Source of the DNA: a bacterium
GTDB taxonomy: Bacteria; Acidobacteriota; Thermoanaerobaculia; Multivoradales; J023
Assembly: GCA_024226315.1 (NCBI GenBank)
Contig: JAAELT010000489.1
Coordinates: 4,830 to 68,829 of the forward strand
Direction of reading: 5' to 3'
Length of the DNA stretch: 64,000 nucleotides
Translations under genes and position numbers: made by a program
Shown here: positions 1 through 64,000 of the stretch, in pieces
Position numbering within the stretch: position 1 is the stretch's first letter
Layout of the letters: each line of letters starts with the position of its first letter
Notes under the pieces: model-generated
What the model saw: the letters and a program-made list of their open reading frames with translations, nothing else
What the model was told of the DNA's origin: nothing
Database searches by the model: none

Positions 1-820
1 CGGCTACAACCTGATCTTCACCACCAGCTTCGGCTACATGGACCCGACGATCAACGTCGCCAAGAGCAACCCCGAGGTCACCTTCATGCACTGCTCGGGG
101 TTCAAGACCGCCGACAACGTCGGGACCTATTTCGGCCGCATGTACCAGCCGCGTTACCTGAGCGGCGTCATCGCCGGCAAGATGACCGAGAGCGGCAAGG
201 TCGGCTACGTGGCGGCGCACCCCATTCCCGAGGTGATCCGGGGCATCAACGCCTTCACCCTCGGCGTGCGCTCGGTCAACCCCGAGGCCAAGGTTCACGT
301 GGTGTGGACGCAGACCTGGTACGACCCGGCCAAGGAGCGGGAAGCCGCCGAGAGCCTGCTCGACATCGGCGCCGACGTCATCACCCAGCACCAGGACACG
401 CCGGCGCCGCAGCAGGCGGCCGAGAAGCGCGGCCACTACAGCATCGGCTACAACTCGGACATGACCAGCTTCGCGCCCAAAGCGCACCTGACCGCGCCGG
501 TCTGGGATTGGTCGGTGGTCTACAAGAAGGTCGCCGAGGAGGTCCGTGACGGCACCTGGTCCTCGGGTCAGTACTGGGGCGGCCTGGAAGACGGGGTGGT
601 GGGGCTCGCGCCCTACAGCGACCTGGTGCCGCAGGAAGTGCGGGACCTGGTGGAGGCCAAGAAAGCAGAGATCGTTTCCGGCTCGTGGGACGTCTTCACC
701 GGTCCGATCAACGACCAGGCCGGAGCGGCGATGGTGGCGGACGGCGAGAGCATGTCCGATGAAGACATGCTGGGGATGACCGCCTTCGTCGAAGGGGTCG
801 TGGGCAACGTCCCGGGCTGA
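1..820 (+). CDS. BMP-family (Bmp/PnrA-like) ABC transporter substrate-binding protein, 5' end outside window
   Basis: Reading frame is open from base 2 to the first listed Met at 38, so the gene starts upstream of the window. Translation (…GYVAAHPIPEVIRGINAFTLG…WTQTWYDPAKE…) is typical of basic-membrane-protein nucleoside-binding SBPs. It is followed by the cognate 2-domain ATPase and two permeases. Confidence 0.8.
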   Translation, partial: GYNLIFTTSFGYMDPTINVAKSNPEVTFMHCSGFKTADNVGTYFGRMYQPRYLSGVIAGKMTESGKVGYVAAHPIPEVIRGINAFTLGVRSVNPEAKVHVVWTQTWYDPAKEREAAESLLDIGADVITQHQDTPAPQQAAEKRGHYSIGYNSDMTSFAPKAHLTAPVWDWSVVYKKVAEEVRDGTWSSGQYWGGLEDGVVGLAPYSDLVPQEVRDLVEAKKAEIVSGSWDVFTGPINDQAGAAMVADGESMSDEDMLGMTAFVEGVVGNVPG

Positions 821-837
821 GCGCGCGCTACATGAAC

Positions 838-885
838 GCGGTGAATCCCCCCTCGATCCCCCCTTTTCCAAAGGGGGGAGGCTGT
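838..885 (+). promoter_or_regulatory. conserved C-run/G-run hairpin that includes the Shine-Dalgarno of the ABC ATPase gene (copy 1 of 2)
   Basis: gaatcccccctcgatccccccttttccaaaggggggaggctg. CCCCCC and GGGGGG arms can pair across a ttttccaaa loop. The G-run is the Shine-Dalgarno for the GTG at 888. A near-identical element is at 54428-54475. Confidence 0.45.
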
Positions 886-887
886 AA

Positions 888-2414
888 GTGACCAAGGCAC
901 GGGTCGCGGTATCCATGGAAGGGATCGTCAAACGATTCCCCGGGGTGATCGCCAACGACCGTGTGGATCTCGAGCTGCTCGAGGGCGAGATCCACACCCT
1001 CCTGGGCGAGAACGGTGCCGGCAAGAGTACCTTGATGAACGTCCTGACCGGCATCTATCGCGCCGACGAAGGGACGCTCGCCGTCCGCGGCACGCCGGTT
1101 CAGCTGCGTACGCCGAAGGACGCCATCGACCTCGGCATCGGCATGGTCCATCAGAGCTTCAAGCTGGTGCAGACGCACACCGTGACCGAGAATATCGTCC
1201 TCGGCCTCGGCCGGGGGCTTGCCCCCGTCAAGCTGAGTGAGGCCGAAGAGAAGGTGAGGGAGCTTTCCGAGCGTTACGGCCTCCAGGTCGACCCGGGTGC
1301 GCGCATCTGGCAGCTCTCGATCGGCGAGCAGCAGCGGGTCGAGATCCTCAAGATCCTCTTCCGCGGCGCCCGCATCCTGCTGCTCGACGAGCCGACGGCG
1401 GTCCTAACCCCCCAGGAGGCCGACGAGCTCTTCGTCACCCTCAAAGCGATGCGGGCGAAGGGTCATGCGATCGTCTTCATCTCCCACAAGCTCGACGAGG
1501 TGATGGCGATCTCCGACCGCATCACCGTCCTGAGGGGGGGCAAGAACGTCGGCACCGTCCGGACACGGGACACCGATCCCCAGGATCTGTCGAACCTGAT
1601 GGTCGGCCGCGAGATCCGGTTCGAGAGGTTCCCCGGGGAAGAGGTCCGGGGTGACGAGATCCTGGAGGTGGTCGAGCTGAGCGCCTCGAACGATCGGGGT
1701 CTCGAAGCCCTGAAAGAGATCTCGTTCACCGTGTCGGCCGGCGAGATCCTGGGCTTCGCGGGGGTCGCGGGCAACGGGCAAGAGGAGCTGGCGGAAGTCA
1801 TCACTGGATTGCGGACACCGACCGACGGCTCCATCCGGCTGAAAGGGCGCGACATGACCGGCGCCAGCCCGAAGCAGGTGATCGACGCCGGGGTCAGCTA
1901 CGTGCCGGCGGACCGGCATGGAGTGGCCACCGTCGGCGATCTGTCGCTGACTCACAACAGCGTGCTCAGGCGGTATCGGGAGAAGAAGTTCGCCAGGGGG
2001 CCCTTCCTGCACCTGGCCGCCGCCGTGGACTATGCCCGGCGCCTGATCAAGGAGTTCAACATCATGACCCCGGGGGAGGGCACGGCGGTCCGAACGCTCT
2101 CCGGCGGCAATCTGCAGAAGGTCATCCTGGCTCGCGAGATCACCACGCACCACGAGCTCCTGGTGGTGATGTCGGCGACCCGCGGGCTCGACGTCGGCGC
2201 CACCGAGTACGTGCGCGAGACCCTCGACGAGCACCGGAAGAAAGGCGCCGCCATCGTCCTGATATCCGAAGACCTGGAAGAGCTCCTGTCGCTCTCCGAC
2301 CGTATCGCCGTGCTCTTCCACGGCGAGGTGATGGGGATCCTCGACGCCGAAGGAGCGGACATCGAGACCCTGGGGCTGATGATGGCCGGCCGCAAGCTGG
2401 CGGAGGCGAGTTGA
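888..2414 (+). CDS. ABC transporter ATP-binding protein, duplicated ATPase domains (BMP/nucleoside-type importer)
   Basis: GTG start preceded by a GGGGGGAGG Shine-Dalgarno. First Walker A is GENGAGKST. A second ABC signature (LSGGNLQKV) sits in the C-terminal half. Length 508 aa, typical of the fused ATPase of BMP-family importers. Confidence 0.9.
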   Translation: MTKARVAVSMEGIVKRFPGVIANDRVDLELLEGEIHTLLGENGAGKSTLMNVLTGIYRADEGTLAVRGTPVQLRTPKDAIDLGIGMVHQSFKLVQTHTVTENIVLGLGRGLAPVKLSEAEEKVRELSERYGLQVDPGARIWQLSIGEQQRVEILKILFRGARILLLDEPTAVLTPQEADELFVTLKAMRAKGHAIVFISHKLDEVMAISDRITVLRGGKNVGTVRTRDTDPQDLSNLMVGREIRFERFPGEEVRGDEILEVVELSASNDRGLEALKEISFTVSAGEILGFAGVAGNGQEELAEVITGLRTPTDGSIRLKGRDMTGASPKQVIDAGVSYVPADRHGVATVGDLSLTHNSVLRRYREKKFARGPFLHLAAAVDYARRLIKEFNIMTPGEGTAVRTLSGGNLQKVILAREITTHHELLVVMSATRGLDVGATEYVRETLDEHRKKGAAIVLISEDLEELLSLSDRIAVLFHGEVMGILDAEGADIETLGLMMAGRKLAEAS

Positions 2415-3556
2415 TGCCGATGCGCCTGGAGCTGCGGCTCGAGAGGTCGCGCAAGCTGGAGTACCTGGTGCCGGTGGTGTCGGTGGCGCTCGCCCTCCTC
2501 GTCTGCGGCGTGCTCCTGCTGGCGACGGGAACCAACCCCGTCTCGGCCTACGCCGAGATGTTCACCGAGGCGTTCGGCACCTCCTACGGCTTCGCGGAAG
2601 TGCTGGTGAAGGCGACGCCGCTGATCCTCTGTGGGCTCGGCGTCATGCTGGCGTTCAAGATGCTGTTCTGGAACATCGGTGCCGAGGGTCAGCTGCACAT
2701 GGGCGCCTGGGCGGCGACCGCGGTGGTGATGACCGGCTGGGACGGATCGGCGTGGCTGATGATCCCGGCGATGATGTTCGCGGCGGCCGTGGGCGGGGGG
2801 TTGTGGGCCCTGATCCCGGCCTATCTCAAGGTCAAGCTCAACTGCAACGAGATCATCACTACGCTGCTCATGAACTACGTCGCCATCCTCTGGGTGGCCC
2901 ATTTCATCTACGGCCCGTGGAAGGATCCGGTGAGCTTCGGCTTTCCCATGACCCGGCAGTTCCCGGACGGCGCGCAGCTCATGCGGTTCGGCGACTCGCG
3001 GGTACACCTGGGCCTGCTGTTCGCTCTGGTGGCCGCGATCGTGCTCTACCTGGTCCAGGAGAAGAGCCGGTGGGGATTCGAGATCGGGGTGACCGGCGGC
3101 AATCCCGCCGCCGCCAGGTACGCGGGCATGAACGCCGGACGCAACATGATCCTGGTGATGCTGATGTCAGGCGGCCTGGCCGGCCTGGCCGGCATGGCCG
3201 AGGTCAGCGGCATCCAGCTCAAGCTGCTCAAGGACATCTCCCCCCATGCCGCGCCGTACGGCTATACGGCCATCATCATCGCCTGGTTGGCGCGGCGCAA
3301 CCCCTGGGGGGTGGTGTTGGTGTCGCTGCTCATGGGCGGTTTGTACGTCGGCGGGGAGACGGTGCAGATCACCATGAAGCTGCCGGTCAACATCGTGCTG
3401 ATCATCCAGGCTCTGATCCTGTTTTTCGTGCTCGGGGGCGACATCCTCTCCAGATACCGGCTGGTCTACCGGCGCGGTGTGTCCCATTCGCCCCCCTCCG
3501 GGGGGACGCCATCTGCCCCCCCGCGGGGTGACGGGGAGGTGCTCGGTGGAGGGTGA
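2411..3556 (+). CDS. ABC transporter permease (BMP-family importer, first permease)
   Basis: Start overlaps the ATPase stop (ATGA-type coupling at 2411-2414). Highly hydrophobic polytopic protein with the branched-chain/sugar-type permease pattern. The last ~25 codons overlap the next gene. Confidence 0.8.
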   Translation: MMPMRLELRLERSRKLEYLVPVVSVALALLVCGVLLLATGTNPVSAYAEMFTEAFGTSYGFAEVLVKATPLILCGLGVMLAFKMLFWNIGAEGQLHMGAWAATAVVMTGWDGSAWLMIPAMMFAAAVGGGLWALIPAYLKVKLNCNEIITTLLMNYVAILWVAHFIYGPWKDPVSFGFPMTRQFPDGAQLMRFGDSRVHLGLLFALVAAIVLYLVQEKSRWGFEIGVTGGNPAAARYAGMNAGRNMILVMLMSGGLAGLAGMAEVSGIQLKLLKDISPHAAPYGYTAIIIAWLARRNPWGVVLVSLLMGGLYVGGETVQITMKLPVNIVLIIQALILFFVLGGDILSRYRLVYRRGVSHSPPSGGTPSAPPRGDGEVLGGG

Positions 3557-4484
3557 CCTCGGGATCCTCGTGGTGTCCATCCTGCAGGCGGCGGTGCGTT
3601 CGGGCACGCCGATCCTCTTCGTGTGCATCGGAGAGATCTACGCCGAGCGCTCGGGTGTGCTGAACGTCGGGCTCGAAGGACTGATGCTGGTCGGCGCCAT
3701 CGCCGGATTCTTCGCCAGCTTTACCAGCGACAACCCGGTGGTGGGCGTGCTGGCGGCGGCGGCGGCGGGGGCCGTGTTTTCGCTCATCCATGCCTTCGCG
3801 ACCATCACGCTGCGAGCCGACCAGATCGTCAGCGGTCTCACCCTGACGATCCTGGGAACCGGCATCAGCGGCTTCTTCGGCAAGTCGATGATCGGCCAGG
3901 TGGGCCCCGGGTTCGAGAAGCTCGAGATCCCGGTTCTGGCCCAGATCCCGGTGCTCGGCAAGGTGCTCTTTCAACAAGACGCCATGGTCTACTTGTCCTA
4001 CCTGATGATTCCCGCGGCCTGGTGGGTGATGTACAAGACTCACCTCGGCCTCGCCATCCGTTCGGTGGGCGAGAGCCCGGCGACGGCCGATTCCCTGGGC
4101 GTGTCGGTGGCGAAGATTCGCTATGGGTGTGTGCTCTTCGGCGGCGCCATGGCGGGCATCGGCGGCGCCTATCTGTCGCTGGCGTACACCACCATGTGGA
4201 TCGAGCAGATGAGTGGCGGGCGCGGGTGGATCACCCTGGCGCTGGTGATCTTCGCCGCCTGGAACCCGGCGCGGGCGGTGCTCGGTGCCTACCTGTTCGG
4301 TGGCGCCGACGCGCTGCAGCTGCGTATCCAGGCCGTCGGGTTGGACGTTCCGACCTACTTCCTCATGATGCTGCCTTACGTCCTGACCATCACCATCCTG
4401 GTGCTGGCGTCCCGGGCGTCGCTCAAGCGCCGCATCGGCGCTCCCGCGGCGCTGGGTTTTCCCTACTCACGCGAAGAACGTTGA
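3546..4484 (+). CDS. ABC transporter permease (second permease)
   Basis: Hydrophobic polytopic ORF. The listed Met at 3477 overlaps the previous permease. A GTG at ~3546 (VEGDLGILVVSIL…) is the more plausible start. Confidence 0.75.
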   Translation: MEGDLGILVVSILQAAVRSGTPILFVCIGEIYAERSGVLNVGLEGLMLVGAIAGFFASFTSDNPVVGVLAAAAAGAVFSLIHAFATITLRADQIVSGLTLTILGTGISGFFGKSMIGQVGPGFEKLEIPVLAQIPVLGKVLFQQDAMVYLSYLMIPAAWWVMYKTHLGLAIRSVGESPATADSLGVSVAKIRYGCVLFGGAMAGIGGAYLSLAYTTMWIEQMSGGRGWITLALVIFAAWNPARAVLGAYLFGGADALQLRIQAVGLDVPTYFLMMLPYVLTITILVLASRASLKRRIGAPAALGFPYSREER

Positions 4485-4524
4485 CCTCAGTCAGAAACTT
4501 GCGACACATACGGAGGATTCGAGA

Positions 4525-5295
4525 ATGAACAGACGGTTTCGGCGCGCACTCTTTACTTTCCTGGCTCTGGCGTTGATCGGCCTGCCCGCTCAGGCGGCGA
4601 TCTGGAGCAACACCGAGCTCCACATTCAATTCGGCACCCTCGATACTCCGACCTTCGCCGGCGGCGGCGAGAAAGACACCAAGATCTTCACGTTTCAGCA
4701 CGCCAGCGGCTGGAAGTACGGTGACAATTTCTTCTTCTTCGACGTCATCGACGCCGATGGCAGCGGATTCAACGACCTCGAAATCTACGGCGAGTGGTAC
4801 CCCTACTTCAGCCTCGGCAAGATGAGTGGAAAGAAGGTCGGCGGTGGCAAGATCAAGGACATTCGTGTCATCACCGGGCTCAATTACTCCGCGGACGCCA
4901 ACGTGCTCAAGTACCTGCCCGGGATCGGCCTGTCGATGGATTTCAAGGGCTTTGCTTTCTTCAACATCGACATCACCGCCTATATCGACGCCAGCGATGG
5001 TGTCTCCAGCGGCGGCGCTCCGGCGGAGGACGACAGCTTCATGATCGACCTCAACTGGGCTCGTCCGTTCAAGGAAGGCAAGTTCTCGATCGAGGGACAC
5101 ATCGAGTACATCGGCGAGCGCACCAACGAGTTCGGAGGTGAGGTCAGCGAGTGGGTCCTGGCGCAGCCGCAGTTCCGGTTCTACCCGATGGAGAACCTGG
5201 CGATCGGCATCGAGTATCAGTACTGGATGAACAAGCTGGGTGACTCCGAGACCGACGAGAGCGCCGTCCAGGCACTCTTGGTGTGGAAATTCTAG
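4525..5295 (+). CDS. outer-membrane beta-barrel channel, Tsx/OmpK-like (putative nucleoside-specific porin)
   Basis: N-terminal signal peptide (MNRRFRRALFTFLALALIGLPAQA). Alternating amphipathic beta-strand pattern, Gly/aromatic rich, C-terminal residue Phe (…LLVWKF), a beta-barrel signature. Sits immediately after a nucleoside-type ABC importer. Family assignment is from pattern only. Confidence 0.5.
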   Translation: MNRRFRRALFTFLALALIGLPAQAAIWSNTELHIQFGTLDTPTFAGGGEKDTKIFTFQHASGWKYGDNFFFFDVIDADGSGFNDLEIYGEWYPYFSLGKMSGKKVGGGKIKDIRVITGLNYSADANVLKYLPGIGLSMDFKGFAFFNIDITAYIDASDGVSSGGAPAEDDSFMIDLNWARPFKEGKFSIEGHIEYIGERTNEFGGEVSEWVLAQPQFRFYPMENLAIGIEYQYWMNKLGDSETDESAVQALLVWKF

Positions 5296-5305
5296 CGCCG
5301 GCCCT

Positions 5306-6637
5306 TCAGTCGAGGAATCGCTTCGCCTGGCGGCGGTGGTCGCGAGCGATCTGATCCTCGTCGGCGCGCACCAGTCGCCCATCCCGCACCACCTCGTCGC
5401 CGCCCACGTAGAGGCGGTCGACGCGGTGCGGGGCGGAGAGCACCAGGCCGGCCACCGGGTCGGCGGCGCCGGCGAGCTCCAGGCCGTCGGTGCGCCAGAC
5501 CGCGAGGTCGGCGCACTTGCCGGGCTCGATCGAGCCGAGGTCGTCGCGGCCCAGGACCTCCGCGCCGCCGCGGGTGGCGAGCCGCAGCGCTTGGCGCGCG
5601 GTCATCGCCCCGGCGCCTCCCAGGCCGCGCGCGACGAGCAACGCCTGCTTGACCTCAAAGCTCAGGTCGCCGCGCTCGTTCGACGCCGAGCCGTCGACGC
5701 CGAGCCCCACCCGCACACCGGCGTCCAGCATCTCGCGCACCGGCGCCACGCCAGCCCCGAGCCTGAGGTTCGAAGTCGGGCAGTGGGCGACGCCGGTTCC
5801 CGCCGCGGCGAACCTCCGGAGGTCGTCGCCTGTAAGGTGGACGCAGTGGGCGCACCAGACGTCTCCGGCCAGCCAGCCGAGATCGGCGAGGTACTCCACC
5901 GGGCGGCAGCCGTGGGCGTCGCGGCAGTAAGCTTCTTCCTCGATCGTTTCCGCGAGGTGGGTGTGGAGGCGAAGGCCGAGCCGGCGCGCCAGCTCCGCCG
6001 AGTCGGTCATCAGCTGTTTCGAGGTCGAAAACGGCGAGCACGGCGCGACGGCGATCTGGATCTGGGCGCCCGGTCCGTGTTCGTGCAGCGATGCCAGGCG
6101 CTCGGTCTCCGCCAGTACCGTCGCCACCGGCTCGACCACATCGTCGGGCGGCAGGCCCCCATCGGAAACGCCGAGGTCCATCGAGCCGCGGGCCGCGATC
6201 AGGCGCACCCCGAGCTCGCGCGCTGCCCGGACCTCGGCTTCCACCAGGCCCGCTCTGCCGGCGGGAAATACATAGTGGTGATCGAAGACCGTGGCACAGC
6301 CGGAGAGCGCCAGCTCGGCGAGCCCGGTGCGCGCCGCCGCGTATTGTGCCGTCGCGTCCAATCGGCCCCAGACCGGGTAGAGCTCTCGGAGCCAGGTGAA
6401 GAGATCGGCCTCCTGAGCCCTCGCTCGAGTCAGGGTCTGGTAGAGGTGGTGGTGGGTGTTGATCAGGGCCGGCGTGACCAGGCGTCCACTGAGCGAGATG
6501 GTCTCGTCGGCCTCGGGAGCGTCGCCTGCCCCGACCGCCTCGACGAACCCGTCCGAGATCGCGATCCAGCCGTCCTCGAGCTCCCGGCCCTCGTCGTCCA
6601 TGGTGACGACGTGAGCATCGCGGATGATCACTCTCAT
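5306..6637 (-). CDS. amidohydrolase-superfamily deaminase (guanine / 8-oxoguanine / cytosine deaminase-like)
   Basis: Start MRVIIRDAHVVTMDD… chosen because it overlaps the upstream SDR stop by 4 nt. Metal-binding HxH motif in context LVTPALINTHHHLYQTL. Overall ~440-aa amidohydrolase layout. The listed ORF extends further 5' but that part overlaps the SDR gene. Confidence 0.75.
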   Translation of the reverse strand: MRVIIRDAHVVTMDDEGRELEDGWIAISDGFVEAVGAGDAPEADETISLSGRLVTPALINTHHHLYQTLTRARAQEADLFTWLRELYPVWGRLDATAQYAAARTGLAELALSGCATVFDHHYVFPAGRAGLVEAEVRAARELGVRLIAARGSMDLGVSDGGLPPDDVVEPVATVLAETERLASLHEHGPGAQIQIAVAPCSPFSTSKQLMTDSAELARRLGLRLHTHLAETIEEEAYCRDAHGCRPVEYLADLGWLAGDVWCAHCVHLTGDDLRRFAAAGTGVAHCPTSNLRLGAGVAPVREMLDAGVRVGLGVDGSASNERGDLSFEVKQALLVARGLGGAGAMTARQALRLATRGGAEVLGRDDLGSIEPGKCADLAVWRTDGLELAGAADPVAGLVLSAPHRVDRLYVGGDEVVRDGRLVRADEDQIARDHRRQAKRFLD

Positions 6638-7530
6638 GCGGAGAGGAAGCGCACTCCGGTGACCTCTTCCCCGACCTGCCACAATCGTGTCGCCGTGCGC
6701 TTGTCCCGCGCCCGCCGCACCACCTTCGCGGGCGCCGGGTAGCCCTTGGCCTCGTAAATGCCCTTCGGTCCGTAGTAGCCGCCGGGATCTGCCTCCGGCG
6801 CGGTGGCGGCGTAGAGGGTCGGCAGGGCGCCCACCGCCGGGGTGTTGCTCCACAGGCCGACGCCGATGCGGAAGACGCTGTTGTGCCGCTGCAGGTCGGT
6901 GGCGGTGAAGCCGGGATGGGCGGCGGTCGAGAGCACGTCGGCGCCGGTGCGCTCGAGCCGGCGCTGGAGCTCGATGGCGAAGATCAGGTTGGCGAGCTTG
7001 CTCTGGCAGTACTCGCGCCAGGGCTTGTAGGGTTTCTCGCCGCGGAAGTTGTCGAAGTCGATCTTGCCGGTGCGGTGCGCCAGGCTGCTGACCGTGGTGA
7101 CGCGCGAGCCCGGTGATGCCGTGAGCGTGTCGATCAAGAGGCCGGTCAAAGCGAAGTGCCCGAAGTAGTTGACGCCGATCTGCATCTCGAGCCCTTCCCG
7201 CGTCTTCGACTCCGGCGGCACCATGACGCCGGCGTTGTTGACCAGCAGGTCGAGGCGGTCGTTGCCGTCCAGGAAGGCGGCGGCGCAGGCGCGTACCGAC
7301 TCGAGGCTCGCCAGGTCGAGGGAGATGAGGTCGACGTCGGCGTCCGGCATCTCGCTCCGGATCCGGTCGACGGCGTCCGTTCCCTTGGTTTCGTTACGGC
7401 AGGCCAGGAAGACGCGGGCGCCCTTCCTGGCCAGCGCACGGGCGGTTTCGAAGCCGATGCCGGAATTGGCGCCGGTGACCAGCGCCACACGGCCCTTCTG
7501 CTCGGGCATGTGGGACACGTTCCATTTCAT
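6634..7530 (-). CDS. short-chain dehydrogenase/reductase (retinol-dehydrogenase/WWOX-like SDR)
   Basis: Start MKWNVSHMPEQKGRVALVTGANSGIGFETA (TGxxxGxG Rossmann motif). NNAG motif. YxxxK present (YCQSKLANL). The N-terminal 52 codons of the listed ORF lie in the repeat-containing intergenic region and are unlikely to be coding. Confidence 0.85.
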   Translation of the reverse strand: MKWNVSHMPEQKGRVALVTGANSGIGFETARALARKGARVFLACRNETKGTDAVDRIRSEMPDADVDLISLDLASLESVRACAAAFLDGNDRLDLLVNNAGVMVPPESKTREGLEMQIGVNYFGHFALTGLLIDTLTASPGSRVTTVSSLAHRTGKIDFDNFRGEKPYKPWREYCQSKLANLIFAIELQRRLERTGADVLSTAAHPGFTATDLQRHNSVFRIGVGLWSNTPAVGALPTLYAATAPEADPGGYYGPKGIYEAKGYPAPAKVVRRARDKRTATRLWQVGEEVTGVRFLSA

Positions 7531-7566
7531 TGTCGGATCTCCTCGACCCAGGTTATAGCACGCGGA

Positions 7567-7660
7567 GCATGAACACGAGGTTTTCCAGGGCTCACTCGTG
7601 CATAAACACGAGGGTGTTTGGGCTCCACTTGTGCATAAACACGAGGGTGTTTGATACGCT
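7567..7660. promoter_or_regulatory. divergent-promoter region with ~2.5 tandem copies of a ~35-bp unit carrying an AAACAC-N4-GTGTTT dyad
   Basis: Direct repeats gtgcataaacacgagggtgtttg (x2) plus a degenerate third copy (catgaacacgagg). Each full copy contains the inverted repeat AAACAC GAGG GTGTTT. Located between the divergent SDR/deaminase operon and the AAA ATPase gene. Confidence 0.45.
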
Positions 7661-9021
7661 CTCTGTGTATGTATCTGCCGAGACACATCGATCGGGTCCT
7701 ACGCGATTGGAGCCGGAGCAACGACCGCAAGCCGCTGATTCTGCGAGGCGCGCGCCAGACCGGAAAGTCTTCTTCGGTCCGCCAGCTGGCGTCGCACTTC
7801 GACTTGTTTCTGGAGCTGAACCTCGAGCGTCACCGTGACCTCAGCCTGGTCCGATCCTGCAATTCCGCCGACGAGCTGCTGACCGCGCTGGCGGCGCGGC
7901 ACAACGTCGAGCGGTTTCCGGCTCGTACCCTGCTCTTTCTCGACGAGATTCAGGAAAGCCCGGAAGCCGTTCGATGGCTCCGTTTCTTTCGCGAGGATCA
8001 TCCCGAGGTCTTCGTGGTGGCCGCCGGCTCCCTGATGGAGGTTCGGCTCCAGGAGCGGGGCTTTTCGTTTCCGGTGGGTCGCGTGACCTTCAGGATGCTG
8101 CGGCCTTTCAGCTTCTTCGAGTTCCTGGAGGGTTCGGGGCGCGAAGTCCTGGCGGAGAAGCTGCTGGCGGCGGTTCGCAGCGGCGAGCCGCCGGAGCCTC
8201 CTCTGCATGATCAAGCCGTGGGCCTGCTTCGGGACTATCTGTTCGTGGGGGGCATGCCCGAAGCGGTCACACGCTGGCTCGACGATCGCAATCCCGTGAC
8301 GGTGGGTGCCGTCCACGCCGATCTGGTAGGGGCCCTGGCCGAAGATCTTCAAAAATACCGCGGAGCGAAGGATCTCGCTTATCTCGAAGCAGCCTTCGAC
8401 AATCTCCGGCACCACTACGGCTTGCGTTTCAAGTACGAGAACTTCGCGCCCGGATACCGCTCTCAGCTGATGAAGACGGCGCTCGGCAAGCTGGAGGCAG
8501 CGATGCTCGTCACACGGGCCTGGCCGACCAGCTCGCTGCGCTACCCCTTGCGCGTCCGTCCGAGATCGGCTTCCAAGCTCTTGCCCCTCGACGTCGGCTT
8601 GGCACTCCACACCATGGGGCTGGGGCCGGAAACGTCACGTTCTCTGCCCATCGACCGGCTGCTCGACGGCCGGGCGGCGGAGATCTTCGTGGGTCAGCAG
8701 CTTCTGGCGGCCAAGCGCCGGTCGGGCGATCTCCATTTCTGGGTCAGCGAGTCCTCGCGCGGCAACGCAGAAGTCGACTTTCTGCTCGAGGGTGCGGAGG
8801 CCCCGTTGCCGATCGAAGTCAAGTCGGGGGCCTCCGGCTCCCTCAAGTCGCTGCATCAATTCCTGTGGCGCTCCGGGCTCGAGCTCGGCGTGCGCTGTCA
8901 CACCGGGCCTTTCGCAGACCAGAATCTCGAGGTCAAGATGCCGGATCGGAGTCTCCGGTACCGCTTGTTCTCCGTGCCGTTGTACCTGGCGGAGAAGATT
9001 CTGGCGTTGCCGTTGGGGTGA
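7651..9021 (+). CDS. AAA-family ATPase of the DUF4143/COG1373 type
   Basis: Walker A in context LILRGARQTGKSS. Walker B-like LLFLDEIQ. C-terminal DUF4143-like region. An alternative start is at 7669 (MYLPRHI…). Confidence 0.75.
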   Translation: MIRSLCMYLPRHIDRVLRDWSRSNDRKPLILRGARQTGKSSSVRQLASHFDLFLELNLERHRDLSLVRSCNSADELLTALAARHNVERFPARTLLFLDEIQESPEAVRWLRFFREDHPEVFVVAAGSLMEVRLQERGFSFPVGRVTFRMLRPFSFFEFLEGSGREVLAEKLLAAVRSGEPPEPPLHDQAVGLLRDYLFVGGMPEAVTRWLDDRNPVTVGAVHADLVGALAEDLQKYRGAKDLAYLEAAFDNLRHHYGLRFKYENFAPGYRSQLMKTALGKLEAAMLVTRAWPTSSLRYPLRVRPRSASKLLPLDVGLALHTMGLGPETSRSLPIDRLLDGRAAEIFVGQQLLAAKRRSGDLHFWVSESSRGNAEVDFLLEGAEAPLPIEVKSGASGSLKSLHQFLWRSGLELGVRCHTGPFADQNLEVKMPDRSLRYRLFSVPLYLAEKILALPLG

Positions 9022-9046
9022 GGGCCGGGTCGGCTCTCCCGCTCAC

Positions 9047-9082
9047 GCCCACAGCGTGGGCATTTGCCCACAGCGTGGGCAT
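9047..9082. promoter_or_regulatory. two tandem dyad-symmetric sites GCCCAC-AGC-GTGGGC (candidate EBP upstream activating sequences)
   Basis: gcccacagcgtgggcat ttg cccacagcgtgggcat. Each copy has 6-bp inverted arms. Lies ~150-185 bp upstream of the candidate -24/-12 promoter at 9228-9241. Confidence 0.4.
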
Positions 9083-9139
9083 GGCTGAGAGCGCGGTCGA
9101 CGGCGGAAGGTCGCATCGAAGCGAGCGGGAATTCTGCTG

Positions 9140-9164
9140 AAGAAACTCAGAAAGCTTTTGTTTC
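9140..9164. promoter_or_regulatory. inverted repeat AGAAAC-N13-GTTTCT with nested AAAGCTTT palindrome
   Basis: Seen directly. Centred ~77 bp upstream of the GG of the candidate -24 element. Confidence 0.35.
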
Positions 9165-9227
9165 TGGGAGTTTCCGCTCGTTCTGAAGGGCCGCGAGATC
9201 ATGCGTGATCTGCGGGCTTCGTGAGCC

Positions 9228-9242
9228 GGCACCACTCTTGCA
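9228..9242 (+). promoter_or_regulatory. candidate sigma-54 (-24/-12) promoter for the metalloprotease gene
   Basis: cGGCACcactcTTGCAa matches the consensus TGGCACG-N4-TTGCW at 9 of 10 specified positions with correct GG-to-GC spacing. The start codon is 87 nt downstream at 9329. Confidence 0.45.
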
Positions 9243-9328
9243 ATTGCCCCGATGACGAGCCGTGTTGAAAACCAACCGTCTCGACGAGAGAAACCTTTAT
9301 CTTCTGATATGGAAGGGAACACCACACC

Positions 9329-12259
9329 ATGAGAAGACACATCACGACGCCAGCCCTCGCAGCTCTGGTCTTCGCGAGCGCACCCGCATGGGGCGCCCCG
9401 GACGAGCTCTATCGAATCACCGATCGAGAGCCGGTCTTCCAGGAAGAGACCGCGGCGATCGCAGGCGTCGTCGACGAGGTGGAGGTGGCGCTCGACACGA
9501 CCGCTCTCGACCGGAACCCCAGGGTCCTGGAGCTCGAGCTGACCGACGGGCGCCGGCTCACGGTTACGCGAGCTCGCTTCAGCGTCGAGAAAGGCTACCT
9601 GACCTGGATCGGCGAGGCCGCGGCGGTCGATGGCGGGACACCCGGCTACGTCCACCTGGTCGACCATGGCGACCAGGTCTCCGGGATCCTCAACGTCGGA
9701 TCCGATCGCTACCAGATCGTGGCGACGGCGCTGGGCGGACATCGACTGTTCCGCGTCCAAGCCGGGGACGGTGCGGTTTGCGCGCTCGAAGACTCGGAAT
9801 CGCGGCCTGCTGACGTTCTGTATCTCGAATCGGAAGGCTGGGAATCCCGGCCCTCGGATCTCGGGGTCTCTGGGGATTCCCGCCAGCCGACGCTCGAGGA
9901 CGTCGCGGAAGACGATTCTGGTGACGGATCTCCGCGCCCGGACACCGCCACGAAGAGCACGACGACGATCGACGTCCTGGCGGTCTACCCCCAGGATTTC
10001 TCGGGATCGGCGGAGACCGCGGTGCGCAATTTCATCCAGACCTCGGTCTCGATCGCGAACGACGTCTTCGTGCAGAGCAACGTCAGCGCGCAATATCGCC
10101 TGGTCGAGATGGCCAGGCTGTCGGGCGCTCAGCCGCCGGCGACGGGGCTGTTCGAGAACTGGACGTGGATCAACACCGAGCCCCAAGAAACCGTCGACCT
10201 TCGTGACGAGCATTCCGCCGACATGGTGGCTCTGTTCATCCCGCTTTCCTACGACGACGACAATCCCTGTGGCGTCGCCAACCTGCCGGACGCGAACGGG
10301 GATATCGTGAGCGGTGCACCGTACGGCATCGAAGGCCCCTTCGGAGACCGGGCCTTCACCGTTCACCGCAGCGGTTGTGGCCTCAACGATTTCACCTTCG
10401 CCCACGAGCTGGGTCACAACTTCGGAATGCGCCACGACAACGAGAACACGAGCTCGATCCACTTGTTCCCCACCGGGCGGGGCCACGTCCTGAGCTTCAG
10501 CCCCTGGCAGGCCAACGCCAACGGCAGCCTCGAGACCGACGTCCCCGGGGACTTCGCGGTCGGCTATCACTTCACGCCGCAGGAAGACGGGCTCGTCCTC
10601 GAGCTCGGGGGCCTCTTCAACGGCTCGAGAGTGATGCGGCTGTTCGAGAAGGATTCGGGCATGCAGCTCGGGCAAACCACCGTCACCTCCGCCAACAACT
10701 GGAGCTACCGGTTCATTCCGCCAGTCTACGTGAGGGCGGGGACGACCTACACGGTCGCCGTCTATCTCGCTGGATCGGGCGGTTCCATCTACTCCAACGT
10801 CACGCCGTTTCCCCAGACCTACGGCACGGTCTGGATCGAGGGGACGACCTTCGTCTCGACCCTCGGCGATCCGTCGGCTCGCCCCACGAATACGGTCACC
10901 GACGTCATGTACGGCCAGGCGGACATCCGATTCGCGCCCTACTCGTCGGTCATGGGATGTGTCCGCGAGCCGGGCGGCGACATCACCGGCTCCGTGTGCA
11001 GCCGGATCCCCCATTTCTCCGATCCGGCCATCTCCTACCAGGGCTTCGTCACCGGCACCGCCGATCGCAACAACGGGGATGTCGCGCGCGCTCAGGTGGG
11101 GCCGTATTCTGAATTCCGCGGCAACCACGCGCCGGTCTGCGCGGACGACTTTCTCACCACCCCGATGGACACCAGACTCTCGATCCCGCTGGGTCACCTC
11201 CTGGGAAACGACACCGATCCCGATGGCGATGGTCTGTGGCTTTGGAGCTACGATCTCGTCACCGCGCAAGGAGGCACCAACGACACCGGCCACGCCGGTG
11301 GCTTCAACTACACGCCGCCCGTCGGCTTCACCGGCACGGATTGGTTCAACTACACCATTGCGGATCGCGGCGACGGCACCGGGCTGACCGACACCTGCGT
11401 GGGCTACGTCGAGGTGACTCCGACCGAGGAGGACTTCGGTGAAGTGGGGAAGGTCACCAACCTGACCCACGCGCCCCAGACCGTGATCTTGAGTCGATCG
11501 TATGCGAACCCGGTCGTGATCGCTCAGCCGCCGAGCCAGAACGGCAGCCACACCTCCGTGGTGCGCATCACCAGCGTCCAATCGGATCGCTTCACGTTCT
11601 ACATCGACGAAGCGCCGAACATGGATGGTTCGCACACTACCGAAACCGTGAGCTACATGGTGCTGGAGGCCGGAGACTGGCAGCTCGCTGACGGCACCGA
11701 GCTGCGGGCTGGGCGCCTCCAGACCTCGAACACCGTCGGCAGGTCCGTGGCCAACAACTGGGCTGCCGTGAGCTTCGGGGGGACGTTCCCGACCGCCCCG
11801 GTCGTGCTCAGCCAGGTACAGACGAACAATGACCCCAGCTGGGTCAAGACGCGTCATGCCAGCGTGGGAACCTCGTCGTTCCTGGTCGGACTGGAGAAGG
11901 AGGAGGCCAGCACCGTCTCGCACGGCAGCGAGACCGTCGGCTGGGTCGCCATCCAGCCAGCAAGCGGAACCTGGACCACCCATGCCTACCTGGCCGGACG
12001 AACTCCAAACTCGGTCACCGACGCCTGGTACGTCGTCTCTTTCGGCGGCTCGTTCGCAACCCCGCACCTCTTTGCCGCCATGGCGACCTACCATGGTCCC
12101 GACAACGCGGAGTTGCGGTACCGCAACCTCGGTCTGAGCTCGGTGGAAGTGCGGGTTGAAGAAGACACGACGTTGGACGCCGAAGTGGCCCACGCCAGCG
12201 AGGTGGTCGACTACCTGGTCATCGGCAGTGCCGGGACACTGACGGGCGCCCGGCAATAG
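9329..12259 (+). CDS. secreted multi-domain zinc metalloprotease, reprolysin/adamalysin-like (metzincin) with C-terminal beta-sandwich/cadherin-like repeats
   Basis: Signal peptide MRRHITTPALAALVFASAPAWG. Zinc motif HELGHNFGMRHD (HExxHxxGxxHD). Downstream are Asp-rich DxDxDG stretches (NDTDPDGDG) typical of cadherin/VCBS-like domains. C-terminal repeats share the motifs ETVSYMVLEAGDW and ETVGWVAIQPASGTW. 976 aa. Confidence 0.8.
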   Translation: MRRHITTPALAALVFASAPAWGAPDELYRITDREPVFQEETAAIAGVVDEVEVALDTTALDRNPRVLELELTDGRRLTVTRARFSVEKGYLTWIGEAAAVDGGTPGYVHLVDHGDQVSGILNVGSDRYQIVATALGGHRLFRVQAGDGAVCALEDSESRPADVLYLESEGWESRPSDLGVSGDSRQPTLEDVAEDDSGDGSPRPDTATKSTTTIDVLAVYPQDFSGSAETAVRNFIQTSVSIANDVFVQSNVSAQYRLVEMARLSGAQPPATGLFENWTWINTEPQETVDLRDEHSADMVALFIPLSYDDDNPCGVANLPDANGDIVSGAPYGIEGPFGDRAFTVHRSGCGLNDFTFAHELGHNFGMRHDNENTSSIHLFPTGRGHVLSFSPWQANANGSLETDVPGDFAVGYHFTPQEDGLVLELGGLFNGSRVMRLFEKDSGMQLGQTTVTSANNWSYRFIPPVYVRAGTTYTVAVYLAGSGGSIYSNVTPFPQTYGTVWIEGTTFVSTLGDPSARPTNTVTDVMYGQADIRFAPYSSVMGCVREPGGDITGSVCSRIPHFSDPAISYQGFVTGTADRNNGDVARAQVGPYSEFRGNHAPVCADDFLTTPMDTRLSIPLGHLLGNDTDPDGDGLWLWSYDLVTAQGGTNDTGHAGGFNYTPPVGFTGTDWFNYTIADRGDGTGLTDTCVGYVEVTPTEEDFGEVGKVTNLTHAPQTVILSRSYANPVVIAQPPSQNGSHTSVVRITSVQSDRFTFYIDEAPNMDGSHTTETVSYMVLEAGDWQLADGTELRAGRLQTSNTVGRSVANNWAAVSFGGTFPTAPVVLSQVQTNNDPSWVKTRHASVGTSSFLVGLEKEEASTVSHGSETVGWVAIQPASGTWTTHAYLAGRTPNSVTDAWYVVSFGGSFATPHLFAAMATYHGPDNAELRYRNLGLSSVEVRVEEDTTLDAEVAHASEVVDYLVIGSAGTLTGARQ

Positions 12260-12331
12260 GGCGTCCCACCCGGCCGATGAGGCCATCCTCGGATACCGGG
12301 ACGGCCTCATCGCCCTCCGCTCCGGAGCCGC

Positions 12332-14197
12332 TCAACCGCGCAGCCCCAGGCGTTTCAGCTTGTTCGCCAGGCCGTTGCGCGAGATCCCGAGCAGCTTTGC
12401 CGCCTCGATCTGCTTGCCGTTCGAGCGCCTCAGGGCCTCGCGGATCAGCTGCGACTCCAGCTCCCGCAACCGGGGCACGAGGGCCAGGGACCCGGTGCCG
12501 ATCTCCGGTTCGGCCTCGGGCTCGCTCCGCGGCGGGTGGCGGATGCGGTGGGCGAGCATCCCGGAGTCGATCACCTGGCCTTCGGCAGCGGCGCAGACCA
12601 GGCGGTGCATCTCGTGCTCGAGCTCGCGCACGTTCCCGGGCCAGGGGTAGGCGGCCAGAAGCCGCAGCGCTTTCGCGGTCACGCCCCGGATGGACCTGCC
12701 CGCCTCGCCCGCGAAGCGCCGCAGGAAGTGCTCCACCAAGGCGGGGATGTCCTCGCGGGCGTGCCGCAGAGGCGGCACCTCGAGGAGGTGCCCGGCCAAC
12801 CGGTAGTAGAGGTCACGCCGGAAGGTACCCTCTTCCATACGCAGTTGTAGGTCGGCGTTGGTGGCGGCTATGACGCGCACGTCGACGCGGCGCGGGCGTT
12901 TGCCCACTGGCTGGATCTCCCTTTCCTGCAAGGCGCGGAGCAGCTTGGCCTGGAGCGCCGGCGCCATGTCGCCGACCTCGTCCAGAAACAACGTCCCCCC
13001 CTCGGCGAGCTGGAACGTTCCCGGGCGCGGGTCTACCCCGGTGGCCACGCCCTTGCCGATGCCGAACATCTCGGCCTCGAGCATTTCCGCCGGGATGGCG
13101 GCACAGTTGATCGCCACGATGGGACCCTGCCGGCGCTCGGAGGACTCGTGGAGGATCTTCGCCACCCGTTCCTTGCCGACGCCGGTCTCGCCGACCACGA
13201 GCACCGCCAGGTGGCCGCTGAGCGACTGGCCCAGATGGCGGTACATCGCCGCGGCGGCGGGTGAGGTTCCCGGGCGGTAGTCGTCGGGGAAGACCAGCTC
13301 CGGAAAGCACCCGGGCCCCGCGCTGGCGTGCGGAGATTTCGCCAGCCGCGGTTCTCGCAGGTCGACGAGGCGTAGGAGGGCTCGCAGCAGCGTCGCGCAG
13401 CGCAGCCGGCCCGGGAAGTCACCCCACAGGAGCAGGCACCGGGGCTCTTGGCCCCGGCCGAATCGTGCCGCCAGACTCAGCACCGGTTCGGTCTCGAGGA
13501 ACGCCGTGCAGAGGTCGCTGCCGGTACGTTCGCGGTCCGATCGCAGACGCTGGATCTCGTCCAGGGATGGGAGCGGAGGCAGCTCGCCAGCCGCCCCCAG
13601 CACCACCGGGTCGCCGGCTGGAGTCCAGTCCACCGCGCAGGCCCCGACCCTCGTCCCGAGCGCCTCGACCAGGAATACCAGGGCGCCGGCCAGATCGGGC
13701 AACGCCCCGGCCGTCAGCCGTTCGATGAAGCGTTCGAGAAGCGACAGCCACTCGCGGGAGATCACCTGCTCGACGTCGCGCTGAGTCACGGTCGCCCGGA
13801 TGTCGTCCGGGCCCGGAGCCGAAGGCTTCGGCTCCACGGCCACACCCGAGGTCTCGAGGGCGAGGCCGAGCTCCACGTCGCCGGCATCCACCGCCTCGAC
13901 CTGCAGGGTGACCGCTCCGAAGCGCACCTCGGCCCCCGGAGCCACCGTCGCGCGGTCGATCCGCCGGCCGTCGACGAAACAGCCGTTGCGGCTGCCCAGG
14001 TCTTCGATCTCCAACCCCTCTGGCGTTACCCGAAGGGCCGCGTGTTCCCTGGAAACCTCGATGTCGGGGAGCACCAGGTCGCTGGCGAACGTCCTGCCGA
14101 TCCGGTACGAACCGAGAACAAGATCGAAGGTTTTCTCCCTGCCGCCAACGACGCCGCGGAGGCGATAGACTAGCCGATTGTTAGAGGAAGATTGCAT
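12332..14197 (-). CDS. FHA-domain / AAA+ sigma-54-interaction-type / Fis-HTH enhancer-binding-protein-like transcriptional regulator
   Basis: N-terminal FHA-like region (…YRIGR…DLVLPD…VSREHAAL…). Central AAA+ region: Walker A GETGVGKE, Walker B LFLDEVGDM, arginine finger region, and GIGKGVATGV in place of the canonical GAFTGA loop. C-terminal Fis-type HTH (IEAAKLLGISRNGLANKLKRLGL). Start chosen at MQSSSNNRL…; the listed ORF starts 22 codons earlier. Confidence 0.85.
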   Translation of the reverse strand: MQSSSNNRLVYRLRGVVGGREKTFDLVLGSYRIGRTFASDLVLPDIEVSREHAALRVTPEGLEIEDLGSRNGCFVDGRRIDRATVAPGAEVRFGAVTLQVEAVDAGDVELGLALETSGVAVEPKPSAPGPDDIRATVTQRDVEQVISREWLSLLERFIERLTAGALPDLAGALVFLVEALGTRVGACAVDWTPAGDPVVLGAAGELPPLPSLDEIQRLRSDRERTGSDLCTAFLETEPVLSLAARFGRGQEPRCLLLWGDFPGRLRCATLLRALLRLVDLREPRLAKSPHASAGPGCFPELVFPDDYRPGTSPAAAAMYRHLGQSLSGHLAVLVVGETGVGKERVAKILHESSERRQGPIVAINCAAIPAEMLEAEMFGIGKGVATGVDPRPGTFQLAEGGTLFLDEVGDMAPALQAKLLRALQEREIQPVGKRPRRVDVRVIAATNADLQLRMEEGTFRRDLYYRLAGHLLEVPPLRHAREDIPALVEHFLRRFAGEAGRSIRGVTAKALRLLAAYPWPGNVRELEHEMHRLVCAAAEGQVIDSGMLAHRIRHPPRSEPEAEPEIGTGSLALVPRLRELESQLIREALRRSNGKQIEAAKLLGISRNGLANKLKRLGLRG

Positions 14198-14503
14198 TGA
14201 TCCCACCCAACATCTCATCGTCCTATTCCACCCATAGGGAGAACGGTTCGCAGACCGTCCCATTCATGTTCTACGAAGAACCGGCGTGGGAAGGACATCC
14301 GTCCACCCACACCCCGATAGGAAACGCGTAGGAAGGCTCCGAATCTGATCAAATGCTCTGTACCGATGTCCCGTGGCGTTCGAACATGACAGGCCTCGGA
14401 TCCGAGGTCGAGACGGCCCACCACGAGTTGAATCCTCGACGAGAAGGGAGCTAGGCTCGCCCACGCTCATTGACGCCGACGGGAATCGCGTCGAGGCGCC
14501 CGA

Positions 14504-15076
14504 ATGACGGCCCCGGGAGACATCACCCAACTGCTGGTCGCGGTCCGCGACGGCGAGACATCGGCCATGGACCGGCTGTTTCCGCTGGTCTACGACGAGC
14601 TGCGGGGAATGGCGCGCCAGCGCTTGCGCCGCGGCGGCCCCGAGCAGACGCTGAACACCACCGCCCTGGTGCACGAGGCCTACCTCAAGCTGGTGGACCA
14701 GACCCGGGCGCAGTGGAACGACCGTGGCCATTTCCTGGCGGTGGCGTCAGTGGCCATGCGCCACATCCTGGTGGACTACGCTCGCCGCAAGACGGCGCAG
14801 AAGCGCGGCGGCGAGGAGCAGCCCGAGGTGCTCGAGGAAAACCAGCTCGGCGTCGTCGCCCGGGCCGAGGAGATCCTGGCGATCGACCAGGCGCTCGGCT
14901 CGCTGGCCGAGCTCAACGAGCGTTTGAGCAAGCTGGTGGAGCTGCGTTTTTTCGGCGGGCTGTCGGTGGCCGAGACGGCCCATGTGCTGGACGTGTCGGA
15001 GCGCACCGTGAAGCGCGACTGGCGCAAGGCACGGGCCTACCTTTATCGTGCCCTCCAGGAGCCTCGGGACGACTGA
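14504..15076 (+). CDS. ECF-type RNA polymerase sigma factor of the Ser/Thr-kinase-associated subgroup
   Basis: 190 aa. Region 2 (…LVHEAYLKLVD…) and region 4 HTH (…LSVAETAHVLDVSERTVKRDWR…). Stop TGA overlaps the downstream kinase ATG (ATGA). Confidence 0.85.
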   Translation: MTAPGDITQLLVAVRDGETSAMDRLFPLVYDELRGMARQRLRRGGPEQTLNTTALVHEAYLKLVDQTRAQWNDRGHFLAVASVAMRHILVDYARRKTAQKRGGEEQPEVLEENQLGVVARAEEILAIDQALGSLAELNERLSKLVELRFFGGLSVAETAHVLDVSERTVKRDWRKARAYLYRALQEPRDD

Positions 15077-18000
15077 TGCCTGATTCCGTGGAGCGTTGGC
15101 GAAGAGTCGAGGCCATTTTCGACGAGGCGCTGGAGCTGCCCGCGGCCGAGGTTCCCGCCCATCTCGACGCCGCTTGCGGTGGCGACGATGGCCTGCGGGG
15201 CGAGGTGGAGGCGCTGCTCGGCGCGGACCAGCAAGCCGGCGCTTTTCTGGAGACCTCGGCCGGCGCTTACGCCGCGACGCTGATTCGCGAAGCGCTGCCG
15301 GCGACACGCCAGGACCCGCTCGAAGGCCGCCGGCTGGGGCCGTATCGGGTACTGCGTCGGATCGGCGGCGGCGGTATGGGAGTCGTCTACGAAGCCGTCG
15401 ATACCCGGCTCTTCCGCCGGGTCGCCCTCAAGCTGCTGCCGACCTCCCTGAACCGCGACCCGGACGCCAAGGAGCGCTTCGTCCGCGAGGCGCGGGCCGC
15501 GTCGGCGCTCGACCACCCCAACATTTGCGCCATCCACGACATCGGCGAGACCGACGGCGGCCGAATGTTCATCGTCATGGCCTACTACGGGGGCAGGACC
15601 CTCGAGAGCATGCTCGCGGACGGTCCGCTGGAGATCGACGACGCTCTGGACCTCGCGGCGCAGGTCAGCCGCGGCCTCGAGCGGGCGCACGAGGCCGGTA
15701 TCGTCCACCGCGACATCAAGCCAGCCAACGTCATCGTGACCGAGCACGGCGAGGTCAAGGTGCTCGATTTCGGCATCGCCAAGATCGTCGGCGAGGCCGG
15801 CCTGACGCGCAGCGGCGTCGCGCCGGGTACGCCGGCGTACATGTCGCCCGAGCAGACGCGCGGCGAGCCGGTCGACGAGCGCGCCGACGTCTGGTCCCTC
15901 GGGGCGGTGCTCTATCAGCTGATCGCCGGCCGCCGCCCGTTCGAGGGGCGCAACGAGATGGCGATCTACATGGCGATCCAGGAGCGCGAGCCGAAGCCCC
16001 TCGGCGACTGGCGCGGCGATGTGCCGGAAGCCCTGGAGCGGGCGGTGATGAGAGCGTTGGTGAAGGAGCCCGCCGAGCGCACCGGCAGCGTCGCCGCCTT
16101 GCTCGATGATCTGGCGGCGATCAAGGAAGCGAGGCGGGGGACCGCGGTGGGCGCCGCGTTGCGCGAAGGCGTCGCGGTGCGGACGCTGCTGCTGATCGAT
16201 CTGGTGGCCTCGACGCGGTTGGCGCAGCGGCTCGGTGACCGGCATCTCGCCGAGGTGTCGGCCGAGCACGACCGCCTGGCGCGTGACGTGCTGGCCGCGC
16301 ACGGCGGCCTCGAGATCGACAAGACCGACGGTTTCCTGCTCCTTTTCGAGCGCCCGATCGACGCCGTCGGCTGCGCCCTGGCCTATCACCGGGGGGTCGC
16401 CGGGCTGAGCGAGAAGCTCGGCGTCGACCTGGCCGCCCGCGCCGGGCTGCACCTGGGTGAGGTCCACCTGCGGCGCAACCCGCCGGAAGACGTGGCTCGG
16501 GGCGCCAAGCCGATCGAGGTGGAAGGGCTCGCCAAGCCGATCGCCGCCAGGGTGATGTCGCTGGCCGGCGGCCGGCAGACCCTGGTCACTCAGAGCGCAT
16601 TCGAGCTCGCCCGCCGCGCTGCCGACGAGCTGGCGCTGGAAGACGAGGTGCGCTGGTTGGCCCACGGCGATTATCTGCTCGAGGGCGTCGCCGGGCCGAT
16701 CGGCGTTTTCGAGGTCGGCGCGCCGGGCTTCGCGCCGCTGGCCGCGCCGGTCGACTCGGAGAAGGCCCGGCGCGCCGTCGCCGCCGAAGAGGTCGTGCTC
16801 GGCTGGCGCCCGGCCGCCGGGGCGCCCCTGCCCGAGCGCCCGCACTGGGTGATGCGAGAGAAGCTCGGCGAGGGCGGGTTCGGCGAAGTGTGGCTCGCCG
16901 GCCACGACAAGACGGACGAGCGCCGGGTCTTCAAGTTCTGCTACGAGGCACAGAGCCTGAAGGCCCTCGAGCGCGAGGTCACCTTCTTCCGGCTGATGAA
17001 GGAGGCCCTTGGCGACCGCGACGACATCGTCCGCATCCTCGACTGGAACTTCGCGCGCGCGCCCTTCTACCTGGAGTCGGAATACACCGCTGGGGGCGAC
17101 TTGATCGAATGGGCGGCGAGCGAGGGCGGTCTCGCCGCGGTGCCGCTCGAGACGCGGCTCGAGCTCGTCGCCCAGGTGGCCCGGGCGCTGGGCGCCGCCC
17201 ACTCGGTCGGCATCCTGCACAAGGACGTCAAGCCGGGCAATGTGTTGATCACCACCGGTCCCGACGGTGCCCCGCGCGCCCGCCTCACCGACTTCGGTGT
17301 CGGCCTGGTCGCCGACCGTTCGCTGTTGCCCGAGATCGGCGTCACCTTGCTCGGTCTCACCGAGGACGACGACTACACCTCCGCCGGTACGCATCTCTAC
17401 CTCGCCCCGGAGATCCTGGAGGGCAGGCTGCCGACAGTGCAAGCGGATCTCTATGCGCTGGGCGTCATGCTCTATCAGATGGTGGTCGGCGATTTTTCGC
17501 GCGCCCTGGCGCGTGGTTGGCAGCGCGACGTCGACGACGAGATCCTGCGTGAGGACATCGCCTGCTTCGTCGATGGCTCGCCCGAGCGCCGCCCGGCGGG
17601 CGCCGGCGAGATCGCGGAGCGGCTGCAGCGGCTCGATGCGCGGCGAGCCGAGCGCGAGGCCGAGAAGCGGGCGCGGCGCGAGGCCGAGGAGGCTCGGCGC
17701 GCGGTCGAGCGCGGCCGGCGTCGCCGGCGGGCGCTCGCCACCGCGGTGGCGGCATTGGTCGTGTTCGGCGCGGCGATGGCCTACCAGGTGCGTCAGACCC
17801 GGCTCGAGGCGCGCCGCGCCGAGCACGAGGCGGCCGCGGCGCGGCAGGTCTCGGCCTTCCTCGAAGACCTGTTCGAGGTGGTGGATCCGAGCGAGGCGCG
17901 GGGCAACAGCATCACCGCGCGCGCGATCCTCGATCGCGGCGCCCGCCGCATCGAGGACGAGCTGGCCGACCAGCCCGAGATCCAGGCGCGGTTGATGGGC

Positions 18001-24438: not shown

Positions 24439-26763
24439 ATGTTGTGTAGACTTCTCTTCTACTCGTCTGTGGTGGTGACGGTGTTCTCAGGAGTGGTCAC
24501 GGGCGCTGGGTCCGCCGTGGCCGGCCTCGGTGAATGGACCTCGCAAGGTCCGAACGGCGCGCACGTGTTCGCGTTGGCGATCGATCCGGTATCACCGTCG
24601 ACGGTGTATGCTGGCGTGGGCGCGCTGGGCTCCGGACGCGGCGGGTTGTACAAGACGTTCGACAGTGGCGCCAACTGGGCCGCGGTCGACGCCGACTTGC
24701 CGCCCTCGATCTGGGTGACGGCGCTGGCAATCGACCCGATCGACGCCGCCACCGTCTATTGCGGTTCCTCCATCTCTGGCGAGGTCCACAAGACGGTGGA
24801 CGGCGGCCTCCACTGGAATCTGGTCCTGGACGGTGCCGGCGTGGGGCTGGCGATCGATCCTTCTACGCCCTCGACCGTCTACGCGACGGGATCCGGCGGA
24901 GTCTTCAAGAGCACCGATGGCGGTGAGCATTGGGCCGTGATCGGCAACGGCCTCGGCGGCAGCTCGGCCGGAGCTCTGGTGGTCGATCCCGGGGACCCCT
25001 CCACCCTGTACGTGGCGAGCGAGGAGCGGATCTTCAAGAGCACCGACGGTGGCGGTTCATGGATGGCTGCCGATAGCGGCCTGGACGTTGGCCGGGTCGA
25101 GGCGCTGGCAATCGATCCCGACGATCCGTCGATTCTCTACGCCGGCGGGCGAGGCGTGTACCGGAGCACCGGCGGCGGCGGTCACTGGAGTCCCGTCAAC
25201 GAAGGACTGATCACCATCGACGAAATCCCGGCCAGCGTCCGGGCGCTGGCGATCGATCCGGCGACGCCGTCCACCGTCTATGCCGGGGCCATTCTCGGCA
25301 CCGGTGGAGGCGTCTACAAGAGCACCGACGGTGGTGGCAGCTGGGTCAAGATCCTGGATGTTCTGAGGGCCCAGGCCCTGGCGGTCGATCCGGCGGACCC
25401 GTCGACCGTCTACGCCGGGGTCGCGGTATTCCTGGAGGCCGTCGATCACAGCGACGGCCTCCTCAAGAGCACGGACTTCGGTCAGAGCTGGGACGTGTCC
25501 AACATGGGCTTGAGCAATACGTCGATTCTGGCGCTGGCGATCGATCCCGCGCAGACCTCCACGTTGCTCGCCGGTTTCGACGACGGCCTGGCCCGGAGCG
25601 CCGACGGCGGCGCCACCTGGGAGCTGTCGGCGTACAGGGACTTCAGGATCACGACTCTGGCCGTCGACCCCCGGGTTCCGTCGACCGTCTACGCCGCGGT
25701 CGAATCTCTGCCTCAGTTCGTCTTGGTGAAGAGTACCGACGGAGGTCTCTCCTGGGCGTCAACGGGCCTCCGCGACGTCCGTGTCCGGCAGGTGCTGATC
25801 GATCCCCTGGATTCTCAGAACCTGTATGCCGTGACGTTCGACGTCCTCTCGGATCCCTCGGGAGACGTGTACAGGAGCTCCGACGGCGGAGCGACCTGGG
25901 TGATGACTTCGCCCGGCTTGCCGGCGGGAGCCGTCAGGATCCTGGCGCTCGATCCCTCCGCGCCGTCGACCCTCTATGCCGGCACCGGTGAGGGGGTCTA
26001 CAAGACCGTCGACGGTGGGGATTCCTGGGCCGCCGCGAGCGCCGGCCTGGACGAACCCGACGTCAGAGCTCTGGCCGTCGCCCCCGCGGACCCGACGACG
26101 ATCTACGCGGGGACGGCGGACGGGATCTTCAAGACCACGAACGGCGGTTCAGGTTGGTTTCCGGCCGGGCTGGCCGATTCGTCGATCACGGCCCTGGCGA
26201 TCGACCCGGTCGATTCCGTCAACGTCTATGCAGCATCGTTGTCGACCGTCTTCCGGAGCTCGGACGGCGGCGGGGAGTGGGCTTCTTTCAACGACGGGCT
26301 CGAGAACGCGCAGGTCAGGTCCCTGGTTGTGGATCCGGCTCGCCCCTCGACGCTTCACGCCGCGACCGACAATGGTGTCTTCGACATTGACACGAGCACG
26401 GCCTGTATCGCTGACGAGGACACCCTGTGTCTGAACGGCGACCGTTTCCGAGTCGAGGTCGAGTGGCGGGACTTCGAAGGAACCCTCGGCGCCGGCAGGG
26501 TCGTGCCCCTCGGACCGGCGGCCTCGCAGGACTCCGGCCTGTTCTGGTTTTTCGATCAGGACAACTGGGAGATGTTGATCAAGGTGCTCGACGGCTGCGC
26601 GATCAACGGCCGCTTCTGGGTGTTCTCGGCCGCGACGACCAACGTCGCCTACACACTGCGGGTGACCGACACCGAGTCGCTCGAGACGCGGGAGTACTCC
26701 AACCCGCTCGGCACTTCAGCGGCCGCCGTGACCGACACGGGTGCGTTCGAGACCTGTCCGTAG
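24439..26763 (+). CDS. secreted BNR/Asp-box repeat beta-propeller protein with a distinct Cys-containing C-terminal domain
   Basis: GGGAGG Shine-Dalgarno then ATG at 24439. Signal-peptide-like N-terminus. At least 13 S-x-D-x-G-x-x-W Asp-box repeats (YKTFDSGANW, FKSTDGGEHW, YRSTGGGGHW, YKSTDGGGSW, YRSSDGGATW …). The last ~130 aa (ACIADEDTLCLNGDRFRVEVEW…CAINGRFWVF…) do not follow the repeat pattern. Confidence 0.8.
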   Translation: MLCRLLFYSSVVVTVFSGVVTGAGSAVAGLGEWTSQGPNGAHVFALAIDPVSPSTVYAGVGALGSGRGGLYKTFDSGANWAAVDADLPPSIWVTALAIDPIDAATVYCGSSISGEVHKTVDGGLHWNLVLDGAGVGLAIDPSTPSTVYATGSGGVFKSTDGGEHWAVIGNGLGGSSAGALVVDPGDPSTLYVASEERIFKSTDGGGSWMAADSGLDVGRVEALAIDPDDPSILYAGGRGVYRSTGGGGHWSPVNEGLITIDEIPASVRALAIDPATPSTVYAGAILGTGGGVYKSTDGGGSWVKILDVLRAQALAVDPADPSTVYAGVAVFLEAVDHSDGLLKSTDFGQSWDVSNMGLSNTSILALAIDPAQTSTLLAGFDDGLARSADGGATWELSAYRDFRITTLAVDPRVPSTVYAAVESLPQFVLVKSTDGGLSWASTGLRDVRVRQVLIDPLDSQNLYAVTFDVLSDPSGDVYRSSDGGATWVMTSPGLPAGAVRILALDPSAPSTLYAGTGEGVYKTVDGGDSWAAASAGLDEPDVRALAVAPADPTTIYAGTADGIFKTTNGGSGWFPAGLADSSITALAIDPVDSVNVYAASLSTVFRSSDGGGEWASFNDGLENAQVRSLVVDPARPSTLHAATDNGVFDIDTSTACIADEDTLCLNGDRFRVEVEWRDFEGTLGAGRVVPLGPAASQDSGLFWFFDQDNWEMLIKVLDGCAINGRFWVFSAATTNVAYTLRVTDTESLETREYSNPLGTSAAAVTDTGAFETCP

Positions 26764-26898
26764 GCATGCCGAGGTCGAGCTGGGCAGGTCTGTGTCACGA
26801 ACTCACTTCAAGCCCCTGTCAGTGGACGCTGTCACGGCAAGTGGTATGTTTTTCAATGCTTTGAACCGCACCACGAGCGTCGGAGGCCGACGTTCCGG

Positions 26899-27169
26899 CT
26901 CTCCGCCCCGCGGGGCGAGCGCCAAAAACACTTGTTTCTGGGTCGCGCCCCGCGGGGCGGGCGCCGATATTTTTTGTTTTTGGGTCGCGCCCCGTGGGGC
27001 GGGCGCCGATATTTTTTGTTCTTGAGTCGCGCCCCGTGGGGCGGGCGCCGACAATGTTTGTAACCGGGCCGCGTCCCGTGGGGCGGGCGCCGATATTTTT
27101 TGTTTTTGGGTCGCGCCCCGCGGGGCGGGCGCCAGTAACTTTTGGTATCAGGCCGCGCCCCGCGGCACC
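26899..27169. repeat. 42-bp tandem repeat, ~6.4 copies; each unit is a GC-rich palindromic hairpin plus a T-rich tract
   Basis: Unit consensus gtcgcgccccgYggggcgggcgcc gatattttttgtttttgg. Units start at 26899, 26942, 26984, 27026, 27068, 27110 and 27152 (partial). Inner core CGCCCCGCGGGGCG is a perfect palindrome. Spacers are near-identical, so this is not a CRISPR array. Confidence 0.85.
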
Positions 27170-27440
27170 AGGAACGGAGCCAACCGGTCGCTGATGAAAC
27201 GCATGACCTCGTTGGACTGTTCCGCCGCGGGCCGGCTGAGCCCCCGCCAGCGGCTGTTGGCGACGATGACGAGATCGGCCTCGGGAACGACCGCGATGAC
27301 CTGGCCGCCGTGTCCGAGCGCGATCCAGGCCAGGGCCGGTGCCGATGCGTCGACCCACCACTGATCGCCGTAGTGCGTCTCGCCGCCGACCTGGACCTGG
27401 CTGGCAGTAGAGGCCTCGATCCACTCCTCGGAGACGACGC
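27148..27440 (-). pseudogene. relic C-terminal fragment of a beta-lactamase/serine-hydrolase-family gene
   Basis: Minus-strand translation …YGDQWWVDASAPALAWIALGHGGQVIAVVPEADLVIVANS… resembles the C-terminal strands of class-C beta-lactamase-like hydrolases. No N-terminal catalytic SxxK region. The 5' part is overwritten by the start of the plus-strand racemase-family gene. Confidence 0.35.
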
Positions 27441-27487
27441 GGCGACCCGACCAGGTGTCTCGGCGGCCTGTAGACTCGTGACGCGCC

Positions 27488-28246
27488 ATGAGCTTTCCGG
27501 TCCAGGGTTTCCCGTACGTCTTGCGGCCGGCCCTTGCCGAACGGGCGGCGATCGGCCTGCTGGCGCTGGCGACCGACGCCACGATCGAGAGCGAGTGGCG
27601 GCTGCTTCTGAACCTCGACGGAGTGGAGCTCTATGTCGGCAGAGTGGCCAACGACCCCGAGATCCGGCCCTCGACCCTGGCGAAGATGGAGGTGCGGCTG
27701 GGCGACGCGGCGGCGGCGTTGCTGCCCGGCTGCCGGCTCGACGTCATGGCGTACGGCTGTACGTCGGCGACTCTGATCATCGGTGAGGAGACCGTGGAGC
27801 GAGCCATCCGCGCGGCCAGGCCCGAGGTTGCGGTGACTCATCCGCTGGGGGCCGCCAAGGCGGCCCTGGCGGCCCTCGGGGTCGGGCGCCTGGCATTGCT
27901 GACGCCTTACGTCGACGAGCTCACCCAGGGCCTGGTCGAACACCTTCGAGCGGCGGGCTTCGACGTGGCTGCCGCGGGCAGCTTTCACAACCCGCTGGAC
28001 CCGGAAGTGGTGCGCATCGCACCCGAGTCCATCATGGAGGCGGCAACCGCCCTGGTGGCCGGCGGCGATGTGGAGGCCCTGTTCATCGCCTGCACGGCGC
28101 TGCGCGCCGCGGCGCTGGTCGAGCCGCTCGAAGACTCCCTGGGGATTCCGGTCATCACCAGCAACCAGGCCATGGCCTGGCACGCTCTACGCCTCGCTGG
28201 CGTCGCCGACGCGCCGCCGTCGGCGGGGCGGCTTTTCCAGCGGTAG
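27488..28246 (+). CDS. Asp/Glu/hydantoin racemase-superfamily protein (maleate isomerase / arylmalonate decarboxylase-like)
   Basis: 252 aa. Pattern IGLLALATDATIESEW … VMAYGCTSAT … EALFIACTALRA, with the two conserved Cys-containing segments of this family. Confidence 0.7.
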   Translation: MSFPVQGFPYVLRPALAERAAIGLLALATDATIESEWRLLLNLDGVELYVGRVANDPEIRPSTLAKMEVRLGDAAAALLPGCRLDVMAYGCTSATLIIGEETVERAIRAARPEVAVTHPLGAAKAALAALGVGRLALLTPYVDELTQGLVEHLRAAGFDVAAAGSFHNPLDPEVVRIAPESIMEAATALVAGGDVEALFIACTALRAAALVEPLEDSLGIPVITSNQAMAWHALRLAGVADAPPSAGRLFQR

Positions 28247-28252
28247 GATGGC

Positions 28253-29497
28253 ATGCCAGACAATGGAGGCACTATGACGACTGACGCTGCGCCCGTCTCC
28301 GAGTCCCAGCGCATCGTCTCGCTGGACGTCCTGCGCGGGTTCGCCCTGCTGGGGATCCTGACGATGAACGTCGGCGCGTTCTCGATGCCCGCGGCAGCGT
28401 ACTTCGCCCCCACGGTCTACGGTGACCTGACCGGGCTGAACGGCTGGATCTGGCGCCTCACGCACCTGCTGGCCGACATGAAGTTCATGGCCATTTTCTC
28501 GATGCTCTTCGGCGCCGGGATCGTGCTCATGACGCAGCGGGCCGAATCGCGCGGCAAGCCGGCGACCGGCCTGCACTACCGGCGTATGGGCTGGCTGATC
28601 GTTTTCGGGCTGCTCCACGCACACCTGCTCTGGTACGGAGACATCCTCTACTGGTATGGCATGTGCGGGCTGGTGGTGTTCCTGTTTCGCAAGCTGTCGC
28701 CGAAGTGGCTGATCGTGCTCGGATTCCTGTCGATCTCGGTCTCTTCCGGCATCATGCTGGCCGCCGGCGCGTCCAGCGGGCACTGGCCGCCGCAGGTGCT
28801 CGAAGAAGTGGTGAAAGAGCTGAAGCCGCCGCCCGAGGCGATGGCGGAAGAGGTCGGTGCCTACCAGGGCGATTGGCTCGAGCAGATGAGCGAGCGGGTG
28901 CCCAAGTCACTCGAGATGGAGACCAGCACTTTTCTCGTCTGGGCGGCGTGGCGGGTTTCCGGGCTCATGCTGCTGGGCATGGCGCTGTTCAAGCTTGGCG
29001 TGTTCGGTGGCGAGCGCTCCCGCCGCTTCTACGCGACGCTGATTGCCGTTGCGGTTGCGGTCGGCATCCCCGTGATCGCATACGGCATCCACTGGAACTT
29101 CGCGACGGCCTGGGAGGCGCCTGGCTTCTTCTTCTTCGGCAGCCAGTTCAACTACTGGGCCAGCATCCTGGTGAGCCTGGGCTGGGTGGGCGTCGTGATG
29201 ATGGCGTGCAAGACGACCAGCCTCTCGGTGCTCCTGCGGCCCTTCGCCGCCATCGGGCGCACCGCGTTCACCAACTACATCCTGCAAACGGTGATCTGTA
29301 CCACCATCTTCTACGGTCACGGGCTCGGCCTCTTCGGCCAGGTCGAACGGTCGGGCCAGGCGGCGATCGTGGTGGCGGTGTGGGTCTTCCAGCTGATCGT
29401 CTCGCCGCTGTGGCTGAGGCACTTCCGGTTCGGCCCGCTGGAATGGGTGTGGCGGTCGCTGGTGTATCTGAAGCGGCAGCCGTTCAAGCGCGACTGA
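28253..29497 (+). CDS. polytopic membrane protein, DUF418/YeiB-like
   Basis: SLDVLRGFALLGILTMNV motif near the N-terminus. ~10 predicted TM segments. The start may instead be the internal Met at ~28274. Confidence 0.55.
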   Translation: MPDNGGTMTTDAAPVSESQRIVSLDVLRGFALLGILTMNVGAFSMPAAAYFAPTVYGDLTGLNGWIWRLTHLLADMKFMAIFSMLFGAGIVLMTQRAESRGKPATGLHYRRMGWLIVFGLLHAHLLWYGDILYWYGMCGLVVFLFRKLSPKWLIVLGFLSISVSSGIMLAAGASSGHWPPQVLEEVVKELKPPPEAMAEEVGAYQGDWLEQMSERVPKSLEMETSTFLVWAAWRVSGLMLLGMALFKLGVFGGERSRRFYATLIAVAVAVGIPVIAYGIHWNFATAWEAPGFFFFGSQFNYWASILVSLGWVGVVMMACKTTSLSVLLRPFAAIGRTAFTNYILQTVICTTIFYGHGLGLFGQVERSGQAAIVVAVWVFQLIVSPLWLRHFRFGPLEWVWRSLVYLKRQPFKRD

Positions 29498-29531
29498 GCC
29501 GGTCGATTGGCGCATCGAGGGGAGATAAAAA

Positions 29532-30038
29532 ATGTTGCCTGAATTCGAGCTGGAAGACGGTGAGAACATCGAGGTCCGACTGGTGAGCTCGGCGAGCTAT
29601 ACCAGCCATGCCAATCAGGTGGCCGCCATCACCAACAAACGCTTCCTCTACATCAAGCGGAAGGAATTCTCGAAACACCCTTACGCACTCGAGTGTTTTC
29701 CGGCCGATGCCTGGTCCGGCCTCCGCTACCGTGCCTCCCTCGCGTTGGTAGCCATGTTCGCCGGAGTCATCATGGTGGTGTTCGGGTTTCTGGTCTTCTA
29801 CTTCCGTACTACCGGTGAGCTCGAAGGCGGCGTCGGCATAGGCCTTGCCCTGCTCATGATCATCTCGGGTGGCGCGTTGGCATTGGGCGTCCGGCGGCAC
29901 AAGTTGCAGTTCACGGTCGGCGACCGCACGCTGCGGTGGCGCTCGAGGGCGATGACGTTCCGCGGTACCCTGGCCGCGGTGCGGCAGACGATCGACCTGG
30001 CGAAAGAGCTGGGTATTCCGGTCACCGGCTCCGCGTGA
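29532..30038 (+). CDS. hypothetical membrane protein (bacterial PH-domain-like, two TM helices)
   Basis: AT-rich Shine-Dalgarno context (gaggggagataaaaa ATG). Two hydrophobic helices flanked by soluble segments. No catalytic motifs. Confidence 0.4.
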   Translation: MLPEFELEDGENIEVRLVSSASYTSHANQVAAITNKRFLYIKRKEFSKHPYALECFPADAWSGLRYRASLALVAMFAGVIMVVFGFLVFYFRTTGELEGGVGIGLALLMIISGGALALGVRRHKLQFTVGDRTLRWRSRAMTFRGTLAAVRQTIDLAKELGIPVTGSA

Positions 30039-30131
30039 GCCGAAGGAGTCCGAGATTCCACTCTACCTCCGGGGCCAGTGATAGACGGCAGTAGCCACGC
30101 CGACAGCGCCTTCAGTAAGGACCAGGCTGAG

Positions 30132-33100
30132 TTACTGCCGTACCCGGATCGGATACTCCGGCCGCACCGGCTCCTTCGGTGGATTCGCCTCCAGGGCTTC
30201 GAGCGCCAACTCGATGGCTTTCTCGAGCTGCGGGTCACGCCCGGCGATGATGTCGGCGGGCCACTGCTCGACGTCGTGGTCGGGCGGGACGCCGACGTTC
30301 TCGACGATGAAGCCGTCCTCGTTCCAGATGGCGAAGTTGGGCGCGGTGACGAAGCCGCCGTCCATGAGCTGGGGAAAGCCGAGCACGCCCACCAGGCCGC
30401 CCCAGGTGCGCTTACCCACCAGCGGCCCGAGCTCCAGCTTGCGGAACATCCACGGCAGCATGTCGCCGCCGGAGCCGGCGGTCTCGTCGATCAGCATCAC
30501 CTTGGGCCCCTGGATGGAAGCCAGCGGCGACTTGAGGTCGGCGCCGTAGCGCATCGCCCAGTGGCTGATCAGTGGCCGGCGCAGGATATCGATGTAGTAG
30601 TCGGCGAACAGGCCGCCGCCGTTGTAACGCTCGTCGATGATGATCGCCTGCTTGTGGGCCTGCGGGAAGAAGTAGCGCTTGAAGTAGGTGTGGCCCTGGC
30701 GCGCGGTGTTGGGCACGTGCACGTAGGCGACGCGGCCACCCGTGGCCTCGTCGACCTTGCGCAGGTTGCCCTCCACCCAGTCGCGGTTGCGCAGGCCCCC
30801 CTCATTCTCGATCGGCACGACTCTGACAGTGCGCGAGTCCGAGCCGTCGGCGCTGTTGCCGACGGTGATCTCGACGCTCTTGCCGGCTGTGTTCTCGAAC
30901 CGGCTGTAGAGGTTCTCCGGCGGCCTGAGCTCGCGCCCTTCGACCGCCAGCAGGTACTCGCCGGCCGCGACGTCGACGCCCGGTTCGGTGAGCGGCGAGC
31001 GCAGATCCGGGTTCCAGTTGAGGCCGCCGTAGACCTTGGAGAAACGATAACGCTCCTGATCGACCTCGAAGTCGGCACCCAGCAGCCCGCCGGGGATCTC
31101 TTCGGTCTCCGCCCAGCGATCACCTCCGCCGTTGCGATGATGGCCGACGGCCAGCTCCGAGCACATCCATTGAATCACCAGGTTGAGGTCCCGCCGATTG
31201 CTGAGGTGCGGCAAGAGCTGCGCGTACTTCTCGCGCATCGCCGGCCAATCGGCGCCGTGCATTCCGGGGTCGTAGAAGTAGTCGCGGTTGATCCGCCAGG
31301 CCTCGTCGAAGATCTGGCGCCATTCCGCCCGCGGATCGATCTTGACCGCCACCGCGTCGACGTCGACCCTGCCTTCGCCGGTGTCGATCGAGCCCTTCGA
31401 TTCGCCGAGCACCAGGCCGTCGCTGGTGACCGCCAGGACCTTCTCGCCGCTGGGCGACAGGGTGAAGGCGATGACGCCGCCGAGCAGAGTCTCCTCCTTG
31501 CGCTCGTCGAGGTCGTAGTGCTGCAGGCTCGAGGGTGGAGCGGCGAAGGCGCCGACCGGGGCGTCGGTCTTCAGGTAGTAGATCTGCCCATCGGCGCCGG
31601 CGCGCAGGCCACGCATCGAAGCCGCGCCCACCGGCAAGCTGAGAATGCGCTGCTCGAGACCTTCGAAGTCGATCTCGACCTCGAGCTCGTCCGAGTCCTC
31701 GTCGCCGTTCTCTTCACCGTCGTCTCCTTTCGCGGCCTTCTTGCCACCCTTCTTGCCGCCGCCCTCGGCCGGTTCGCTCGGTTCTTCTTCGCTGCCCTCT
31801 TCCTCGTCGCTCTCCCGCGCCAACGGCGACGGCTCTCGCTCCTGGAGCACGGCCAGATAGAGGTTGTGGGTGAGCTCCATGTCGGCGCCCGACTGGGCGA
31901 ACCATGCCCGTATCGGGCCGGCGTTCGTGGAGGCGAGGAGGTAGAGGTACTTGCCGCTGGCGTCGAACACCGCTTCGCTGACGTCGGAGAGACCTTCGGT
32001 GACGACGTGGGAGGTTCCGGACTCGAGATCGTGGAGGTGCACCTGGCGGAAATTGGTGGCGTTGCCGAGGGTGTAGGCCAGCCAACGCGAGTCGGGCGAC
32101 CAGGAGTGGTGCGGGCGAATCGCCGGGCCGTAGATCTCGTCCGAACCGACCTTGGTGACCTCGCCGCTCGCCAGATCGATCCAGTAGACCGACTTGGAAT
32201 TGTCGACGAAGCTGAGCTTCTCGCTATCGGGCGACCACGCGGGATCCTCGTAGAAGCCCGCGCCTCCCAGATCGTAGACACGGGCTTCACCCTTGCCGGC
32301 CTGATCGACCACGTGCAGCTGGTACTCGCCCGAGGCGTCGGAGAAGTAGGCGATCTTGTTGCCGTCGGGCGACCACATCGGGTCACGCTCGTGCGCGCCG
32401 GGGGTGTCGGTGATCTGCCGCGGATCGCCTTTCTTCGCCGGCACGGTGACCACCTCGCCGCGAAAGCCGAGCACCACCCGGTTGGCCGAGGGCGAAAGGT
32501 CGGCGTGGCGCACGTCGTCCCAACCGCGGGCGTAGCGCGGTCTGGTCTCGATCAGGTCGGCGGCGACGCTGATCTCGAGCCTGGTGGAGACGCCGGTCGC
32601 TGGATCGTAGAGACGCAGGTAGCCGGAGTGGCTGTAGATCACCAGCCCGGCACCGGCTGTCGCCCGCTGCGCGGGGAGCTCCTCGTGCTCGGTGAGCTGG
32701 GCGACGTCGCCGCTCGCCGAATCGAACGAGAAGAGGTTGAGCTCGCCGTTGCGGTCGGAACGGAAATAGACCTTGTCGCCGATCCACATGGGATCGGTGT
32801 CGTTCGAGCGTCCCTCGGGCCGCGGGATCTCCATCGTCGAGTGATCGGATGTGTGGTAGACCCAGATGCGCGACGTGGTGCCGCCGCGGTAGTTCTTCCA
32901 CTGGTGAAAGGCCTCACGCACCGGCACGTAGGCGATCTTCGAGCCGTCCTCGGAGAAGGCGGCCCGAAACGCGGTGGGGATTGGCAGGCGCTCGGGATGG
33001 CCGCCGGCGACAGGCACCGTGTACAGGTGGAAGTGGCGCCGGGTGTGAGTCGAGCGCTGCGAGCGGAAGAGCACAGCCGCGCCGTCGGGGGTGAAATCGA

Positions 33101-33440
33101 GCACGTCGTCGTCGCCCGGGTGCCAGGTCAGGCGGCGCGGCACCCCGCCCTCGACGCCGACCACGTAGACGTCGAAGTTGCCGTCGTACTCGGCGGTGAA
33201 GGCCACCGTCTTGCCGTCGGGAGAGAAGCGGGGCAGCAGCTCCCAGCCGGGATGGCTGGTCAGCCGGTGGGCGCGCAAGGGTTCTTCGCCCGAGCGTTCC
33301 GCGATCCACAGATCCTCGGCGTAGGCAAAGACGACGTGATCGGCGGAGACCGCCGGCTCTGAGAGCATGCGGGTGTCGTGGAGGTCGACCGCCGTCAGTG
33401 GGGCGGCGAGCAGGAGGGTAGAGAAATAGATCGCTTTCAT
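30132..33440 (-). CDS. tricorn protease homolog (beta-propellers + PDZ + S41 peptidase domain)
   Basis: Start MKAIYFSTLLLAAPLTAV (signal peptide). The longer listed ORF extension lacks coding character. N-terminal TolB/WD40-like propeller repeats. C-terminal S41 domain (…IIDERYNGGG…IDETAGSGGDMLPWMF…). Contains an acidic low-complexity insert EEEGSEEEPSEPAEGGGKKGGKKAAKGDDGEENGDEDSDE. Confidence 0.85.
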   Translation of the reverse strand: MKAIYFSTLLLAAPLTAVDLHDTRMLSEPAVSADHVVFAYAEDLWIAERSGEEPLRAHRLTSHPGWELLPRFSPDGKTVAFTAEYDGNFDVYVVGVEGGVPRRLTWHPGDDDVLDFTPDGAAVLFRSQRSTHTRRHFHLYTVPVAGGHPERLPIPTAFRAAFSEDGSKIAYVPVREAFHQWKNYRGGTTSRIWVYHTSDHSTMEIPRPEGRSNDTDPMWIGDKVYFRSDRNGELNLFSFDSASGDVAQLTEHEELPAQRATAGAGLVIYSHSGYLRLYDPATGVSTRLEISVAADLIETRPRYARGWDDVRHADLSPSANRVVLGFRGEVVTVPAKKGDPRQITDTPGAHERDPMWSPDGNKIAYFSDASGEYQLHVVDQAGKGEARVYDLGGAGFYEDPAWSPDSEKLSFVDNSKSVYWIDLASGEVTKVGSDEIYGPAIRPHHSWSPDSRWLAYTLGNATNFRQVHLHDLESGTSHVVTEGLSDVSEAVFDASGKYLYLLASTNAGPIRAWFAQSGADMELTHNLYLAVLQEREPSPLARESDEEEGSEEEPSEPAEGGGKKGGKKAAKGDDGEENGDEDSDELEVEIDFEGLEQRILSLPVGAASMRGLRAGADGQIYYLKTDAPVGAFAAPPSSLQHYDLDERKEETLLGGVIAFTLSPSGEKVLAVTSDGLVLGESKGSIDTGEGRVDVDAVAVKIDPRAEWRQIFDEAWRINRDYFYDPGMHGADWPAMREKYAQLLPHLSNRRDLNLVIQWMCSELAVGHHRNGGGDRWAETEEIPGGLLGADFEVDQERYRFSKVYGGLNWNPDLRSPLTEPGVDVAAGEYLLAVEGRELRPPENLYSRFENTAGKSVEITVGNSADGSDSRTVRVVPIENEGGLRNRDWVEGNLRKVDEATGGRVAYVHVPNTARQGHTYFKRYFFPQAHKQAIIIDERYNGGGLFADYYIDILRRPLISHWAMRYGADLKSPLASIQGPKVMLIDETAGSGGDMLPWMFRKLELGPLVGKRTWGGLVGVLGFPQLMDGGFVTAPNFAIWNEDGFIVENVGVPPDHDVEQWPADIIAGRDPQLEKAIELALEALEANPPKEPVRPEYPIRVRQ

Positions 33441-33557
33441 CGGCTGATGCGCTCTCGGGGAATCGGACGGTGATGGGAAGGGCGAAGTATATCTTCGCTC
33501 ATGATACGGTCTGCCGCCGGACGAGCAACACCACAGTATTCGACAGGGGGCCGCCAG

Positions 33558-34406
33558 ATGTTTCAATCCGATCTGCTCCAGGGACAGAACATCCTCATCA
33601 CCGGCGGCGGCACCGGGCTGGGCCGGGCGATGGCCGAGCGCTTCGGCGGTCTGGGTGCCGGCGTCGGCATCCTCGGCCGGCGCCCGGAGCCGCTCGAGGA
33701 GACCGCGGGCGCGATCAGCGGCGCCGGCGGCCGGGCCGCCTGGGCGAGCGCTGACGTGCGCGATCCGGCGAAGATCGCGGCCGCCGTCGACCAGATGGAA
33801 GGGGAGCTCGGCCCGTTCACCGGCCTGGTCAACAACGCCGCCGGCAACTTCCTGGCGCCATCGGAGGACTTGTCGCCGAACGCCTTCGACGCGGTCGTCC
33901 AGATCGTGCTTTACGGCACCTACCACGCCACCATGGACCTGGGCCGGCGGTGGATCGAGCGCGGCGGCGGCGGGCAGATCCTGTCGATCGTCACCACCTA
34001 CGCCTGGATGGGCTCGTCGTTCGTGCTGCCCTCGGCCTGCGCCAAGGCGGGTGTCCTGGCCATGACCCGCTCGCTGGCGGTGGAGTGGGCGACCTACGGC
34101 ATCCGATCGAACGCCATCGCGCCGGGGCCGTTCCCCACCGAGGGCGCTTTCTCGCGGCTGGCGGCGGCCGGCTTCGAGAACGAGGCCAAGAAGATGAACC
34201 CACTCGGCCGGTTCGGCGAGGAGAGCGAGCTGGCGGACCTGGCGGCGTTTCTGTTCTCGCCGATGGCCACCTACGTCAACGGCGAGTGCGTGGTCATCGA
34301 CGGCGGCGAATGGCTCAAGGTCGGCCAGGAGTTCAGCAAGTACACCGACATCCCGCGCGACGAGATGAAGGCGATGATGCGGGCGATGAAGCCGAAGAAG
34401 GGGTGA
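33558..34406 (+). CDS. short-chain dehydrogenase/reductase (2,4-dienoyl-CoA reductase / peroxisomal trans-2-enoyl-CoA reductase-like)
   Basis: Start MFQSDLLQGQNILITGGGTGLGRAM (TGGGxGxG motif). NNAAG motif. Conserved SxxxK region. 282 aa. Confidence 0.85.
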   Translation: MFQSDLLQGQNILITGGGTGLGRAMAERFGGLGAGVGILGRRPEPLEETAGAISGAGGRAAWASADVRDPAKIAAAVDQMEGELGPFTGLVNNAAGNFLAPSEDLSPNAFDAVVQIVLYGTYHATMDLGRRWIERGGGGQILSIVTTYAWMGSSFVLPSACAKAGVLAMTRSLAVEWATYGIRSNAIAPGPFPTEGAFSRLAAAGFENEAKKMNPLGRFGEESELADLAAFLFSPMATYVNGECVVIDGGEWLKVGQEFSKYTDIPRDEMKAMMRAMKPKKG

Positions 34407-34410
34407 GCCT

Positions 34411-34884
34411 TCAGTCCGTCTCTTCGCCGCTTTTCGCCGTGAAGGCGAGAAAGAGCACTTCGGTGCTGAGGCAGCGGCGGCCGGTGGAGCGCAGGAACAT
34501 CTCGCCGCGGATCCTCATCAGCACGCCCCGCAGCCGCTTGCGGGCGGAGATCAGCTTGGCTCGCAGCTGGACTTCGCTGCCCGAGGGTACGGGTGCGATG
34601 AACCGCACCTTGTCGAGCCCGAAGTTGATCATCATGCCCATGTCGGTGAACTTGACCAGCTCGAAGAACAGATTGGGCAACAGCGACATCATCAGGTAGC
34701 CGTGCGCGATGGTCGTGCCGATCTCGGTCTGCTTGGCGCGCTCCTCGTCGACGTGGATCCACTGGTGATCCTCGGTGGCCGCGGCGAAACCGTTGATGCG
34801 CTCCTGGTCCACCAGGAACCAACGGCTTTCCCCGAGGTCGAGGTCTTTCACGTCGAGCGTGTCGGCGAGGGTCAACTGTTTCAT
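34411..34884 (-). CDS. MaoC-like (R)-specific enoyl-CoA hydratase / hot-dog-fold dehydratase
   Basis: 157 aa. Hot-dog fold pattern …FAAATEDHQWIHVDEERAK…TIAHGYLMMSL…. Confidence 0.8.
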   Translation of the reverse strand: MKQLTLADTLDVKDLDLGESRWFLVDQERINGFAAATEDHQWIHVDEERAKQTEIGTTIAHGYLMMSLLPNLFFELVKFTDMGMMINFGLDKVRFIAPVPSGSEVQLRAKLISARKRLRGVLMRIRGEMFLRSTGRRCLSTEVLFLAFTAKSGEETD

Positions 34885-35013
34885 GGCAACGGTCCAGTCT
34901 GTTCCGAGATCGAGCCGTCATTGTAGGACGGTGCAGGCACATCGGCAAGCGTCGGCAAAGACCCGAAACAAACCGCGGCGTCGATGCGTAGGAATCGACA
35001 GGAGGTTGCACCG

Positions 35014-35208
35014 ATGTGGACGTTCTTCACCTGGCTGATCCTTTTCATCTTGTGCTGGCCGCTGGCGCTGCTGGCGCTCGTCGCCTACCCGATCGTCTGG
35101 TTGCTGCTATTGCCCTTTCGGATCGTCGGCATCGCGGTCGGTGGGGTGCTCGAGCTGCTGAAGGCGATCCTCTTCCTACCCGCCCGCCTGCTCGGCGCTC
35201 GGGCGTGA
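35014..35208 (+). CDS. small hydrophobic membrane protein (64 aa)
   Basis: AGGAGG Shine-Dalgarno 8 nt upstream of ATG at 35014. Two predicted TM helices (MWTFFTWLILFILCWPLALLALVAYPIVWLLLLPF…). Confidence 0.4.
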   Translation: MWTFFTWLILFILCWPLALLALVAYPIVWLLLLPFRIVGIAVGGVLELLKAILFLPARLLGARA

Positions 35209-35213
35209 ATTGA

Positions 35214-37016
35214 TCAACCCGCCGCCGGTTCCTCATAGTCGTCTTCGCCCGGCAGGGGCAGCCGGCGGCCGAGCTGCTGGGCTTGGCGATAGGTCTGCAG
35301 GAACTGCTCATTGAGTCCCTTCCAGCGGTCGGCCAGCCTGCGCTTGACCTCGCTCTGGGTTTGCACCGCCAGCCGGTAGTTGCCCTGCTCGTAGGCGTAC
35401 CAGGCGATAGCCAGCTGCAACAGCACGCGATCGTCCAGCCAGCTGTCGAGCTCCAGCGCGCGGTCGAGGTGAGGCTTGGCCTGATACGGATAGCCGGTGC
35501 GCAGCATCAGCCACGCGAGGCCCAGGGACGCCTTGGCTTCGATCGGTTTGTTGTCGAGCTCGCCGGCGAGCTCCCTGGCGTTGTGAAGACGGGTCTCGGC
35601 CTTCTGAAGGTCTCCGGTATCGATCAGGCTCTCGGCGAGCTTGAAGTTGAGCAGCAGCCGCCGGGACGACTCTTCCTGCTGATCGTAGAACGACAGCGCT
35701 CGGCGCCAGAGATCCTGTGCGGCCGCGGCCTCACCCCGCTGTCTCGCCACCTCGCCCAGGCTGGCCACCACCCGCATCTCGGTCCAGATGTCGGCGGTCT
35801 GGGTCGACAGCTCCCGGGCGTCGGTGAGCATCTGCAGAGCGCCCTCCAGATCGCCGTTCGATAGCAGCAGGCTGCCGATCTGGAACAGGGTGTCCGCCTC
35901 GCCGAGGCGGTCGCCAAGTTGCTGCTGAATCCGCAGCCTCTCCACGTACAGCTCTTCCGCTCGCGCCTCGTCGCCCGCGGCCAGAGCGAGGCGCGACTGC
36001 TCGAAGAGCACGTCGGCCTGCGCGGGCCGATTCTGCAGGTCGAGGAGGATGCCGAATGCCTGGTCGTAGTGCTCGGTGGCTTGGGCGAGCTCGCCGTCGA
36101 GAGCCGCCAGGAGCGCCAGGTCGCGAAGGTGGTCGGCTTCGAGCGCTCGCGCTCCCCGGACCTGAGCGTCCTGCAGCAGCTCGCGGGTGAGCCGGCGGCT
36201 ACGGTCGAGCTCGCCCAGGCTGCGGGCGCACTCCGCCAGCCGCGCCTTGGCCTGGGCGAATCCGGCTTGATGATCGAGAGCGATCCGAAAGTAGTGACGG
36301 GCGTGATCTGGGCCCGAGCTTCGAAGCACCTGGAGTCCGGTGGCATAGAGGCGATCCAGAAACGGCGAGCGCGAGAACTGCTGCGCCAGGCGCCGGGGCT
36401 CGAGCTCGCTGGTCAACCCCCGGGCGAGGGCGAACGCCAGCTCGTCGGCGACCGACAAGGGACCCTCGCCCTCGAGGCGCGCTTCGGCCACCAGGCCGGT
36501 GCCGTCGAAGAGCGCGATCTCGAATTCCGCGTTCTCGCCGTCGCGACCCAGGACGGCGACGTCGAGAACCTGGTCGACGCCCGAGGCCAGGGCGAGTTGG
36601 CGAGCCTGCTCTCTTGCCGCGGAATCTCGCAGATCGAGCTCCCGGGGTGCCATGAGCCGGCGTAGTCGCTCCGGCGACAGCAGGGCGGGGCCGGTGGTGC
36701 GCGCGACCGTCTCCGCCACCATCTCCATCAAACCGTTCTCGACCCATTCGCCGGATCGGTCGGCAGTCGAGTCGAGAAAGGGCAACAGAGCCAGCCGGCC
36801 CTCGAGTGGCAGGTCGACCGCCGGTGCCGTTTGCCGGATCAGCCGCGCCGTCATCACGGCGGCGACGATCAAGACCAGAATCAAGACCAGAAGACTCGGC
36901 GAGCGCCAGAGCGCACCGTCGCGCCGAAAGCGCCCGCCACCGTCTCTGGCGCGTGCCGACGGCCCGCCGTGCCCGAGGGCCGACGGGACCGATTCGGCTG
37001 TCTCGGTTTCTTGCAT
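35214..37016 (-). CDS. TPR-repeat protein with N-terminal membrane anchor
   Basis: One TM helix (SLLVLILVLIVAAVMTA), then a periplasmic/cytoplasmic TolB-N-like region, then ~8 TPR-like repeats. Divergently adjacent to a Ser/Thr kinase gene. Confidence 0.6.
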   Translation of the reverse strand: MQETETAESVPSALGHGGPSARARDGGGRFRRDGALWRSPSLLVLILVLIVAAVMTARLIRQTAPAVDLPLEGRLALLPFLDSTADRSGEWVENGLMEMVAETVARTTGPALLSPERLRRLMAPRELDLRDSAAREQARQLALASGVDQVLDVAVLGRDGENAEFEIALFDGTGLVAEARLEGEGPLSVADELAFALARGLTSELEPRRLAQQFSRSPFLDRLYATGLQVLRSSGPDHARHYFRIALDHQAGFAQAKARLAECARSLGELDRSRRLTRELLQDAQVRGARALEADHLRDLALLAALDGELAQATEHYDQAFGILLDLQNRPAQADVLFEQSRLALAAGDEARAEELYVERLRIQQQLGDRLGEADTLFQIGSLLLSNGDLEGALQMLTDARELSTQTADIWTEMRVVASLGEVARQRGEAAAAQDLWRRALSFYDQQEESSRRLLLNFKLAESLIDTGDLQKAETRLHNARELAGELDNKPIEAKASLGLAWLMLRTGYPYQAKPHLDRALELDSWLDDRVLLQLAIAWYAYEQGNYRLAVQTQSEVKRRLADRWKGLNEQFLQTYRQAQQLGRRLPLPGEDDYEEPAAG

Positions 37017-37113
37017 TCGCGCTCTATGATTGAGCCTCGAGGTCGCTGATCCGCTATATGATCAGCCGATGGGCTCATCCTGACATCTTTTGCATCGGAG
37101 CTCCAACCTGCCA

Positions 37114-39369
37114 ATGAGCCTGCTCGCACGCATCGAAGATCGCTACGAGGTCGTCGCCAAGATCAAGGAAGGCGGCATGGGCGAGATCTACAAGGTCCGC
37201 CATCGCCTGCTCGACGAGGTCCGGGTGGTCAAGGTGCTGCATCCCGAGCTGGTCGGCGACAGCGAGCTCTCCGAGCGCTTCGCGCGCGAGGCGCGGGCCG
37301 CGATTCAGCTCCGTCATCCCAACATCGTCCAGATCTTCGACTTTACTCTCGACGACTCGGGCACCGGTCTGATCGTCATGGAATACATCGACGGGACCGA
37401 TCTCAAGCAGCTGGTCGCGAGACCCGAACGACCGTCGATCGCACTGTCGATAGAGATTGCCCGCCAGGGCCTCCGTGCGCTCGGCTTTCTCCATCGGCAC
37501 GGCTTCGTCCACCGCGACGTCTCGCCCGACAACTTGATGCTGTCGAGCGATGTCGAAGGCCGGCCGCTGGTCAAAGTGATCGACCTGGGGATCGCCAAGC
37601 GCCGCGGCAGCGACCCACAGCTCACCGCCAGCGGCATGTTCCTGGGCAAGTTCCGCTACGCCTCGCCCGAGCACTTCGGCGCTTCGGGGACCGACGGCAT
37701 CGAAGCGCGCAGCGACCTGTACACCTTCGGACTGGTGCTCTACGAGCTGTTGACCGGGCGCTACCCGATCCGCGGCGAGACGACCTCGCAGCTGATCGCG
37801 GGCCATCTCTTTCAGCCGCCGCACGACTTCAGCGTCACCGATCCCGCCGGGCGGGTTCCCGAGCTGTTACGGCGGGCCGTGCTCAAGATCCTGGCCAAGG
37901 AGCCCGCGGAGCGATTCGCCAGCGCCGACGAGTTGATGAAGGAGCTGAAGGACCTGCAGGCGGACTATCCGCTGAGCTCCGAGGTGCTCGACGAATCGCG
38001 GCGCCTCGCCGTCGGCCCGGTCGCCGCTACGACCGGCGGCGAGCTGCCGATGGAGCCCAGCTCGGTCGAGTCCACGGTGCAGAGCGGCTCGGTGGTGCCT
38101 GCTTCGGCCGCGAGCCCGGCAGCGCCTGCCAAGGCCGACGACCCGCCGGCCGAGGATCCGGTCGAGGACGACCCGTCGGCGCGCTTCGAGGCGCTGGTGC
38201 GCGAGGTCGACACCTTGCTCGATTCCGGCCGGTTGATCGAGGCCGATCGGATTCTCTTTCAGGCGAAGGAGGCCTACGGTTCGACCACCGAGCTGACGAC
38301 CGCGCGCGAGCGCCTCGACAAGCTGTATCAAGACGGCGCCGAGACCGGGATTCGGGCGCTGATCTCCCAGGCCTCCGACCTGGCCGGGAAGGGCGAGCAG
38401 GCGCAGGCCCTGGAAGTGCTGGACAAGGCGCGCGCCGCGGCGTCGTCGCGTCCCGCGCTACGCAAGGAGGTCGAAGAGGCTGCTCGCGACCTGAACCGGC
38501 CGCCGCGGCGCACCGTCGACGACGTCGAGCGCGAGCTGGTGGCGTTGATCCGGGATCAGGATCTCAACGGGGCGCGAGACCTGCTGGCCGAAGCGGAGGC
38601 CGAGCGGAGCGAGGACCCGGCGTTCGAGCCGCTACGCCGACTGCTGGCGAGGACCGTGGAGGAGAGGATCCACGATCTGGTCAAGCAGGCCGGCCTGGCC
38701 TTCGAAACGGAGGACTTCGCGGCCGCCACGGACTTCCTCAGGCAGGTGCTCGAGCTCGATCCTGGCAACTCCTGGATCCGTGAGCGTCTGGACAAGTCCC
38801 GCGCCGCGTTGCGTCGTCAGCAGGAGGAGGCTCGGCAGGCCGAAGAACGCGCCGCCGAGCTGCGGACGATCGAGCAGTCGATCGCCGCCGGCGACCTGGA
38901 GACCGCGGCAAACGGCCTGCAAGCTGCTGCCGCGCGCCTGGGCGATCATCTGGAATTCACCGAGGCCGCGGAGCGTCTCGAAGATCGTCGGCGCGAAGCT
39001 CGAGTGAGCTCCTTGATTCGCCAGGCCGAGCGGGCTCGTAAAGGAAAAGACGTGCTGAAAGCCCGGTTGTTGATCGCCGAGGCCCTGGAGCTCCGGCCGG
39101 GAGACCGCGACGCCGAGTCGTTGGCCAAGACCCTGGACGAGGAGCAGCGGGAAGCCGAGATGCAGCTTTCTCCGCTGCGCACCGCGCCGCTGTCCGCCGG
39201 CCTGATGAAGGCCTACACGGATATCGAGGGGCTGCGCGCCAAAGGCGATTCACTGGCGGCGTGGAGGTCTTTGCTCGGCGCGATCGAGGAGTTCGGGGAG
39301 ATCGACACCCTGGTGAAGCTGCGCCGCCTGATCGCCGAAGAGGTTCTGGACGACAGCGACAAGGGCTAG
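37114..39369 (+). CDS. Ser/Thr protein kinase-like protein with long C-terminal coiled-coil/TPR-like region; atypical catalytic loop
   Basis: Kinase motifs IKEGGMGEIYKV, VRVVKVL, HRDVSPDNLML (Ser where the catalytic-loop Lys normally sits), DLGIAK (DLG instead of DFG), ASPEH. ~470-aa C-terminal extension rich in Ala/Arg/Glu/Leu repeats. An alternative start is 8 codons upstream at 37090. Confidence 0.8.
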   Translation: MSLLARIEDRYEVVAKIKEGGMGEIYKVRHRLLDEVRVVKVLHPELVGDSELSERFAREARAAIQLRHPNIVQIFDFTLDDSGTGLIVMEYIDGTDLKQLVARPERPSIALSIEIARQGLRALGFLHRHGFVHRDVSPDNLMLSSDVEGRPLVKVIDLGIAKRRGSDPQLTASGMFLGKFRYASPEHFGASGTDGIEARSDLYTFGLVLYELLTGRYPIRGETTSQLIAGHLFQPPHDFSVTDPAGRVPELLRRAVLKILAKEPAERFASADELMKELKDLQADYPLSSEVLDESRRLAVGPVAATTGGELPMEPSSVESTVQSGSVVPASAASPAAPAKADDPPAEDPVEDDPSARFEALVREVDTLLDSGRLIEADRILFQAKEAYGSTTELTTARERLDKLYQDGAETGIRALISQASDLAGKGEQAQALEVLDKARAAASSRPALRKEVEEAARDLNRPPRRTVDDVERELVALIRDQDLNGARDLLAEAEAERSEDPAFEPLRRLLARTVEERIHDLVKQAGLAFETEDFAAATDFLRQVLELDPGNSWIRERLDKSRAALRRQQEEARQAEERAAELRTIEQSIAAGDLETAANGLQAAAARLGDHLEFTEAAERLEDRRREARVSSLIRQAERARKGKDVLKARLLIAEALELRPGDRDAESLAKTLDEEQREAEMQLSPLRTAPLSAGLMKAYTDIEGLRAKGDSLAAWRSLLGAIEEFGEIDTLVKLRRLIAEEVLDDSDKG

Positions 39370-39453
39370 CGGTCCAGCACCGAATCTCGGTAAACTCTGC
39401 CGCCGTATAGCCTCAGCGGATTTGCGCTGCGTCAGAGCGCTCGACTGCTCAGA

Positions 39454-42387
<2,934 letters not shown>

Positions 42388-42507
42388 GCCGGCGAGTCGT
42401 CGCCCCGTCAACGGATTCGTTACGAGATCTTTACAGGATCGCCGGCACTTTCTGCTCGAGATCACGTACAGACTCGAGAGTCTCACCATTCGAACCGTGG
42501 AGAAACC

Positions 42508-43134
42508 ATGCGAATCCTCGAGCTCCGTTCGCTCTCGATCTGTGCCGTCATCCTCGCCCTCGCCTTTGCCTTCGCTACCGCCGCCGGTGCGGTAGAGCCA
42601 CCCGCCGCCGCGGAACAGATCGCCGGCGCGGTCAGCCCGGCTCCCGAGAGTATGCGCGCAGCCGCGACCATCCTCGGCTACTCCGAGGGCGGCGAGCTCG
42701 TGACCCTGCGTGAAGGTCAGGGCGAGCTGATCTGTCTGGCCGACGACCCGAAACAAGAACGGTTCCACGCCGCCTGCTATTTCAAGGGCCTCGAGCCCTT
42801 CATGGCGCGCGGGCGGGAGCTCAGGGCGCAGGGCAAGGAGCGCGGCGAGGTCCTGGAGACCCGGGAAAAGGAGATCGCCAGCGGAGCGCTGGAAATGCCC
42901 GCGGGGCCGACGGCGCTCTACTCGTTGACCGGCCCGGCCGGCAGCTTCGATCCGGCCACCGGCGAGGTCACCGGCGCCAACCGCACCTACGTCGTCTACA
43001 TCCCGTACGCCACCGCCGAGACCACCGGCCTGTCGCCCGAGGCGGCGGTGGGCAAGCCGTGGATCATGAGCCCCGGCAAGCCCTGGGCCCACATCATGCT
43101 CGTCCAGCCGGCGGAGACGGAGGAGGAGGAGTAG
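42508..43134 (+). CDS. secreted hypothetical protein
   Basis: Signal peptide (MRILELRSLSICAVILALAFAFATAAGA). No recognisable catalytic motif. Ends in an acidic tail EETEEEE. Confidence 0.5.
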   Translation: MRILELRSLSICAVILALAFAFATAAGAVEPPAAAEQIAGAVSPAPESMRAAATILGYSEGGELVTLREGQGELICLADDPKQERFHAACYFKGLEPFMARGRELRAQGKERGEVLETREKEIASGALEMPAGPTALYSLTGPAGSFDPATGEVTGANRTYVVYIPYATAETTGLSPEAAVGKPWIMSPGKPWAHIMLVQPAETEEEE

Positions 43135-44019
43135 TCACCCGGCCGCCTTCAACGCCTCCAGGATCTCGGCGATCTTCTCGTCGGCCTCCTCGGTGGGGGT
43201 CGGCGCGCTGCCTGCGCCCCGGTGTCCGCCGCCGCCGTATCGTGACAGCAGCTCGCCGACGTTGGTGCGGCAGCTGCGGTCGAAGATCGAGTGCGCCACC
43301 GCCGCGACCACGAACTGGCGCTCCGGCCCCCAGTGGATGCGCAGGGAGACGTTGGCGTCGGGGAACAGCGTGTAGACCAGGAATCGGTTGCCGATCGGCA
43401 AAACCCCTTCGGACCGGAAGTCGGTGAACACGACGTTGCCTTCGAGCCGCGAAGAATCCGTCAGCGCTCTACGGAAGTTGCGGTCTTCCTCGCGCAGACG
43501 CTTCACCCGCTCGGCGACCATCGGCTTGCGCAGCACGTCCTCGATCGGCAGGTCCTTGACCCATTCCACGCACTGCCGGAAGTAGACCTCGAAGGCGCCC
43601 AGACCGGTGCGGCCGTCGATGGTGTAGCCGAGCAGGATGTAGCGCTCGGGGCGCAGCACGTCGTCCTCGGTGAGCTGAGCCGAGTCGAGTCGGTTGGTCT
43701 CCTCGACCAGGTCGCCGAAGCTCGGATCCTTGCCGTAGTGCTCCCACACCAGCTGCGCGGCGCTCGGCGCCTGGGCGTAGCGTCCGCGGAGCTCGCCCTC
43801 CGGTCGCCGGTTCGACGAGGTGAGCAGGTGATGGTCGAACCACAGGGCGCACTCCGGGTGATAGGGGAGGTTGGCCACGATGTCGTCGCCGGTGACCTCG
43901 ACCCTGCGGTCGGTGATGTCCTGCGGGTGCACCAGGAGGATCTCCGAGATCTTCTCGTGGCTGGTGACGATCACCGCGCACGCCAGTCCGTCCAGGTCTC
44001 CGCGAGTGATGAGTCGCAT
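43135..44019 (-). CDS. DHH/DHHA1-family phosphoesterase-like protein
   Basis: GGGGHRGAG near the C-terminus resembles the DHHA1 GGGH motif. N-terminal Asp/His cluster (DLDGLACAVI…DHH-like FDHHLL). Family call from motifs only. Confidence 0.5.
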   Translation of the reverse strand: MRLITRGDLDGLACAVIVTSHEKISEILLVHPQDITDRRVEVTGDDIVANLPYHPECALWFDHHLLTSSNRRPEGELRGRYAQAPSAAQLVWEHYGKDPSFGDLVEETNRLDSAQLTEDDVLRPERYILLGYTIDGRTGLGAFEVYFRQCVEWVKDLPIEDVLRKPMVAERVKRLREEDRNFRRALTDSSRLEGNVVFTDFRSEGVLPIGNRFLVYTLFPDANVSLRIHWGPERQFVVAAVAHSIFDRSCRTNVGELLSRYGGGGHRGAGSAPTPTEEADEKIAEILEALKAAG

Positions 44020-44037
44020 GGTCCCTCTCCGATTCCC

Positions 44038-44319
44038 TCAGCCAGCCGCTTTCTCGCGCTTCTCCTTGCCGAGCAGCACCAGGTTGCGGGTGTAGATCAG
44101 GAATCCCATGCTCTGGCCGAGAATGAAGACGGGATCCTGCCGGTGGACGGCATAGGTCAGGAGGATCGCCGCTCCGCCCAGGCTGAAGTACCAGAAAGCA
44201 ACGGGGATGACGCTGCGCTTCTGGCGCTCGCTGGAGATCCACTGCACGAAGAACCTCATGAAGAAGCAGACTTGCCCGATGAGGCCGATCGCCAGCCAGA
44301 CGGTTTCGGTGGTAGTCAT
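44038..44319 (-). CDS. lipid-A-biosynthesis N-terminal (LAB_N) domain small membrane protein
   Basis: 93 aa. Pattern FFMRFFVQWISSE…FWYFSLGGAAILLTYA…DPVFILGQSMGFLIYTRNL typical of the LAB_N family. Confidence 0.6.
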   Translation of the reverse strand: MTTTETVWLAIGLIGQVCFFMRFFVQWISSERQKRSVIPVAFWYFSLGGAAILLTYAVHRQDPVFILGQSMGFLIYTRNLVLLGKEKREKAAG

Positions 44320-44505
44320 TCGAGATTCCTCCTGATTTAGACTCGACCCGCGACCCTATCATCCAGCCCCGAGAGCTCGAAGCCTTCAGCGTTCGACCTC
44401 TCGGCCCAGCCCCGCCGACGGAGCAGACCGTCCTCGAAGAATCGAACGGCCTCCTGAGCTAAGATCGCGGCCGGACGCCGTACCACTACCAGGACCTGAC
44501 ACACC

Positions 44506-45342
44506 ATGACATTCGAGCAATTCACCGGCACCGCTACCTATCTCGCGTCACCCGAGCTGCGTGACGCGGTCAACGTCGCCGTCGCTCTCGAGCGCCCGCT
44601 GCTGATCAAGGGCGAGCCTGGCACCGGCAAGACGATGCTCGCCGAGGCCATCGCCGAGGGCCTTGGCCTGGAGTTCCTGTCCTGGAACATCAAGTCGACC
44701 AGCAAGGGGCACGACGGCCTCTATGTCTACGACACCGTGGCACGGCTCAACGACGCCCGCTTCGGCGATCGTGACATCGGAGACATCCGCCGCTACATCA
44801 AGCTCGGCCCGCTCGGCCGGTCGTTCAAGTCCGCCGAGCGCGTTGTGCTGCTGATCGACGAGGTAGACAAGGCCGACATGGAGTTCCCCAACGATCTGCT
44901 CCACGAGCTCGACCGCATGAGCTTCCAGATCGACGAGACCGGCGAGACTGTCACCGCAACCCAGCGACCGATCGTGGTGGTGACCTCGAACAACGAGAAA
45001 GAGCTGCCCGACGCCTTCCTGCGCCGCTGCGTGTTCCACTACATCGCCTTCCCGGACGAAGATCTGATGCGCGACATCGTGCAGGTGCACCATCCCGAGA
45101 TCGAGGAGGAGCTGTTGCGCCAGGTGCTGATCGCCTTCTACTGGTTGCGCGAGCAGACCGAGCTGCGCAAACGGCCGTCGACCAGCGAGCTGATCGACTG
45201 GATCGCGGCCCTCAGGCGGGCCGGCGTCCGCAAGGAGGCGATGGAGGAGAAGTTGCCGTTTCTCGGCGTGCTGCTCAAGCACGAGCAGGACCTGGGCTCG
45301 GTGGCCGGCCCCCGCGCCCGCCGAGCGGGCGTGCTGCATTGA
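44506..45342 (+). CDS. MoxR-family AAA+ ATPase (CoxD/NorQ-like)
   Basis: Walker A GEPGTGKT, Walker B LLIDEVDKA. 278 aa. Followed by a CoxE-like VWA partner gene. Confidence 0.85.
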   Translation: MTFEQFTGTATYLASPELRDAVNVAVALERPLLIKGEPGTGKTMLAEAIAEGLGLEFLSWNIKSTSKGHDGLYVYDTVARLNDARFGDRDIGDIRRYIKLGPLGRSFKSAERVVLLIDEVDKADMEFPNDLLHELDRMSFQIDETGETVTATQRPIVVVTSNNEKELPDAFLRRCVFHYIAFPDEDLMRDIVQVHHPEIEEELLRQVLIAFYWLREQTELRKRPSTSELIDWIAALRRAGVRKEAMEEKLPFLGVLLKHEQDLGSVAGPRARRAGVLH

Positions 45343-45352
45343 TCGAGGACCG

Positions 45353-46567
45353 ATGTTCACCGACTTTCTCTACCACCTGCGCGGCCGCGGTATCCAGGTC
45401 TCGTTGACCGAGTGGCTGCCGTTGATGAGGGCCATGGCGGAAGGGCACGCGCGCGCCAACCTGACGGTGTTCTACCATCTGGCGCGGGCGCTGCTGGTCA
45501 AGCGAGAGACCCTGTACGACCTCTACGACCAGGCCTTCGCCGAGTACTTCAAGGGAATCGAGGCGCAGTTCGATCTCTCCGAAGAGCTGCTGGACTGGCT
45601 CACCGACCCGGTGCTGCCACGCGAGCTGAGCGCCGAGGAGATCGCGGCGCTCCAGGCCCTGGACCTCGACGAGCTGCGCGAGCGTTTCGACCAACGGTTG
45701 CGCGAGCAGACCGAGCGTCACGATGGCGGCGACCGCTGGATCGGCACCGGCGGTACCTCGCCCTTCGGCCACGGCGGCGTCAACCCGGCGGGGATCCGCG
45801 TCGGCGGCGCCGGCGGCGGACGCTCGGCGGTGCAGGTGGCGAGCGATCGCCGCTTTCGCAACCTGCGCAGCGATCGGGTGCTCGACACCAGGCAGATCGG
45901 CATGGCACTGCGGCGGCTGCGCCGGTTGGGCAAGGACGAAGGTCCCGAGGAGCTGGATCTCGACGCCACCATCGACGAGAGTGCCAGGAACGGCGGCGAG
46001 ATCGACCTGATCTTCGGGCCGCCGCGTCGCAATCGCATCAAGCTGCTGTTGTTGATCGACGTCGGCGGCTCGATGGATCCTCACGCCGACCTCTGCGAAC
46101 GGCTGTTCTCAGCCGCCCACGCCGCCAACCATTTCCAGCACTTCGAGTGGCGCTTCTTCCACAACTGCGTGTACGAGCGGCTCTACACCGACATCTTCCG
46201 GCGCCGCGGCGACCTCACCGCCGACGTGCTCAAGCGCATCGACCGCACCTGGTCGGTGATCCTCGCCGGCGACGCCTGGATGAGCCCGTTCGAGCTCACC
46301 CATCTCGGCGGGGCCATCGACCTTTTCCACGACAACCGCGAGACCGGGCTCACCTGGCTGCAGCGGATCCGCGACCGCTGCCCAAATTCCGTCTGGCTCA
46401 ATCCCGAGCCCAAGCGCATCTGGAACGCCCCCAGCGCCCGCGTCATCCGCGAGGTCTTCCCGATGTTCGAGCTCACCCTCGACGGTCTGTCGGAAGCCGT
46501 GGACGTGATCGCGGGGCGCCGTGCCAACCAGCCCCTGGACGCCGCCATCGGTCAGTGGACGCACTGA
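45353..46567 (+). CDS. VWA-domain protein, CoxE-like partner of the MoxR ATPase
   Basis: 404 aa. C-terminal von Willebrand A-like segment with a DxGxS motif (LLLLIDVGGSMD…). Typical gene pairing with MoxR. Confidence 0.7.
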   Translation: MFTDFLYHLRGRGIQVSLTEWLPLMRAMAEGHARANLTVFYHLARALLVKRETLYDLYDQAFAEYFKGIEAQFDLSEELLDWLTDPVLPRELSAEEIAALQALDLDELRERFDQRLREQTERHDGGDRWIGTGGTSPFGHGGVNPAGIRVGGAGGGRSAVQVASDRRFRNLRSDRVLDTRQIGMALRRLRRLGKDEGPEELDLDATIDESARNGGEIDLIFGPPRRNRIKLLLLIDVGGSMDPHADLCERLFSAAHAANHFQHFEWRFFHNCVYERLYTDIFRRRGDLTADVLKRIDRTWSVILAGDAWMSPFELTHLGGAIDLFHDNRETGLTWLQRIRDRCPNSVWLNPEPKRIWNAPSARVIREVFPMFELTLDGLSEAVDVIAGRRANQPLDAAIGQWTH

Positions 46568-46696
46568 GGCGTCAGCCCCTCGAGACCGGGCGCGGCACAC
46601 GGCTGGTGCGGGTATACTCGCCGCGCCTCTGACGCCGGTTCCACGTTTCCACAACTCCCTTTGAGACCCGCTCCTCCAGCCCCCGGTCCACCCGCC

Positions 46697-47659
46697 ATGT
46701 CCGAGAACCGCATGCTCAGCCTGGTGGTGCCGATCTTCAACGAGCGGGAGAACGTGCGCGAGCTCCACGAGGAGCTGGTGGCGGTGCTGTCCGATGAGTT
46801 CGAGGCGTTCGAGATCCTGTACGTTGACGACGGCAGCACCGACGGGACGACCGCGCTCCTGGAAGAGCTGGTCGCCGGCGAGGAGCGGGCTCGCCTCGTC
46901 GTCTTGCGGCGAAACTACGGCCAGACCGCGGCGTTTGCCGCCGGCTTCGAACACGCCAGGGGCGAAATGGTGGTCACCATGGACGGTGACCTGCAGAACG
47001 ACCCCGCGGACATTTCCCGACTGCTGGCCGAATTCGACCGCGGCTATGACGTGGTGAGCGGCTGGCGGGTCGAACGGCGGGACAATCTGGCCCGCCGGCT
47101 GCCGTCGGTGATCGCCAACCGGCTGATCTCGGCGGTCACCGGCGTCAAGCTCCACGACTACGGCTGCTCGCTCAAGATCTACCGGTCCGAGATCCTTAGA
47201 GACGTGCGCCTCTACGGCGAGATGCACCGCTTCCTGCCCGCGCTGTGCGCGTGGCAGGGGGCCTCGGTGACCGAGGTCGCCACCCGCCACCGGCCCCGGA
47301 TCCGGGGGACCTCCAAGTACGGTCTGGGCAGGACGTTACGGGTGATCATGGACCTGCTGACGGTCAAGTTCCTGATGACGTTTTCCACCCGGCCGCTGCA
47401 CGTGTTCGGCATCCTGGGCCTCGGCTCGTTCGCCTGCGGCATGGCGATCAACCTCTATCTCTCGTTCCAGAAGCTGGCGCTGGGCATGGCGATCGGAGGG
47501 CGGCCACTGCTCCTGCTCGGAGTGTTGCTGCTCTTCACCGGCTTTCAGTTCATCAGTTTCGGCCTGCTGGGAGAGATGCTGGCGCGCATCTACCACGAGT
47601 CGCAGAAGAAACCGATCTATCAGGTTCGGCGGGTCGTCTCGGGCGGTGGTGAGCCATGA
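46697..47659 (+). CDS. family-2 glycosyltransferase, polyprenyl-phosphate sugar synthase type (GtrB/ArnC/DPM1-like)
   Basis: Start MSENRMLSLVVPIFNE. DxD motif (VDDGSTDGT; MDGDLQND). Two C-terminal TM helices. 320 aa. Confidence 0.85.
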   Translation: MSENRMLSLVVPIFNERENVRELHEELVAVLSDEFEAFEILYVDDGSTDGTTALLEELVAGEERARLVVLRRNYGQTAAFAAGFEHARGEMVVTMDGDLQNDPADISRLLAEFDRGYDVVSGWRVERRDNLARRLPSVIANRLISAVTGVKLHDYGCSLKIYRSEILRDVRLYGEMHRFLPALCAWQGASVTEVATRHRPRIRGTSKYGLGRTLRVIMDLLTVKFLMTFSTRPLHVFGILGLGSFACGMAINLYLSFQKLALGMAIGGRPLLLLGVLLLFTGFQFISFGLLGEMLARIYHESQKKPIYQVRRVVSGGGEP

Positions 47660-48354
47660 GCACGGTCCGTGAAGCGGAGTACGCCGAAAAGGGCGACTAC
47701 CATCGCCACCTGGACAAGAACTGGCGCTACTACCCGATCTATGTCGCCAAGATGGAGCGGGTTCACCGCGTCCTCGAGGGCCTGCCGAAGGAGGCGCGGA
47801 TCGCCGACCTGGGCTGCGGTGAGGGCGTCCTGGTCGAGGAGCTGCGGGCCAGCGGGCGTGATGCCATCGGAGTCGACCTCAACTACGAGTCCGAGCACGT
47901 GGTGAAGGACGACATCACCGGTACCCGCTTCGAGGCCGGCAGCTTCGACGTGATCCTGTGCCTCGACGTCTTGGAGCATCTGCACTTCGAGGACCAGGTA
48001 AAGGCCCTGGCGGAGATACGTCGTCTGCTTTCCCCGGGCGGTCGCCTGATCGCCACGCTGCCGAACCTGGCGCACTTCTCGTCCCGGATCGCGTTCCTGC
48101 TCCTGGGAAAGCTGCTACGCACCTCGGATATCGAACGCCACCCCGGGGATCGCCCGATCGGCGAGTACCTGGATCTGCTCGAGCCCGGCTTCGCAATCGA
48201 GAAGCGGCAGGGGATCTTCCCGACCTTCCCCCTGTCGCTGTGGCTCACCGTCAAGATCCCGGGCAGGATGGTCGGCTGGCACCGCTTCCTGAACACCTTC
48301 TTCGCGGTGCCCGGCTGGTGTTTCTTGAACCTGCTGGTCTGCCGGCGCAAGTAG
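47656..48354 (+). CDS. class I SAM-dependent methyltransferase
   Basis: Start overlaps GT2 stop (ATGA). Motif I ADLGCGEGVL. Motif post-I ILCLDVLEH. 232 aa. Confidence 0.75.
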   Translation: MSTVREAEYAEKGDYHRHLDKNWRYYPIYVAKMERVHRVLEGLPKEARIADLGCGEGVLVEELRASGRDAIGVDLNYESEHVVKDDITGTRFEAGSFDVILCLDVLEHLHFEDQVKALAEIRRLLSPGGRLIATLPNLAHFSSRIAFLLLGKLLRTSDIERHPGDRPIGEYLDLLEPGFAIEKRQGIFPTFPLSLWLTVKIPGRMVGWHRFLNTFFAVPGWCFLNLLVCRRK

Positions 48355-48372
48355 AGAGCTCGCGCCGCTGAC

Positions 48373-50106
48373 TCAGTCCGGTTTCGGCGGGCTCGCCCTG
48401 CCGACCCTCTGCATCCGGTGGAAGGTGTCGTCTCCCGCGAGCCTGACATAGGCACGCAGCCCGAGGGGATCGTCGCCGACCACGGCATAGCCCATCCAAC
48501 CGGAGTCGATGGCGTCCGGATGGACGGCCTGGGCGACGTCGCGGCGCGGCTGTCCCACGCAGACCTTGCCACAGATCGCGCCCTGGCGGTCGAGCACCAG
48601 GACTTCGGCGATCTCGGTGTCGGGGCCGTACGCCCAGCCGGCGACGCGCGCGACGCCTCCGGGCAGCCCTTCGATGTTGTCGAAGAAGGCTCGCACGCCT
48701 TCGATGCGCCCTTCGCTCAAGAGGGCTGGGTCGACCACCTCGCCCAGCCGCAGGACCAAGTCGCGATCGAAGGGCACGTGCCCCGACGCTTTCAGGTAGG
48801 GCCGCAGGTTCAAGACGTGGATGGGCCACGGGGCGACCGCCTTGCGGATGACCTCTTCGTCGGGGATCTTCTGGACCATCGCCATCTCGGCGACGCACTG
48901 GCGGCTACCGCGGTGGACGAAGCGCTCCACCACCGGCCGCCCCCGGGCTTGCATCGCCGCCCCGGCCGCCGCCGCCAGGCCGGCAACGGCGAGCAGCGCG
49001 GCGATCCGGGCGCCGCGCTTCGCCGGACGCCAGCGCCACACCACGATGCCCAGCGGCGTCAGAAGACCGATCCAGAAGAGCGCCGACAGTGACGCGTAGC
49101 GCGACGACAGGGCCTGGTTCTCGCCGAAGCCGGATCTCCCGATCGCGGAGACCAGGGCGTTGCCGCCGCCATAGAGCTGGAGCATCAGCCACGGCGCCAG
49201 CTCTGTCCTGCGTTCGGCCGAGCGCAGGAAGAACACTGCCAGGCCGCAGCTCAGGATGCTGGCCACGATCCCGATGCCGCCGAGCAACTTGGCGGTCTCG
49301 AGATCGCCGTGGAACAGCGAGCCGAGATAGGCGGCCGCGTAGCGCAGCAGGCTCCATGGATTGCGTGTGTTCATCTCCGGGTGATAGGGAAGCGGCTCGT
49401 ACGACAGCGCGAAGAGCGTGACCACGACCGCCATGCCGGAGCCGAGTGCGATCAAGCCACGCCAGCCGAGGCGCAGGAAGAGGCCGCCCGCGATCAGGGT
49501 CGGCCACAGCACCAGGTGGGTGCTGTGACTGAAGGCGGCAGCGAGGCCGAAGAGCAACACGGGCCACAGAGACCACCAGTCGCCCTCTCCGGCGCGCTTC
49601 GCGAGAACGCCGACGGCGGCCACCGCCAGGGCGTTGGCGAAGAACCAGATGCTGCCGCTGAAGCCCATGGCCACGTTGTGGGCGGCCAGCGGCGTGTAGC
49701 AGAAGAGCGCCAGGACAAAGCCGAACACTGCCTTCGCCCAGGGGCTCGAGCGGATCTCGGGGTCCAGCTGACGCACCAGCAGCACCAGCACGATGGTGAG
49801 CAGCAGCAGGGAAAAGAAGGTCAGCCCGAGATTGTGACCGTCGGTGAGGGCGATGTTCAGGGCGTAGAAGAGGACCGGCAGAGTGGTGCGGTGCTCGTTC
49901 GACTTCAGGTTCAACCAGCGCCAGGGATCGCTGGTCAGGGAGTCGCCGTCGGTGAGCTCGAGGAGTATGGGGTAGTAATCGTTGTTCTGCAGCCGGCCGA
50001 AGCTGGTGAAGTCCGCGAGGTAGATCCAGATCGGCGAGCAGATGACCAGCCAGGTGAGGACCCACACGGTTTTCGAAGCGGTGTTCGGGCGGATGAAGGC
50101 CATCAC
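48373..50106 (-). CDS. polytopic GT-C-fold-like membrane protein (ArnT/PMT/GT39- or GT83-like) with soluble C-terminal domain
   Basis: ~11 TM helices in the first 380 aa with a conserved acidic loop near the N-terminus (YLADFTSFGRLQNNDYYP). ~190-aa soluble C-terminal domain. Start overlaps stop of the upstream sulfatase-like gene by 4 nt. Confidence 0.5.
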   Translation of the reverse strand: MMAFIRPNTASKTVWVLTWLVICSPIWIYLADFTSFGRLQNNDYYPILLELTDGDSLTSDPWRWLNLKSNEHRTTLPVLFYALNIALTDGHNLGLTFFSLLLLTIVLVLLVRQLDPEIRSSPWAKAVFGFVLALFCYTPLAAHNVAMGFSGSIWFFANALAVAAVGVLAKRAGEGDWWSLWPVLLFGLAAAFSHSTHLVLWPTLIAGGLFLRLGWRGLIALGSGMAVVVTLFALSYEPLPYHPEMNTRNPWSLLRYAAAYLGSLFHGDLETAKLLGGIGIVASILSCGLAVFFLRSAERRTELAPWLMLQLYGGGNALVSAIGRSGFGENQALSSRYASLSALFWIGLLTPLGIVVWRWRPAKRGARIAALLAVAGLAAAAGAAMQARGRPVVERFVHRGSRQCVAEMAMVQKIPDEEVIRKAVAPWPIHVLNLRPYLKASGHVPFDRDLVLRLGEVVDPALLSEGRIEGVRAFFDNIEGLPGGVARVAGWAYGPDTEIAEVLVLDRQGAICGKVCVGQPRRDVAQAVHPDAIDSGWMGYAVVGDDPLGLRAYVRLAGDDTFHRMQRVGRASPPKPD

Positions 50107-52295
50107 AGGTACCCCAGGGCCTCGAGTCGTTTGCGGTCTTCTTCGGACAGCGGCTCCGCCCCGGGCGCGATCTCTTCGGCCGGTGAGGCCAGCATCTGCT
50201 CGATCGCCGCCCGGCGCTCAGAGTCGCGGGGACAGTCGTCGTCGACCCAGGCGCCGTCGACGACACGGGAGCAGCTCTCGCCTTCGGGCCACCAGACGTG
50301 GCGGAAGTCGGCGGACTGGAACCCGACCAGATGCGGCGCGAGCCGCATCGGCCCGCGTAGCGGATGCACGATGCTCTCGTGCTCCTCCATGATCACGAGC
50401 TCGCGGGAACCGCCGCCAGGGATGCCGGACGGTCCGAGTGCATGGCCGTCCGACGGCGGCGCGGGCACACCCGCCGCCTCCAGGATGGTGGGGAAGACGT
50501 CGACGATCGACGCCAGGTCGGAGACCCGGGTGCCCTCGCGCTGGCGCGGCCACTTGACGATCAGCGGCGCGTCGATCAGCTCGGCGTCGAGCCGATGGCT
50601 GTGGCCGTGGAATCCGTGCTCGCCGAGCAGCTGACCATGATCGGCGGTGACCACGATCAGCGCGCGATCGAAGATGCCGTCGCGCTTCAGCCGCTCGAAC
50701 AGCCTGCCGATCTGCGAGTCCTGGAACGCGACCTCGGCGAGATAGACCGAGCGGACGTAGGCCAGCACCTCTTCGGGAATCGGATCAAGGCCGGCGGTGA
50801 GCTTCTGCCACTTGCCGGCCTTGCCCTCGATCGTCGCCTGCCAGGCGTCCGGATCGGCGAGCTGGTCGCGGGCGCCCTCGACCCCCGCGGCGGCCTTCGC
50901 CTCCTCCGGCGGCTCGTATGGGCCGTGGGCGTCGAAGTAGTTGAGAAACAGGAAGAACGGCCGATCGCCCCAGGCGTCGAGCACTTCCAGGGCGTAATCG
51001 GTCATGCGATCGCCGCGGGTCCCGCGAGGGTCTTGATCGCGGTACTGGTGAAAGCTCTGGCCGAGGCCGAAGCGGTGTGCGGTGAGCGGTCCGCCTGAGA
51101 CGCCGGCGGTGTAGTAGCCGTGGTCGCGGAGCATGCCCGCGAGCGACGGCAAGCCGCCGTCCAGCTTGTCGTAGGCGACCCCGGCACCGTGCCTCGACGG
51201 GTACAGCCCGGTGAACATCGAGGCATGGGAGGGAAGCGTCCAGGGGGCGGTGGCGTGAGCCTGATCGAAGACGGTCGCTTGCCTGGCGAAGGCGTCGAGC
51301 TCGGGGGTGATCTCCGCCGGCGCGCCATACGGCGAGAGCGCGTCGCGCCGCGTAGTGTCGAGCGACAAGAGGATGACCGGCGGCCGGCGTTCCAGCGGCC
51401 GGCTCTCGGCCGCGGCCACGACCACCGGAGCGCCCCACAGGAACGGTCCGGCGGCGCCATTCTCGGTCGCCACCTCGAAGCGCAATCGGTTGCGCCCTTT
51501 GGTGAGAGGCACCTGGAAATGGTGGCGCCCCTGGGCGTCGAAGACGTGCTCGGAGCCGGAGTCCGGCGCGCTGATCGCGAAGCGCGCCCGGCCTTCACCG
51601 AGGTTCTCGCCGGTCACCCGTAGAGTGGCCGGCTGGTCGCGGTAGATCTCCATCTCCACGGTGCGTGGCTCGAGGAAGAGGAAGCCGGAACGCCTCTCCT
51701 GGTCGTGGCCGGTTGCGCCGAGCTCCACGAAGCTGCCCAACTGACGGAATCGATCGACCTCCTCCGGCGCCAGCCGGTGGTCGGTGCCGGCGCTCCGGAA
51801 GCCGATTTCCGCGAACACGTTCTCGATCGCCGACGGCCCCGACTCCCAGCGCGGCCCTCGGCGCCGGATCAGCCGCAGGTCGTGATCGCCGGGCGTCAGC
51901 TTGTCGGTCGGGATCTCGATCTCCAGCCCGTCGGCATCCACCGAGACCGGATCCTCGAACAGAGGCACGCCGTCCCAGTGGAGGAGGAACCAGAAACCGG
52001 CGCTCTCAGCGGCTGGTCGCAGCGTTACCGTCACCGGACTCTCCGGCGTCTCTCGGACGTACCACCACAGAGACCCCTGGCCGCGGAACGTCCACCCCTG
52101 ATTCCCCTCCGCGACGTCCCAGCGCCGCCCGGGCGCCACGATTACCGGCTCGTCGGCGTAGATCAAACCGGAAAGCAGTGACAGGTCCCTGGGCAGGTCG
52201 GAGGACGGAGCTCCGCAGCCGAGGCCGACGGCGCAGACCAGGAAGACGAGGATCTGGAACCGGTCCCGGCGGGGTCGAAAGCACGACGACGTCAT
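50103..52295 (-). CDS. sulfatase-like hydrolase/transferase of the alkaline-phosphatase superfamily, with N-terminal lipoprotein-type extra domain
   Basis: Lipobox-like LGCG after signal sequence. Catalytic-core pattern ILLSLDTTRRDALSPYG … PNIDAFA-like … HxxxH/DHG. No C/S-x-P-x-R formylglycine motif, so it is of the Thr-nucleophile (LtaS/EptA/phosphoglycerol-transferase-like) type rather than a classical arylsulfatase. Confidence 0.75.
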   Translation of the reverse strand: MTSSCFRPRRDRFQILVFLVCAVGLGCGAPSSDLPRDLSLLSGLIYADEPVIVAPGRRWDVAEGNQGWTFRGQGSLWWYVRETPESPVTVTLRPAAESAGFWFLLHWDGVPLFEDPVSVDADGLEIEIPTDKLTPGDHDLRLIRRRGPRWESGPSAIENVFAEIGFRSAGTDHRLAPEEVDRFRQLGSFVELGATGHDQERRSGFLFLEPRTVEMEIYRDQPATLRVTGENLGEGRARFAISAPDSGSEHVFDAQGRHHFQVPLTKGRNRLRFEVATENGAAGPFLWGAPVVVAAAESRPLERRPPVILLSLDTTRRDALSPYGAPAEITPELDAFARQATVFDQAHATAPWTLPSHASMFTGLYPSRHGAGVAYDKLDGGLPSLAGMLRDHGYYTAGVSGGPLTAHRFGLGQSFHQYRDQDPRGTRGDRMTDYALEVLDAWGDRPFFLFLNYFDAHGPYEPPEEAKAAAGVEGARDQLADPDAWQATIEGKAGKWQKLTAGLDPIPEEVLAYVRSVYLAEVAFQDSQIGRLFERLKRDGIFDRALIVVTADHGQLLGEHGFHGHSHRLDAELIDAPLIVKWPRQREGTRVSDLASIVDVFPTILEAAGVPAPPSDGHALGPSGIPGGGSRELVIMEEHESIVHPLRGPMRLAPHLVGFQSADFRHVWWPEGESCSRVVDGAWVDDDCPRDSERRAAIEQMLASPAEEIAPGAEPLSEEDRKRLEALGYL

Positions 52296-52583
52296 AGAAC
52301 GCCCGACTATACCCGAGGCAGGATCAGAAACGGGTCGCTTCCAGACCCCGGGCGAGCTTCGAGTTGCGCGCGGTCGTCGAGAGCCTGCGCGAGCGTCTGG
52401 CGGAGCTCGCCGGGCGCGATAGAGGGAAAGAGCGCAGAGAAGCCACTGATTGAGTCTTCCGCCGTCGCGGATAGACGAAACAGCTACGCTCTCGCGCCTG
52501 CCGAGGATATGCTTGCCACCCCAATGAGGACGGGTGAAGCAGGTTCGGCGCTGGGCTATTGCCTACGCGGCGAGATCGGGGGC

Positions 52584-54422
52584 ATGGAGCAGGTCTACCT
52601 GCTCAAGCCGGGCACCAACCAGCTCGGCTCCCTGGCCAACAACGAGATCGCCTTGCCGGCGAACGGCGTGTCGCGTCTGCACGCGCGGTTGATGCTGGTC
52701 GACGGCGAGCTCGAAGTCGAGGACCTGGCGAGCAAGAACGGCACTTTCGTCGCCGGCCGCAAGGTCGAGCGGGCGCGGTTGCTTCCCGGCCAGGTGGTGC
52801 GGTTCGGGCCGGTACCGCTCAAGTTCCAGGAGCTGCACCGCGACGACGCCGAGCTGGCGATCGCCTTCGAGCCCGCGATCGCCGACCAGACCGGCACCGT
52901 GCCGATCGTGCAGTCGCCAGCCAGGGGTCTCGCGGCCTCGATGGCGGCGCAATGGTTGCGCGTCGCCGAGGTCTTTCACTACCACCTCTACGGCAAGCCC
53001 GAGGGCGACCTCGGCGCGGCGCTGGGCGTGCTGGTCGACGAGCTCCATCTCGAGGGCGCCGGCATTCTCGAAATCCCCGAGGACCAGTACCCGATCGTGC
53101 TCGCCGCCTCGGGCCAGGTCGCCCGCGCGGCCACCGACGAGCTGCGCCGCGTGTGCACCGCCTACCTGGCCTCGAGCATGCGCTCCGACGTCTTCTTCAA
53201 GACCACCGCCGAGACCTCGCCGCCGATGACTCTGACGGTCCTCAGGAGCCCCGGCGTCGACCCGCTGGTGCTCGTCCTCTGGGGCGGCTTCCCCGGCCGC
53301 GCCAACTGCGAGCAGCTGCTACGGGTGTTGGTGAGGATGGTCGGGCCCTGCCGCCCGCGGCTCGAACCGTCGGGCGGTGAGCGTCGGCCGCGGGATTTTC
53401 CCGGCCTGGTCTTCCCTCCCGACTACGTCGACGCCCAATCAGCGGCGATGAACAAGATCTACCGCCTGATGCAGACCCTGGCGTTGGGCGACCTGCCGAT
53501 CCTGATCGTCGGCGAGACCGGCGTCGGCAAGGAGTACCTGTCGCAGATCCTGCACGGCTCCTCACCGCGCCGCAAGGGCCCGTTCGTGGCGATCAACTGC
53601 GCCGCCATTCCCGCCGAGCTGCTGGAGGCGGAGCTCTTCGGCATCGGCGAGGGCGTGGCCACCGGCGTCTCCGCCAAGGAGGGCCGCCTGCAGCTGGCCG
53701 ACGGCGGCACGATTTTCCTGGACGAGATCGGCGACATGTCGGCGGACCTGCAGGCCAAGCTACTGCGGGCATTGCAGGAGAAGGAGGTGCACCCGGTGGG
53801 TCGCGATCCGGTGCCGGTCGACGTGCGGGTACTGGCGGCCACCAACCAGGATCTCTCGAAGCGCATCGAGGACGGCTCGTTCCGCTCCGATCTCTACTAC
53901 CGTCTGGCCGGCTACATGCTCGAGATTCCGCCGCTGCGCGACCGCCCGGAGGACGTTCCGGCCCTGGTCGAGCACTTCCTACGCACCTGCGCCAAGGAGC
54001 TCGGCCGGCCGATTCGCGGCCTGACAGTGCGTGCCCTGCGCCTGCTGTGCGACTATCCCTGGCCGGGCAACGTGCGCGAGCTGTCCAATGAAGTGCGCCG
54101 GGCGGTGTACCTGTGCCCCGAGAACCGCACCGTGGAGTCCTCGATCCTGTCGCAGGCGATCCGCGACCACGAGCCGCCCGAGCCCGGAGAGAACCGGGGC
54201 GATTCGAGCCTGCTCGAGACCCAGGAGACCGACGACCTGCCGCCGTCGATGGGGCTGGGGCTCGACTCGCTCAACCTGGAGCAGCTCGAGAGCCAGGCGA
54301 TCGAGGAGGGCCTGCGTCGCTGCGACTACAACCAGGTGCAGGCCGCCAAGCTGCTGGGTATCTCGCGCCAGAGCCTGCGGCGGCGGATGGAACGGTTCGG
54401 GTTACTCAAGCCCTCGCACTGA
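52584..54422 (+). CDS. FHA-domain / AAA+ sigma-54-interaction-type / Fis-HTH enhancer-binding-protein-like regulator (paralog of 12332-14197)
   Basis: Start MEQVYLLKPGTNQLG. FHA region. AAA+ region with GETGVGKE, FLDEIGDM, and GIGEGVATGV in place of GAFTGA. C-terminal HTH VQAAKLLGISRQSLRRRMERFGL. Confidence 0.85.
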   Translation: MEQVYLLKPGTNQLGSLANNEIALPANGVSRLHARLMLVDGELEVEDLASKNGTFVAGRKVERARLLPGQVVRFGPVPLKFQELHRDDAELAIAFEPAIADQTGTVPIVQSPARGLAASMAAQWLRVAEVFHYHLYGKPEGDLGAALGVLVDELHLEGAGILEIPEDQYPIVLAASGQVARAATDELRRVCTAYLASSMRSDVFFKTTAETSPPMTLTVLRSPGVDPLVLVLWGGFPGRANCEQLLRVLVRMVGPCRPRLEPSGGERRPRDFPGLVFPPDYVDAQSAAMNKIYRLMQTLALGDLPILIVGETGVGKEYLSQILHGSSPRRKGPFVAINCAAIPAELLEAELFGIGEGVATGVSAKEGRLQLADGGTIFLDEIGDMSADLQAKLLRALQEKEVHPVGRDPVPVDVRVLAATNQDLSKRIEDGSFRSDLYYRLAGYMLEIPPLRDRPEDVPALVEHFLRTCAKELGRPIRGLTVRALRLLCDYPWPGNVRELSNEVRRAVYLCPENRTVESSILSQAIRDHEPPEPGENRGDSSLLETQETDDLPPSMGLGLDSLNLEQLESQAIEEGLRRCDYNQVQAAKLLGISRQSLRRRMERFGLLKPSH

Positions 54423-54427
54423 GGAAG

Positions 54428-54475
54428 AAATCCCCCCTCAGTCCCCCCTTTTCCAAAGGGGGGAAGTCAGAATAG
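54428..54475 (+). promoter_or_regulatory. conserved C-run/G-run hairpin that includes the Shine-Dalgarno of the PLP-decarboxylase gene (copy 2 of 2)
   Basis: gaaatcccccctcagtcccccttttccaaaggggggaagtcag. Same architecture and ~85% identity to 838-885. The G-run lies 13 nt upstream of the ATG at 54482. Confidence 0.45.
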
Positions 54476-54481
54476 CGCGTC

Positions 54482-55918
54482 ATGAAAGATCTTTCGGCAG
54501 GCGACCTGGATCGCCGCAGCGCGCGGCTCGCCGCCGCCTACGATCCGGAGCGCTTCGCCCGCGAGTCCGCCACGGTCACCAAGCTGGTGCACGACCACCT
54601 GGAGCGGGCCGCGGATCGCGACCGCCCGGTCTGGCCCGCCACCGAGCCGGACGAGCTCTACGAGCGCTGGCCGGACCCGGAGTCTGCGCCGCCGGCCGAG
54701 GCCCACGAGCTGCTGGCGGAGGTCCTCGCCGACTCCACCAGCCAGCACCACCCGGGCTTCATCGGCCAGCAGCTCTCGGCGCCGCCGCCGGTGGTGGGGC
54801 CGGTGGCGATGGTGTCGGCGATCCTCAACAACAGCGTGGCCATCTACGAGGGCGCGCCCGTGGCAACGGTGCTGGAGCGCCGCGTCGTGTCGTGGATGGC
54901 ACGCAAGATCGGCTACGGCGAGGGCGCTGGCGGCGCGCTGACTTCCGGCGGCACCCTCGGCGCGCTGACCGCGCTGCTGGCCATGCGCCAGGCCAAGAGC
55001 AGCGGCGATGCCTGGCGTGACGGCCTGGCCGGCGGCGAACGGTTGACGGTCTTTGTGTCGGACCAGGCGCACTACTGCAACGGCCGCGCCTGCGCGGTGC
55101 TCGGCCTCGGTGAGCGGGCGGTGATCCCGGTACCCACGGACCGCACCTTCCGCATGCGGCTCGAGTCGCTGCGCGAGTTGCAACGCAAGGCTCTGGACGA
55201 GGGCCGGCGTCCCGTCGCCGTGGTCGCCAACGCCGGCTCCACCGCCACCGGCAGTCACGACGATCTCTTCGCCCTGGCGGACTTCTGCGGCGAGCACGGC
55301 CTGTGGCTCCACGTCGACGCTGCCCACGGCGGCGGCGCGCTGGTCAGCTCGCGCTACGCCTCTTTGCTACGCGGCATCGAGCGGGCCGACTCGGTGGTCT
55401 GGGACGCCCACAAGATGCTGCTGATGCCGAACCTGTGCACCGGCATCCTGGTGCGCGAGGCCAGGCACCTGAGCGTAGCCTTCCGCCAGGACGCCGCCTA
55501 CCTGCTGGCCGAGGGCGAGGCACCCTGGTACCAGCCGGCGGCGAGGAACTTCGAGACCACCAAGCCGGCCATGGCCCTGCCGCTCTACGTGGTACTGCGC
55601 ACCCTCGGCGCTGGCTACGTCGCCGACTGCGTCGACTACGCCTACGACCTGGCGCGGGCCTTCGCGCGCGAGATCGAGGAGCGGGACGATTTCGAGCTGC
55701 TGGTGGAGCCGGAGAGCAACATCGTCTGCTTCCGCCGCCGCGGGCCGGACGACCTGCAGGTCGCCTTGCGGGAAGGGGTCAACCGACGCGGCCGCTTCTT
55801 CATCATGAAGACCATGCTCCGGGGCGCCGTCTGGCTTCGGGTGGTGTTGATGAACCCGGCCACCCGCATCGGCGATCTGCGCGATCTGCTCGCGGAGCTC
55901 GCTGATAACGAGCCTTGA
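54482..55918 (+). CDS. PLP-dependent group II decarboxylase (aromatic-amino-acid / 2,4-diaminobutyrate decarboxylase family)
   Basis: …SGGTLGALTALLAMRQ…VSDQAHYC…LHVDAAHGGGA…DAHKMLLMP, with the PLP-Lys in the HKM motif. 478 aa. Confidence 0.85.
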   Translation: MKDLSAGDLDRRSARLAAAYDPERFARESATVTKLVHDHLERAADRDRPVWPATEPDELYERWPDPESAPPAEAHELLAEVLADSTSQHHPGFIGQQLSAPPPVVGPVAMVSAILNNSVAIYEGAPVATVLERRVVSWMARKIGYGEGAGGALTSGGTLGALTALLAMRQAKSSGDAWRDGLAGGERLTVFVSDQAHYCNGRACAVLGLGERAVIPVPTDRTFRMRLESLRELQRKALDEGRRPVAVVANAGSTATGSHDDLFALADFCGEHGLWLHVDAAHGGGALVSSRYASLLRGIERADSVVWDAHKMLLMPNLCTGILVREARHLSVAFRQDAAYLLAEGEAPWYQPAARNFETTKPAMALPLYVVLRTLGAGYVADCVDYAYDLARAFAREIEERDDFELLVEPESNIVCFRRRGPDDLQVALREGVNRRGRFFIMKTMLRGAVWLRVVLMNPATRIGDLRDLLAELADNEP

Positions 55919-55959
55919 TCGGCTTCTTCGCGCCCGCGGAGAGCCCTCACATCGGCCGG

Positions 55960-56163
55960 AGTGGTGTTTTCGCGTTCGCGAAAAGGCCGCTCATCGCTCG
56001 TTGAGTCTCTTCGCAAACGCGGAGCGACGAATCATCGCTGGGGTCTTCCGTTCGCAAACGCGAAGCGTCGAAACGTCGCTGGAGTGGTGTTTTTTCGAAC
56101 GCGAAAAGGCTGCGCATCGCTTGCCTGAGTCTCTTGGCGAGCGCGAAGAGGCCGCGCATCGCT
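55960..56163. repeat. ~41-bp tandem array, 5 units of alternating A/B type, each ending in CATCGCT with a TTCGCG-NN-CGCGAA-like dyad core
   Basis: A units: ggagtggtgttttcgcgttcgcgaaaaggccgctcatcgct and ggagtggtgttttttcgaacgcgaaaaggctgcgcatcgctt. B units: cgttgagtctcttcgcaaacgcggagcgacgaatcatcgct, ggggtcttccgttcgcaaacgcgaagcgtcgaaacgtcgct, gcctgagtctcttggcgagcgcgaagaggccgcgcatcgctt. Confidence 0.7.

Positions 56164-64000: not shown

What the first reader, a model, noticed from the sequence alone, without database searches (positions are those of the whole stretch)
26899..27169. 42-bp tandem repeat x6.4; every unit looks like an intrinsic terminator (palindromic GC hairpin + T-tract)
The units are almost identical (two C/T polymorphisms in the hairpin, spacer variants). 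It is not CRISPR because the spacers are the same. The repeats sit 135 bp after the BNR gene stop and run into the relic beta-lactamase fragment. Six consecutive hairpin-plus-U-tract units on the plus strand would act as a strong polar terminator stack. Alternatively this is a minisatellite that expanded by slippage and destroyed the neighbouring gene (the beta-lactamase-family gene has lost its N-terminus).
Basis: seen in the sequence. Interest (0 to 1): 0.6.

Follow-up and report, generated by a model that had tools for sequence, protein, structure and literature searches.

The report
Tandemly amplified terminator-like hairpin repeat
A 42-bp non-coding unit holding a GC-rich hairpin is repeated six times between two genes of an uncultured Acidobacteria-like bacterium; it is a real, lineage-specific minisatellite, and only half of its units look like true transcription terminators, so it is a modest curiosity rather than a new kind of system.

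Summary
The repeat is real. There are six head-to-tail 42-bp units at 26902-27153, plus a 12-bp start of a seventh at 27154-27165. No unit differs in length. A second, independent contig carries the same array.

Each unit has a conserved 22-bp GC-rich core (CGCGCCCCGYGGGGCGGGCGCC) and a diverged 20-bp AT-rich spacer. The array is non-coding and has no relative in any collection I searched.

All six cores fold into hairpins of 9-12 base pairs (about -17 kcal/mol) on the + strand. Only units 2, 3 and 5 are followed by a good U-tract. Units 4 and 6 are weak, and unit 1 has an A-tract instead. So "every unit is a terminator" is only half right.

The neighbouring beta-lactamase-family relic is real. 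The array touches its native 3' end. The lost N-terminal part lies about 300 bp away on the far side, so the array did not destroy that gene.

Best reading: a terminator-like hairpin module was amplified locally. It probably acts as a redundant, one-directional terminator or 3'-end stabiliser for the BNR gene. A neutral minisatellite is the main rival. REP/BIME, CRISPR, coding repeat and sopC-like centromere readings fail their tests or lack support. Interest is low to moderate.

The parts
24439..26763 (+). BNR/Sortilin-Vps10-like beta-propeller gene. The array lies in its 3' flank.
   Evidence: ORF. Pfam PF15902, PF14870 and PF02012. A 100%-identical 774-aa NCBI protein 'GY719_30685'.
26764..26901 (+). 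138-bp non-repeat spacer between the BNR stop and the array. It holds small hairpins without a U-tract.
   Evidence: Sequence; fold.
26902..26943 (+). Unit 1. Degenerate core TCCGCCCCGCGGGGCGAGCGCC, spacer AAAAACACTTGTTTCTGGGT. It has a hairpin but an A-tract after it, so it is not terminator-like.
   Evidence: 0 U in the first 8 nt after the stem. One compensatory C-G to U-A pair.
26944..26985 (+). Unit 2. Consensus core plus GATATTTTTTGTTTTTGGGT. Terminator-like.
   Evidence: dG -17.0; 6 U in the first 8 nt after the stem.
26986..27027 (+). Unit 3. Core with a C-to-T change in the loop, plus a T-rich spacer. Terminator-like.
   Evidence: dG -17.1; 7 U in the first 8 nt.
27028..27069 (+). Unit 4. 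Core conserved, spacer diverged (GACAATGTTTGTAACCGGGC). Weak tail.
   Evidence: 4 U in the first 8 nt. Not reported by the scan. The SNP against L028 is at 27068.
27070..27111 (+). Unit 5. Core with a stem C-to-T change (G-U wobble on + strand RNA). Its spacer is identical to that of unit 2. Terminator-like.
   Evidence: dG -18.0; 6 U in the first 8 nt.
27112..27153 (+). Unit 6. Consensus core, diverged spacer AGTAACTTTTGGTATCAGGC. That spacer contains the relic's stop codon (TCA at 27148-27150, read as TGA on the minus strand).
   Evidence: 5 U in the first 8 nt.
27154..27165 (+). Partial seventh core (CGCGCCCCGCGG). It lies within the relic's last six codons (VPRGAA, 27151-27168).
27148..27465 (-). 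Relic of a PF00144 beta-lactamase-family serine hydrolase. Only the C-terminal ~105 residues remain. It still has a coding signature (GC3 0.88).
27488..28246 (+). Arylmalonate decarboxylase / maleate isomerase-like gene. It is the first intact gene downstream of the array on the + strand, and is followed by a DUF418 gene at 28253-29497.

Best explanation
This is a lineage-specific, non-coding minisatellite. A terminator-like module was amplified head to tail in the 3' flank of the BNR gene, where that gene converges with a now-decayed serine-hydrolase gene. The module is a GC-rich stem-loop followed by an A/T-rich tract.

When the + strand is transcribed from the BNR gene, each 22-bp core pairs with the GGGT that ends the preceding spacer. 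This gives a stem-loop of 9-12 base pairs with a 4-5-nt loop (about -17 kcal/mol). In units 2, 3 and 5 the stem is followed directly by (A)UAUUUUUUGUU.., which is the layout of a canonical Rho-independent terminator. Units 4 and 6 are weakened copies and unit 1 is not a terminator.

The inferred effect is redundant, one-directional termination of BNR transcripts, and/or protection of their 3' ends from exonucleases. This would insulate the downstream Amdase-DUF418 genes on the same strand.

Shown: the repeat, its non-coding nature, the hairpins, the strand asymmetry, the uneven conservation and its uniqueness. Inferred: origin by duplication of a single terminator, and any activity in the cell.
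For: - The array is real and reproduced in a second contig.
- It is non-coding. GC3 is 0.63-0.69 in all six frames, against 0.79-0.92 in the window's genes.
- The hairpin is present in all six units, with 95% of pair cells paired. Slid controls give 45-62%.
- Units 2, 3 and 5 have 6-7 U in the first 8 nt after the stem.
- The minus-strand transcript would carry A-tracts instead, so the design is one-directional and matches the BNR gene's strand. AT skew reaches -0.69 in the array.
- The core is far better conserved than the spacer: 2 of 22 against 14 of 20 variable columns, Fisher p = 8e-5.
- The core changes are a loop C/T, a G-U-compatible stem change and one compensatory pair.
- The array holds 7 of the window's 20 A/T runs of 5 or more bases.
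- It lies between convergent 3' ends.
Against: - There are no expression data.
- Half of the units lack a good U-tract.
- Elsewhere in the 64-kb window, hairpin-plus-U-tract sites are at background level and gene ends carry hairpins without U-tracts. This organism may therefore not rely on canonical intrinsic terminators.
- Single-unit folding energies are not better than shuffles.
- Covariation is not significant with six near-identical sequences (89 of 500 shuffles).
- In the full-length fold, neighbouring units pair with each other rather than forming local hairpins.
- Core conservation could come from gene conversion rather than selection.
Confidence: 0.5

Rival explanations
1. Neutral minisatellite (VNTR). 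Slippage or unequal recombination amplified a 42-bp intergenic segment that happened to contain a GC palindrome. The array has no role, and the terminator likeness of three units is inherited from one ancestral terminator or is incidental.
For: - It is a single locus with no relatives anywhere.
- It is absent from the 64%-identical BNR homologue's locus.
- Half of the units have decayed tails.
- Units 2, 3 and 5 form a young, nearly identical cluster, at 39-40 of 42 positions.
- It lies next to a pseudogene, in a region under relaxed constraint.
Against: - Divergence is strongly non-uniform: the core stays nearly invariant while the spacers differ at about 33% of sites (p = 8e-5).
- There are no indels despite T-runs.
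- Copy number is identical in two contigs that differ at 12 sites.
- Gene conversion limited to the core could explain the first point without invoking function.
Confidence: 0.3
2. Phased protein-binding array at the DNA level, built like the F-plasmid centromere sopC. A dimeric protein would bind each 14-bp perfect palindrome CGCCCCGYGGGGCG. The 42-bp spacing (four helical turns) would put all sites on one face of the helix, allowing a cooperative nucleoprotein complex (regulator, nucleoid protein or centromere-like site).
For: - Same architecture as sopC: tandem direct repeats of 43-45 bp, each with an inverted repeat, 3-17 copies, with variation concentrated in the first and last repeats (PMC3177203, read).
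- The palindrome is conserved while its flanks drift.
- The period is exactly 42 with no indels.
- The central dinucleotide is variable, as is tolerated in many operator sites.
Against: - The 64-kb window has no parA/parB, rep or adjacent DNA-binding gene, and its content is ordinary chromosomal.
- The palindrome occurs nowhere else in the window.
- Conservation extends asymmetrically to GGCGCC and GGGT, which fits a bulged RNA stem better than a symmetric operator.
- The strong T-over-A strand asymmetry has no role in this model.
Confidence: 0.1
3. Cluster of REP/BIME-like mobile palindromic elements (REPIN-type), mobilised by a RAYT transposase and accumulated at one intergenic site.
For: - The unit is a 20-40-bp imperfect palindrome located downstream of coding regions between convergent genes, as is typical for REPs (PMC3733652 abstract).
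- This genome does carry a different dispersed hairpin: CCCCCCTTTTCCAAAGGGGGG occurs twice after gene stops.
Against: - There is no second copy of the core in the 64-kb window or in 10.8 kb of another contig carrying a protein that the source names as from the same MAG.
- No genome or metagenome holds more than single chance matches.
- There is no GTAG or CGTC tag.
- All units are in direct orientation at a fixed 42-bp period, unlike REP dimers in inverted orientation.
- The window has no transposase.
Confidence: 0.05
4. Degenerate CRISPR array or a protein-coding 14-residue repeat.
For: The repeat-plus-spacer layout superficially resembles CRISPR. The unit length of 42 is 14 codons, and a 454-codon minus-strand ORF runs through the array.
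Against: - The spacers are homologous to one another, two are identical, and they are only 20 bp long. There are no cas genes.
- No frame of the array shows the GC3 excess of real genes.
- The long ORF is in a different frame from the relic and overlaps the Amdase gene.
Confidence: 0.02

Closest known systems
Rho-independent (intrinsic) terminators, including natural tandem terminators at operon ends
   Same: GC-rich stem-loop of 9-12 base pairs with a 4-5-nt loop, followed in units 2, 3 and 5 by a U-rich tail. It sits downstream of a gene on the same strand and its strand asymmetry is one-directional.
   Different: From general knowledge, known tandem terminators are usually two unrelated sequences. 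Here one module is repeated six times at a fixed 42-bp period, half the copies have degraded tails, and no activity has been shown. Canonical terminators are not evident elsewhere in the window.
Bacterial intergenic minisatellites / VNTRs (for example mycobacterial MIRU loci; from general knowledge)
   Same: Head-to-tail intergenic repeats with a unit of a few tens of bp and a handful of copies. The end units are degenerate and the locus is lineage-specific.
   Different: MIRU-type units belong to dispersed multi-locus families and vary in copy number among strains. Here only one locus is known, and two assemblies show the same copy number.
REP/BIME elements (GTAG- and CGTC-tagged palindromic repeats; PMC3733652)
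   Same: Short GC-rich imperfect palindrome, downstream of genes and between convergent ORFs, probably transcribed as an RNA hairpin (for the family description; here).
   Different: It is not dispersed and has no GTAG/CGTC tag. Its units are direct repeats only, at a strict period, and no RAYT is seen.
F-plasmid sopC centromere (12 x 43 bp, each with a 16-bp inverted repeat bound by SopB; PMC3177203)
   Same: Tandem direct repeats of nearly the same unit length, each centred on a short inverted repeat. The end units are variant.
   Different: The context is chromosomal with no partition genes and there is no sequence similarity. The spacers are diverged, whereas F sopC units are highly conserved throughout. 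There is no match in the plasmid collection.
CRISPR arrays
   Same: Alternation of a conserved palindromic repeat with a more variable spacer of similar length.
   Different: The repeat is 22 bp and the spacer 20 bp. The spacers are homologous to each other and two are identical. There are no cas genes and no leader.

Membership tests
Intrinsic (Rho-independent) terminator | Stable GC-rich stem-loop in the nascent RNA | tested here: met
   All six units fold into stems of 9-12 base pairs, dG -16.7 to -18.0 kcal/mol. 95% of pair cells are paired.
Intrinsic (Rho-independent) terminator | U-rich tract immediately 3' of the stem | tested here: inconclusive
   Met in units 2, 3 and 5 (6-7 U in the first 8 nt), weak in units 4 and 6 (4-5 U), absent in unit 1 (0 U).
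Intrinsic (Rho-independent) terminator | Located downstream of a gene on the transcribed strand | tested here: met
   The array starts 138 bp after the BNR stop on the + strand. The minus strand carries A-tracts instead.
Intrinsic (Rho-independent) terminator | RNA 3' ends are generated at the U-tract | not testable with these tools
   No transcript data are available. Term-seq or in vitro transcription is needed.
REP/BIME | High-copy family dispersed over many intergenic sites | tested here: not met
   The core is found only in the array within the 64-kb window and not in L030 (10.8 kb; it carries a protein that the source names as from the same MAG). Only single chance hits occur in 596 Gb of genomes and in the metagenome collection. 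The rest of the source genome could not be scanned.
REP/BIME | GTAG or CGTC tag at one end of the palindrome | tested here: not met
   The unit ends read GGGTCGCG and GGCGCCGATA, with neither tag. The family definition is from PMC3733652.
REP/BIME | Associated RAYT (tyrosine transposase) in the genome | tested here: inconclusive
   None among the window's genes. The rest of the genome was not available.
CRISPR array | Unique spacers between identical repeats of about 23-50 bp | tested here: not met
   The repeat is 22 bp and the spacers 20 bp. The spacers are mutually homologous, and those of units 2 and 5 are identical.
CRISPR array | cas genes nearby | tested here: not met
   No Cas domain in any of the 36 called genes of the window that were scanned with Pfam.
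sopC-type plasmid centromere | Tandem direct repeats of about 43 bp, each with a short inverted repeat | tested here: met
   6 x 42 bp, each with the 14-bp palindrome CGCCCCGYGGGGCG.
sopC-type plasmid centromere | Adjacent parA/parB (sopA/sopB) genes on a plasmid | tested here: not met
   No ParA, ParB or Rep domains were found and the window has chromosomal gene content. There is no similarity to any plasmid record.
sopC-type plasmid centromere | Specific binding by a centromere-binding protein | not testable with these tools
   Requires EMSA, ChIP or DNA pull-down.
Bacterial minisatellite / VNTR | Head-to-tail non-coding repeats with a unit of 10-100 bp | tested here: met
   TRF period 42, 6.2 copies, 0% indels. 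No coding signal.
Bacterial minisatellite / VNTR | Copy-number polymorphism among strains | tested here: inconclusive
   Only two assemblies are available, and both have six units plus a partial seventh.

The most novel reading that the evidence does not exclude
The array is not mainly an RNA element. Instead it is a chromosomal, helically phased landing pad: six 14-bp palindromes exactly four helical turns apart. An unidentified dimeric DNA-binding protein would bind it, making it a sopC-like nucleoprotein platform in an Acidobacteria-like chromosome with no linked partition genes. Selection on the binding sites and their phase would explain the invariant core, the drifting spacers and the absence of indels.
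Probability: 0.08. Interest if true: 0.6.

Novelty: new member of a known kind. Interest (0 to 1): 0.27.

Why it matters
If the array does terminate transcription, it would be a natural case of one terminator module amplified into a redundant, one-directional stack. It would occur in a GC-rich lineage where canonical hairpin-plus-U-tract terminators otherwise seem rare. That is of some use for understanding how terminators arise and decay, and as a source of insulator parts for high-GC hosts.

The uneven conservation (fixed core, drifting spacer, fixed period) is a small, clean example of constraint or gene conversion inside a minisatellite.

It is nevertheless a single locus in one uncultured population, with no relatives and no expression data. 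It opens no long-standing question.

Tried and rejected
1. Rfam gave nothing at gathering thresholds over the whole window. Around the array only sub-threshold chance hits appeared, such as microRNA models at 15-25 bits against cut-offs of 62-90.
2. Exact scans for the 22-bp core in species-representative genomes and in JGI metagenomes gave 16 and 11 single matches. All lack a T-tract or tandem copies and come from unrelated GC-rich taxa, so they are chance matches.
3. Viral contigs (core alone, and two palindromes 24-32 bp apart), the plasmid collection and the phage collection gave no match.
4. Orthologous loci:
   - The 64%-identical BNR homologue sits in a different gene neighbourhood and has no array.
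   - Amdase homologues are at most 63% identical and show no synteny, so the ancestral state of the locus could not be reconstructed.
   - Look-ups of three BNR-like proteins that the source names as from the same MAG yielded only one extra 10.8-kb contig.
5. The word-indexed protein search found nothing for the relic. The exhaustive HMMER search did find homologues.
6. A sigma-54 promoter or enhancer-binding-site reading of the array was rejected: there is no GG-N10-GC promoter match between 26700 and 27500. No sigma-70-like promoter was found in 24000-30000.
7. The coding-repeat reading was rejected by the GC3 values.
8. Covariation support for the hairpin: there is too little variation for significance.
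9. Literature searches found no described class of tandemly repeated identical terminators and no paper on the source assembly.

Full report

Yes. Tandem Repeats Finder reports one array at 26904-27165 with period 42, 6.2 copies, 81% matches, no indels and score 307. No other array in the window scores above 116. The repeat finder places six copies at start-to-start spacings of exactly 42 bp.

Laid out in register, the units start at 26902, 26944, 26986, 27028, 27070 and 27112. A seventh begins at 27154 and breaks off after 12 bp.

Each unit has two parts:
- a 22-bp GC-rich core, CGCGCCCCGYGGGGCGGGCGCC, which contains the perfect 14-bp palindrome CGCCCCGCGGGGCG;
- a 20-bp A/T-rich spacer, with consensus GATATTTTTTGTTTTTGGGT.

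Allowing up to 3 mismatches, the core matches six times in the window, all in the array, against 0.04 expected. The palindrome occurs nowhere else in the window.

A second public contig, JAANTA011277063.1 from assembly GCA_024449835.1, is 99.8% identical over 6,588 bp. It carries the same six-and-a-bit units with one substitution, at 27068. The array is therefore not an assembly artefact. The two available versions show no copy-number difference.

**2. Context**

The window looks like ordinary chromosome from an uncultured bacterium. The BNR protein is 100% identical to an NCBI MAG protein, 'bacterium GY719_30685'. Its named homologues are mostly Acidobacteriota/Thermoanaerobaculia.

Genes in the window include an ABC transporter, amidohydrolase, Ser/Thr kinases with TPR repeats, FHA-sigma-54 activators, a tricorn-like protease, an SNF2 helicase, glycosyltransferases and a sulfatase. 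There are no partition, replication, transposase, integrase or cas genes.

Upstream of the array, on the + strand, the BNR/Sortilin-like gene stops at 26763. That is 138 bp before unit 1.

On the other side, on the minus strand, lies an ORF at 27148-27582.
- Its residues ~40-138 align with the C-terminal ~100 residues of ~350-aa proteins. There are 2,007 hits at E <= 0.001 (alignment).
- Two of these full-length proteins are PF00144 beta-lactamase family.
- The best solved relative is Lsa45, residues 233-297 of 342.
- The relic keeps a coding signature, with GC3 of 0.88.
- It lacks the ~240 N-terminal residues, including the S-x-x-K motif.

The relic's stop codon (27148-27150) lies in the spacer of unit 6, and its last six codons lie across the partial seventh core. 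So the array touches the gene's native 3' end. The truncation is at the other end, near 27465, beside the start of the Amdase-like gene at 27488. The array therefore did not remove the N-terminus.

**3. Anatomy of the units**

- **Non-coding.** GC3 is 0.63-0.69 in all six frames, against 0.79-0.92 in the window's genes.
- **Hairpins.** On the + strand each core, together with the GGGT/GGGC that ends the preceding spacer, folds into a bulged stem of 9-12 base pairs with a 4-5-nt loop. The energy is -16.7 to -18.0 kcal/mol.
- **Variation within the core.** The C-to-T change in unit 5 gives a G-U pair. Unit 1 carries one compensatory C-G to U-A change.
- **Pairing statistics.** Overall 95% of pair cells are paired, against 45-62% when the partners are slid. 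With six near-identical sequences the covariation is not significant (89 of 500 shuffles reach it).
- **Energies against shuffles.** Single-unit energies are not better than dinucleotide shuffles, with z-scores of -0.5 to -1.1. GC-rich sequence folds well anyway.
- **Tails.** What is distinctive is the tail after the last paired base. The number of U in the first 8 nt is 0, 6, 7, 4, 6 and 5 for units 1 to 6. The simple terminator scan reports units 2, 3 and 5 only.
- **Strand asymmetry.** On the minus strand the hairpins are followed by A-tracts. AT skew reaches -0.69 across the array.
- **Homopolymer runs.** The array holds 7 of the window's 20 A/T runs of five or more bases.

So the claim that every unit looks like an intrinsic terminator is half true. 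There are three good modules, two weak ones and one that is not terminator-like, all oriented for the BNR gene.

**4. Pattern of divergence**

Among units 2-6, 2 of 22 core columns vary against 14 of 20 spacer columns (Fisher p = 8e-5). Mean pairwise difference is 0.045 per site in the core and 0.33 in the spacer.

Units 2, 3 and 5 are nearly identical (39-40 of 42 positions). Units 1, 4 and 6 each have their own diverged spacer but a conserved core. No unit has gained or lost a base, despite runs of five and six T.

This is not what uniform neutral decay of a minisatellite predicts. It points to constraint on the core and perhaps on the period, or to gene conversion confined to the core.

**5. 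Relatives**

None was found.
- Exact scans for the core gave 16 single matches in 596 Gb of species-representative genomes and 11 in the metagenome collection. All lack T-tracts or neighbouring copies and come from unrelated GC-rich taxa.
- Viral contigs, plasmids and phages gave nothing.
- Rfam gave nothing at gathering thresholds, and only weak chance hits at permissive ones.
- The closest BNR homologue (64% identity) lies in a different neighbourhood and has no array downstream.
- Amdase homologues (at most 63% identity) show no synteny.

The ancestral state of the locus could not be recovered. Most of the source genome could not be scanned. One further 10.8-kb contig, carrying a protein that the source names as from the same MAG, has no copy.

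**6. Most likely mechanism**

I read the array as a local head-to-tail amplification of a terminator-like module, sitting where the BNR gene and the former serine-hydrolase gene converge.

On BNR transcripts, the hairpins of units 2, 3 and 5 with their U-tracts should act as successive Rho-independent terminators. All six hairpins could hinder 3'-to-5' exonucleases, as is proposed for REP elements (family description in PMC3733652). The result would be polar insulation of the Amdase-DUF418 genes that follow on the same strand.

The structure and asymmetry are shown. The activity is inferred.

Several points weigh against it:
- The rest of the window shows terminator-like sites only at background frequency: 10 found against 7.8 expected, 11 against 8.2, and 8 against 5.0.
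- Other gene ends carry hairpins without U-tracts. This organism may not depend on canonical terminators.
- In a full-length equilibrium fold, neighbouring units pair with each other.

I put about 0.5 on this reading. I put about 0.3 on a functionless minisatellite whose core is homogenised by conversion.

**7. Other readings**

- **Phased protein-binding array.** The architecture closely parallels the F-plasmid centromere sopC. That centromere has 12 direct repeats of 43 bp, each with a 16-bp inverted repeat bound by SopB. Related centromeres have 3-17 copies of 43-45 bp, with variation mostly in the end repeats (PMC3177203). Forty-two bp is four helical turns. However, there are no partition genes, no nearby DNA-binding gene, no plasmid context and no plasmid match. 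Conservation extends asymmetrically, in a way that fits a bulged RNA stem. I keep this as the most novel reading not excluded, at about 0.08-0.1.
- **REP/BIME.** This fails on copy number, on the GTAG/CGTC tag and on orientation.
- **CRISPR.** This fails on repeat and spacer length, on spacer homology and on the absence of cas genes.
- **Coding repeat.** This fails on GC3.

**8. Verdict**

The feature is real and the description is partly right. The gene-destruction alternative is not supported.

It is a new member of a known kind: a bacterial intergenic minisatellite made of hairpin units. It has an interesting but small asymmetry between a fixed core and drifting spacers. Interest is about 0.27.

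Noticed in passing
window 858-878 and 54443-54463: An identical 21-nt hairpin, CCCCCCTTTTCCAAAGGGGGG, occurs twice (0 expected by chance). Each copy lies about 20-40 bp after a + strand gene stop: the Bmp/PnrA-like gene ending at 820 and the FHA-sigma-54 activator ending at 54422. It looks like a dispersed REP-like or terminator hairpin without a U-tract, and it is unrelated to the array's unit.
   Followed up: partly
window 23700-24100: The 744-bp intergenic region upstream of the BNR gene holds degenerate repeats of about 80 bp in both orientations. They carry TTTC-CGGAAA-like palindromic motifs (direct copies at 70% identity, 80 bp apart; inverted pairs at 71-73%). This may be a regulatory or decayed repeat region.
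   Followed up: partly
window 9227-9242: CGGCACCACTCTTGCA is one mismatch from the sigma-54 promoter consensus TGGCAC-N5-TTGCW. It lies about 87 bp upstream of the M12 metallopeptidase/cadherin-like gene at 9329-12259. The window also encodes two FHA-domain sigma-54 activators, at 12332-14263 and 52509-54422.
   Followed up: no
window 21414-21554: Nine of the 12 differences between the window and the independent contig L028 cluster in 140 bp inside the TPR/peptidase-S41 gene (20913-21899). This could be a hypervariable patch, or a strain-level recombination or assembly effect near that contig's end.
   Followed up: no
window 12260-12331: The 72-bp gap between convergent genes (9329-12259 on + and 12332-14263 on -) is almost entirely one long GC-rich hairpin (CGATGAGGCC...GGCCTCATCG; -39 to -46 kcal/mol on either strand). 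It has no U-tract and may be a bidirectional terminator of the type this genome seems to use.
   Followed up: no
window 7567-7653 and 9040-9090: A 33-bp tandem repeat (2-2.5 copies) lies just upstream of the AAA_14/DUF4143 ATPase gene (7651-9021). A duplicated motif, CCCACAGCGTGGGCAT, lies just downstream of it.
   Followed up: no
window 55919-56250: The intergenic region after the pyridoxal-dependent decarboxylase gene has repeated TTCGCAAACGCGRAGCG-like motifs and strong local structure (-70.6 kcal/mol over 160 nt).
   Followed up: no
window 24358-26763 and 56779-60054: The window holds two BNR/Sortilin-like beta-propeller genes. At least four further BNR-like proteins carry the same MAG's GY719 locus-tag prefix, which suggests an expanded family in this organism.
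   Followed up: no
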